Positions 1 through 64,000 of a stretch of 64,000 nt of DNA are shown in pieces (within the stretch, counting starts at the first letter, position 1; each line of letters opens with the position of its first letter). The position numbers and the translations under genes were made by a program. This stretch comes from Psammoneis japonica. Its lineage: Eukaryota. The DNA lies in NCBI GenBank assembly GCA_008632985.1, contig QPGO01000082.1:248001-312000 (forward strand), written 5' to 3'. Under the pieces are notes generated by a model. The model saw nothing but the letters and a program-made list of their open reading frames with translations, had not been told where the DNA came from and ran no database searches.

Positions 1-1427
1 CGGTTGCTTCTTCTTGTCGCTCTTGCCCTTCCACTTATACTCCGGCCCGGATCGGTGGAGAATATCAGCGACACGCTGCGGTCCATAGAGAAACGACCTT
101 GAGCTGCCACTCGTTTTTCCTAAGTGTGTAGAGCTATGCCGACCAGGGTATTCACCAGGCACAGTAGCAATTAGGTGAGCCTGAGCATCTTCAAACTTGT
201 ACCGGCTTCTCAAATCATCAATGCTAGCCATACCAAGATGCTTTTTCAGAAAAGCTTCAGGAATCATCTGGCCTTCTCGTGCCGCGTTCGACTGGAACTG
301 AAGAAAATTGGCCAGGACATGGCCAAAGTCTGATCCATTCTGTCGCATCTCGCTTGTAACCTTGGGTGGCGACTGCGCTGGTCCAAAACGTTGTACCCAG
401 GATCCATCCGTTGACCGTGGTTTTGTCAAGTTGCCGGTTGAAACGACAACGACAACTGATCCGCCCTTCTCAAACAAAATCATATACTTGGGATGGTGAA
501 CTCCAAGCTTGCGTTTTCTACGATTCACAATGGATGGATCTACGCTTGTGCAGTCTGCAGCCTCGGTACCTCTACTTGACGGTTTGGCAGGACTTTGCAT
601 AGAAGGAGCAGAGCTTAACGCGTCGCTCTTGATTGGAGGTAGCCACGTCGTCAAGATCTCGGTAAAATATACGCAAGCATTGAAAGCCGACATGCTCCGT
701 CCCCTTGTTTTGTATGTACTCGTGTTCAACCACCCCTCCTCGGGTGGAGGCTCCTCGATCTCTTGTTTAACAACTGCGTTTCCACTGACGCTCGAAAGAC
801 TCAAAACAGCCTCTGCTTTAGCATTTCCGGATTTGACCTGCTCAGAAGTACCGGAGAATAGTTCGGTCGATGTCTGCTCCTCGTCGCTGTAGTCGTCTAC
901 AAAAACAGCGTCTCCCTCTCTCTTCTTCATTGCTTGAGATTCTGATATGACTGCGTCGGGTATGCCTCAGAAATCGGAGCTTCCATGACATCAGAACTAC
1001 CATACTGAACCGGCAAAGCAGCTTGCGCCTCTTCAGTTCTCATAACAAGACCCTTGGTCCCATGCAAAACAAGAGTCGGTACAGAGCCTTCCGCAAAGAG
1101 GGACGGGAATTCTTGAACCATCCAATCAGGCTCCAGCGTGTAGGTCGCAACAATGGCCGCTTCGAGTTGAAGTGATGCCACCAACCGACCGCGGTCCAAC
1201 AAGGGCGGAGGAGTGCGTGCACCACATGTACACTCCGCCATATAGCCAGGCGATTCCGTCATCTCCGCAGGGCGATGGAGGTAAAAGCGATCACTCGAGT
1301 AGTCAATGCCGTCCACGGTAATTTTCGGCACGGGGTCTCTGCAACAGGCAGAAGAGTCGTCGCTATCGCTTTCGTCGCCGCGGCCAATGCCACGACGCTC
1401 CCACGGACGTGAAGCACGTTTTGGCAT
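1..1427 (-). CDS. TDP1: Tyrosyl-DNA phosphodiesterase 1-like (phospholipase D superfamily), runs off the left edge
   Basis: ORF 927-1427 (AAIVATYTLEPDW...TLVLHG) continues after a frameshift near 930-1020 into a frame reading GVHHPKYMILFEKGGSVVVVVSTGNL (HxK motif) and AHLIATVPG, typical of TDP1. Confidence 0.8.
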
Positions 1428-1837
1428 GATTCTCGATAATGTTACTACCGCTTAAGTTGGAAGGAAGTTAAAGTATAATGCCAAGACTCTGAGCTGCGCT
1501 GATGATGATGCTTCGAATGTTGTCTGTGTCTCGATCGAGAAAAAATGCGCGACAGTGGGTGACCGCGGAGAAACAAGATGGCGCGCGCTTGAGCTCGATA
1601 CTGCGATATCAATGAACAATATTCATGAGGAAGTACCAAACCTACAAAATCATTCCAAATTTATCTATTAAGTTTGCTCTCCAACACGAACTTGATCGGA
1701 ACTCCCGCAGCTCTGCCCATCTGTTACCAAGTGTCGCCACACTTATTGTGCCTAGAGAGCTCTATTCGCAGAAAGCAAGAATTTGGGAGTGCTCGCATCC
1801 GATCCCCTGCGCTGCTCCGCAGATCCGATGCCAATAG

Positions 1838-3002
1838 TCAAGCGCTTTCACTTTTTCCATTATTGCTATCTCTGTACGACGACGCCAATCTTTGCACATC
1901 AAGTAAAACAAAGAGAGAAGCGGGTAACGTCACTGCCGCTGCCGTTGTGACATCCAGATGAGAGGGTAAATCGACCACGAGAGACCCGTACTTTACCAAG
2001 TAACAAAACACCAGGGCGACACTGAGCGACTTGACCGCATACATCGGAGGACTGTCCATTTCTGGGGGCGGAGGAAGTTCTCTGATGGAATCAGTAGGCG
2101 AATCTATTGCTAGCTGCCATGCCGTAAAGGCTGCAATGGCGTTACCCAAGAAAAGAAGAATTCCAAATACTAGATACAACGGCGCAACTTGATTGTAAAA
2201 CATATGGAAGGTGATAATTGCAACGTTGCCGAATTGCAATGGAACCAAGCTCCACCCTAGCTTCTTCATCGATGGATTGCCCGAAACGTGCTTCGCCCAC
2301 AGAATTATAAATCGCAGCAGCATTTGGAATTGGCTTATTTCCAGGATGTGGTTGAACCAGGTGGCAACAGAGAGAGCATTTGCAGGCTCCCCATTGCACC
2401 GACGCAATCGAAAGGTCGAGCAAACCATACCAATGAGGCGAATGTACTCCGTAGCCTCTCAAGTATTCCGATAAAGAAATAGCAACAATCACACTGGTGA
2501 TGACCACACAGTATCGTAGGGCCGTAGCGTATCCCGGATCATCTCGACCATCCATGTCGTTGTCACGAATTGCCTCAAGGAGGGAAATATTGGCGACAGT
2601 GTACCCCGTGGCAAACAAGGAGCTGATCATTCCATGAACCCAATCACAGTCAAAAAAGCTAACTCCGTAGGTTTGTTGCGTAAAGAACTCCGCTGGTCCA
2701 GCAAAGAGACCGAGCAGAAAGACCCAAGCGAATCCGATGGTCGCACCCTTTGGGAAGGTCGTGAGCTTGTTCATAAAGTAAACAAATATTCCATAGGGAA
2801 CAGCACTAGAGGCAAAGACGGGAACCAGCAGAGTATTGGTCTCAGGGACTGTCAGACTGGAGAAATCTGCTAATTCCAGGCTGACCTGACGTCCTCGGAT
2901 CGGCCTCGTGCGCGGAGTGACGACGAAGGCCTCAGTTTCTGAGCCAACGAAGAGCGAGTGGAATAGCACTGCAAGAAGTATCATCATGTTCATGCTGGGC
3001 AT
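1838..3002 (-). CDS. Probably plastid-targeted membrane protein, DUF3593 + DUF2499 (Ycf49-like) fusion; split by one frameshift near 2420
   Basis: Signal peptide ending TEAF-VV; VFASSAVPYGIF...YGVSFFDCDWVHG resembles DUF3593; ANALSVATWFNH...FHMFYN...LGNAIA resembles Ycf49/DUF2499. Confidence 0.7.
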
Positions 3003-3104
3003 TTTTCGATATGTGATGATGAAAGTGGTTGTTATGTCGTATTCAGTGGATGGCTCTAGATGGATGCATCCATCGTTAAAATTCAGATTCTCAATTCTGG
3101 CTGA

Positions 3105-3860
3105 ACGCAGATGGCAATTGCAAGTGTCATATAGCCATCTATAAATATAGTTGATAATTTAGATATAGAAATCCTATGACTTGAAAATACTGACAGTAAT
3201 CATTAATTCGAAATTCCAACGAGTAGTTCAGAGTGTATGATACTGTATTCCGTTGACTCTTTCACAACTTGAACTATGGGGCAATTGGGCGCAGCTGCTG
3301 GCGCCTCACAGAATTTCAACATCATCGCTCGCAAACCAATACCATAAAACATTACAGTTGCTGTAATTGCGAANAAAGAGAATTTCATGTTCGCACCACG
3401 ATGATTCGCTGCTCATCTTCGCTCTGCTCTGTCGCGATCGAATCGTATTGTGCTTTTGTTTCATTATCTCACTCATTTTCTTTGATACATTCGTTTCAAA
3501 CACTTGTCTCACTCATTTTGTTTATGCACTCGTTTCAAACACTTATGGGCGGAAAGAGAGTTGGTGATCACGTCATGGAGGAAGGCGATGATGGGCTGTT
3601 TCTGTTTGGGACCCATTTCCAGACGCGCAGATGCCAATTGCAAGTGTCATGTGACATACATATTAATAAATGTAGTTGATCTTTTAGATATAGAAATATT
3701 ACGACTTTTAAATACTGTCAGTAATCATAATGCGAAATGCCAACGAGTAGAATATTGGGGCAATAGAAGGCGCAGCTGCTGGCGCCTCACACAGAATTCA
3801 ACATCGCTCGAAAACAACACCAAAACGCATTACTGTACCGGTACACTAAAAGCACTGCAA
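3105..3860 (+). repeat. Diverged intergenic direct repeat (~3105-3360 and ~3625-3860) with a short tandem duplication at ~3467-3545
   Basis: Shared blocks gcagatg(g/c)caattgcaagtgtcat, ttagatatagaaat, gcgcagctgctggcgcctcaca; ttcgtttcaaacactt occurs twice between them. Confidence 0.75.
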
Positions 3861-4015
3861 TTGCGAAACAAATATCATAGTTGAATATCTGAGCCTGTGC
3901 AAATAGGGCCCTACTACTGTACCGTGTAAAACGACTCCATGTACGGAACTGTATCATAGCTTTTCATCCGCCCCTCCTGTCAAAGGCTAGCAAGTGATTC
4001 ATTTTCAGAGAAATA

Positions 4016-5931
4016 ATGAAGATCTCTTTAACGCTGAGCGCAATCACCGCCGCCTGTGGCGTGGCGTCGGATAAGTCTGCTTTTGCGTTCGTTGCCTCGC
4101 CTCTTCCCACCCCGACGCCGACAAAAAACTTGCGGAGCTTCTCATCGTCAAAATTCTCCCTTTTTCTTCGACGGTTCAACCTCAATGAGGAGACTGGAGC
4201 AGAGGGATCTCGTAAGACATCTGAGTCAAAGAGGAGCCTGATTTTGTGTCCTCCAGAAGAGAAACTTGAGCAAGACTTTAGCCACACTGCCTTGGTTCTT
4301 CTCCCTGGTTGTCTCTTACAGCCACAACAATACGAAGCTCTAGCCAGGGCAGTCCAGCATGAGTCGAAGCAAGCGATCTGGATCGTTGTTCCGAAACTCC
4401 CCCTCGACATGGCGAATCCAGTGACGGTTCCCAGTGCTTTGAACGAGTCTCTCAACGCTCTCCGAGACGCCGGATATTCCGGTGAAAAGATCTTTTTAGG
4501 AGGCCATTCTTTAGGTGGTGTATTCTTGCCTGATATATTTGAGAAAGACTTTGATGATGAACGGGTTGCTGGCTTGATACTGCTCGGGTGCTTTTTAAGT
4601 CGGGACCATCGGAAGAAACTCAAACGCGGCGCCTCTGAATCGTTTGAGAAAACGCCTCGACTGATCCTCTCTGGTGACCTCGATGGACTGGTTCGCGTCT
4701 CACGCATTGCAGAGGATTTTCATAATCAGGTAGTTAAAGAGGGAAACTCAGAGAAGGAGCGTCTCCATCACTCAGTGGTTCTCGTAGAGGGAATGGTAAG
4801 TGTCCTTTCACACTAGTTACGTTGTGTACTAGTACGTGTACCGGAGTTTGACGACTCACCTCTAGCCCCCAACCGAATTGATGTTGCAGAATCACTTCCA
4901 ATTTGTCGAAGGGAAGTACCCCATTATTCATCAAGTTCGAGATTTGAAGCCAGAAATTAGCGACGCGGAAGCCGTAAAAGCTGTTGCTTCTACTATGGCC
5001 AGTTCGTGGACTGCCACAGTCTCGAGGGAAACCACGCCGTTGTAACAAAGCAACGTCTTCTGGCCAAGATCTCTTCAACAGAACAGTATTTGAAGCCCCT
5101 TCTACAGGCCATGGCTTATGAGGGAAGTTATCACATGGACACGCCTTGCCATTACTGCGAGAATGAGGATGAAGATGAATTGTGCGATGTTGATTGCAAT
5201 GTAGGCTCACCCTGGGCTGCCAAGATTCAAGAGCAAATTTTGAACACTAGCGGGCTCCTCGGTTTTGGAGCCGAACGTGCTACAAATGTCAGAGATGAGT
5301 TTCGGGAGAGTTGGTGGATTAACCCATTAGCCGATCCACCCTTTTACCATCCTCATGTAATGTCGCCGACGACGACAGCGTAGAATTGGGAACTGTCACA
5401 GAAGCTGTGTACGAGAAATCTGATTACTTCTTCTTCGACGGCGGACTCTTTTCAAATACAGCACGGGAGCTTCGATCGAAATTCAACTCCATTGAAGCCA
5501 TCCTACATGCCATAGGAGATGGAAAAGAGTCACCACAGATTAGCGAAGAAAACATTTGCAGCAAGATGAACGCCATGACAATCAAGTGGGCATTCGAGAA
5601 TGCCCCACATAGAGTAAAGAAACGATACTTGGATCGTGGTACCAAACTCAAGGCCGGCAAAGACATTGAACATCACAGTGGTCCATCCTGGATCTGGACG
5701 TATCTTGATTTTACCAAGACAGGTGATTGTAGCGCTGGTTTCGAAGACCATGCAGTTGGTGTTGGTGAAGAGGAAGAATGTCGCATTATCGATTCGCACA
5801 CAATGAAAACTCCCCTTGATCATCCTGTCCCGGCAGCAGGTGGAAAGCTCTACTGCAAGCTACTTTCTCCTGCAAGGGTGTTGGACTGGATGTACACTGA
5901 CTCGTTGCGGGGAGCAAAAGAAGCTTCGTAG
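4016..5931 (+). CDS. Secreted alpha/beta hydrolase; intron 4796-4889; apparent 1-nt frameshifts near 5000 and 5380
   Basis: N-terminal signal-like sequence, GGHSLGG nucleophile elbow, SGDLDG, and GM|NHFQF joined across a GTAAGT...TTGCAG intron. Confidence 0.8.
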
Positions 5932-6357
5932 TGGAGACCTACCCATGTATTGGAATCGAAGACAAAGGATGGTTTCCACTACTCGCTGCAGGGAGCAAAA
6001 GAACCAAAGTGCTGTACTACAGTAGAGACCTGCCCATAAATGACCAGTTGAAAGCAAGAGCTTTCGGAATCAAAGACCAAGATTGACATGCTCATTACTG
6101 AATTTACAGAGAAAACAGAAGAAGCAGTAGAAAGTCCAAACCACTGCAGAGCATTAGGCCCCAATTTCGCCTTACTTAAAGGGCTGCCAGTGTTAATAGA
6201 GCAAAACTACTACGGTACTCCTTTCCGTACCCATCATGCACGCAACGATACGATGAATGCAATGTAACTATAAATGTATTGTTTCTCAATTAATAATATC
6301 GTACGTCTTTAACAATCCAATAACTCACAACGAAAGTCACGTTGAACAAAGCTCGGT

Positions 6358-8660
6358 TTAGCCACTGTAAGCAAAGAAGTTCATAAGGATGTCCGTGCCT
6401 GTCTGACGCAAGTCAGCACTGTCCTGTTTGTTGAAACAATCCTGAAAGGGCTTCATCAGCCCAGCCTGTTCCATCTCAAACCAGCACTCAAAGTTCACTG
6501 AGAGTACCTTGAGGGCATCGAATGCCGCGGTCAAAACATGAATATTGACTTGGTGCAACAGCATGGCATTCACAAGTGCGCTACATCCACCAGCTTCGAT
6601 GACGCTCAGGGTATCATCGAGCGATCCCAACACGCAACAAGCGTACTTTTGGATGTTTGGGTTTCTCTCATGACGTTTCATTGCGTCGACAATTATCTTC
6701 AAACTACCAGACTCGGCGATTTCACTGCTGCTCGAGCCAGAGCCGTTTGAAACATCGAGTAACGACGTAAACGCCTCCTCGACAGCAGCAGGCTCTTCCT
6801 GGTTTTGTAACTGTTTCAGCAAATCAGCGACAGAGACGTCGTTCATGCTAAAAGTACGAAGACTACCACCCGTATCCTCGAATTCGTCTCTCAGGGACGA
6901 CACCATGGCTTTTGCCAGTGACATACGATCTCGAACGATGTTGGCGTCATTACGACAAACGGGGTCCACAGAGTGGGTCGCTGCCGATTGGAGCAAAGGC
7001 TCCAAGTCACGATCAAGCTGCAACAGTGTGTGAACATTGACGTCGTTGTATGTGTAGTTCTTGAGGGCAAAGCACGAAACCGACATGACTGACTTGACTG
7101 ACATGTTGGATCGATGAGCTTCCATGGCATTTACCACTGCTTCAAGTTCGTCCCTCGTTGCCCTGGCCACCTGTGAACCATCCACTTCAATCGACACATT
7201 GGACAAAAAGACGACTCCGTCTCGTTGAATGGCCTCTACACGACGTTGGTGATTCATCGAATCCAATACAAACAACTTGACGTCCAGAGCTACGTACTCT
7301 TTTCGAATCTCGGTATCCGGTGACATGGCTCGAAGAGCCCCGATGGCCGCCTCTACCACGTGCGCATCTCTGGGATGCACCTGAAGAGCTCGGAGAACTC
7401 GAGAGACGGAGCCTGCCTTTGACAAGACACGATGATTCTTCGGGCTGCCAGCCAAGGCCCGAATAATACCACAACCACGTTCTTGCACAAGGAGAGCGGT
7501 GAGGTGCATCTTCATGGCTAAAAGAACGTCCTCCAGGGCAGTCGATGAGATGAAACTTTCCCTGACGCCCGCGTTGGTCTTGCAAAAGTTCCACACAGTA
7601 CCAAGACAGAACACTTGAATGGCTTCCGCATCGGGATGCGATTTCATTGCGTGAGTTAATACGTCCACCGCAAAGTCAGGATTGCCAGTTGCTGTTAAGT
7701 CCTTCACCAAGGTGTCAAGTTCATTCAGAGTGCTTTCAATCACCTCCTGAGAGTCTCTGGTGACTTGTCGGGATGAATCTCCAGCAGAGTCGAGAGCAGA
7801 GCCGTTTGATACAGGCTGGGAAGGTGTAGGAGAAGTATGCGTGGAATCGCCTTCTGATTCAGAGTCAGATATGTCCCCAAAGTCAATTTTGGAAATATCC
7901 ACCTCAATCAGAGTGGATCTCCGAGTCGGTCGTCTACGACTGTCAGAGTGGCGTTTGTCAAACATATCCTCCAACGAACTAGCTTCGGAAGCAGCGGAGA
8001 AGCGCTTCCCAGTTTCTGGCTCTGTTCGCTTCCCTTTTTCTGACATTTGAGCACCATGCTTGCTGCTTGAATTGGCAAGATCTTGACTCTTCATCAGGCC
8101 ATCGTCTTCCATATTTGTAACTTCTGCTAAGGTCGACATGGCCTCGTTCACTCTAGATGAAACTGACTGGAGTGACTTTGCCTCTGTTTTTTCGCTCTCT
8201 CAAAGCCAATTCGAGAGGAGGCACTCGTCATACGGTTTGCCATGATTCGACTCACAGAACCGCCACCTGTTCCACTCGACAGTTGCCGGAAACTAGTCAT
8301 CTTCCCGCCGGGTGGCAGTCTCGGGTCTTTTTGCGGGTGACACAGCAAACAGACGCCATTGTAGCTCTCCCCAGTGACGTTTCGAGGTTCTTTACTGGAT
8401 GACAGGGGATTAAATCGAGATCTTTTGACATCATAAATCCGCACTGGTTCTCCCATACAAGTCAAACAAAAGCCCTGGCGCTTTCGGAGCTCTTCAATCT
8501 GTTCTCGACGCAACACCGCACCGTCGCTACTCAGGCACATTTCTGTATATGATAGTGTCATGCGCATCGGATCTCCTGACTTTTTTGGAGGACGTTGGCT
8601 TCTAAACCGCTTACTACTCTTACGCGATGCCACTAGGGCAGCGCGTGGGTCGTCCGCCAT
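6358..8660 (-). CDS. Armadillo-repeat protein with N-terminal Cys-rich domain; frameshift or intron near 8150-8200
   Basis: ORF 8148-8660 (GFCLTC...GVCLLC) abuts ORF 6358-8151 containing repeated AMxxH...VQxxGC ARM-type units. Confidence 0.75.
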
Positions 8661-8965
8661 GGTCCTTGATACGTCGACGGCTGCAAGTAAAAGAAGAGGT
8701 CACCTCTTGCCTCTTGCGACTTCGAAACTTGAAACTTGCGACGAACCTCGTGATGATGTTGTATGCTGTCGTTTTTCTCATAAAAAATTTGTGTTAATGT
8801 CCGCCGGAACTGTACTACTGAAAAGATAACGTAGCCTTCTACGAAAAGGTTTATCTGATATCTACATGTATGAAGTATATTACAAAAAGGTATTTAAGAT
8901 CAGACATAAACTGGTCACCGGTCTTCGGTGACTGCGATGCCGGTAACCTTACAGTGCGACTAACT

Positions 8966-9096
8966 GTAGCTTGCTCTACTCTCTAGCTAGCTAGCTCTCT
9001 AGATAGAGTAGAGCACTGTTTGACAGTGCCAGAGAGCAGGGCCCTAGAGTAGAGAGTGACGGACATGACCTGACTCTCTCTGCCATCTAGCTAGAG
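8966..9096. repeat. CTAG/TAGAG-rich low-complexity tract with an inverted repeat
   Basis: gctctactct at 8973-8982 and its reverse complement agagtagagc at 9005-9014 flank ctagctagctag. Confidence 0.7.
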
Positions 9097-9099
9097 ACT

Positions 9100-12000
9100 C
9101 CTGCCCTTGTCCTGCCTGCAACAAGAAAACAAATGCAGCACAGGGGGGCCTGGGCAGATTTCTGGTGCAAAATTTAAACAGAAAATCGCGTGGGAAATCT
9201 CACTCGTGGTGTTTTTCCCCGTGCTTTGCGAATCACAGGCAGACCATGACCTCAAGGAATCGATTTCAGTCACAACTGTCAGTTGACACTTTGATGTCCA
9301 TTGCACCAACCTCACAAAGTTCAACGAAAGTGAGGTGACCCAATGGGCTTTTGTTGCTTCCTCTCATTCTTCCAAAGAGGAGCAAAGCAACAACAGCCAA
9401 CTGGACAGCTTCATTGCTGTTGATGCATCAAGGATCATGCCTTTGCTGCTGCACTGGCTGTGCTTGTGTGCTTTGCTTGCAGGAAGATGAGTGACCAAGC
9501 GGTGCCAAATGCGGAGGCAGGGCAGCCTCCACCAAGACAGAACACAAACTGGCAAGGCCAAAATGATGCTGCACCACTGGCAGTGCAGCAACCTCTGTCA
9601 GTGGGCAACATGCCACCACTGCCTCAGGCACCAGTGCCACCCATGGTGCCAAAAGTGGTGCCTGCAGTGGGAGGACAGCAAGGAGCACAACAACCTCTGC
9701 AAGCACACAGCCAGCACCTCAGATTGCACCACCACCACCACTGGTCACACGCAATTGCCAGGATCATCACAAAAATGCTGGAGCGAATGATCCATGGCTT
9801 CCATTGGGCCTGTGCAGATTTCATGGCAGACTTTGCAGCCCCATCACAGGGACAGTTCCAACACAACCCGGCTGCCCTTCATGGGCAAGTCATGGCAACG
9901 TCAAGTCATGACATGCCTGTGGCATGCACAACGCACTGTCACACCCAAGATGATGCCAACGAGGGTGTCACACAAGTCATGCACCACATGTTGCTGCTTG
10001 CCTGCTCATGGCAATGGGGCCACTGGAGCCATGGGATGGCAACACCTGTGCTGTTGTGGGTGACATGGCACAGGGACAGTTTGCCCTCACCCCTGTCAGT
10101 GATGCTGCATTTCAGTTGGCGCCACATGGAACATGGGCACCAATGCATGCTGTGCTCCAGCAGCATGTTGCGGTGACACCCAAGGGACTGCACTCACACT
10201 TGTGGTTGCTGATGCCACAGATTCTGAGAGGAGGTGCACACCCAATGCAGCCATTGCAGCCAAAGGTGGCACGCACAAGAGCAGTCCGATGTCATTTGCT
10301 TTAAATGCTGTGACTTGTTTGCCAGTTTTCTTGTCCAGCAGCCGGAACACCTCCACCACTTGGTTCTTGCAGCATGTTATGTGGCACTTGGTCTTCACAC
10401 CCTTTGGACTCAGGATGTTTGCTGTTGCGGGTTTTGACCCCAGCTTCATGTTGCCCCAACCTGGCACAGTGCAGTCCTTGTCCAGGGTGTTCACTCTTGT
10501 GTTTGTGGATGGGCCAATCTTGATCTTTGCCAGTCACACATTGTGTGCCAATCTCCAGCTTGCTGCCATGCCAAGGGCAGAGCAGTTGTCAAGGACCATC
10601 TCATCAGCCTCAATGCCCATGCTGGTCTGGCTCATGCTTGTCTCTGGTCACTCATTGACCAGTTGTGACCCATGCCAAGCAGCTCCCTTGCTCCAGATTG
10701 AACATGTCAATCTGGTGGCATTGATGCTCACATCACTGTCCACCAAAGAGTGGTCATCATTGCCATCTCTTGTCAGTGCATGACTCTGCCCTCTCAGATC
10801 TGGTTTCCTTCTGGTCTTTTTGAAACAGTCATTGGCAGCTGCCTTGTCCTTGTGTTGGCAATCTGGGGACTTGTGGTCTTCCTTGCTGCAACAGTGACAC
10901 ATTGTCTTGCCTTGTGTGTCACCCTTCTGGGCATGGCTCTGGATCTTGCCCTTGTTCCCATTCTTGTCCTCACCATTCTCATTGTCACAATGGTCAGGAT
11001 TCTTGGCACATTTCTGCTTGTTGCCCCACTCATGATTGAGCAATGCATCCATTGCTCTGTCCAGGTCTTTTGGGCATGCATCATTTCCCAGACTGCACAG
11101 TCTCTCACAAAACTTTGCTTCAATGTCTTGCAGCAATGGCCGTTGCTGTTCTTGATGAACATGAAAGCAGTCCAGGCCTCAAATGCCATCTTCTTCAGCT
11201 CAGCCTGCTTGCCAGTGCCACTTGTCTTGTGCTCCTTGGTGTTCTCAATGAACCCATTTAGCATCTTGCCAGCACCCAGACCATCTCTGGTGGAGTCTTG
11301 TTGGTTCTTGAATCTTTTGACAGGCAATCTGCAATGGACTCATTCTCTTGTTGCCTCACCTGCAGTGTGTTCTTCAGGGAAATGCACAGAACAGATGTTG
11401 ATCATCCACAATCATGGCAAATGCCTTTGATTTGTTCTCTTCAAACCGTCTCAGCTTGGCACAGCAATCTTTGGATTCTGCATGATGCTTGCACTCACAC
11501 TGTTTGTTCTTGTGTTCCGTGTCCTTTGGGTCAGCCTTGCATGTGGAGTCATCTTCATTGGGTGTGATCTCTGGCTGTTTCAATTTTGGCTTTTCTGCCA
11601 TAAAGTCAGGATGCGTCATGTCCTCTGGGGACCTTGCCACACATTTGCCCTGTTTAAACTCCTTCTGTGTGCATCTGCTGATCTTCTCTTTGACATCTTT
11701 GCATGTTGCATTGCACATGTTGCTGTTCAGGGTTGAAGGATGGAAAACTTCATTTCATGCTTGAAGGACTTCTTGTTCTTGGTGTGGCTCTTGTTGCCTT
11801 TTCCACCATGACCCTTGTGTTGATCATGGTCTTTCCCAAACCTCCCATGTTCTTTGTTGCTCATGGTGCAGACATCAATGATCTTCTGATGGACTGATGG
11901 TCAGGTGTGCACTCAACATGAGCAAACAACTCTCAAGAGTGAATGTTGAACCGGCAAGTCAATGTCACCAAAAGAAAATCCCACCAGGCTTCCTGTGCAG

Positions 12001-15000
12001 TGCCAATGGCCAAATCTCATGGCAGATCAGGAGGGAGAAACACCAACAGATCTTTTTTAGGACTCTTGTCTCACATGTTGAATGGCTGGAGTGCCTTCTG
12101 CCAAAAGCAAATTTGCTTCTTCTCTTGCCACAAAACTCAAGATCTTCAAGCTTCAGCAATCTCTCAGCTTTGCTTTTGAAGAGAAGACAATGTGATGAGG
12201 ACAAATTGAGCTTCCAAGCTTGACAAGAAGAGCTGCTGTGACTGTTGCCACTGTTTGGCCACTCTAACAAGTTGTCACATTGACTGAGCTGTTTGTTTGC
12301 CACTGTTTGTTTTGGTTTTTCCTTCATGGGAGTCAACTCTTTTACTCCAAGAAGAGCTGGAGTCATGTTGCACTCACTTGGTGATGGCAGCATGATGCTG
12401 ACAGTTTTGCCATGTTCCACCTTCAAGCCCAGTGTCACCTCCCCTTGAGGGCACTGAATGGCAGCCAATGAAAGTTGAGTTGTTTCTGGCTGTGCAATCT
12501 CAGCACTGACAGATGATGTAGAGGCATGCAATGTCATGGCAACAACAGCTCAGTTGAATGATGAAAAGAAGAGTGCAGCAACAATGAAGTGATCAAAGGT
12601 GCTGGTTTTTTTTCTGTGGTGCCCAGAGGGCAGCTTTGCACTCATTTTGTGCCAAATTCATGAAGAAACCTGCGTGCTTTTGTCATTTTTTGACTTGGTG
12701 CGGCAATTCTTGTGGAGGGGCAGAGCGGCTCCCTGTTTGGGTGCCAGGAGCTGAGCTGGGATGAGGGCATGTGTGGGACCCTTAGAGGCACATGTGAGTG
12801 GCTTTGACAACTGCGGTGCTCATGCTTGCATTTGCAAAACCACATGCTTCAGAGCATGGCTTCTGACACTTGTTCGCCAGAGCCATGCAGCTGTCAACCA
12901 GAGTGCTGCCTTGGCTTCTTTGCCAAGCAGCCCATCACATGAGATCATGAAAGGACTGAAATGATGCCATCACCCAAGGCAAGGCTCAAGATGCCTGCTG
13001 GTGGACTTTGGTGATTTTGCAAGAAAAATCAAGTGGACCCATTGCTTGCAGCTGCTGGATTTCCACCCAAGAATGCAGTGCAGTCTGTGCATCACTCCCA
13101 CCTGCCTCATGTCATTTCAGCAAAAAGTGCAATCAACCTGCTTTGCACAGGAGATTTCTTGAAGCACATGCAAGCACTTTTCAGGTGAGCAAAAGTGGGG
13201 CAAGTGGGCTTTGTTAAGAAAAAATGTTGGAACACCTGTGTCACGGGGACAGGGATTGCAAAGAACCTGGGCCCATTGAGGAAAAGATGCTTTGACTCCT
13301 GATGTGGTTGACTCAAGTGACTGGTCTCTGGCAGGGAATTTCCTCTGTCACCAACCCCTTGCCTCTGCTTTCACCTCCTTTTTTAGAGTGAGTAATTTGG
13401 TTTGTCACTTGACATGTTGTTCAGCATCACTGGTCAGCTGTTGTTGTCAATTTGTGAGTTTGTGGTTTGCACTGACAACCTCCAGGTGACATTGAACCAG
13501 AAAATTGATGTTGCCAAAAGGGGGCCCTGCTGAGCTTCCTGTGGCACTTGCCAGGTTGCCTGAAGTTGTCAGCACAAACTCCAAACTCAAAAATGACAAC
13601 AGCAGCAGTTGCCCAGCACAATGCACTGGGTGACAAATCAAATGAGCCAAGTGAGCCAAATGATTCACTCCAAAGTGTGAGATAAAAATGGTGATGAAAG
13701 GTTGGCAACAGAGAAAAATCTTCAGCAAACAGTGGCTTCACTTGGTTCACCACATTTTAGAGCCAAAGCATCTTTTCCTCAGAGGACCCAGGTTTCTTGT
13801 GGTCCCTGTGATCCAGATGTGCCCATCACACCCCTGCAGCTCACACCAGCATTTCTAAAATTGGGGAAAATGGTGCTGGGGAGAATCCCCTCTGGCGGTG
13901 TCGTGGCAACCAGATCAGCACCAGCAAAACCTGCTGTCATCTTGTCTCAGAGCACTGACACCCTCCAAACTACAGCACTGCAGGTTGGCACGTTGTCCCT
14001 CATCAGAAAAGTCAATTGTGTCATAGAACAAGATGGCTGCTCCTTGCACATTCTCCACAAAGCACCCAGCAAAGGTGCAACAGATCCTTTCAAATGGGGG
14101 TCTGCTCAGCGGAACACTGGGCAGCGTCTTGATCGAACCACTGGTTTTCAAGGGAGTCAAATCAGAGAGCTCTGCATTGTGACAAGTCCATCTCAAAATT
14201 GAGCTTGTTGCATTGATGTCACAGTTGAAGGTGAGGCTGGCTGTGCTGCCCAATTGCACCGTCCATGCTCCAAACAAGCCAATGATGACTCACATTGTTC
14301 TTGGGACCTTTGACATTGATCTTCACAAGGGGCCACAAACCCCACATGCATCCATGCCAAAGGTGGGGCAACTGCCTGACAACCATGTGCTCAATTGGCC
14401 AGCAACACTGCTGTTTGTGATGCTCAAGACACCCACCACAATGACAATGACAGCACAACATGCAGCACCATTGAGGCAACCGCCAACAATGTTGCCAGCA
14501 CAATGCTCAAGACAGCCACTGGCAACAATGCCTGCTCAGTGCTTAAAATGTCCACTGACAACATTGCTGGTGCAACAATGGAGAAACTGACTTGCAATGT
14601 TGCGCCAGTGTTGTGCTCATCCAAACCAACATTTGAGTTTGAGTTGATGCTTGCTGACTCCAAACTTCCTTGCACCAAGTTGGGGCATTGCTGCCAGGCT
14701 TGTCATGCAATGGCAAGCAGCTCAAGCTGGTCCACTGTGCACCCAATGGCACTGCTTTGAGTTGTCTGCCCTGTTGGTGCAGAGGTGAGCCCAACAAGGA
14801 AATGACAAATTGCAAACAACAAAAGCAATTGCAGCGGTGCTGCGGTGTGTTGTTTTTTGAAGTTGTGTCCAAAATCTGGTGTTTTTTGTATGGGTTTTTG
14901 TGCAATGGCTTTGGGGTCACCCAGAAATGGGGTCACTGCTTTGCTTGAGGAAGAGAAAGCAAGACATTTTTGTGTGACATTTTTTGCCCAAACAGCAATG

Positions 15001-16315
15001 CCTGCTTTGGCAAGAAATGTGCTGCATGTGCAAAATGGCACACACAAGACACGTGCAAGAAAAAATTCTGCAACCCCATGTGCAATGATTGCCATCTGTC
15101 ACTTGCTGCATGCCTTCTCTGCTGTTGCAGCTGATGCACTCTCCAGAGATGATCATGTTGTGCAATGCAAAACATGGGCCAATGAAGCGTTCACACAGCT
15201 CCTTGTTTGCACAGCTCCATTTTCACACAGATGTGCCAGTCTCGCAATTTCTGCAAAATGTCTTTCAACAACCTGCTGTGCCAGTTGCTTGACAATGTGC
15301 AAGAGGGTTGCAGTGCTGGTCTTCTGACTTGAGCTCCTCAGCAGCTTCAGAAAAAATTGCTGCACTGCATGATTTGAAGCAAAGTTGGTTTGTGATGACA
15401 CCAAACCATCTCATGGCAACAAGGCAGTTGAAACAGATTGACCCCTTGACATGCTCCAAAGATTCTTGGCTGCATGGCTTTCCCCTTCACTTGTGTGGCT
15501 GGGAGTGTGAAAATGGGCACAATGGCTGAGCTCTTGCAGCAGAACAAGGCATGACCTTCTGGGTCTTGGCATGTCAAAAAACAAGATCTGTTGTTGAAAA
15601 AGCCAAAAACAATGCTCAAACATTTGAGTGCTGCTGAGCCAACAGCAGGTTGGGAAACTGAAGAAACAAGAAGAACTTCAGAAAGATTCTTGTCAAGAAG
15701 CAGACAAAGTGCAAGTGCTTGATGCAGAAGAAGCCAAGGAGCACTCTGTGGCAGATGACAACAAAACAGGAGAAGAAGAGCCTCTTGGTTTTTGAACTTG
15801 GACAGCAGCCAGTCAACATCAAAGGCGCTGTTTGTGGGAACAGGCCATGTGCAATTTTAAAAGCAGGGCAGCACCCAGAAGCAGTCAAGGCTGTTCAGAG
15901 TCTAAAGCCCAGCAAAGCATGCAAGTTGCCACAAGAAAATGTTCTGCAATGTGCAGCACAGTGCAGGTTGTCAACAACTGGTGGTTGTTGTCCAGCCAGA
16001 CTCCCAAAGAAAGGCTCAGAAAACACTTCTTGTGCATTTTTCTTCCCTGCAAGGATTGCACTGCAGACAACATCAATGTGTCCACCAGCTGTGGTGCAGC
16101 TGGCAATCATCAACTTGTGTTTGCAGCTCAAATGAAGGGTTTTTGCAACACAGGGTTTCCTCCAAAAACTGTCACAGCTTTGAAGCATCGCCATCTGCAC
16201 AGAGAGAAGTGATTTGCAACAAACCCAGAAGTTGTGTTGTTGAAGATTTGATGGGCACAAAGCTGTTGCTTTGCTGTTTTTCACACAACCACTGCATTGT
16301 TGTTTGTGTCGGTTG
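9100..16315. mobile_element. Old degenerate transposon block, depleted of TpA and CpG
   Basis: Very few TA or CG, saturated with TG/CA; spurious Cys/His-rich ORFs in all six frames; contains a Copia gag relic. Confidence 0.75.
10100..11870 (-). pseudogene. Copia-type gag / zinc knuckle / protease relic
   Basis: Fragments ATCKDVKEKISRCTQKEFKQG, SLGNDACPKDLDRAMDALLNH, CHCCSKEDHKSPDC (CCHC knuckle), VLDNCS (protease-like) and ANILS, broken by frameshifts. Confidence 0.65.
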
Positions 16316-16694
16316 TGCAACATGCGTTGTTATGTACGTATTATATATGTATATCTATATATTAAAAAAAAGTATATTTCAATCGTACGTCAATCGTGGG
16401 TTCGTACGAAGTACAGATCGGTCACACAGAAGTGATCGGATGTCGAGAATCGCAAATGCGATCGTACGATGATGTTGACATCTTATGTGTCAATGTCAAT
16501 CGTATCCGGACAATCTGTTGTCACGATCATATTCTCCGAAAGGCCTTTTGTCTGTAGGAGCAGTACAAAAGGTTTAGGCCATTGAGAACCCATTCGGAGA
16601 AACCCAAAATGATTGCATGGAAATAATTCTCATAATTTTCACTTTTTATACTTGATTCTACTTTCGTTTATACTCGTTCTTCGAGCATAGTGCA
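16316..16694 (+). repeat. Gypsy 5' LTR
   Basis: Near-identical to 21113-21492; begins tgcaa and ends gtgca. Confidence 0.95.
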
Positions 16695-16730
16695 TTGTGT
16701 ATACACACCACAGAAGGTAATAAGTTCAAG

Positions 16731-17885
16731 ATGAAGCTTTCACCTCATGCAACCAACGCTAAAACTTCGTTAAGGCAGGAGAAAATCGTTCCTCAACCGC
16801 TGGAATCGAACTCCGAGCCGAAGAGCCTCAAACCGAGCCAGTGCCTCAAGATGGAGCAACGTTTTCATCCCGAGAAGAAGGATAGCCGTACCTACACCAT
16901 CAATGTCGAGCACTACAAGAAACAAGGTGTCCCCAAGTTTGTCGAATTTCTCAAGAGCTACGATCAACTTCCAGTGGGCCAGAATGTCAGGAAGCAATCT
17001 GACAAGTTTCGTCTCATGCGCATGTTACTCCAAGGAGACGCTCTACGTGCTTTCGAGAATGCGGCAGCGAACCTTGAAGACGAATCTGCAGAAGGAAGCT
17101 TCGAGAAATGCCTGCAACATCTCACGAGGCATGTGTTTCCCAAGAACGCACTTTCGGTGCAGAAACGTTATTTGCGTCGTGATCTCAAGAAGCCGGAGTC
17201 CATGAAAGTACGCGAAATTGCTGCTTGGGTCCAGGAAGTCAACGAAGACCTCAAGTTCTATCCTCCCTTTGGGAAGGAACAGAAGATCGAGGACGACGAG
17301 CTCAAGGACATCCTCTTCAATCTTGCACCTCAAAAGTGGCAGCGTCAGTCGACCGTCCAGGGTTTCGAAATTTTGAAACACACCTGTGACGAGTTGGTTG
17401 AGTTCTTGGAGCGCCCAGAGGTCGCAGAAGACATGTTCGATGGCATTCATGCCAAGGCTGATGGCAGTGGCGGTGCTGCATCAAAAGCCAAGAGTGGCTC
17501 CCAACGTGGTTCCAAAAATGGTCACCAACATGGTGCCGAAAAATCTCAGTCCGAGAAGTGGTGCATTTCATGTGAGAAATCCACTCACAACACGGACAAG
17601 TGCTGGTCGATCAAAAGACTTGCGAAAGAACGCCATGGGAACTGTGAACCCGACCCGAAACGGCGCCGTTCAAATGGCAATCGCACGTGGTCTCGTCGCG
17701 ACAACGACAACGCCGCTCGCAAAGAAGAGTTGAATGCTGTGGCGATCCAAGCAGTTCAAAAAATGCTCAAAGCGAGTTCCTCGAACAATGATGAAAAGCA
17801 CAAGAGCAAAGATTGTGATTCTGATGCCCTTGACGAGGAGAATGATCAGTTTGAAAAAATGATGCGCAGCGATTCTGAGGAATGA
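16731..17885 (+). CDS. gag: Gypsy gag
   Basis: LLQGDAL...VFPKNALSVQKRYLRR capsid-like region; CISCEKSTHNTDKC knuckle. Confidence 0.85.
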   Translation: MKLSPHATNAKTSLRQEKIVPQPLESNSEPKSLKPSQCLKMEQRFHPEKKDSRTYTINVEHYKKQGVPKFVEFLKSYDQLPVGQNVRKQSDKFRLMRMLLQGDALRAFENAAANLEDESAEGSFEKCLQHLTRHVFPKNALSVQKRYLRRDLKKPESMKVREIAAWVQEVNEDLKFYPPFGKEQKIEDDELKDILFNLAPQKWQRQSTVQGFEILKHTCDELVEFLERPEVAEDMFDGIHAKADGSGGAASKAKSGSQRGSKNGHQHGAEKSQSEKWCISCEKSTHNTDKCWSIKRLAKERHGNCEPDPKRRRSNGNRTWSRRDNDNAARKEELNAVAIQAVQKMLKASSSNNDEKHKSKDCDSDALDEENDQFEKMMRSDSEE

Positions 17886-20800
17886 CTTGCACCGCAAGAG
17901 GAGTCTTGCGCTCCACTGGACATCAGGAAGCCCAGAAAAAGGGCCAAAGTAATTTGTGCTAGTCCAGCAGTCGTCGCCCATGTGAACACTTCATCAGGCA
18001 AAGCGAAAAACAAGCCTCTGCACATTCTCCTCGATGGCAGAACATCGTCAACCACAATTTTGCGCAAATTCACGCGGAAACTCAGAACCAAAGCATCCGC
18101 CACCAAACTCTGGGAAACCAAAGGAGGGCTCTTTACGACTGACAGTCGATGTAAGATCCAATTCTCCTCACCCGAATTTGACAAACATGAGATGATCGAA
18201 ACAACGGCACATGTTGATGGCTCCCCTTCTTCTTCAAGTTGTTGTGACATGATCATGGGACGCGACTTAATGTCAAGTCTTGGGATGACATTGGACTTCT
18301 CGAATGAAGAGATTAAATGGGAAGATGCAACTGCTCCTGTGAAGAATGTTGATGCACTCTTCGATGCCGATGTTTTTAAGTTGATTGCCGATCATGTTGA
18401 GGAATCTCATGCAGTGATTGGTCTTAATGACAGGGTCAATCGGATCCTTGACTCAGACTGTCACACTGCAAACCTCAACAATGTGACTGCAGCAGCTGCT
18501 CATCTAACTCCTGAAGAGCAGAAGCAGCTGAACTTCCTCTCAAAAAGATTTGAAAACCTTTTCGATGGTTCTCTGGGCAAATGGACCAGGAAACCGGTGG
18601 ATTTGAAGTTGAAATCGGGCGTGAGTCCGTGTCATGCCAAACCATTTCCCGCACCACAAGCCTTGGAGGCGACCACTCGTAAGGAGGTTGAAAGACTGTG
18701 CAAGTTGAAAGTCTTAAGAAAAACAAACTGTTCTGAATGGGCGGCTCCAACCTTTGTTCAACCCAAGAAAAATGGCAGAGTTTGGTTCTTGTCCGACTTT
18801 CGTGAGCCAAACAAGAGGTCAATTCGCACTCCGTTTCCTCCACCCAACATTCAGGACATGCTGCAGAAGCTCGAAGGCTTCATGTGTGCAACGTCCCTAG
18901 ATTTAAACATGGGACACTGTCATGTCGAATTGACGCCGCGTGCACGTCGCTTGTGCACGATCGTCATGCCTTGGGGCAAATGTGAGCACTGTAGACTCCC
19001 GATGGGAATCTGTGGAGCTCCAGACATTTTCCAAGAGCACATGAGTGAGCTCATGGCAGGTCTGGAGTTCGTCAGAACTTGTGTTGACAACACATTGTGT
19101 CTTGCAAAAGGTGATTTTCAAGACCACCTCAAGAAGCTTGAAACAGTGTTCTTGCGCCCAGAACAAGCCGGATTGAAGGTCAACGCCGAGAAGTCCTTTT
19201 TTGCTAAACCCGAAGCAGACCATCCAGGCTTTCACATCACCCACAAGGGCATCAGTCCGATTCCAAAAAAAAGTAGAAGCGATTCACGCGATCGCAACTC
19301 CTAAAACTCGCAAGGAATTGCGACGCTTTGTCAGCATGATCAACTGCCATCGAGACATGTGGCCTCGACGATCTCATGTTTTAGCTCCTTTGGCCAAACT
19401 CACTTCTGCCCAAGTAAAGTGGCAATGGACCGAAACAGAACAAAAAGCCTTTGAAAACATGAAGCGCGTCATCTCCAAAGACACACCACCATCACACCCG
19501 AATTTTAACACACCCTTTGAGATGTGCACCGATGCTGGCAATTCTCAATTGGGGGCGGTTGTTGCTCAGAAAAACTGACCAATTGCCTTCTACAGCCGCA
19601 AGCTGAATGGAGCACAGACGCGTCACACTGCAACGGAAAAAGAGCTGTTGACCACAGTGGAAACGTTAAAAGAGTTCCGCAATGTGCTGTTTGGCCAACA
19701 GATGAACACATGTGCGGATCACAAAAATCTCACACACAAAAAATTTCACAACGGACAGAGTCATGCATTGGTGTCCAATGACAGAAGAATGCAGCCCCAA
19801 AATGACATGCCTTGAGGGCAAGGCAAATGTTGTCGCAGATGCGATTGGCCGACTTGCCATGAAGAAAATAGAACCTGTGGAAACCCTCAGCACAGAAGAG
19901 CTGGCTGAAAAGGTCCCACCAAAATCCTGCGACAATGTCTTTCCGTCAAATTACAAAGTTCTTGATTGTGAACAAAAACGGGACAAAGACACTCTCTCCC
20001 AATTGTCAAATGAGACGTTTCATGCGAAGACTTTTCGTGGAGGCGAGCGAGACCGGTTGCTCGTGTGTCATGAGGACAAAATTGTCGTCCCGAGGACGTT
20101 GCAAAGGCAGTGACAGATTGGCATCATGTGCACCTTCTTCACCCTGGCACAAATCGAACAGAAGAAACAATCTCACAACACCTGTGGTGGTCCACCTTGC
20201 GTGAAGACATACGAAAATACGTGTCGAGATGTGAGGCGTGCCAAAAATTCAAAAAGAAACACAAGAAATGTGGACATTTGCCTCCTGAGTGCGCAGAATC
20301 CGCACCATGGGAACGACTGTGTGTGGACCTTGTTGGGCCACACAAAATGCGTCGCAAGGGAAAGAAAGAACCCCCAGTCCTGAAATGTTTGACAATGATC
20401 GATCCAGCAACCGGATGGTTTGAAGTTGTGGAAATCCCAAATGAGGAGTCCATGACTGCAGCTGGACTGCCAGAACGAACATGGTCAAGCAGACATCCTT
20501 GGCCATCGTCAATTGCATGTGACGGTGGAAGTGAGTTCATCGGACACCAATTTAGAGAAATGGTGCAAGATGATTGTGGCATTAAAGTCAAGCCTGTAAC
20601 TACACGAAATCCACAAGCAAACGCAATTGTTGAACGCGCACATCAAGCACTGGGGAACATGCTCCGTACATTTGATTTGCAACATACACCTCTAGATGCT
20701 GAGGATCCTTTCGCTGGAATGCTGTCAGCGGTAGCATTGCGGTACGTTCTACGTATCATACCACTACGCAAGCTACACCAGGACAACTAGTCTTCAATAG

Positions 20801-21086
20801 AGACATGATATTTAACGTCCAACATGTCGCAGACTGGAAATTAATCCAGCAGCGAAAACAAGATATCATAAATAAAAATAACGCTCGAGAGAATGCTCGA
20901 CGTACTCCTTACACGTACAGAGTAGGAGAAAAGATACTACTCGAGAAAGACTCGCAAAAATTAGAACAGCCCTATGTTGGACCGTACGTAATAACAACGG
21001 TACATACTAATGGCACAGTACAGATCAAACGCGGTGACGTTATTGACACTGTCAATATTCGTCGGATAATACCGTTTAACGACTGA
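17886..21086 (+). pseudogene. pol: Gypsy pol (protease, RT, RNase H, integrase), hypermutated and frameshifted
   Basis: ILLDG protease; WAAPTF..PKKNG; SLDLNMGHCH; RLPMG; CVDN at 19080 in place of YVDD; TDA..QLG; HPG...C..C; CVDLVGP; NPQANAIVER; PYVGPY tail. Frameshifts in A-runs near 19265, 19575 and 19740. Confidence 0.9.
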
Positions 21087-21112
21087 CTCTAATGTGCAAT
21101 TAGGGAGGCGAA

Positions 21113-21492
21113 TGCAATATGCGTTGTTATGTACGTATTATATATGTATATCTATATATTAAAAAAAAAGTATATTTCAATCGTACGTCAATCGTGGGTT
21201 CGTACGAAGTACAGATCGGTCACACAGAAGTGATCGGATGTCGAGAATCGCAAATGCGATCGTACGATGATGTTGACATCTTATGTGTCAATATCAATCG
21301 TATCCGGACAATCTGTTGTCACGATCATATTCTCCGAAAGGCCTTTTGTCTGTAGGAGCAGTACAAAAGGTTTAGGCTATTGAGAACCCGTTCGGAGAAA
21401 CCCAAAATGATTGCACAGAAATGATTCTCATGATTTTCACTTTTTGTGCTTGATTCTACTTTCGTTTATACTCGTTCTTCGAGCATAGTGCA
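21113..21492 (+). repeat. Gypsy 3' LTR
   Basis: Matches 16316-16694 with about 10 transitions and one A-run indel. Confidence 0.95.
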
Positions 21493-24400
21493 GTTGGATG
21501 TTTGACTCTGGACACCACAATGTGTTCCCTGTGAAAAGTTTGGCATGTTGGAGAGCTGATGTTTGGGCGACACAAGATGAAGTGTCTTGCATGATGGACA
21601 ATCTGTCTCAAAAGGCTGTGTTTGTTTTCAAGCTTCATTTGTCAAAGTTGGTTGGAAGGATTTGAAAATGCAAAACATGCAACTTGTGAGCTGGCAGCAC
21701 ACTGACACACTCGGTTTGCACACAACTGTCTGGCACCAGCCCCACTTGCTCTGTCAAAGTCAGGTCCCAAACAATGTGCTTCATCATTGCTTTCTTCTTT
21801 GTGCTCCAATTCCATCAGTTGGTCATTGTGTGCTTTGTTGCCTGGAAAGTCTTTCACACAACCAGCAGCTTTGACCAAATGCTTTGTGCAAGTCTCTTGC
21901 TTGTGACACACTCTTTCTTTAATCTTGCGGCTGGCCTCTTCAAAGCAGGCTTCACATTGCTGCCACAACTGCCAAGCACCTTGTCAGGATTTTGCAGCAT
22001 TCTTAGATGCTCATCTGCTGCAAAGCTGTGCTTGCACAAGGCGACATTCTTTCCAAGAACAACCATGAGTGCCAACTCCAGTTTTGGTTCTTCCACACCA
22101 ACAACTTCAACAGCAAAGGAGCACAAGCTGGTCTTTGAGAAACACTCCAGCAGGTTTTCACATTCTTGCAGGGCACCTGTGAGTTTTGAGCTTGGTGCCT
22201 TTCTGTGCTTCTGGATTGAGAGATCAGCTGGGACAGTCAGCAGCACCCACGTCAAGTGCCTTGTGCTTTGGAAAAAATTGAGTGTTTTCTTTTGTTGTTG
22301 TTGTTGGGGCATGGTTGCTGGCACTTGGCATGCCCCAGTCTGCTGCTCAAGAGTGCTGGTGCAAAGCAAGGTGAGCACTTCTTACACTTGCCCAGGAGAA
22401 AGAAATGCACCCAATGTGGGATTTCTTGATTTGCTGCATTGGAGCAAATGGCAGTGAGGCCACAGCATCTTTTGGATGTTGGCAAAGAGTGCTGCCACAG
22501 CAGCAGCAACTCTGTCTTCAGCAACAGCCTCAAGCCAGAATTTCTGCACTTTTAACTGACACAAATGTTGGTGCTGAAACCCACTTGATGGCACTTGCAA
22601 GAAATCCACACTGGTGCAAACACAACACAGCTGCACATGCTGCGCTGGCTGTTGTTCATTTTCTGGTGCTGTGCCAGAGTCACACACCAAAACAAGGTGT
22701 CTCCAACCCTTGTTTGTGCATTTGGCATTTTCACAAACTCTAAATCATTGGCTTCAACTGGGCCACAATGTGTCATTGTGCAACTCTTGCTGTGCAGCCA
22801 CTTGCCCACTCAACTTTTTTCCATCTGCATCCAGTGTGGCAAAGATGGAGAGCAGGGGGCAACAACACCACACTGTTGCAATGGTGTTTCACCTCAGCAG
22901 CTTGCACACACACTGTTGTGCTCCCAAGAATCAGAGAATTTGAGGTGACTTCATGCTGTCATCTTCATCTGCAAGCAGCAATGGCAGTGCAAATGAAGCC
23001 ATGCCAACAATGGATTTCTTCCTCCCAAAGCAAGCAGGAGAAAAGAGCCCAAGTGTGGTTGGCATTGAGACAGACAGACAAGCCAGCAAAAATCAGAGCT
23101 GGTCAGTCCTGCTGCCTGTGACATGCTGTCAACGAGTTGTTGCATTGGGTGCTTGTGATGTGCACAGCTTTCTTTTCAACTCTGGCAACAAAAAACATGC
23201 ATCAACTGCATTTGAAAGAGTGCCAGAAGCAAGAATGCAGTTCTTTGTTGCAGCACAGAAGACAACCACAGCGGGTTGGACAGACATGGACACTTGGTGC
23301 CACTGGACTCTGCACCTTGGCTCACACCATTGGCTTGAGCACTGCATGGTCCTGGCAGTGTGCAGGGCAATGGGTGAAACAGGTGGATGAGCATGAGGAC
23401 CTCCTGGTTGCCTTGCACAAAGATGTGTTGTTTCACCTCACAATTCTCATGGGTTTGCATGGCACTGCACACTCCCTTTGCCTGTGCATCATTTTGGCAT
23501 GAACATCTGAGCCTTTGTCAGCTTTTTTCAGATGCTGCTGACTTTGGATGGAATTTCTTTTTTGCTCAGACAGGAAGAACACATCAGTGGCAGGCTGCCT
23601 CTGGTGCAGAACATCTCTTCACCAAACACAGCAATTTTCTCACTTGGGAAATCTGTGCTGAGAGTTGAACAAACATTGGCTGTCTCATTGAGAGAAATGA
23701 TTTTGACAAATTGTCACACTGTCACAGGTGCCCAGCTTGCAAGGGAAATGAAAAATGTGGAGACAACAGCAGCGCTGGGTTGGGCAAACAAAAGCTCACA
23801 CCCTGTGAGCAGCACACCACCTTTGCAGGTTTTTTTGACCCACTGACAGCTGCTGGAAGGCAAGGCAAGCTGTGAAGCTTGGCATCACAGCACTGCAATG
23901 ACAGGCACATTTTGAGGTTTGTGGAAGACATTTTCAAAGAGAAACCCAGAAGCATGCAGAAAGCAGTGTTCTGGAGCTTGGTGATGCAAAGAAAGCAGCA
24001 AATGAGTCTCCTTCAGGGACCACAATTTTGCCTGTTGCAGCTTCCACGGAGTGTGTGCACTGAAGATGTTGCAACTTGCTTCAAAAACAAATGCAAAGCA
24101 ATTGCAGGCATCACAGCAGTGGTTCCACACATTTCCTGATTTTTCAACATCACCATGCATCACCTTTTGACATTTCATTGAGAATCAACCAACCGTGGCT
24201 CCAAAGCATGTGGTGCTGGGATGGGAATCTAGCAAATGTGCTCTGGGAATGTCGACCATCTTGTTGTGGCAAATGATTTGACACATTGTTGTGCTGCCAT
24301 GAGTGGCCAGCTTTCCAGGAAAACAAAACATGTGGAAATGATGGATGCCGCTGGGGTGGGAAATGAAAGCTGACACCCTGCATGCAAGCAACACATCCAT

Positions 24401-26750
24401 GCACTGTTTCTTGCAGGTTTTTTTGACCTGCTGACAACAGCTTAAAGGCTGGACATGCTGTGGAGCTTGACAGTGTGATGCTGCTACAACAAACACATTT
24501 TGGCTTTTACAGAAGTTGTTTCTGAAGTTCAGAGAAGCATGTGAAAGCAACATCCTGGTGCTCAGTGTTGTGGGGAAATTGGCAAATGAATCTCCTTGAA
24601 AAACCCCATGACTTTGCCCACTGCAGTTTCTGGTTTGTGCACAGAACATGTTGCATCTCATTCCAAGAACATTCAAAGCCATTGCAGGTGCCATCGCCTG
24701 CCCCCCTGCATGTTCTGATTTTTCCACATTGCCAGGTGGCACCGCTTGATGTTTCATTAAGAGTCGCCTGACCATGGCTTCAAAATGTGATGGGACAGAA
24801 ATCTGACTCATGTGCTCTGGGAACACATCTCAGTGCTGCCGCAGAAAGCAAGGGTGCCATGGTCTCCAGCCTCTTTGCTATGGCATTGCTTCTTTTTGGC
24901 TCTCTCAGAGATCACCAAAAATGGCAATTGCTGTCTCAGATGAAGTGACATGGCAAAAGATCAATTCCACCCTCAACGCCATTTGCCACACCCTCTGACA
25001 TCTGGAGCAGCACATGGCAAACCTTTGAACAAATCTTGATTGACTTGCACACATGTTCTTCCAACACAATCCAAAGAGATGAAAGACATCAAAGGTTGCA
25101 GAGCTGAGAATCAGATGCAGAAGACCACCCAGAACCACAAAGCTGCTGTGGCGAGCAATGAAACATTGAAGAGTGTGACTTCTAAAGCCTCCACTCTGTT
25201 CTCACCTGCAAGATCCCTTGCCAAAAAGATTAGAAAGGTCGCTGGATGAAATTGTTGCATGAGAGCAGTGTGCGGAAGCTTTGGTTTGGGCACCCAACTG
25301 AAAGACCTGACAAGAGAAGAGCAAAAGGGAAACTCTCAACTTGCAAGAAATCCAAAAACTGGAGGCTGCACTTCCATGATGCAGCTGCACTGGGTTTGAG
25401 GATGAAGAACTGTCAAAAAACAGAAACAAGAGACCACCCCAAATCACACAGTTGCTGCAGTGAGACAAAAGACATGAAAGGTCACAGAGCTGAGAAACAG
25501 ACACAGAAGACCACCCAGGATCACAAAGTTGCTGTGGCGCACAATCAAATGTTGCAGAGTGTGACTTCCAAAGCCTCCGTTCTGTTCTCACCCATGAGAT
25601 TCCTTGCTAAAAAGATTGGAAAGGTTGCTGGGTGAAGTTGTTGCATGAGGATAGCACGCAGAAGCTTTCAATTTGGGCACCCAATTGAATGACCTGACAA
25701 GAGGGGAGCAAAAGGGAAACTCTTGACTTGCAAGAAATCTAAAGCTGAAAGGTTGCACTCCCTTGATGCAGCTGTGTTGGGTTTGACGATGAAGAGCAGC
25801 TGTCAAGAAACAGACACAGGAGACCACCCTGAATGATCACACAGTTGCTGCGGCAAGCAATGAAATGTTGAAGAGCACGCAACGGCCTTCAAGGCCTCTG
25901 CATTGTTCTTGCCTGTAAGATCCCTGGCTAAAAAGATCAGTGGGACAGTTGAGTGAAATTTTTGCATGAGAGTGGTGCACGAAAGCTTTCAGTCAGGGTG
26001 TCTGACTGGACGACCCAACAAGAGGGGAGCAAAAGAGAACTCTCGACATGCAAAAACCCAAAACAAAATGACGGGAATCCTGTGATGCAGCTGCAGTGGG
26101 TCAAGGATGAAAAGAGCACTTCTTGTGTGGACAGTTGCAGAAAAAGCACAGCACTTGACAGAGCAGATGGACTCCTCCAGTCTGTGGGATGTTGCTGGGT
26201 GCCAAGAACACACCACAGAAAATGAGGCACATCACTTGGCCAAGGCCGAAAGGCAAATTGACAGGACATCACTGGGTGGTCAACTCGGGACAGCTGATGG
26301 GCTGATTGAAGACCTGCAGAAGGCTCCTGAAAAGCACATCCCTTGGCTTTGCGGATGATCAAGGCAATGGGCATTGCCAGGTGTCAATCACAGGACAGCT
26401 GATCAGCTTGTCAATGGCACCACAGAGCTCAAGGTGCAGCCAATGAAAAGGGGTTGCCAAAAAATGCTGTGTCCAAGTGTGGACATTCCATTGGCTCTTT
26501 ATGTGGAAGTGGCTGATGTCAGTGATGGAGTTGGATCGGATTCGGATTCAGCGCAACAGTGGGAGCACTTTGATTCGGACTTGGTGCAGTGGTGCAAGAG
26601 GCAGAGCAGGTGAGCCAATGGCCGATTCGAATTGGTGAGCAGGAGATGGTGTCGGATTGACTGTGCAGCAGGATCGGGCTTGGCACGCTGTCGCCATGTC
26701 CCTCCAATGAACCCTCATCAAATTGATGGTTGCTGTGTGGGACAAGAGAG
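21493..26750. mobile_element. Continuation of the old TpA/CpG-depleted repeat block
   Basis: Same TG/CA-saturated composition as 9100-16315; no family assignable by eye. Confidence 0.65.
25085..26110 (+). repeat. Degenerate tandem repeat, about 3 copies of 320-390 bp
   Basis: Recurring agaccaccc, aaaaagat, ttgcatgag and gagcaaaag.gaa.ctct blocks near 25085, 25471 and 25810. Confidence 0.75.
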
Positions 26751-27622
26751 CTCAAGGTGCAGCCAACGAAAAGGGATTGCTAAAAAAATGCTACGTCCAA
26801 GTGTGGACATTCCCTTGGCTCTCTCTGTCCCAAGCAGAAGTGGCTAATATCGGTGATGGAGTTGGATCGGATTCGGATTCGGCGTAGTAGTGGGAGGACT
26901 TGGATTCGGACTCGGTACAGCAGTGCAAGAGGTGGAGCAGATGGGCCAAGCCGATTCGGAATTGGTGAGTAGGGAACGGTGTCGGGTTGTTTGTGTGGCA
27001 GGATCGGGCTCAGTACGCTGTTGCCAGATCCAACCAATAAACCCTCATCAAATTAAGTGTTGCTGTGTGGGACAAGAGAGCTCAAGGTGCAGCCAACGAA
27101 AAGGGATTGCTAAAAAAATGCTACGTCCAAGTGTGGACATTCCCTTGGCTCTCTCTGTCCCAAGCAGAAGTGGCTAATGTCGGTGATGGAGTTGGATCGG
27201 ATTCGGATTCGGCGTAGTAGTGGGAGGACTAGATTCGGACTCGGTACAGCAGTGCAAGAGGTGGAGCAGATGGGCCAAGCCGATTCGGAATTGGTGAGTA
27301 GGGAACGGTGTCGGGTTGTTTGTGTGGTAGGATCGGGCTCAGTACGCTGTTGCCAGATCCAACCAATAAACCCTCATCAAATTAAGGGTTGCTGTGTGGG
27401 ACAAGAGAGCTCAAGGTGCAGCCAACGAAAAGGGATTGCTAAAAAAATGCTACGTCCAAGTGTGGACATTCCCTTGGCTCTCTCTGTCCCAAGCAGAAGT
27501 GGCTAATGTCGGTGATGGAGTTGGATCGGATTCGGATTCGGTGTAGTAGTGGGAGGACTTGGATTCGGACTCAGTACAATAGTGCGAGAGGCGGAGCAGG
27601 TGGGCCAAGCCGATTCGGAATT
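26428..27622 (+). repeat. Tandem array of ~330 bp, about 3.6 copies (starts 26428, 26751, 27081, 27410)
   Basis: ctcaaggtgcagccaa...gtgtggacattcc...ggagttggatcggattcggattc repeated at 323, 330 and 329 bp spacing. Confidence 0.95.
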
Positions 27623-27695
27623 GATGTAGGATATAGTGTAGATACTTTTTTGGGCCCCAGGGTTGACGGAGCCATTGGATCGGTGTAGTTTTAGG

Positions 27696-28326
27696 CGACG
27701 GGGTCCCTTTCAAACTTTGACAACGACAACAAGAGCAAAACACGCGTCAGTCTTTACCAAAAACTTCACTTTTTTATACTCACAAATTTGGAATTTACGT
27801 ACATCGATCGAGTGTGCAGTTATTGGCTACAACGGAGCTGCGTTTGGACTAGAGCTCGGCGCTGGGCTGCTACTTGGAGTCGTACTGGGCGTATCACTCG
27901 GTGCGGGACTACGACGGGGTCCCTTTCAAACTTTGACAACGACAACAAGAGCGAAACACGCGTCAGTCTTTACCAAAAACTTCACATTTTTATACTCACA
28001 AATTTGGAATTTACGTACATTGAGTGTGCAGTTATTGGCTACAACGGAGCTGCGTTTGGACTAGAGCTCGGCGCTGGGCTGCTACTTGGAGTCGTACTGG
28101 GCGTATCACTTGGTGCGGGACTACGACGGGGTCCCTTTCAAACTTTGACAACGACAACAAGAGCGAAACACGCGTCAGTCTTTACCAAAAACTTTACTTT
28201 TTTTATGCTCACAATTTTGGAATTTACGTACATCGAGTGTTCAGTTGTTAGCTACAACGGAGCTGCATTTGGACTAGAGCTCGGCGCTGGGCTGCTACTT
28301 GGAGTCGTACTGGGCGTATCACTCGA
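27696..28326 (+). repeat. Tandem array of 212-216 bp, 3 copies (27696, 27912, 28124)
   Basis: cgacggggtccctttcaaactttgacaacgacaacaagagc...ctgggcgtatcact repeated nearly exactly. Confidence 0.95.
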
Positions 28327-30018
28327 GCAGGACTACGACTCGGTTGTCGTGTCGTGTCGTGTGAGTCGGTACATCATTCTGAGCGGGACTCGCTCTCGGT
28401 GGATGGAAAGGCATTGGCGTTAGAGCACTGTGCTCCAAGCTGGGAGCAGGGGTTATGCTCGGTGTTCTGTTTGGAGCTTCACTCGGAGCAGGACAGCTTG
28501 ATGGATTGTCCATTGTCGACAACTACAATCGCACGGTCGCCGCCTATAATTGTGGCGAAGTTCTGAGCAGTTTCAGTTTTGGTTTTTGAAAACTGGCTCG
28601 CTCGCCGAAAAAAGAGAAACAGCGATGCGCTGCGAAACTTATTCAGCACTGTATGTACAGAAGAGAACATAGCACAGGATCAATGATGAAATAAGATATC
28701 TAGATGTTAAATGTGAATTTATTTTTCGTATGTATCATGTTGAATGAAATATAAATTATGTTGCTCTAGAATATATACATAAGTATTAGTTTTCAAAGAG
28801 CCCGCTGTCTCGGATCTGGAAGCCCGGAAGCCACTCGATTTCGAAGCTCTGAAAATGGCTGGCTGCTGGCTGGGTCGCCTGTCGCCTGCCTCCATGTCGC
28901 CTGTCGCCAACCGCCGACGATGGTGACCTTGAGCAAGTAATCGTTTGCTCCAAACCTTCATTAGCTTTCGTACACCCACTGCACTTTGTTTCGCGTGCTA
29001 TGCGGAATTCAGCCTCACGCTCTTGAATCAAAATTTTTGCCTTTTCGTTTCTATTCCCACAATGATATGATGTTGCCGGGCTGGCAATGGCAACTAGCGT
29101 GCAAAAATAATGACCCTCGTCGTGCCGACAGCCGACAGTATATTGTGACAACGACCATCAAATTGGTGTTAATGTCTAGTCTGGTCTGCTCCATGGGCAA
29201 TGCGGTGCTGTAGATGGCTAGAGTTGTCGTGGTGAATTCGTCTTGGACGTTTGAACTCACAATGTTTCCGTGGCGGACGTTGCAACGAGACTACACATTG
29301 TCTATCCACCATGTTTCGTGAAGGGTTATCAAGACCAGGGTGGAGACTGGAGTTCATCGTTGTGTTTGTGGAAATAAGAATGCCAAGTTGGTTCTTTTGC
29401 TGTCAGTTGTCGTGAGGACGGTGAGGAGGAAGAGAGCGTTGAAAGACGTGGGACGTGGCCAGTCACTTGACCTTTGCCGATTCCATTTACATTTGTTCTC
29501 AGCCGGCCATACTAAGGAGGCTAACACAAACAGAGCGAAGGTACGAATGATATTATTGAACAAGGGGGGAGATAGATTTCAACCAAAGCAAGTGGTTTGC
29601 TGTTCTGGGTGTTCGCTTGTTGTTTCGTAAGGTTTTCACTCGTACGCAGCTATGCTCACAAACTGTACTTATAGCTCAAATCTTTTCTCGTTTCAGAATA
29701 GATACTTTCCCAAAAATAATGGCGCTCTACTTACACGCATTCAATTTTGCACGCAACGCCTTCTCGTGATGTCATTTTTGTGATCTAAATTGGCTATTTT
29801 GTGGTGCCCGCTTTTAGCTACGGTACCGTACAGTGGTTTGCTCAACTACGACGTCCGACCAGCAAAAAGATGGCGCTGCTTTGCTCCTCCTGTTGCTCTA
29901 GATTCTTCTCTAGCTAGAGCTAGCTAGTCAAAATACCGGTATAATTTATACTATTCCAATTTATTTTCTTGTGTAGTGAAAACGATGTCGTTGCAATAGT
30001 CGTAGGATTCGAACACAT

Positions 30019-33000
30019 CTATTCGGTCGAAGCAGCCATTTCTGAGAGCCTCTTTTCTTCCTCCCTCTTCGCCTGTTTGGCCTCTTTCCTTCTCTTTTTG
30101 TTTCTTGCGCGTCTCTGTCTCCTGTTTTGTTTTATCCGTTCTTGTTGTTCATCTAAGGGTTCTTGTCTCTTGAGTACATATGAAGCTGTGTCGTCCTCCT
30201 CCATTGGACTTGCTCCCACGGTCGGTTCCACTTGTCTTACAACCTTGTTGGCATCTGAAGAAGTGTCTTCCTTATCTTTTTGACTTAATGCCGCTGTCGG
30301 ATCCACTTTCCTTGTGATCTTGAATATGCTGTCGATGATATTTCGCTGATCAAATAACGTCCAAAAGATCTCTCTGGCTGTCTGTTTCGCGTTGTCGTCT
30401 CGGCGATTCAACAACTCCCGATCCCTTTCATCAAGCTTGACATAGGTAAGACGAGGCTGAGTGTCCATAAGGATGCCATTCTCTGCAAAATATGCCACTG
30501 CGTGTTTGACTTTCCTGCCAACCTCGTCCCAAAAATCAATGATTACAAGATACACGCCCTCTCCTTTTAGAAGCAATTCCAGTTTACTTTGGTTTTCGTT
30601 GTGGCGTAACTTTTGCGCTTCGAATCCTTTACTCTCAAAAAACGGTATGAATTTCTTGGCCGATACCCATTCGCGTCTTGGAGCTAATTCGTTTCGAATC
30701 GCCAGCTTAGAAATATCTTGTTTCGCTCTCTCCTTTTTGTCCGGAATCATGCGCTTCAGAATACGAAATGAAGTGTCCGGAATGCAATATCCGACCGGCA
30801 CGCGCCTTTTGTCGTAACAAAATCCGTGTTCTTTAGCCTCGGCTAGGGGCATAATTCTAGCACCCACAACCGCGTTATTTCTTCTGTTCACACGTTCTTT
30901 TCTCGACGGTTTGGCAGTTTCCTTGACAGGAGCAACTACCTCAGAGTCCCCGGTCGCAGTAGCAGACGGATCCTCCAAGCGTACGCCGCTCAAGTCACCA
31001 ATTGTAGCTGTTTCGGTATCCTCAGTAGAGACATTGGAGGCTCCTGCCTCGGCGGCAGAGTAGCCCACAGTGCTAGCTCCGCGGTCGCCAACTGTCGTGC
31101 AGTATCCGGGCGCATTGACTTCTCCTTCCTCTTCTTCATCAGAGTCATAGAGAAACCGCTGCGATTTATCGTCACCAGAAGATTCATTGCCTATGTCTGT
31201 ATTCAGCAAATGATCTGAAACTGATTTGCAGCAGATTGCGTCAACAACAATTACGGTCGTGCAAGTAGCAACAACACGAGATATTCTCTTACCTATAATT
31301 CGATTGCGTTTTCTTGCGGGACTTTCTCCGTTCAAGGAGGCCATTGCATCGGATATGTTTGCAGCTTGTGACGATCTAGAGGCAACACTGTGCACTTGTA
31401 TCGCTGATTCTGAAATGGCAGAATCTTTGGTGTTGGGCTTGCAGCGGTCATCGACTTCTTCGTTCCATTCCTCGCTCGGGTCTTGCGTTGGTAATGAGTC
31501 CGTGACGGTCACAGCGGTTTCATTTTGTGGACAACATTCACTGCTCTTGCCCTTCGGCATTTCCGAATCCAGGGTAAAAACTGATTCTTTCGAAGAAATG
31601 TCTGAGAATTTGCTGGTTGGATCCATTGACCCATCGGAGGTAACGTTCTTAGTCGTTCTAGCGGGTGCCTTCGAAGCAAGGCCACACCCGTCGGACGCTC
31701 CTCCAATGAACGAGCTACAGGTACCTAATCCACTAGATTCACGGTCGCCGGCTTTCGCGAAAGGCGTGGGTGCCTTGGCCTGCTCCTCTCCCTCTTCATG
31801 GGAGATAACAAGCAGCCCTTTATTGTCGCAAGAAGATCCATTGTCTGCGTCTATTTGAAACAAAGGAGAAGGCACTGGCAAGGTATGAAGGAGGTCGTGG
31901 CAACAACAATCAATTCGCACAGGCAGCAACAAAAAGCGAGTCGATTTTCTTACCTTGAACTTGGTCGCGGCTTCTTGCCGAACATGGTCCCTGTAAGTTG
32001 GTCATCTCATCAGTTCCGTTCGCAACTTGGGGTACTCCAGAGGCAAGATTGCGCACTCGTGTGACTGATGCGGCTATAACGGTGCTATCAACGACTTCTT
32101 TATTTGCTTCTTCTTCTCCCTTCACCTCGAACGAATCTGCATCGTACACACTCAATCGAGATATGGAACTGTCATTTCTTATAAGATTTTTCCCCGTGTG
32201 GTCGTAGTCGTTTGCCGTATCTTCGGTTGGCTCTGCATTGTAATGGGAAAAAGGAGGTATGAAATGTTTGGTGGGCCCTTCCTTGTTGTGGGCAACAGGA
32301 AACTGACGCGGTGAAGCGGATGTCTTCTTGAGGGCGTCCCGTTCTTGTCCATCAGCAGTAGGCGTGCTTCCTATACCCATGGTTGCACCAATCAAAAAAG
32401 TGGCAGAAGGAGATTTCCCACTTCGCACTTCGGATCCACTGGCAACTTGAGTTGTGTCCTCCCTTGATGTTGATCCATTGGCGACAACTTCCACTGTCGT
32501 AGCAGCCCGGGTGTTGATAGATGCGCCATCTACTAAAGGATAGCAGATTCAAGACAAAAATTGACAAGAATGAGCATTGGGTAAAGAAAAAACACAAGAT
32601 GCAAACAAATCAAACCAATGTCTTACCGCGAACATTTGAAACAGTGTGCCCTGACAAGCCACTGTTTTCAGGACTCTTATTTGCACCTAACATTGAATCT
32701 GCGGTGGCTGCAAAGACGTTTTCATTTGTGGCAGGTGTCGCTTTTGCGGAAGGACCACTCCGTTTGGAGCTGGATTTGTCGAGGCCAGCATCCACTGTCG
32801 ACGCAGTGCGTACTCTATCAAGTGATGCGGAATTTGCTTTACTGCGACTGGTAGACCTGACACCTCTGTTGGGCGGAGCTTTGGACGAAATGCAGTTGAC
32901 TTTGTTTTGTTCAGCTTCTTGGTTTTCCTTTTCGTTCGTCTCGCAAACACCCGGAATGGGATAGAGTGGCCGATGCGTTTTCTTCTTGGGTGGAGTGGCT

Positions 33001-33899
33001 GCAGAAGAAAATGTCCTTGTCCGAGTTGAATGGTTGCCAGAGGAAGCGCGGCGAAGGCTTTGATGATTCGTGCTATTGACAAGCACCGGGCGGCCTCCAG
33101 TGCCCCCTTGCGTCTTGAATCTAGCTGGGCTGGTATCACGCTGATTCACAACACCAGACGCGTCCAAGACAACGGCACTCCCGGCTTTCGTGTCAGACGA
33201 TAATCCGTTTGCCTCTAGAGCTCTGCTCGATTCCATAGTATTGCTCGAAGTTTGCTTGGGAGTGACTGCCGGTTTCGTATCGTTGACAAAATAATGCCAG
33301 ACAGAAGGTGCCTTCGCTATTTCTAAATTCAAAAGAAAGAGATGAAGTCGATGAGAAGAAAGTGTCGTGATCGCGCTGGCAACAAAATGAAATGCGTGTC
33401 GCTTACCTTGATTTCGTTTTCGAATTTCATTACTGGGCCCTTGAAATGGTTTGAAATCGTTGCAAACTCGAGTCGTGGTCAGAGCTTTCGTTTCTTCTTC
33501 CGACAATCCAATCGGCCTCCTAACCAAGTAGGGTCGTTGAAGTGTCGCATTCCCGAGAATAGGCCCTAGGCTTTTATCAATCTCCGTCCACGTCAGATAT
33601 TCTTGGTATTGGATAGTTTCAGCGCGGCCCGTCTCACGCGAGCTTTGGCGGGCGCGGAGGGGCTCTGAAGACCGTTTCGAGTCGAGCTCTCTTTGGTGAT
33701 TCCTCACCCCGTTTGAATGATACTTTGGAGCTTTGTTCGCTTCATCAGATAACTTCCGTCGCTTAGACCAATTCCGATCCTTGTCTCGTTTTCCCCTCCT
33801 CCTTTTAGATATGTGCGAATCAAGAGTCAGTTTTTCGTAGAGAGGATTTGCCGACGGCGAATCTTCATCCGATGATGATGGTGCCGTGAATCTCGGCAT
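30019..33899 (-). CDS. Large hypothetical, mostly low-complexity protein; probable intron ~32531-32626 and a frameshift near 31900
   Basis: Three consecutive same-strand ORFs (32610-34043, 31910-32494, 30019-31932) with normal Tyr use; GTAAG donor and TAG acceptor; ATG of MPRFT at 33899. Confidence 0.55.
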
Positions 33900-34459
33900 A
33901 TTCAATTCGAACCGCTTCCAGCAGCTGCACAAGAGTTGGATAAGAAAACGAAGCTTGCATGTGAGAGGGAGACTTGATAAGGAGAAGTGCGAATGAACAC
34001 AACAGTGATACAAAGCAATTGTTACCTTTTTCAAGCAGGCCAACGGTTTTTCGCGGCGATTTGGATTTGGAAAGCCGACGTTTCAAACGAAGTCCTTTGA
34101 TTTTGTTGCTTGACAAAGAGCTTCTCCCAACGTTGCTACAAGCAAGGCACGAGACGTGAGATAATGAATAAGGATACAAGACGCAAGGAAAACAAGAAGG
34201 GAAGGCGAAAGAGCAACACTCACCGATTGCAAGCAAGTCAACAACGATAACAACAAAGAACGCTATGAGACTTGATGTCAATGTTTGATGTTCAGTGCTG
34301 TGACTTCGAACTCTTGTTCGGGTTGGGTGTTGGGTGTCGTGTGTCGTGTTGAGTCGTTGCAAATATCAAGTAAACGTACATTTGTCTGATGACGTCAGGG
34401 GTGTCGTAGAAGGCATAAATAACTTTTAATAACTCGTTGTTTACCACAAACGATTAGCT

Positions 34460-37400
34460 GGGGCCGCAAGGGATGGCTGGCATTGTCTTCGCCGTTGAGG
34501 CAGAACAACCACGGCAGGTGATTTCCTCCCTTTCCCACGTCACTTTTAGTTTCACACTCATGCTTGCCATTGTTGTTGCTGTTTGTTCTGTGACATTCGA
34601 GTCACATGCATGGGGTTTGTTTCTCTTTTGTTTTGGCATCAGCCAACACACGTTGCATTGTCATCTCTTGCATTGCCATTTGTTGCTCAGTGCATTTCAT
34701 GCGATGCCTTGGCATTGCGTGCTGGCGAACATCATCTGTCTTTTCATTGTTTGCTTGTTGCATCAGAGTTCTTTTGGAACACGCCATTGAAGCCATGGCA
34801 GCATCACTTTTTTCTCTTGTTGAGGCTTTGGCACAGATGCCAAAGGAGTGGTGAGGGTGTGCACAGAGCAGCTGGCTGCAGTGGCCTTGGTCATCAAGCA
34901 GAGTCAGCAAAAGGGTTTTGTGCTGTCTCCAAGAGTCCACAACAGCTTGAGATGAAATCAGGCCACCAGTTGCCCTTTTTTGTTCTTGATGCGCTGTTGA
35001 TCAACCCACCTGTAAAATGTGACAAAACACAGAAAAAGAGAGCTGATCAGAATGTTTTGGCTTGCCAAAAAGAAGTGTGTGGGCAGGATGCATGATGCGT
35101 GCATTGGCACTGACACAACTGCACAGGGACTTCGACTCGAAACTTGTGATCCTCTTCCCAATGCCTTTTAATTTGCGAATGACAAAAATGATTGTCAGCA
35201 CTGATGCAAAAACTGGCACTCTTCTGCACATGAATGTCCCATCAATGGCACTTGACGGCTTCTTGAGCTCCCAGTGGGATGGCTTGCAAGTGTGCATTGC
35301 CTTGCACATGTGTGATGAAGAGCACATTGGCAAACAAGTGTGACATGCTCTGAGGCACCAAGCAGTCTCCACGCCATGGATTTGCTTGAACTTGAGCAGG
35401 CATTTGAACATGTGGCTCCAATGCAGACACCACTCAGTGCCAAGAAGCAAATCTGGTTTTGCCTCACGTTCTGGCAATGGAGTCTTTCTGCTGTGCATTT
35501 CTTGTCACATTGCTGGGTCTGCACCAATTCTCCATCTTCACAAAAGGAGTGCATTGTGTGACTGCCAGAATCCATTGTGGGATGTGCCAACAAGGCATGA
35601 GCATCACATTTTGTAAGGAGCACAAGGCAACTTGTTGGTTGCTTGTAGTCTGAAGATGACTGTTCCCTGCTGAAAAGCCAAAACAAGTGCCGTGACTAGC
35701 AATGGTTGGCTGGGGGCACATGCAATGCAAAAAAGATGCTGCAACACAACAGAGCAACAGTTCTGTGCTGCAATCCAACCTGTTTGTTCAACACCCCACC
35801 AGTTCTGTCAGTGGGATGCCAAAAATGATGTGACACAACTTCTGTCGATGCAACAAGCCAGTGAGAAACCACAATCAAAAACAAAACAAGAAACCTGCCC
35901 AAGCCATCACAATGTGCCTCACTGTGTTAAAAATCACACCGCATGGGGTGCAGAGGCATGCTTGCTGTTGTCCATGTCCATCATGCCCACACCACAAAAA
36001 CAACCATGATTTCACACTAAAAAGCATGAAAAAGCAGGATGACAAGTGAGGGTTAGCTGAGGGGGATCACAACACATGAAAAACAACACTCAAATGCAAC
36101 AAAATAATGACATTGTGTTGCATGCACGTCCACACTGCTCTAAAATCCATCACACATGTTCTTGTGCCAAAGCTTGTCTCTCTCCATTGTTTGTGCAAAA
36201 CCAGACTTGACTGCCATCTGATCAGGTGCATTTGCTGCAAATGTGTTGATCTGAAAAATGCCTGATCAGATGTCAGTTAATTGTGCATTTTTCACAAAGA
36301 CAGAATTTGCTGTGAAAGACTGACAGATGGTTTGACCTTTGTCTTGGTGGTGCCAGTCTCCACAGCTTTTTCGATTGTGATTGCTCTGCAGCATGAAAGA
36401 CAGCTGCTGAGTCTGAAGGTTCTGGCACTCAAATCAATGTGCCATTTGCACAGCTGTCCCTCAGCCCAATGGCAGCAGTGGGGGCTTGCCCCAGTCTCCA
36501 TCCTTTGGCAGGTCTGCAAGGTCCAAGCTCCTCACACCACAATGACAAAGAGACAGTTGAGAGCAAGCAACAGAGGCTTCACCATGAGTCTGCACAATGG
36601 CTGTTCTGGCAAGGGCTGTGTGTGCACTTGAAGATTGTGTGGCAACATCCACGCTCACAGCCGAGTGATGGCTGCACCTGGAGAGCACACCCACTGACAA
36701 CTGTGCAGAAAATCCCACCACCAGTGCTCCACAGTTGAGCCTCTGCACAACAATCACCTGCTTTGCATGCTGCTCAGTGTGCAGAGCTCCAAGAAGCATC
36801 TGACCTGGAGCTCCAGAGCAGAGCAGGTCTGCTGGGTGTTCGGTCGAGACCTCTGGTGTCTCAGTGGGACAGAGTGCAAGCAGAGTGCTTCTGTGTGCTG
36901 ATGTGCAGTGGCAAGAGAGCTTGGTCAAAAGTCCTTCACAAAGCTGCTGGTGACAAAATTGTGAGCTGCCCAGATTGTGAATTTGGCAAATGGCACAAAT
37001 GGCCAATTTTGTGAGCACTTGCATTGGCAGCCAGTGCACTCTCCTCATGGGCAACCACACTGTTGCTGAAGCAACAGACAAATGTTCCAAGAACATGCTC
37101 TGTGCTTTTAAATCCTCAATGGCTTCACAGTGATCAGCTTGCTGACAGGGTCAATGTGGCTCAAAAAGAAACACAAAAAGAGCTCTGATGGGCAGAGGCA
37201 CAGACACATGTGGACAGACTGGGTTTCTGGGCAGATGACCCATGACTCTCCCTCTGGTGAAAAACTTTGAGAGGTGGGAGGTTCTCTCTGAGAACTTGGG
37301 GGCACACTTGGAATTGCAGCAGCTGGGGCACTCCTCTTCCTCAAAGGCAAGTCCAGGGCTGCTGAGGGTTCAGCAGGAGCAAGACTCCAGCCAGGCCCAG

Positions 37401-39060
37401 TGGAGGTGGGGTCAAGTCAGCAGGTGCCTTGTTTGAGTCCATGGCAGGAAACTTGGGAAGGCATGAGTGGAGATGGCAGGGCATGAGCTGCCAGAGGAGG
37501 CACTTGAAGGGGCAAAGGAGGTGACTGGGAGGTGAAAACATCAGAGGCTGCTTGAAAAATTTTGCACTTGGGGGTCTTGAAATGCATCAACCTTGACTTG
37601 TTGGTCTTCAACCACAGTGCACTGGTGTGCACTGTCTTTTTCCAAAAGGGTGGTCAGCTCTGGAGATCCCATGGCAGACAGCAAGCCCTGATTGGCAGGA
37701 ACAGTGCTGCACCCATCCTCAAAAGCAACTTGAAATTGAAGGGTGATGGCTCCCATTTCAATGCCATCTGGCTGCTCAGGAGCACCAGCAGGGCCACTGG
37801 CAGCGTTGCTCTGCACTGAGTTCCACATGCAGACACACCATTTTGGTGACTGCTTCTTGCCACTGGCAATTTTCTTTTCAAAAGTGCTGATGGGGTGCCC
37901 CCAAACACACTGTGCTGCACGTTCAACTTGCTTGGTTCCTCAATTTTAAGTTTTCTTTTGTGTTTGTTCTGTGTCTTTGTTGGCTTCATTCTTCTCAACC
38001 ACTGCTGTGACAGACAATGATGCTCAATTCTCTGTCACCCTTTTTAACTTGATTTGGCTGCTGATGTGTGCCCTGCATCTCTTTGACTGCGCACTTCAAA
38101 CTGTGGCATTCATCAGACAAACAGTGTCCACAGCCTGGCACACTGCTCAACACACAACTGTGCATTTTTTGACTGCTGTCTTGAGCCAAGGATTGCAGAT
38201 GTTTGAGCCAAGGATTGCAGATGTTGTCTTTTTCCTGCTGGTGCTTGTGCAGAACTTTCTTGTTCTTTGTCAATTTCTAAAGCCTGCCTTTGGTGGTGGC
38301 CTTGACCTGCTCAATGCATTGTTTGAGAAAAAACTCAGACATTGTGGGACAAACAAGCAACACATTCAACTCTTGCTGCCATCTGACAACAACAAAAAAT
38401 TGAAAATGAGCAAACCTTGGCCAGGCAAGAAGACAAAGCATGTGATGCCAGGTCAGCCAAAGTGTGATGCAAGACTCACAAATTGTTTTTTTGCACCAAA
38501 GCTGTTGTCTTCTCACAATTTGTGTGAAAAAACAGAGGGTTGACTGGCAACTGATCAGGTGCATGTCACAAATGTGTTGATCTAAAATGATGCACCTGGT
38601 CAGCTGCCAGTCAAGCCCATTTTTCACAAAGACAAAATTTGCTGCAAAAGATGGGCGGACAATTTCTTGGTGCTGGTGTGCAGAGTTTCCATGCAATGAC
38701 TCTGCAGTGCAAAAGATTGCTGTTGTGTCAACTCACAAGGTTTGCCTTCTTGTTCTTGTGCCCCCCTGTTGCTGGCCTTCCAGGGTGAGGTTTGCACTCA
38801 CAGCAGAATCCTTTGCTTCCCAGGGTGTGGCTTTCCAGCAATGCTCTCTCCTTTTCAGAGGGGGTGAGGAGCTCCACCATGGCAATGGCTGGAAACCCAT
38901 GTCTTTGCCATGGCTGATGAGTCCCAGTCATTTTTGCTGACAAAAGCTGTGTCTGCCATTCATGAAGAGCATCGCTTGGGCAACCTTGGCACTTCTCATC
39001 TGGCAGCGTTGAAAGCTCGATTAGACTGTGTCTCGATGTGCATTCCAAACTCGAGCTCAT
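34460..39060. mobile_element. TpA/CpG-depleted degenerate repeat block
   Basis: Abrupt compositional switch between two normal genes; TG/CA-saturated. Confidence 0.65.
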
Positions 39061-39250
39061 GACTAGCATCTTGTCCAAAGACGGACATCAAGACGGAACT
39101 TCGCTCATCTTTACTGATCTTGTCTCGTTTAAGAGAACCACACAATAATTATTACCTTAGAATGCTACCGTAGTTAGACTCCATTCCCCTCAAGTCTAAA
39201 ATTATCGTAACAAGCATCAATAGTTGCCTTCTACTGTCATTGTCCTTCCC

Positions 39251-41688
39251 TCAACGAGATCTTGATGGAGATTCTGAGCGATCTCTCCTTGATCGTTTGC
39301 GCCTGTCGCCGTTCCTATTGTTTCTTCTGTCGTTGGAGCGACTCGTGGATCTGCGACGGTCTCTGCGTTCGTCAAGCTGCTCATAGGAAGGCGAACGATC
39401 TGGCGTCCTACAGGAGATCGACTGGGGGACCGACTCCTTCGCACGCGCGAGTGACCTCTGCGAGCAGGGGACCTGCTTCTTGACGATGAATAAGAGCGAG
39501 ACCTCTTGCGCTTTCGGCGAACCGGGGAACGAGACCGGCTGCTGTCCGATGAATACGACGAGCGACTGCTCGAAGAAGAATAAGATGACCTTGAAGAATA
39601 GGACGATGAAGAGTACGAACGGGACCGATGACGGCGACTGCGACTCCCACGTCTCGAATAGATGAGGAAGAAGAAGTTGACGATGAGTAAGAGGAGGAGC
39701 TGCTTGTATAGCTCGATGTAGACAGCGAGCTACTGCTGACAGAGCTACTGGAACTGGTGACGAGACGGAGGAGTCATCGTCGGCTTCTTTTGCTGGCTTG
39801 TGCCATGATCATTTTGGGAGCATTCTTCAAGAACTCGCGCAGGCCATCAGTTAAAGGTCCCAGTCCAATGGAGTAAAAAGTTAATTGCATACCGCGTGTT
39901 GCGCACATTGTCTCTCGGAACATTCCCTTGTACCATTCGGCAAGGTCCGGTCTTGTGTTTCGAACGAGTCTTGAGTTTTGCTATTCCCATGGCTCCGCCA
40001 TTTCTTGAATCAAAATCTTAACAAAGATACGTGAAGATGAGGTTGTTTCATCTTCGTTGAGATGAATAATTGCAAGACAGCTCCATGGAATGGAGTCTGT
40101 ATGAAGCAAATGGGCAAATACTTGGCCACATTGCGCAACTTGTTGGTTTCCAATCTATGAATGGTATTGTACTGCTCGGCGAAGGACGCCAAGAATGCCT
40201 CTGTCCATCGGTCTTCCAGGAGACAGAATCTTGCGGATATTAGCCCATAATACCGCAAAAAGGTTCGCTCTTGTGAACAGCACTCAATAATCATGTTGAT
40301 CAATTCCTCTTCACGTCCAGGAGGAATGCTGACCTTCGAGAGCTTGTGAACGCATTCCTCAAACGTCGCACTTGACATAATGGTCAAGTAAATGTTACGA
40401 CGTAAATGTACAAGGTCGCCTCGGACAAATCCTGAATTGCAACTCTATCTCCAGAAGCTGCAGGCACAATGGCGGTTTCTTGTTCCTTAGGCTCTTCCTC
40501 CAGGACTTCGGATTCATCATCCGAGCTCTCTCCTCCACTATCGGTCTCGCTGTCACCACTGTCGCTGTCGTCGTCACCAAGACCAAGGATTTCGGCGCGA
40601 ATCTTGCTCCACTCCAGCTCGTTCTCCTCGTAATCGGGATCAACGTGGAATACATCAAGCTTTTCTTCCTTGTTATCTCCTCGTCATCGAGACTAAGCTC
40701 AAAGGTAATCTGGTCATCTCGCTCCACCAAATCCAACTCCTCAATGATTGGAGGGTATCACGAAAGCCAGTCTTTCTCATGGCCAAGAGCTGCTCCATTT
40801 TGTATTCGACTCTTGCATTCATACTCCTTCATGGAGCAAGGCACGAAGACGCTCCAGAACGGCTCTCACTCCAGCGGGACTTACTTCCAACAGAGCCTGT
40901 CCCACAGTGGTTAGGAATTCAACAGCCACCTCGACCGAGTCGTTGGTAGGATCACCGTCTAGTAGCACAGTCAGGATTTGCAACACTAGCAATTCGTGCA
41001 CTACGGCTTGATGGAACAAGTGTCCAAGAAAGATGCAGACAGCCAAACACAGGGACTTTTCACGTCGGCGGTAATGCCTCCGAAACAAGAGAATGGCACG
41101 CTTGACAACCAACTCTCCCACTTCTGGCAACTTTGTATTCACGACCGCCACCAGCGCAGCATACACATTGGCGTATTGGGTAGATGTTACGGCTGCTTGT
41201 AGCAAGGACCGAGCCAAGACTCCGCGGAGACGAATCAAATTGACCTTTTGAAAGAGCTCGTGAATCAGAGGTTTAATGGTGGTGGAGTTCAAACGATTCA
41301 CTGTCCCATGTACTATACGTTTCTGCTCTTGCCATGTTTCACGTTGAATCTCAGACGAATTCTTATCGTCTTGAGCAGCTTGCTGCTTTTCCATCTGCAT
41401 CTGACGGCGTTTTGCCGGTGGTATGTAGACACCACCTCCCAACGTTGCAGCGGCAGGTGCACGACGAGCCGGTGGCTTGGAGGGTTCTACACTGTACCCA
41501 CGAGGTGAGGGTTCTGCTCTATCTCCATTTGAACGTTCTGTTACCTCAACTTGCGGTCTTTCGTCGTCGTCTTCGTCAATAGCGCCCTCTTCCTCCTCGT
41601 CTTCAGCTCCCGGACCGTCCGCATGAGGTATCCGATCGAGTCCTGGTTGCTCCTCTTCTGGAGCTCTCATGGGTGGCATAACGTCCAT
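39251..41688 (-). CDS. CWC22: Pre-mRNA splicing factor CWC22 (MIF4G + MA3, RS-rich tail); several apparent frameshifts
   Basis: GGVYIPP, NLIRLRGVLARS, YAALVAVVNTKLPEVGEL, PTNDSVEVAV, MSSATFEECVHKL, IECCSQERT, IHRLETNKLRNVAK; tail ends ...SESPSRSR*. Confidence 0.92.
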
Positions 41689-41959
41689 TTTGGACTAATA
41701 ATCGCAACAAATAGGATAGCGGTGTAATAAGATATTGAAAAGCAAACGATAAGGCTTGCACAGCACAGACTCAAGGACGGGCTTTTTTTCGCTGTTGGTT
41801 ATGTGTGGTGTGTTGTGCGCTGCCGCGTGCACGCTGACCGTCACGCGTCGTCCACTCCCAGTGCGCCAACTGGGAGGTCCGCGTCGCCTGGCGGACGTTT
41901 CGTGTGGACGTTTATTTTGCGTTTTCTTCTTGCGCTGTGGCCAGTTGCCCACAAAATGA

Positions 41960-44900
41960 ACACCCGCCGTTTTGGCCGGAGCGAGGACTGTTGAATCCAT
42001 CTCAGCAGGTCAGCACCTTGATGACGTGCGACAGTGATCCACAGCACTGGGTCCAGCTGGAGGGCACATCTCCTGCACAGCATGTGCAACAGGAGACGAG
42101 GCAGCAGGAGAGCTGTGATGCTGTGGAGGCAGTGGCCAGCAGGAACATGGTCAAACAAATGTCTGCAGCATGCACACACACCAGCCTGCACTGTGTGTGA
42201 AAAAAATCAGCCCAGTCAACAAGCTGATGCAAGCCAGGGGGCTTGAGCATCATTCCTGTGGCTCAACTGTGGTGGTCTCCAATCTGCGCACGTTCATCGG
42301 CCGGTGCAAGAACAAAGTTTGTCCAAGACAGAAACTCAGCTCCAGTTGCCTGCAAAGAGCTGCTGCAAGGCAGCACTTTCTCTGGCCTGGAGGATGGACT
42401 CAAGCACAATTTGGGGGGTGGGGGTGGCCAGTGGCTTGGGCTGACCAGATGCACTTTTTTCACACAGCTCAGCCAGGCTCTTTGTTGGGCACTCTCTTGA
42501 GGAGTGAGCAGAAGTTGTTGGAACACCGGGGTGCACTGTGGTTTTCTGAGCACAGACAAACAATGTTGCAGTGAAAGATCACTGATGACCATTGATGATG
42601 TCATGAGTTTGCATCATTTGTGAATTCACCATGAAGGTGGGTTTCATGCTCACTTTTTGGCTTGTGCACCAGGGCAGCACGGCAGCAGTCAGCACAGACA
42701 AGCAGTGCTTGCAATCCATGCGGCAAGTTCAGGGGTCAGCAAGACCAACACAGACCAGTTGGCAAGCTGTGAAATCCCAGCTCAGAAGCCAAAAGGGCTG
42801 GCTGGGAAGTCATCAAAAATCCAGAGGCACAGCTCATGTCAGTGGATTGTGGCAAACAAGCTGGCTGGATGAAGCAAGCACCAAAGAAACAGTGTCTGGA
42901 GGACCTTGCTGTGCTGAAAATGGGTGCAGCAAAGTTGTGTAAGACCAGGATAAACATTGACATGGGCAAGGACACAACTGAGTGCAGAAGCATGAAAGAT
43001 TTGAAAGAGTGGTGGGTGTGTGATGCCATTGCTGAATTGGGTCACAACAGGTGGATGGATGTGCAGAGACCTTGAGGAAAACAAGTGAGCATGTCAGAAG
43101 ATTGTTCAGGCTGGAGATGCAGGTGCTGGCATCTCTGAGGCAGAAAAACAATCCACAGGAGCTGGAATGCCCAATGCCCATCAGGTGCAACAGCATCAAA
43201 GAAGGACAAGGCAATCTGGGGGAAACAATGTGATCACTGTGTGAGGCAGGGTGTGACATGCAAGATCAAAAAAGGCAAAGAGGCATTCAACACAATTGTG
43301 GGACAGTGCACAAAAGCCATCCGTCACAAGGTTGAAGGAGTGATGGAGTTTGTGAGGGTCACAAAGGAGTGGGATGTGGTGGTGCCATTGGAAGTTCACA
43401 AGTTGATCTTGTTCAATGCAAATGAGAAATCTGCTCACTTGTTCAGGCTGTCAAGGCTTGGAAACAGCTGGCATCATTTTGTCAGGATGAAGGAGAGCTG
43501 CTCTAAAATCATTGCAGTTGGTTCATGAGTGTTGCTGAGATGGTGAAGGGTCCTGTGCAGAGTCACACTGGAAGAAATTGCCAAGAAAGAAGATGGGGGT
43601 TGAGAGCAAGGATGCTGATGGCACCCGGATAAAAGAGAGGATCAAGTTGTCAAGAACAGCACTGTTCATGGAAGGCAAAAAATGTCAGTGCTTTGCTTTT
43701 GAAGGACTTGCACCAGCAGTTTCCACTGAGGGTTGACAATTGCCCCCCCCCATTGAGCCAGGGATGCACTGCAGGTGTTGAACACATGTGGGGCCAACAA
43801 GGGACTTGAGGAAACGCCAACTTGCAAACACAGAAGAAGCAGTCAATGTGGATGCAGCAAGGGGGGGGCATGTGAGAAGATGTTTTCTCATGGTTTGTCG
43901 GTGGAGTCAGATGCTGAAGTGAGCCACAGGTCTCATGAAGCAGCTGCCATGTTGTTGGGTGCATGATCAGTGTGCATAAGGTCAGTCATTGACGGCTCTA
44001 TGCAAAGGAGTGTTGAAACATCAGGGCATTGTGCAGATTTTCCAGAGGACAGACAGACAATGTTGCAGTGAAAGATCTGATGACTGTTGGTGATGTTGTG
44101 AATTTGCATTTGCAAATTCACTGTGAAGACAGGTTCAATGCTCATTTTTAGCTTCTGCACCAGAAGACACAGCAATCAGTGCAGAGCAGTGTGTGCAATC
44201 CATGCGGCAAGTTTGGGGTTGGCAAGACTGACACAGATCAGTTGGCAAGCCGTGAAATCCAGCAGAAGTCCTCATCTGGAGAGGATGGCTCTTGCCATCA
44301 AAGCACCATGGAAGGCATTGCCAACAGGGCATAAAAACAGCAACTGGTGCAAAATGTGCTTCTTGAGGATGGTGTCAAGCTGTTTGATTTGCTCACAAAA
44401 CAGCTTGCCCTCTTGATGCAAGGCAGAACATGGGTGTGCTTCATGAGCATCATGGGTGAGCCAGCACACCATCACACAGCAGCAAATCAACCACAGCAAT
44501 GTTTGGATCATCTGGGCACCGCTTCATGTCAGCACATGGGCTGGACAGGAGGTGAAATTTGCATGGCAGAGCTGCCCCAAACTCTGTGGGACTTAAATGG
44601 GGTCCAGTGTGTTGGTCCAGGGAAAACAGATGCAAGGTGCCTTTGCTGCAGCCAGCACAAGCAAGCCACAAAGGAAGATCAAAAACAGGTTGGGCTGATG
44701 CCCAAAATAGCCAACTTGTCATGCCAAAAAGCAAAAAAGGTGACAGACGTTGAAGCTGCTTTTGGCCCACCACACAATGTGTGCAAAAGAGTTTGCAAAA
44801 AAGCAACAAAAGTTGTGCCAACAATGGCTTGGGTGCTGTTGGCATGTTTTTCCATGCCATCAAAGTTGTGATGTTGCACTCTGACATCCATCAGGTTTGG

Positions 44901-45470
44901 GGGCGGCGGGGTGCTGTGCTGGCACAGGGAAATGATGCGCGCTCACTTTGGTGAAAAAGACCAAGCCATTTTGAGCCAGCCAGAAAAGCAAGTGTGTGAA
45001 TTGGTCAAAAGCTGCCTCTTGCACAACCCAAGCAGGAGCACTTTGCAGCCAACGTCACTGTTGCAAGAAACCACAAACCAGCACACACCACCCACCCTGC
45101 ACCCAAAGGGCCAGTCTTGAGAGAGATGCTGCTGGCCTGTCTGAGTGCTTGTCTACTGTACAGTTGCCCAGCTGCTTTCAACTGCTCTCTTGCAAGCTGC
45201 GGCCACCAGCAATCTCCCCAATGTGAAGCCATCCAAATGGCGACCTGAGAGATGATGATAAAAAAAAAACAGAGCACCAGTGACACTCTTGTGCTTCTAA
45301 CCCTCACCAAACACACCAGGATGGCTGATTTTGAGGTTTTGAAAAAGTCACACCAAGGCTCTTGAAAGGAGGGCCTCGGAGCAAAAAGAAGAAAAACATT
45401 CTCGCGCCGTTGTTCGGAGTTGTTCAAGTCAAGAAGATCTTGATGGGAGCTGATGATGACAACAAATTAC
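41960..45470. mobile_element. TpA/CpG-depleted block containing a short Copia-like LTR relic
   Basis: Compositional switch; internal direct repeats and gag fragment. Confidence 0.7.
42516..44268 (+). mobile_element. Internally deleted Copia-like relic: LTR-like repeats ~42516-42788 and ~44011-44268 around gag remnants
   Basis: Shared acaatgttgcagtgaaagatc, gcaatccatgcggcaagtt and cagttggcaagc; aaaggag purine tract before the second copy; KEAFNTIVGQCTKAIRHKVE and LLKDLHQQF..VDNCP gag-like fragments. Confidence 0.7.
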
Positions 45471-45807
45471 TGAGGCACGTTTTGTATAAATTGAGTCTGC
45501 CTGTCCAATGTTGAGGTTTAGTCCACGAACAAATCATTCACGCCATTTCCTCAGAGATGAAATCAGACAAGACGGATGAAGGATGACGCACCCATGACAG
45601 ATGATGGCCCCAATAAGGTGCTGGTGGGCGGGCGGGCCGGCGGGATGGATGGAGCGACGTGAAATCCTGCATGAACAAAAACTGCACGAGCAAAAAGATC
45701 CAACACGTTATGTTGGTCTCAAGTTTTAAAAGTTGCGTCCATCTGTCTCACAAATTATCGATCACGCAGATCCGACAGTAAAGAAATTGACAAAGTGTAA
45801 GCAAAAC

Positions 45808-46247
45808 ATGTCCGCTGTAACCACAGAACCGAAATCCAAGGAATACTTTCTCGCCTTTTCCAAGGGATTTGAGAACGTTGACCAAGACTGGGAAGGAATG
45901 AGAGCCGTCTTTGCAGAAGACGCTCACATCAAGTACGGCTTTGCAGGATTCCCGATTAACGAAGGCAACGAAGAAGCCGTACATGCTGGATTCAAGGCTG
46001 CTTTGAGCAAGTTCCGAGTAAAGTTCACGTATGTTGCGGGATCCGACACGGACTGCATCTGCTCTGCAGTCGCGTGTTTGAAACAACTAAGGGGGAGAGT
46101 GCTGTCTACACAACGAATGGCTACCTCGAGTTCAACAGCGATGGAAAAGTTACCAAGAAGGTCATGTACTCCACCGACAGTGAAAAGTTGGCGAAAATCA
46201 TCGTAAACGCCATTGCTGGCGACGAGGAAAAGAAAGACGAAGAGTGA
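45808..46247 (+). CDS. Small SnoaL/NTF2-like protein; frameshift near 46075
   Basis: DWEGMRAVFAEDAHI at the N-terminus and, in the shifted frame, GYLEFNSDGKVTK, typical of SnoaL-fold ends. Confidence 0.6.
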
Positions 46248-46303
46248 TCTCAATCCACGCCGCGTTAGGTGTTATGAATAAAATTTTGATCACTAAACTT
46301 TTG

Positions 46304-48820
46304 TTACAACATATCCAGTAATTCTCTTGAGTCTCGTTGACACTCCTCTGGAAACTTTTCTGCGGCCGTCTTCACAAGTTCCGTCACGTTTGCAGCTTGC
46401 AAAATCCCCACGCTGAAGTCAACGACAAGCGCTAAAAGCACCTTGCATCCTTCCCTTTGAACGGGCATATTATCAACATGTATGACCATTGCCATTACAA
46501 TGGCATCGAGACAATCCTCCTCCAGCACCTTGACCTTGTACTCATAGTCGTCCATTGCGAGATTTGCCAATACACCAAGTGCTCGTTCCTGCACAGTCGC
46601 TTCATCGGCGTAGGCTTGCATCGCATTCATCAAGGCAGAGATTCCGCCAACTTCCACCAGGAAATCTCGGTTCGGTACATCTTCCGTCAGCTTACACAAT
46701 GCGCTGCAGCACCATTCCTGTACTCCCAGTACATCGGAATGAACCCACATGGCGCGTACACACACATCAATCCCGCCACCATCACCAATGATAGCTTGGT
46801 TTTCCGCATTATCAGCGAAAACTGACAATGCCCAAGCACCAGCTTCTTGAACACCAGGTTCATCGCGGTGGACCTGCATGGCTGTAATGGCGGCATCAAT
46901 TCCTCCTACATCAGGCAACGCAATAGTATTGATGCAACAGTTCATACAGAGATTGCGTAGCGCATGAAGCGCGTCCTCCTGGAGCTTTACATCGTTGGGA
47001 TGCAAAATCATGGAAATGGCCGCAGATCCGGCAGCACCGGCTTCCATAAGCGTCGGTTTAGGGGCACTGTCGTGGTAGGCCAAATTACGAATCACAACAC
47101 AGCCTTGCGCTTGAACGGCAGCATCTTCAGAATGCTTATTCATGGTCTCTACCACCTTCTTCACTGTATCGCTTTCCATAATATCATTGAGGTTCTCCTC
47201 AGCCAAACAAAGATTACTAATCATTGCGAGAGCACTCTCTTGCAGCTCCGAGTCGCTGTCAAACCCAAGCATGGCCGTGAGGACAGCGTCAAGAGCGCCG
47301 GCTTTCATGAGACCAATCTGATTCTTGGTTGTCGTGCTCAAGTTCCACATGGCACGACATCCATGAATCTGAACATCCACTTCATGTGGGTGTGACCGCA
47401 GCCCCATAACGCACGCGTCCATTGCACCCAAGGACAGCAGCTCTTCCAATTCAACCTCGCCAAGCTCCATCATTGACAGCCCTTTCATTGCTTCTTGCTG
47501 TATAAAGTTCGAAGCTGGATGTTTCTTCATCAGCGATACAATCAATTTGTAATCATCTCGGGCGTTATGAATTCGTTCAAGAGCTCGGTCTTCTGCTTCT
47601 TCCACGACGGTGTTTCTGCTGTGAGCCCCCGAGCTTCTTCGTCGGCTGTGACTTGAACTGTCATCAAACGATACATTTCCGACACCACGCACAACACTAG
47701 ACATTCCGTGAGCGCTTCCATTGCTGAGAATTTCATTGTCATCATGCAACGCATCCGGATAATGCGCTCTACGAGAATGTCTGCTTGAATTTTGTCTGCT
47801 ACCGTTCACCACAGATTCTTCTGCAGAACACGAGCTAAGAGTGCCAACGCTCTCGTCTCGTCGCGGGTTTCTACTCATTCGAAGCCTTGAAAACGACACA
47901 GCGCCACCTCTATTCAACACGCCGTGGACGGGTCGTCTAACATATTCTTCCTCTTCTTGTTGCCGAGAGGTGTCCGGAGATACCCTCTGTGCAGGCGCTG
48001 CCTTCGGCCTTCCGGCGTCCGTACCACCGTCATTATCGTGTCTTTTAGTAACAGACTCCATCGAGCTAACGACTGACGCAACTGCAGCCTGGTATTCTGG
48101 ATCGATCTCGGCATAATTGATCGGCCTTGGATCGGGCGACGGAGACAGCGGTGCATGACTTTGTTCTTCCGAGGGTAATGCTCTGTCGGAAGCGTATTCT
48201 TGTGGAACAGAAGTTGCGCTCCGGGCACCGTAACTTTCAACGCTACGACCACTTTCTCGATCATAGTATTGGGCATTGTTGCTGTTGGTAGTTCCAACGT
48301 CACTTGAATACCGACGAAACGAAGTGATATCATTACTAATTGCAGACATGGACACGACACGCTTGGTACCGCCTGGAGAGACCATCTGTCTTGAACTCGT
48401 AGGCGAACCGTACTGCGCTGGACCAGACACAGCGGCTGATAATGTAGTAGGATGCACCCCAGATACACCCATGGATCGACGCCTATTGACCAGGCTTGCG
48501 CTGCTACGCTGCGAGGGACCTACACCTGGTCCTGCAAGCCGGGATTGGCTTAGACTGAATCTCATGATATCCTGCTGCGTTGTCCGGCGTGAAGGTGGAC
48601 TGACTACATTTCCAGCGTTTGGGTCCAATGGCTTGCATTCCAGACAGCGTCCGTTCAGAACCATTCCTGGGTCCGTGATTGGTACCATCTTGAAGAGCTT
48701 CTTCATGAAGCACTTGCGACCACATGTTAGACACTCCCCTCGCTTTCTTCTCTGGTCCTCCAGCTCGGCTCTTGTCAGAACAGACCCGGTAGCAGCAAAA
48801 TCAACCCCAACTTGCTCCAT
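46304..48820 (-). CDS. Armadillo-repeat protein with N-terminal Cys-rich domain
   Basis: Intact 838-aa ORF; GECLTCGRKC...GRCLEC then multiple AMxxH..VQExG ARM repeats. Confidence 0.9.
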   Translation of the reverse strand: MEQVGVDFAATGSVLTRAELEDQRRKRGECLTCGRKCFMKKLFKMVPITDPGMVLNGRCLECKPLDPNAGNVVSPPSRRTTQQDIMRFSLSQSRLAGPGVGPSQRSSASLVNRRRSMGVSGVHPTTLSAAVSGPAQYGSPTSSRQMVSPGGTKRVVSMSAISNDITSFRRYSSDVGTTNSNNAQYYDRESGRSVESYGARSATSVPQEYASDRALPSEEQSHAPLSPSPDPRPINYAEIDPEYQAAVASVVSSMESVTKRHDNDGGTDAGRPKAAPAQRVSPDTSRQQEEEEYVRRPVHGVLNRGGAVSFSRLRMSRNPRRDESVGTLSSCSAEESVVNGSRQNSSRHSRRAHYPDALHDDNEILSNGSAHGMSSVVRGVGNVSFDDSSSHSRRRSSGAHSRNTVVEEAEDRALERIHNARDDYKLIVSLMKKHPASNFIQQEAMKGLSMMELGEVELEELLSLGAMDACVMGLRSHPHEVDVQIHGCRAMWNLSTTTKNQIGLMKAGALDAVLTAMLGFDSDSELQESALAMISNLCLAEENLNDIMESDTVKKVVETMNKHSEDAAVQAQGCVVIRNLAYHDSAPKPTLMEAGAAGSAAISMILHPNDVKLQEDALHALRNLCMNCCINTIALPDVGGIDAAITAMQVHRDEPGVQEAGAWALSVFADNAENQAIIGDGGGIDVCVRAMWVHSDVLGVQEWCCSALCKLTEDVPNRDFLVEVGGISALMNAMQAYADEATVQERALGVLANLAMDDYEYKVKVLEEDCLDAIVMAMVIHVDNMPVQREGCKVLLALVVDFSVGILQAANVTELVKTAAEKFPEECQRDSRELLDML

Positions 48821-49499
48821 ATTTACTCAGTTTGCTGATATAAGTGGTCGAAACTTGGGAGCCTAACAGATTCAACGGCTTACTTCTAAATGATCAAGAT
48901 CGAATATTCTCACGGGAAGATACAGCCCGGCGGAATTTCGCAACGCGGTTTCTTTGTCGGATCGGATTTCGACGAGATATCCCGAAAACAGCTCTACAAG
49001 AAGTTTGCAATGGAGATCCTTTTTCTCTCTCTCTAGGCTAGACGCACTGGACTTTAACTGGTTGATTCATTCGACGCACCACCATTGGCAGCTCCAGGTG
49101 AAGGAGCTGAGCATGTTGTGTGTAGTAAGTGTGTGCAGACTCCCCCACATGTGAAAAAGACCAACCGCATGTCTCAAGTACCGCTTTCACACGTTCAGGC
49201 CCAGTATGTCAGCCGTTTTGTCTATTCAATCTTATTCAGACTCTAATGTTTTGATAAAATGACTCAGAAAATGTTCGTAATCGGTCTTGAAGGATTGTAT
49301 TCTTAGGGGTCGCGCGACGTCCGTGCGTGCGTGCGTTGCTCACAGTTGCGTCCGTCCGTCTGTGGTGGCTAACTGTTGGGCTCTTGCTTTTGCATGCTTT
49401 TGCTCGCTCTTTATGGTGCCGCACTCTCTACGGTAAGCTCTACTCTCCTATCTACTAGCTACTGTAGCTACTAGCTAGCTCTCTAGCTAGCAGCTGGCA

Positions 49500-51690
49500 G
49501 AGACTGCTCGCCCCCCCTGCGCGCTGCTCTGTTGATTTGGAGGCAGCTTTCTGCGGGTCGATCATTGATCGAGACCCTCGATCAACGAAATGTCGAGCAC
49601 AGGCGCCTGCTGAGCATCTGCGGTGATCAACGAGACTCGAACCCTTGGTCAATGCGGGAAACCTCACCTCTCCCTCTGAGCTCCACATGATAGATTTCAC
49701 AAAGAACGATGATGACGAGTTGCATTTTCATGCATCGTGTCACCGACTTGTGACTCGTCAGATGTGAATCAAGCCCTCCACATGGCTGACAATGTGGCCG
49801 ATGATGCCGACACCGGAGACCATGATGGCGACATGGCTTCGATTTGCCCCCATCCACCGTCACAAACCATTGAACAGTCATTTGAAGCGACATCAGCAAC
49901 AAGGGATTGGGACAAGGAATTTGGGGAGTTCAACCCGGACTCCTTTGAAAGGGATGCCGCGCGCCATGTGACAAAATGTGGAATCAACGAGTGTGGTGCC
50001 ATTGCTGGGGACGGAGTGACCAATCAGTCTACATGGCCAATTGCACCAGAGCAAGTCGCTCTTTTCAAAGATGCGCTCTTTTTTGCGAATCCATTCACTG
50101 ACGAATTGTTTTTTGTTTCAACAGAAGCCGACGCGTTCCAGCCCTGGGTGGGACTCCATGTGACATTGGGCCCGCAGAATTCCACGTGCGAGCTCCGTAG
50201 TGCAAGAATTTAACCAATGGATGTGTTTGTCTTCAACATCAAATAAACGGCCAAGTTTGTGGTGCAATTGTGCCTCTTGCCACTCGACGTTTTTGCAAAT
50301 GCACCTGCCCTGCGCGATTCTCAAGACATCACAGAATCGCGCTGCAACAAAAAATGTCAAAAGTTTTTGGATGGATCGCTCAATGAGTGCACCGTAAAAT
50401 GACACAAAACATCAAAAAATCACGTAGAATTCTGCGTGCGCGACATGCGACGAGATTCAAAAAACTGTGGATGTCACAGTTCAGCAGTGCGAGGTCCCAC
50501 CTGGACCTGGAACGCGTCAGCCACGAGAGACGAAATGATTCATCGTGGGTTTCGTCAGGTGCAGGCAAACCACGTTGTGGACCCATCTTGCCTGCTGGCT
50601 CCACCCCGGCAAGAACAAGCACAAGATTCAGCAGCACCACTCGGCGACCGGTTGCCTCCATCGACATTGCCAAGAGGTGGTGAGAACAAGAATTTTGCAC
50701 CAAAGCTGTTTTTTAAAACCAAAGAGGAAACGTGCACCACTGCAGCAGTCCATGCATGTGAAGAAAAGGTGGTGGATGAAACAAAAAATCAAGTGCATTC
50801 TCCAATCCGCCTGTGGTCATCTGCCGAATTGAAGAAGCACAATCTCGGCGGGGACTCGAAGCTTGCGCAGCGTCTCAAGGCTCATTGGACAATTGAACAA
50901 CCACTCAGAAAGGCGGCCAGCAGCACACATCTAAAACATCTTTGTGTTCTGCATGAGACTCAGATTGTCCATGTCAAAAAACAACACTGATGATGGCGAA
51001 GCAAATCGACTGGCATTGTTTCAAAACACAAAAACACGACAACACAAAGTGCAGCAAAAGCAGCACTGCTGTTTTTTTGCCAATTGAAACTCACCATTGG
51101 CGCCCTTGACCGCATGGCATTGCTTGTTCTGCAGTGGTGGCCAAGGCTGTCACGGATGTTTTGGGAAAGAACGGCCAAAACTCGAAAATGGGGTCTTGGT
51201 CGTCTTCGCTTGCAAGACGACTCCGCTCGTTTCCCTCGGCAACGCACTTCAACAACTCCGCAAGGCACTTCCAGTGACCAACGTTTCGAACCATGGCAGT
51301 GTGGGCCCCACAACGAGAAGCCCACTGGGCGCCCGAGCGTCGAATGCCATGGGACACGTGTGGCAGTCCCAGTGGGCCACAAATGTGTTCCCTGAGCTGC
51401 TTGTTCCAAGTCTGAGTTGAAACGGTAAAAAATGCTGGAGCCTTTGCCTTTTTCATTTTGTTTTCACCACGACAACGCCATTCCTTGAGCATCCACGTCA
51501 CAGGGTCATGTTTCAAGTTCTTTGGATTATGACAAATGCGGATGTGGTGAGGATTTCCAATGTTCACCTTCAACATTCTCAACGGCAAAGCTAACGATTT
51601 AGTGAGAAGCCGAGCTCGAGCCGAGAAGGCCATTTCCGCCATCAAAACCGTTAATCAACGGGGGTCAATGGCCGATCAATCAAGAAAACT
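49500..51690. mobile_element. TpA-depleted element carrying a tyrosine-recombinase relic (Crypton- or DIRS-like)
   Basis: TA-poor island bounded by TAG-rich tracts; recombinase motifs at 51091-51645. Confidence 0.6.
51091..51645 (-). pseudogene. Tyrosine recombinase C-terminal catalytic domain with the presumed catalytic Tyr replaced by Cys
   Basis: SHGIRRSGAQWA (HxxR), VGHWK and LLKCV at the spacing of the nucleophilic Tyr (TGC codon at 51244-51246). Confidence 0.7.
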
Positions 51691-51981
51691 GACGGACAGA
51701 CTACTCTATCTTAGCTAGAGTAGTAGTTGCTACTCTAGTATGTAGTAGTAGAGAGTAGAAGTACCTTGGGTGGACTCCTCTACCGCACCACTTCGTAGAC
51801 TACATGAGAGAGCCGGAGAATAACATCTACCACACGCCAAAGTTCGCCCCACCTGGTCCAATGCTAGAGTAGAAGACACCTTTGCCATATTCTCATCTGA
51901 AAAAGACGGCACAACTAACCAGCACAGACTGCGTCGTCGACAAGCTCACAAACATTTTTCAGACATTGTCTTCTCAATCAA

Positions 51982-53701
51982 TTATGGGCACTTTCTATTT
52001 ACAATGGCGGTGCCCCATTCGTCATATTCTGAACGTGTGATCCACATATCATGAAACGTCCCCATGCTTCCCAAGATGCTCCCTCCAAGCCAACTGCAAA
52101 TAGCCCGTTCCTGCATGCTGGGGGACAACACCTTGACTCTCCACCCAGGAGTATGGGTGTGAATAATACCCTCGACCTGTTCTCGCAACAAGTCTGGTAC
52201 GGCCTGATCTGTTGGACCCAAGCAAGCGCCACCGCCACACAGCACAACATTACCGAGCAGTGACGCCTGCTGGTCACGATCGCATCGAAAAGCCGCGTCG
52301 CAAACCATACTCGGTACCGCGGCCGACGTGATTTGTTCCAACTGATTCTGCAAATAAGGCACACAGGCACGTTGTAAATGCCGGTTTGAAAAAGGCGGTC
52401 TGCTCTTGCTTTCTTTACTGGCCTTTTCGGCAGCCTTTGTTGTTCTTTTCTTTTTGCTTCGTCGCGAAGACAATCCCACGGCTGTGCTTTCATTGTACTT
52501 TTCCTTGTACTTTTCGTTTTCTTCCGTATTGGTCTCGTCCTCCACATGAGACGCGTCAGCAACAAGGGCCGTGAACTTCTTCTGTATGTCAGCCACAGCA
52601 TCTTCTCTTTGCTGCGCGACCATGTCGTCTGTACCAAACAGCAGTTCCGGAACTGCAAAACGCTTTGCAGCAGGGACATCGACCTGCTGACCATCCGGAA
52701 GGTAAAATTCCATATGAGGAGCCTTGAATTGAGGGTTTGAAGCATTGGCATTGTCAGTCTTTGAAGCAACCGACGCACCAGCACCGGCTTCTTTTGCTTG
52801 ACGAGCCACGTCGAGACGAGCTAACCGATGAAAGGGCTCGGCGCGCTGGATATGATTCTTGCGTCGAATCTGATAAAGAGGCATGAATGGTTTGCCCGCA
52901 AGAGTATCCAAGGTCTTGAGCACTTCTTCATCCATAGCCAAGCCTCCCATGGGACTCCGACGGATACCCTTTTGCTCGACGTAGCCCTCATAGACCGGGG
53001 TGACGACAGTCCCTCCGTATCCAATATCGACAACCGTTCCGGTGGTGCGTCCCGTAGCATAGCATGCCATGGTAGCATCACGTCCTAGAAAAGCAGCGGG
53101 AACATTAAGCTCTTCCATGAGACACTCCAATACTTGTTGTCGAATGGGCGGGGGGTTGTACGAACGCTCCACCAAGAGCAAGGGAAATTGATCAGTCGTT
53201 GTTCCGAGTGCCGATTCGTATCCATGCCGAATCAAGTGCTGCAACAAATCATCCCAATCGGCGCCATTACTTTCGGTTGACATGTTGCTATTACCACTAT
53301 TATTCTCCTCGTCCCCTCCGTCATACCACAAACCCGTCGTTGGGTCTACCGGATTGCTCACATGCCACTTTCCGTCGCTGTCGTCTTTGAGGCTGATGGG
53401 ACGGGTGAAATAATCATAGTGAACCTTATCAATACGACGCCGACTTTTCGATCCGTCTGATTCCGATACGGATTTATTCTGTGTTCCTTCTTCTCTCAGG
53501 ATTGCTACATTCTGTTACGAAAAAAGAAGTGTGAGTGATAGGTGCGTGAGGAATAGACCGCACAAGCAAAAAAATCCAGCTTCATCATACCGATCGAAAA
53601 TAAGACTTTGGATAATCTTCTCCGGCAAAGCCCAATTTGCTACTATACGATCCAATATCAGCTACAATAGCATTGGCGCTATCACCACCCGTATAAGCCA
53701 T
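51982..53701 (-). CDS. ARP4: Nuclear actin-related protein 4; intron 53512-53590
   Basis: Exon 1 MAYTGGDSANAIVADIGSYSSKLGFAGEDYPK; GRTTGTVVDIG; SWLGGSILGSMGTFHDMWITRSEYDEWG...RKCP C-terminus; the splice is in frame. Confidence 0.92.
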
Positions 53702-54468
53702 TGCAGAGAGAGGGAGGAAAGGCGGCAACAACAGCGTTGCTACGGTGTATGGTGTCGTCGCTCGTCGTTCGTCGTTGTTGTGCGAGTTCACAGTGCATCG
53801 TTTGCGCGAAGATGCAAGAAACGCGCGAAAAAGCTTCACGTCATGATGACAGTCTGTCCACCCATCCGCATTCGAATGTCAACTTCTCGCTCGGGAAATC
53901 AATTGAAATGCTGTCAATTGTGATCAAAGGTGTTGCTCTTCACCATGCAAATCAAAATGCCTTTGATCAGATGACATTTCAATTGAATTCCCGAACAAAA
54001 AGTTGGCAGCTCCAATCACCCTCTCTCGTGACATTGTGTGCTCACCTCTGCACGATTTTCATTTTCCCTCATGCAAAATGTCAGTTGTGACTCTTGTGAC
54101 ATTTTCAAATGATTCCCATTGACAACATTGCACTCATTATGATCGACTCCAGCTGGAGTCTACAACATGAAAGTCTGCCAAGCCGGACATCGATGTTGTC
54201 GTGCTTCTTGCTCACAAAAAATGCGCCGCCAATCTGCTGACGTCATCGTGCACATGAGCTCAACAGGACAGAGGATCTTTGCATGATCCTGAAAAAATCA
54301 TCCCTTCATGCTTCACTGCACCATGCTGAAAACCCCGTGATGATCATCCACAATGACTGAAAGTCCAACTTTTTGTCAAAATCTCTTGTCGCACACTCAT
54401 CCAGTGCCTCGCTGATGTGATCAAATGAGAAAACTCCAAATGCCAAAAATCAACAGTCCCACTGTGGA

Positions 54469-54745
54469 TGACAGAAAATGAAGGCAAATGGCAAGAATTC
54501 AAACAACAACTCCTTGCTGCTGTCTAAATGGCAGATGAGTCTCCACTCAGAGACCGTTGCAGGAGCCGAAAGACGCGCAAGTCGGCACAATCGGGCTGCT
54601 GTCATTGTTCTTGTGAGCCTTGTGGCTCGAAAGCAAACTGCATCGCGCGCGAACGCGTGGAACTAAAAGCACACAAAACTGTGCGCGGCAAACTAAACAG
54701 CGCGCGACATTTCGCGCGCACCTGAATCCTGTTCAAATCCTGTCA
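54469..54745 (-). repeat. Copia 3' LTR
   Basis: Colinear with 61303-61579 without indels. Confidence 0.95.
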
Positions 54746-57700
54746 CTCCCCAGTTTGCTTGAGGAGCCACAGAAACAGATTCGACTTCGGATGAAATGAA
54801 GTTCCAGAACATGAGGGGGCGGAGAAGGTCCCAGATTTGGGAGCAACCCCAATGCTTGCTGAGGATGTCAGCAGGGTTGCGGGAGCCTTCGATGAAGTGG
54901 AGCCCAAGGCAACCAGAGGCAATTGCCTCACGCACACGGTGGAACGACAGTGCGGTGTGTCGCTTGTGTAACTTGGAGTGCGGGATGGTGGCACTGTCTA
55001 CAACCGACTTGTTGTCACCGAACATGTAACTGACATTGCGGATCGGGACGCCAAGGCAGTGCAGGGTGATGCGCAAGTCAACAATCTGCTCGACACAAGT
55101 CCTTGCGGCAACAAATTCAGACCCGCAGGTCGCAGTCTCCACGGTGGCTTGCTTCTTAGAGAACCAATCAGCCGGGAACTTGTTGAGGAAGTGGAGCATT
55201 CCCATGACAGAGCGTCCGGTGAGCATGCAATGGCACAAGTTTGCATCGACGCAGTGGGTGGTGGTGACGAACTTGCCAAGGGGCGGTGGAGCGTCCTTCG
55301 GGATCATCTCTTCTGCTTCGCCGCACACGGAATGCATCCATTCACAGGCCGGAGCAGGGAGATCCGAATGGTCGGGCTCTCCCGTGCGAACGCGGAGAGC
55401 ACCGTGTCGCATCTTGGAGAGGCACCCACAGACGCGTTTGGCACGATCCAAGTGGCCTTGACAGGGTGCAGCTCGGAAGCTAGAGAGTGACATGACAGCC
55501 GTGGCAATGTCAATTCGACCAAGGGACACTGCCCATTGGAGTGAGCCAACAAGAGACTGGAACTTGTGAATGCCATCGGGTCCCAGCAGTTCGGAAGTGT
55601 CCAGTTCGGGGTGGTCACCCTTCTCCAGAGGTGACAGGACGTTGGTGGCAGGTTTCTCCCCAAACAGTCGGGCGCAGCTGTCGACCATGCGCTTGATGTA
55701 CTTGCGCGGAGACAGGCACAAGGTTCCGTCGGGATCCCGGGAAAAGTCGCAACCCAGATGGAACTCAATGGGTCCCGCACCCTTGAGCTTGAACTTGTGC
55801 TTCTCCGTGAGAGTGTTGACGAAAGATTGAGGGTCCTTCATGGCAATGGCGAGGTCATCCACATAAACAGCAATGCACTCACAGTGGTCGCCGTTCCTGC
55901 ACATCCAAATGTCGGGTTCGGCGCGGCAGGGGAAGAAGCCTTCAGCTCGCAGGCAGTCGGCGAAGCGCTCGTGCCAGCGGAGACCGGAGCTGCGCAGTCC
56001 ACACAGGGCCTTGTGGATGACAAGGATGTGTCCTTCGAGTTTGCCAAATTCGGGTCCGGCTGCAATGTAAAGCTTCTCCTTGGTGGTGGCTTCAAGGCAG
56101 GCATTGCCAATGTCGGTGGCCCATGTCTCCAACTCGTTAAGTTCGGCCAGGAAAATCATCAGCCGAAGGCCACGGAGGGAGACTGCTCCGGAGCAGACAC
56201 TGTCGACAGGTGCATCTGTGAGGTGCCCGTCGGCTACGAGTCGTGCCTTGTGGCGACCGTCGTGTTTCACGTCGTACACCAGGTGCACTCGGATCTTCTT
56301 GTGTCCCGCAGGAGGAGTGGAAGACTCGAAGGGCCTGCAGTCATGGAAGACTTCACATTCGTCGAGTTGGTCCATCTCGAGATTAGTTGCGTCTCCCCAT
56401 TTGCGGTTGCCGTTGCGTTCGTCCAGTGACATGGCATGTTTGCAGTTCCGGGGAACTTCGCATCCACACTTGTGGCGAGGTGCAGTGTGGAAGGAGCGAA
56501 GCTTGGCTTGGCTGGCCATGCGAAACAGCTTCTTTTGGCACCTCGCGATGGTGCGGAACCGCTTCCAGCCATCCGTGTCAAGGAGTCCGTTCTCTCGTGC
56601 ATAGATGGCGCAGGTGACGGGGTTGTCCTTGGCGATGATGGCAAGAGGCTCGGACGTGATCTCCCCACTTTCCCATTCAAGCATGATGTTGTAGCTTGAG
56701 CCTTTCCAGGTTGGGTCGTGAGGCTTCAGAGGTCCTTCGTGTGACACGATGCGTCGAAATTTCCAAATGGCAGTGTCTTCGTCTCCTTGCTCAATGTGAT
56801 TCATGATGTCATTGCAGGCAAGGACTTCCTCGCATTCGTCGTTGTTGACAGAGCAGACGAACTCAGTGAGCTCGGGATTGCCGCTCACTTTCCATTCGTG
56901 GTCTTCGACGGCCTTGACGATGTGAGCTCTGTGGCGTTGTCCGTCCTCTTGTGGCTGCATGAGGAAGGTGCGTCCAATGATGTCTTGCGGATCAAAAACT
57001 GGCATCTTGGGTGTCCTGATCTCCCCATCAGGAGAATCGACGGGGTTGTCATCATGGCGAGATTTGATGATGGGTTCAGGTGGCTCCCCATCAGGAGGAT
57101 CAAGACGCAGGTTTCGAACGGCAGGATCGGTGGCAGCGGAGCGGACGTTGGACCGGCAGAGGATCTTCTGAGTCTCGTCAGAGAGAATCTTGAAGGTCAT
57201 CTGGTGGCCGACGTGCTCAGCAATGCCAACGAAGCGTCCACGCAACTCACGGGATTTGGACGGCCAATCGGAGTCATCGAGGTGGAAGTGCACGGGTTCC
57301 CACCAGTGAAAGCGAAGCAATGGGCTGATGTCCGGGGTGGAGCCAGTGAGAGTCTCGAGGGGCGTGCGCCAGTGGAGACATGGGGATGCTGCATGGTTGA
57401 GTGTGAAGCACACACACATGAGCGCCAGCAGCCATGTGTGGGCGGGCGAACCAAAACGATCCATGACAGTGTTCGCCATGCGCTTCACGGTCTGGTGTCG
57501 ACGCTCGGCAAAGTTTTGGTGTTGCTGGTGAGGTTCACTTTGCCAGCTGGAGATGAAGAGGGCCCGTGGGATCCCGAGCACTTTGTTGCTGATCTCAACT
57601 TGAGCACGGTCGCTGATGAGTTTGGATGGGGCACCACGCTCACGGATCTGATCCTCGAGTGTGTTGACAAACTCTTTGTCCATCTTGGTGCCGTAGACGT

Positions 57701-60363
57701 CAGTGACGGTAGACTCGGTGCCAACAAACAGTTGGGCACTGGTGCAACCAGAGTTGACGGCCGGGGTGTCGGCATGAACGGTGTCAGTGGCGACAGGCTC
57801 GTTGCGGCGGTGCACATTGAGGGCGGGGTTGGGTGATTTGCAGGCCTTCCTGAGGTGTGCACCGGCAGGCATGCGGGCGCACTGCGTGGTGCAGTCAAAA
57901 GTACGACGGACCGTGTCGGCAGGCAGGAAGCCAAAGCAAGGCCAAAGAGACTCGAAGGGCGGGTCCTTGGGCTGTGCAGTGCGCTCCGGGGGCGGGACGT
58001 CGTCGTCCTTGGGGTCAATCGCGTGTAGATGACACTCGCAGAACACGTCGTCGTTCGGAATGAGGTGATCATCGAGGGCGGACGCGTGATCGGCAGACAA
58101 GGAAGCGGACATGATGGTCTCGTTGACAACGACACGATGACGGCAGTTGCCGCATTCGTCAAACAGGTTGGCAGTGGGATCGTCCTGCAGGTCAGAGATC
58201 GCGTCGCACCACTGGTCGTCATCAGTGACAGAGTGATCGAGGACGGAAGGATCCCATGTGTCATCACCGGTGAGGATGACATGGGGCAGGGTGTCCCATT
58301 CGGCATCAGTGCAAGGTCGCATGGCAACATGAGGCAGGCCGGCCTTGATGTCAATGGGGATGACACAGCCATCAGGAGTGGCAATGCGTTGCAAGCCATT
58401 GGGCACCTTGACAGAGTGATCGTTGACATCCTGTTTGTGCCATTCGAGCTGGCCGCAGGAATGGATGGTCTTGCCCTTGCCCGTGTGTGCGTGCTGATGG
58501 AGGATGGCGATGACGGGACCACGCTGGGTCTCAATGACGGCACCAGCGGTGACAACAGGGATGTCCACCAATTGATGGTCGTCAATGCCCTGAACGTCGA
58601 CTTGGCGAGAGGTGCGTGCAATGACGCGAACGTCGTCGCCAGCAATGCCGCCGTTGGCCCCACGATCGACTAGAGTGCCAGTGCGTGTGGAGCGATGAGC
58701 AGAGGCAGAGCAAATGACATTGTGGTTGTCAATGCGGCGGCAAGTGCGGCCGTTAAGTTCCATGTCATCGGCAGAAGCTGGCGGGGTAGAGGGAGTGGCG
58801 GATGGCCCCGGTCGACTGGCATTGGGGGCTTGGTTAGGAGACAACAGACGGTGCAGATCACTGGGTGGCAGTGGCTTGCGCTTGGTGAGGTGCGCCAGGA
58901 TGGGATTGTCCGAAGTGGCACCCACATTTGGAGCAGAGTCACCAGAGTCAGCAGGAGTCGTGTTGGACAAGTTGACATCACCGTCACTCCCAAGGCGTTG
59001 GTCATGAAGGTTGGCCGTAACGGACTCATGGCAGTTGCTGGCTCGCGGGTTACGGGGAGGCGGACGAGAATGCTCAAGGATGATCGCCTTGGAGGAATGG
59101 GGCAACGAATCCCAAATCTGTTGGTGGTCGGGAGGGAGACGTTTCCATTGGTCACCGGCAAGGCTGGGACCACGGGTGCAGGCAGCATCAGCCTGAAGGA
59201 CGTCAATGTCACTGTCAATGTCGTAGAACACATCGTCGGACGGTTCGTCGGAGTGGACATCGTGTGCGCACATGGCACGTCGGGGAGCTCGAGGTGTCGT
59301 CTTGGGTTGAAAAGTGCTGTCGCATTGAGCTGCCGCAGAGAGGAGCAAGCCACAGCATTGATCGCATGTGAGGCTCTTGCCACTCTGCGTGCGATGCTGG
59401 TCAGCTTGGTTCTTGACAGCACGGAGTTCCTCGACAGGGTGCACGGCATTCTCGAGCATGACGCGCTTCTGTCCTTCAGAGAAGTGGTCACTGGCCGGGA
59501 TGAGTGCCTCGCACTTGCGCAACTGATCTTGCCAATGAAGGATGAACCCGTGGGTCGGACCTTTCCAAGCACCATCACCAAGACGTGCGGTGGTGAGGCA
59601 CGTGAGCAAGGTGGAGGACTCGACAGATGCGCGGGTGGAGGCAAGCGCATGCTCAGACAAGGCACGGCAGACGGTCTGGGCGTCAGAAGACCCCACATTT
59701 TCGCGGATGAGAGCCTTGCCCTTGTCGGTGAGAAGGGTGCGTTTGAAGACAGCGAACATGCACTTTTGCTGTTCAGCAAAGAGCAGTTTGTCTTCGAGGC
59801 TGGTCGGTTTGTACGATGAGTCTAGAATGCACTCGACGTCTTGGGCACGGGCTTGTGCCACAAGTGAGGTGTGCCAAGTGTGCCACTGCTTGTCGGATTT
59901 GAGAGCCGTGAAAGCGGTGGGATCACGCTTGATGCCTCGCTTGAAGTCTCGCACTGGGTCGCGTGCCTTGGTCGGGTTGGTGACATGCGGAGGTGCGAGG
60001 GGTGAGCTGCCGATGGACACAGAAGACATGTGGTCGGGGCTGAGGCGGCAGGCAAGGAACTCGTCATGCGTGAACAACGAGGAGTCATTGGCAACGTCAA
60101 GACCTTTGTGTGCTTTGACAATGTGCAGACCAACTAGAGCTGCTAACATGTTCTTACAACCACGGGGCAATGGGATCACACCAGTGCCGTTGTCGCACTC
60201 AAGCGAGTCGATTTGGGACGGCATGAACGTGAACAGTTCCTGATGCGAGTCCGTGCCGTCTTGGGCCAAAGCCAAACGAAGAGGGCTCCCAGCACCTTGG
60301 GCAAGCACGGTTCCAACAACGTGCTCGAAACCATCGGTTTGTTGCTGACGAGTGAGAACCATG
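54693..60363 (-). pseudogene. Copia gag-pol polyprotein, open but hypermutated
   Basis: FKRGIKRD, LVDRGANGG, VATDT..SDRAQ..SEPHQQHQNFAER, DGRHKARLVADG, DIGNACL, YVDD, WFSKKQATVETAT, NPADILSK; only about 10 Tyr in ~1890 aa. Confidence 0.93.
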
Positions 60364-61302
60364 GTAGACGAAAGTGGTGTCAGGACAATCAATTCTTGTT
60401 GGGAAGCGAAGGTAGACTTGAAACTTGGGTGAGAATGGACTTGACTTGAAATGGACTTGACTTGAAATCTTGAGCCATCTTAAAATCAGAAGTCGCCGGG
60501 CTTTGCTGTCCCGTTCGTTGTCAAGTGCTAAACTTCCTGTCCGGTCCGTAGAGTTGTGCCGGCACGTCCGAACCCGCAGCTGGTGGCGCTTTGGGTTGCT
60601 TGCGAGCGGAGCAGCGGGTTGCAAACCCCTGCAGGCAAGCTGACCAGAGGTGGACAAGACCCCCGAACCATTCTTATTTTACATCGGTTGGATTTCCCGA
60701 TCAGGCTGGCCAGTTGACGCAGGCGTCAGGCGCTGTGGACGAACGAACAAACGCGGGAAAGCACCCTCGCCCCAATGCAGGCTGCAATCACGGCTGCTTG
60801 CTCTCACAGTCGTCCTCGTGGACCTGGCAGAACTGCAGAGCACCAGCAGTCCGGGGCAGATCAGGTGCAATGGACTCGGTGTGCTTGTGGAGTGGCAGCA
60901 AAACCACAGTCCGAAGAGTGGGCACAGGTTCTTGGCTGTGAAGATGTGCACATGTGCAAATGTCTTCAGCGGCGAAGATCCTTGAACATGCAGGGTTCTT
61001 GACCGTCAACCGATGAACAGGCACACCAAGGGATGAGGATCAAGGACAGACTTGGATGTGACCGTTGAATGCATGTCTTCAGCGATCAAAGGCAGCATGA
61101 TCAATCCAGACATCCAGCGGCAAGGAGACTTGACGGTGACGTTAACTTCCTGCCGATGCCCTGGTGTTGAATGCGCGCAGACTTGCCGATGTGTGTAGAA
61201 CACATGCTGAGGTCCACGCAGAAATTGAAGTGGTGTCATTGGCAAATCAACAACGATGATGGCGGTTGCTCAATGGGTTGACAATGAGCAAGACTGTTGA
61301 TC

Positions 61303-61579
61303 TGACAGAAAATGAAGGCAAATGGCAAGAATTCAAACAATGACTCCTCACTGCTGTCTAAATGGCAGATGAGTCTCCGCTCAGAGACCGTCACAGGAGC
61401 CGAAAGACGTGCAAGTCGGCACAATCGGGCTGCTGTTGTCATTCTTGTGAGCCTTGTGGCTCGAAAGCAAACTGCATCGCGCACGAACACGCGGAACTAA
61501 AAGCACACAAAACTGTGCGCGGCAAACTGAACAGCACGCGACATTTCGCGCGCACCTGGGTCCTGTTCAAATCCTGTCA
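61303..61579 (-). repeat. Copia 5' LTR
   Basis: Matches 54469-54745; all differences are transitions. Confidence 0.95.
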
Positions 61580-61924
61580 GTGGTGGAAAACTCCACGCAA
61601 TTTCAGCACCAAGTTGTGCATGTCAAAGGTCAGTCATCACCAATCGCTGAACCAGCTCCCAAAATGACTCGGTCGCTGTCATCTGACATTTTTGCTGCGC
61701 TTGTTGTCACATCAGCTGTGGTCTTTGTGAGCCAGAACCCCCCCAGTTAGCTGTTGTTGTCATGTGCGGCCATCAATGTCACGGCGTCGTTGCTGTGATG
61801 TTTGTGTTGTGTGTGTCGGAGTGAATTCAAATCGATCACTGCGAATTTCGCAGCACATTCTACATGCGCAAACTTTGTGTGGGTCAGTGCGGGAACCGGA
61901 TTTTTGAAAGAGTGCGTTGCGCTC

Positions 61925-62090
61925 TCGCGGAGCGAGGTCATGGGTGGCAGTGCGGAGCCATGGGTGGTCGCGCGTAGGCCATGTTGGTGGTCGCGCGGAG
62001 CCATGTGGGTGGTCGCGCGGAGCAATCGAAATCAAGGGTGGTCGGGCGGTGGTCGTCGCTGGTCGCGGTCGCCGCAGAGGCCATGGGTGA
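61925..62090 (+). repeat. Short GC-rich imperfect repeats (ccatg..ggtggtcgcgcggag)
   Basis: About 5 imperfect copies of ~20-23 bp. Confidence 0.6.
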
Positions 62091-62236
62091 CTGCGCCCGC
62101 AAAAGGGTGCAAGTGCAAACTCGAAACTCGGCCTCATGGCTCATGGTGACTGCTGAGTGGCATTCACATTGCGGATTGATCATTTCGCTCTTCTTCTTCT
62201 CCTTGCAACAAATAGAAGTAGGTACTACAGGAACCG

Positions 62237-63340
62237 GTGTCACCTATTATGCAAGCTACGATCCATCGTTGCTCCAAGATGCTCGTTCTAGGAGAAAAAG
62301 ATGTGCGCCGGTGTCTGTCAATGTCGGATTGCATTGAAATGAACAGAAAGGCGCTGACCTCCCTGTCAAAGAGGTACACAAAGGACGGCAAGCCAAGTGG
62401 AGTCGTTCCGACTCGTTTAGCATTGCCTTACAGCAGTGGATTATCGACTGGAGACGATGAAGCTCCTCAAGACTGGACTCTCTTCAAACCTGCAGCTTGG
62501 TATTCACCCGATAATGTTCTAATGGGGCTCAAGATTGTTTCTGTCCGCTCCCACAACGCATCGATCGGGAAGCCAATGGTTCCCGCGACAATCATGTTGG
62601 TGGATGCTCAATCTGGAGAATCGCATGCGACTCTTGGTGGGACTTACTTGACCGCAGCACGAACTGCTGCTGGAAGTGCTGTTGCTACTCAGCTCTGTTG
62701 TTCACAGGAACCGTGTCGGAATCTATTGTTGTTTGGAGCCGGGATGCAAGCTGAATGCCACATCGATGCTCTCATGTGTGTGTTACCGAACATCAGTAGT
62801 ATTAAAATTGTGAATCGCACAAGAGACCGAGCAGAATCTTTGAAAGAGAAAGTTGCAGAGCAGTATCCAACCGTGTCGATGATAGAAACGATTCTTTTGA
62901 AAGACCACGGGTCGGTAAAGCTGGCAGTCTCGGAAGCGCATGTTATTGTGGCGTGCACCAACTCACCTACGCCTTTATGGGATGGATCATGGCTTCAGTC
63001 AAACTGTCATGTAATTGGAATTGGTTCTTATACGCCCGATATGCAAGAAGTGGACAGAGAGACTGTGGACCGATCGAATATCCTGGTCGACACGTGGGAA
63101 GCCCTGCAAGTAGGAGATTTGAAGCATCTCGACTCAAAAAGCAATCAGGCAGCCTTATTGGGGGATGCGCTATGGGATGAATCCAAGTGTAATGCTGGGA
63201 AGGAAACCGAGAGCGACAGTAGAAGGGATTGCACTTTTTACAAAGCAGTTGGGACTGCTATTCAAGATGTATTGACCGCAAGTATGGTAGTGGAGCACGC
63301 GAAGGAACTAGGTATCGGTACAGAGGTGGATATGTCATAG
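62237..63340 (+). CDS. Ornithine cyclodeaminase / mu-crystallin family protein
   Basis: LTAARTAAGSAVAT, LLFGAGMQA, IGIGSYTPDMQE, YKAVGTAIQD; the true start may be the ATG at 62279. Confidence 0.9.
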   Translation: MSPIMQATIHRCSKMLVLGEKDVRRCLSMSDCIEMNRKALTSLSKRYTKDGKPSGVVPTRLALPYSSGLSTGDDEAPQDWTLFKPAAWYSPDNVLMGLKIVSVRSHNASIGKPMVPATIMLVDAQSGESHATLGGTYLTAARTAAGSAVATQLCCSQEPCRNLLLFGAGMQAECHIDALMCVLPNISSIKIVNRTRDRAESLKEKVAEQYPTVSMIETILLKDHGSVKLAVSEAHVIVACTNSPTPLWDGSWLQSNCHVIGIGSYTPDMQEVDRETVDRSNILVDTWEALQVGDLKHLDSKSNQAALLGDALWDESKCNAGKETESDSRRDCTFYKAVGTAIQDVLTASMVVEHAKELGIGTEVDMS

Positions 63341-63378
63341 AATGCGCTTAGATGGTGTGTTACTATGCAGGCATCTTG

Positions 63379-63882
63379 CTACTTGGACGGTCGTCCCGCG
63401 ACACTCACCAAGTTGATGCAGTATCGGTTGCCCTTTCTGTCGGGAAGATTGTGTCCCAGGTGGGTCCCATCCAAACTTACAGCTTCGCCATTGGGGAGGC
63501 AGCGCACGTCATCCCAAATCACCTCATCATCGCGAAAGCTTGGCCATCCGTGGGCCTTGCTCTCCTTAACAAAGTCGTCAAAGGACCGTCCCCGGGGTGC
63601 GACAAATAGTGGCTTGCCAGTGTTGGAGTCGTAAAACGTGATCTCTTTCTCTGTTGCTATCTGCTTTGCAGCTTCCTTGAGGAATTTTGTTTCTTGAAAG
63701 TAACCAGAATGCTCAGCGTAATGCCTGTTGTAGTTGCAGATACGATCCGCGGTTTCCCAGGAGCAACCCCAACGCAAGTCATCCTGAACGGGGCTTTCCG
63801 AAGTACCATGGCTCTTTGGCTTCATTATGGATTCATCTCCAACAATCGGAAGGGTTTTATCCTTTTTCTTAAAAATGGTCAT
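63379..63882 (-). CDS. Methionine sulfoxide reductase B-like (SelR family)
   Basis: HGWPSF, GTHLGHNLPD..GNRYCIN motifs. Confidence 0.85.
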   Translation of the reverse strand: MTIFKKKDKTLPIVGDESIMKPKSHGTSESPVQDDLRWGCSWETADRICNYNRHYAEHSGYFQETKFLKEAAKQIATEKEITFYDSNTGKPLFVAPRGRSFDDFVKESKAHGWPSFRDDEVIWDDVRCLPNGEAVSLDGTHLGHNLPDRKGNRYCINLVSVAGRPSK

Positions 63883-64000
63883 CGTTCGTTTGGCAACTGT
63901 TGTGATTGGTCGTTGTATGTTATCGATTGCCAATTTATGCTTATGACTTGAAAGCTTGCGATTTATGAGCACTTGGTGAGAAAAATGAAGTGGCGAAGCG

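Follow-up and report, generated by a model that had tools for sequence, protein, structure and literature searches.

The closest described system is that of the chlorarachniophyte Bigelowiella natans, in which the available text of a preprint reports A:T-to-G:C hypermutation of integrated foreign (viral) DNA at TpA only, observed in mutation-accumulation lines (Mettrop et al., bioRxiv 10.64898/2026.01.13.699255, April 2026). According to the same text, reverse-transcriptase and DDE transposase domains are enriched in TpA-depleted coding sequences, and ADAR enzymes prefer U before the edited A (bioRxiv 10.64898/2026.01.13.699255). Fungal RIP consists mainly of C-to-T changes at CpA, as described in the available part of its account, and so creates TpA and lowers the GC content (PMC2621366). 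A literature search for a like signature in diatoms, which included the available text of PMC2806351, found it described only in the B. natans preprint, supplements aside.

Here, in a 64-kb stretch of Psammoneis japonica DNA (the window), we analysed a Copia element whose mutational signature we read as being of the B. natans type, in a new lineage and with retrotransposons as targets. As far as the available preprint text goes, both cases share the conversion of TpA to TpG or CpA on either strand, the confinement to foreign or repeated DNA in bordered tracts and the long-term depletion of TpA with a gain of CpA and TpG. They differ in the host, which is diatom-like (a stramenopile) here and a chlorarachniophyte there, and in the targets, which are LTR retrotransposons here, with a TA observed/expected ratio of 0.13 compared with 0.45 in the NCLDV region of B. 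natans. Unlike in B. natans, the LTR pairs serve as an internal clock that reveals independent hits, and the loss of TA is combined with CpG decay. ATA/TAT contexts were lost first here and Tyr codons show a strand bias, whereas the available B. natans text mentions neither a strand bias nor a flanking-base preference; the rate was measured in living lines in B. natans, while the LTR pair here gives a rough ratio.

As in fungal RIP, repeats are inactivated by dense context-specific transitions with sharp borders against unique host DNA; however, TpA is destroyed here, GC goes up (0.57 in the Copia element versus 0.48 upstream) and outgroups place TA as the ancestral state. Deamination of 5-methylcytosine at CpG accounts for six CG/CA and CG/TG sites in the LTRs and for the CpG-less blocks of the window, but it cannot give the TA loss, the Cys and His found in place of Tyr, or five CA/TG swaps among 17 intact CpG. 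ADAR hyper-editing and APOBEC editing of retroelements likewise leave deaminase-type transitions fixed in copies (for instance, in the available text of PMC4866542). Editing before integration would yield identical LTRs and a single strand direction, whereas both directions are found here and the LTRs of one insertion differ; APOBEC also differs in making G-to-A changes.

Structure and composition of the Copia element

As a Ty1/Copia LTR retrotransposon, now dead, the element has the following features.

61303..61579, minus strand: 5' LTR, a 277-nt direct repeat 93% identical to 54469-54745
54469..54745, minus strand: 3' LTR, 277 nt, TA observed/expected 0.19
54464..54468: left copy of the target-site duplication, GTGGA, equal to the right copy at 4/5 positions
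61580..61584: right copy of the target-site duplication, GTGGT, equal to the left copy at 4/5 positions
54693..60479, minus strand: hypermutated Copia polyprotein (P0001), a stop-free frame of 1928 codons
55677..56315, minus strand: Copia-type reverse transcriptase domain, residues 1389-1601, Pfam RVT_2 (PF07727), E = 5.7e-24
54507..54607: stretch of the left LTR with five CA/TG swap sites, partner sites at +6834 in the right LTR
54545..54702: six sites of CpG decay in the LTR pair (54545, 54576, 54649, 54655, 54658 and 54702)
53749..62212: complete TA-depleted tract, sharp-edged, comprising Copia, ~720 bp on its left and ~630 bp on its right

The LTRs end in TGACAG...CTGTCA, and the two copies of the target-site duplication are alike at four of five positions, which indicates that both LTRs derive from one insertion. 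The P0001 frame overruns its natural end into the 3' LTR, and its natural start is likely the Met at residue 40 (about 60362). All 120 listed relatives of P0001 contain PF07727. In P0001 itself, a Pfam scan at E <= 0.001 returned RVT_2 alone and no integrase model; the N-terminal 1300 residues align with relatives, and the protein could be aligned with 45 full-length ones. The 64-kb window holds no second copy of the Copia family.

Across the element, TA observed/expected is 0.13 and CG 0.84. In 79 relatives from metagenomes, TA ranges from 0.43 to 1.01 and Tyr from 2.5 to 5.7%, and some of them are heavily CpG-depleted, with CG as low as 0.10; these relatives were found by the Tyr-containing peptide pattern ETATYGSE, so the set is no evidence that hypermutated copies are missing elsewhere. 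Only 3 of the 44 surviving TA lie in ATA/TAT contexts, compared with 47% in normal blocks, and each of the three TA left in the 3' LTR has the context cTAAA.

The edges of the depleted tract (~53749 and 62212) adjoin an actin-related and an ornithine-cyclodeaminase-like gene. The left flank (53820-54469) comprises five 130-nt bins; one of them (54080-54209) has two TA and the rest have none, against 8.1-11.3 expected per bin. Summed depth in the flank bins reaches 914.6 and 425.8, versus 31.8-134.7 for single listed contigs, and from this depth the flanks themselves are probably repeated. One contig from a public run connects 54443 with 61601, and Copia was probably inserted within an older repeat. 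A dinoflagellate host with 5-hydroxymethyluracil at TpA, a modification treated in the available texts of PMC11071213 and PMC11572971, was considered and rejected: the spliced-leader motif had 0 matches, and the host proteins point to diatoms.

Differences between LTRs and between family copies

The LTR differences listed in the preliminary description were all present when the aligned 277-nt LTRs were enumerated. The 19 differing sites are transitions without exception. They comprise five reciprocal swaps between CA and TG (54507-8, 54515-6, 54558-9, 54603-4 and 54606-7 in left-LTR coordinates), one TA/TG site (54695), four CG/CA sites (54545, 54649, 54655 and 54702), two CG/TG sites (54576 and 54658) and an adjacent AA/GG change unrelated to TA (54725-6). 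The CG, TA or swap class thus covers 17 of the 19, and other contexts two. Dinucleotides unchanged between the LTRs number 17 for CG/CG, 2 for TA/TA, 22 for CA/CA and 19 for TG/TG. From these data, conversion is roughly 83% per site for TA and 13% per copy for CpG; the single TA/x site is fewer than we would expect at a conversion of 0.83, and the fit needs context heterogeneity.

When 19 transitions were placed at random on the LTR 20000 times, swaps averaged 0.22, with a maximum of 3 and never 5, and six or more adjacent pairs arose at a frequency of 0.0002. A maximum-likelihood fit allowing CpG decay only gave 13.5 unchanged, 12.9 single and 1.5 swap sites, against 17, 6 and 5 observed, and this one-rate CpG model was rejected on the LTR counts (G = 10.3, P = 0.0013). 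With the CpG rate of 0.13 taken from the single sites, 0.2 swaps are expected, and the probability of five or more is 2e-6. In control LTR pairs of relatives, TA/TA sites abound, with counts of 22, 51 and 42 over 537, 555 and 495 nt, respectively. The 11 control pairs with at least 94% identity contain 0-1 swaps each, and three less similar repeat pairs contain 1, 2 and 6. An exact 31-nt word of the LTR had 0 matches in the metagenome contigs.

The polarity of the changes is given by the reading frame, in which conserved Tyr codons (TAY) have become TGY or CAY. Tyr is shared by at least 80% of the 45 relatives at 39 columns, and in the window copy these read Cys (26), Tyr (6), His (5) or Phe (2) and never Arg; the remaining 19 residue classes, at the same cut-off, are kept in 80% (Thr, 32/40) to 100% of columns. 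Relaxing this to the 61 Tyr-majority columns of the same alignment gives 35 Cys, 9 His, 9 Tyr, 6 Phe, 1 Leu, 1 Trp and 0 Arg. Arg was kept in 67 of 81 Arg columns, with changes of the CpG-decay type to Cys (3), His (3) and Trp (1). For P0001 as a whole, Tyr is 0.52% (median of 120 relatives, 3.85%) and Cys 3.53% (0.95%). Together with the misfit of the CpG-only model to the LTR counts, the fate of the Tyr codons supports the earlier proposal that the swap sites were once TA, that conversion was near saturation and that the two LTRs were hit independently.

Other genomic copies of the family agree with this polarity. Contigs from the public sequencing run contain about 640 variable places between copies, 40 of them listed, and transitions, CA/TG swaps included, make up 552 of 632. 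The four sequencing runs that contain the stretch come from one sample and one study, with no RNA run listed. Among the listed places, the window copy and other copies are swapped at 55369/70, 56002/3 and 56194/5 (codons 1704, 1493 and 1429), and all three fall on conserved Tyr columns, again as a TA origin predicts; depths imply that some copies retain TA at these codons. The main inference, that the swaps began as TA, is therefore strongly, if indirectly, supported by the reading frame, and by analogy with it, as well as from the rate arguments, the five swap sites of the LTRs would formerly have been TA.

The preliminary description further assumed that the strand was chosen at random. Both strands have indeed been hit, but the split in the reading frame is biased, at 35 TGY versus 9 CAY (in the columns with at least 80% Tyr, 26 Cys versus 5 His, binomial P = 0.0002), so strand choice is non-random in the Copia reading frame. 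An RNA-level or transcription-linked step could account for the excess of Cys over His. A flanking-base rule was ruled out as its cause, 20 of the 26 Tyr-to-Cys codons being TGC. A minority of A-to-G changes, such as GAA to GGA, lie outside TpA.

Double hits converting TA to CG, suggested earlier as a source of new CpG, left no trace in the 61 Tyr-majority columns, none of which became Arg. Nor did the cgcgCGcgaaCGcgTGg stretch prove to be of such origin: another family copy, read from a loose end at 54675, carries CG at each of its three positions (54649, 54655 and 54658), which is the ancestral state expected of ordinary deamination. Among 38 listed internal sites, 12 are CG in other copies but TG or CA in the window copy. 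Because other copies carry CG and no Tyr column turned into Arg, the CG/CA and CG/TG sites of the LTRs are ordinary CpG decay from ancestral CG.

Depleted blocks elsewhere in the window

A Gypsy element at 16316-21492 bears the same signature. At 35 Tyr columns it has Cys 11 times, His 8 and Tyr 3, and two of the 35 read Arg, in a noisy fragment alignment. Its LTR pair is younger (97% identical) and TA-rich, and the differences are chiefly TA versus TG or CA. The depleted tract spans ~17300-20550 and spares ~945 bp at either end, both LTRs included, a pattern that simple in-place mutation of the whole inserted element does not predict and that counts against it. One of the metagenome relatives, L057, has an LTR pair with many TA/CA differences, but it makes no clear second case: all four directions of transition occur, and TA stands at a normal level throughout.

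On a 500-nt map, the blocks at 9-16 kb, 21.5-26.5 kb, 34.5-39 kb and 42-45.5 kb have TA and CG at ~0.05 and CA and TG at ~2, compared with TA of 0.33-1.03 and CG of 0.63-1.37 in host-gene blocks. This map and the TA positions place the TA depletion in repeated or foreign DNA only, with host genes spared. Of 75 stop-free frames taken from the depleted blocks, from 49.4-51.6 kb and from the tail of Gypsy, Pfam recognised only the Gypsy integrase; the 63 frames from blocks depleted of both CG and TA gave 0 matches, and so did the 7 from the 49.4-51.6 kb block. A search for terminal inverted repeats around 49.5-51.7 kb found none that was convincing. If the account given below is right, blocks rich in CA and TG that lack TA and CG may be taken for old targets.

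Candidate mechanism and alternatives

The change of TA to TG or CA, its near saturation, its occurrence on both strands and its restriction to repeats with sharp borders are shown by these data. We consider it likely that the dead Copia was rewritten at the DNA level, once its LTRs were separate copies, by two context-specific processes. The first process, fast and near saturation, would convert TpA to TpG or CpA by an A:T-to-G:C transition of the A on either strand. It would have hit each LTR separately, and the reciprocal swaps, in which the two LTRs now read CA and TG at one ancestral TA, would arise because the hits were independent. The second would be a slower decay of CpG to TpG or CpA, at ~13% of sites per copy, as from methylated cytosine, and would be the cause of the CG/CA and CG/TG sites. 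As the first process would eliminate TAA and TAG and could not make a stop codon, the 1928-codon frame would have stayed open even though the protein is ruined. It presumably acts in place on chromosomal DNA, and the agent may be a DNA adenine deaminase, as has been proposed for B. natans, led to repeats by homology, small RNA or chromatin.

An unlikely alternative is that most TA was lost before integration, by RNA or cDNA editing during retrotransposition or from a mutated template, and that only a few LTR differences came later. It would fit the prevalence of sense-strand A-to-G at Tyr codons (35 versus 9), and the Gypsy element, hypermutated inside and TA-rich in its LTRs, resembles a case in which cDNA editing spared the LTRs, or in which the element recombined with a mutated template. 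Both LTRs are copied from one template at integration, so five opposite-direction conversions within one insertion need independent hits on duplex DNA. Moreover, family copies differ at the same Tyr codons (TGY, CAY or TAY), and TA depletion extends 630-720 bp past the LTRs, into flanks that may be older repeat. The published precedent, as given in the available text, is also in-place chromosomal mutation (bioRxiv 10.64898/2026.01.13.699255).

That all LTR differences stem from 5-methylcytosine deamination, a swap being a CG that became TG in one LTR and CA in the other, appears improbable. CpG decay did act on the window copy, as the six single LTR sites and the 12 of 38 listed internal sites indicate, and CpG depletion is strong in some relatives (CG down to 0.10). 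However, with 17 CpG intact in both LTRs and six singly hit, ~0.2 opposite double hits are expected and five are seen, the one-rate model is rejected (P = 0.0013), the three between-copy swaps in the reading frame are Tyr and not Arg codons, and CG is kept at 0.84 where TA is at 0.13. It is very improbable that some CG in the LTRs are new, from hits on both strands of a TA: the two Arg among the 35 Tyr columns of Gypsy, in its noisy fragment alignment, would agree with this, but Copia has none in 61, a site is no longer TpA after its first hit, the CG-rich stretch reads CG at its three sites in another copy, and the CG value of the element (0.84) lies within the range of its relatives. An assembly or base-calling artefact at modified bases is scarcely credible, given that contigs of the public run carry the family with like variation (552/632 transitions, CA/TG swaps included), that changes are coherent at the codon level, from Tyr to Cys or His, and that the borders beside normal host genes are sharp.

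Extending the two-process account, we tentatively suggest that diatoms may possess a 'reverse RIP', a guided DNA adenine-deaminase defence that would quickly erase TpA in place in repeated or foreign DNA before CpG decay becomes visible. Guidance could be by homology, small RNA or chromatin. Such a defence would leave stop-free dead frames and, as an end state, CA/TG-rich blocks without TA or CG, and the interior-only depletion of Gypsy would mark the recognised segment. Taken with B. natans, it may be widespread in the SAR supergroup. If the two-process account is right, a defence opposite in direction to fungal RIP exists beyond one chlorarachniophyte and acts on retrotransposons in diatoms, which are major marine primary producers, and the responsible enzyme would be a natural DNA adenine editor. 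Rate, context and strand preference could be assayed in LTR pairs like that of Copia, which are natural two-copy experiments. An open reading frame, however long, does not prove that a transposon is active, and naive dating of insertions by LTR divergence is unsafe in such genomes: in this pair, 17 of the 19 differences are context-driven.

Direction of TA change in the Copia reading frame

The Copia element, a Ty1/Copia LTR retrotransposon, and its neighbours comprise the following features.

54469–61579, minus (coding strand): LTR retrotransposon, 7111 nt, identified by a direct repeat and RVT_2
54469–54745 and 61303–61579: LTRs (left 3′, right 5′), 277 nt each, 93% identity, ends TGACAG...CTGTCA
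54693–60479, minus: single stop-free frame of 1928 codons, from a frame scan of the element
51982–53514, minus: actin-related protein gene, beside the element
62222–63340, plus: ornithine-cyclodeaminase-like gene

Both LTRs were treated as parts of one insertion because the flanks, GTGGA and GTGGT, form a target-site duplication matching at 4 of 5 positions. In the 1928-codon frame, Pfam RVT_2 (E = 5.7e-24) marks a reverse transcriptase of the Copia type, and it is this reading frame that provides the decisive evidence for the direction of change, from TA to TG or CA. Compared with 120 listed relatives, the window copy is poor in Tyr (0.52% versus a median of 3.85% and a minimum of 3.03%) and rich in Cys (3.53% versus a median of 0.95% and a maximum of 1.61%) and His (4.93% versus a median of 3.55%), while Arg is unchanged (6.2% versus 6.0%). 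The frame was aligned with 45 full-length relatives, the first 45 in the list of 120 whose lengths fall within 1800–1990 residues. In the 39 columns with Tyr in at least 80% of these relatives, the window copy has Cys in 26, His in 5, Tyr in 6, Phe in 2 and Arg in none; retention in the other residue classes runs from 80% of columns for Thr (32 of 40) to 100%. Under a majority rule, 61 Tyr columns hold 35 Cys, 9 His, 9 Tyr, 6 Phe, 1 Leu and 1 Trp, and 67 of 81 Arg columns are kept, with changes of the CpG-decay type limited to 3 Cys, 3 His and 1 Trp. About 83% of TAY sites have thus become TGY or CAY, against a CGN decay of roughly 9%, and new CA or TG at codon positions 1–2 is TA-derived in 44 cases and CG-derived in 6.

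By the genetic code, a change from TA to TG or CA never creates a stop codon, and it removes TAA and TAG. This explains why the frame is open despite 44 of 61 ruined Tyr positions, why it opens 39 codons upstream of the Met aligned with the relatives' start and extends into the 3′ LTR, and why the other reading frames of the element contain further frames of 363–394 codons. TA was normal in all 79 relatives recovered from metagenomes; since the search that recovered them used a peptide pattern containing Tyr, they serve only as an unmutated baseline and are no evidence that the process is lacking in other diatoms.

Per-copy conversion in the family and, probably, in the LTR pair

The two LTRs differ at 19 positions, all transitions: five reciprocal CA/TG swaps (10 positions; 54507–8, 54515–6, 54558–9, 54603–4 and 54606–7), four CA/CG, two CG/TG, one TA/TG and one adjacent AA/GG pair. 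This enumeration recovered every LTR difference quoted in the preliminary description. When 19 transitions were placed at random in 20000 trials, swaps averaged 0.22 with a maximum of 3, against the five seen. Among control repeat pairs of relatives, the 11 with at least 94% identity contained 0–1 swaps, and three less alike pairs contained 1, 2 and 6.

Decay of ancestral CpG in both copies could also produce swaps. In both LTRs 17 CpG are intact, and 6 carry a single hit. A CpG model with one rate predicts 13.5 unchanged, 12.9 single and 1.5 swapped sites, whereas the observed counts are 17, 6 and 5 (G = 10.3, P = 0.0013). The single-hit rate of 0.13 would yield just 0.2 CG-derived swaps (P = 2e-6 for five or more). 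Under a TA model with conversion near 0.83, the 5 discordant sites imply ~18–23 ancestral TA, which fits the TA density of LTR pairs from unmutated relatives (TA shared by both LTRs: 22 per 537 nt, 51 per 555 nt and 42 per 495 nt). We infer that the five swaps were TA sites converted independently in each LTR; support for the TA origin proposed earlier is strong but indirect, coming from the Tyr codons, the copy-to-copy differences and the misfit of the CpG-only model.

The further proposal that some TA sites were hit on both strands, giving new CG that could feed methylation silencing, found no support. Another family copy, at a loose contig end, has CG at 54649, 54655 and 54658, all three sites of the stretch quoted for it; no Tyr column of the Copia frame (n = 61) reads Arg; and the observed/expected CG ratio of the element, 0.84, lies within the 0.10–1.17 of the 79 relatives. 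The six CG-type LTR sites are ordinary CpG-to-TpG/CpA decay from ancestral CG.

Contigs of one public run were mapped onto the element for comparison with its other genomic copies. Mean word depth was 46,684–233,151 over 27 bins (54267–61475), 4,243 in the bin across the right LTR end and 426–915 in the outermost flank bins. Transitions accounted for 552 of 632 variable places between copies. Site analysis covered 38 of the 40 places listed among ~640, omitting 54408 and 54412 in the flank. These included three CA/TG swaps (55369/70, 56002/3 and 56194/5), which fall in codons 1704, 1493 and 1429, each a Tyr column conserved among the relatives; for two, the depths can only be explained if some copies still carry TA. 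Five sites are CA or TG in the window copy and TA in 33–72% of depth, and two keep TA in the window copy with TG or CA in others. Another 12 are TG or CA in the window copy and CG in others, one keeps CG where others have TG, and 12 lie in other contexts. As family copies differ at the same TA sites, conversion took place per copy and is not an inherited family trait.

The element retains 44 TA, of which the three in the LTRs are all cTAAA. ATA/TAT contexts make up 3 of the 44, versus 47% in normal blocks, and CTAN/NTAG contexts are enriched; a flanking-base preference of the conversion explains why these few TA remain.

TA and CG depletion across the window

A 500-nt map of observed/expected ratios distinguished three states. 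Host-gene blocks have CG of 0.63–1.37 and TA of 0.33–1.03; TA alone is lost in the Copia tract, in a Gypsy element's interior and at 49.5–51.5 kb; and at 9–16, 21.5–26.5, 34.5–39 and 42–45.5 kb both TA and CG are lost (about 0.05 apiece), while CA and TG stand near 2.

9001–16000, 21501–26500, 34501–39000 and 42001–45500: doubly depleted blocks, complex and non-repetitive, with sharp borders
49490–51520: 2-kb block depleted in TA with CG kept
16316–21492, plus: Gypsy-type LTR retrotransposon (RVT_1 and integrase)
16316–16694 and 21113–21492: Gypsy LTRs, 97% identical
17886–19304, plus: Gypsy RVT_1
20074–20787, plus: Gypsy integrase
26424–27623: tandem array, 329-nt units, 3.7 copies, 91% matches
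27696–28339: tandem array, 212-nt units, 3.0 copies, 94% matches
1–53514, minus: Pfam-supported host genes (Tdp1-like, DUF3593, two armadillo-repeat proteins, MIF4G, actin-related protein)

We interpret the three states as successive stages, with fast TA loss followed by slow CpG loss, and the doubly depleted blocks as the end state in presumed old repeats; 63 stop-free frames of at least 110 codons from these blocks gave no Pfam matches. The 2-kb block gave neither a Pfam match nor clear terminal repeats. Short stretches dense in CTAG, CTAC and GTAG, TA contexts that also survive in Copia, border it on each side. Both tandem arrays have normal TA and CG although they adjoin a fully depleted block.

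Depletion around Copia spans about 53749–62212, 630–720 bp past the LTRs (53749–54468 and 61580–62212), and ends abruptly beside the neighbouring genes. In the flank bins the summed depth exceeds that of single listed contigs, which makes it probable that the flanks are repeats; one contig of the public run joins 54443 to 61601. Copia probably inserted within an older repeat that had already been hit, or the process may have spread into the flanks. The Gypsy LTRs differ mainly by TA versus TG or CA. The Gypsy interior has no Tyr in a 472-codon frame, and at the 35 columns where 60% or more of 40 relatives have Tyr, the element holds 11 Cys, 8 His, 3 Tyr, 5 Phe and 2 Arg in a noisier fragment alignment. 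Its depleted tract covers only about 17300–20550, sparing ~945 bp per end, TA-rich LTRs included.

The host genes listed have long unbroken minus-strand frames; two further such frames, 30019–32001 and 32610–34082, had no Pfam match. Named relatives of the actin-related protein are diatoms only (Nitzschia, Seminavis, Mayamaea, Pseudo-nitzschia, Cylindrotheca and Fistulifera; 47–53% identity), other matches reach 64%, and its nearest Atlas cluster is mostly Bacillariophyta. The host appears to be a diatom.

Precedent and possible mechanism

According to a preprint on Bigelowiella natans mutation-accumulation lines (bioRxiv 10.64898/2026.01.13.699255), 231 of 302 nuclear single-nucleotide mutations fell in two integrated viral regions, at about 1000 times the background rate; all but one were A:T-to-G:C, those all on TpA. 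TpA-depleted coding sequences there were enriched in reverse-transcriptase and DDE domains, and an ADAT2-like adenine deaminase was proposed as the agent. The preprint text mentions neither diatoms nor LTR elements. A full-text literature search found the TpA-loss signature described only in that preprint, and a passage search of a diatom Copia paper (PMC2806351) did not reveal it; the Psammoneis case is therefore classed with a kind of process described only very recently. Its lineage (a diatom-like host), its targets (retrotransposons) and a conversion near completion set it apart, and it adds context preference, strand bias and the use of LTR pairs as a two-copy assay.

Our data establish the direction, context, both-strand action, per-copy independence and sharp borders of TA conversion. 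The process would act on chromosomal duplex DNA, given the opposite-direction LTR hits within one insertion, the copy-to-copy differences and the sole published precedent. The sense-strand A-to-G excess in Tyr codons (35:9 in the 61 columns) and the interior-only Gypsy tract do not fit simple uniform in-place mutation; both might stem from a transcription-linked step, from targeting defined by homology or small RNA, or from recombination with a mutated template. A flanking-base rule for the Cys-over-His excess was ruled out, since TGC accounts for 20 of the 26 Tyr-to-Cys codons.

A few A/G differences form a minor class outside TpA and always follow G, as GAA/GAT versus GGA/GGT on the strand concerned (54725–54726, 55381, 56785 and 60181); the LTR difference tgaat/tgggt belongs to this class. 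The same process may use this as a secondary context.
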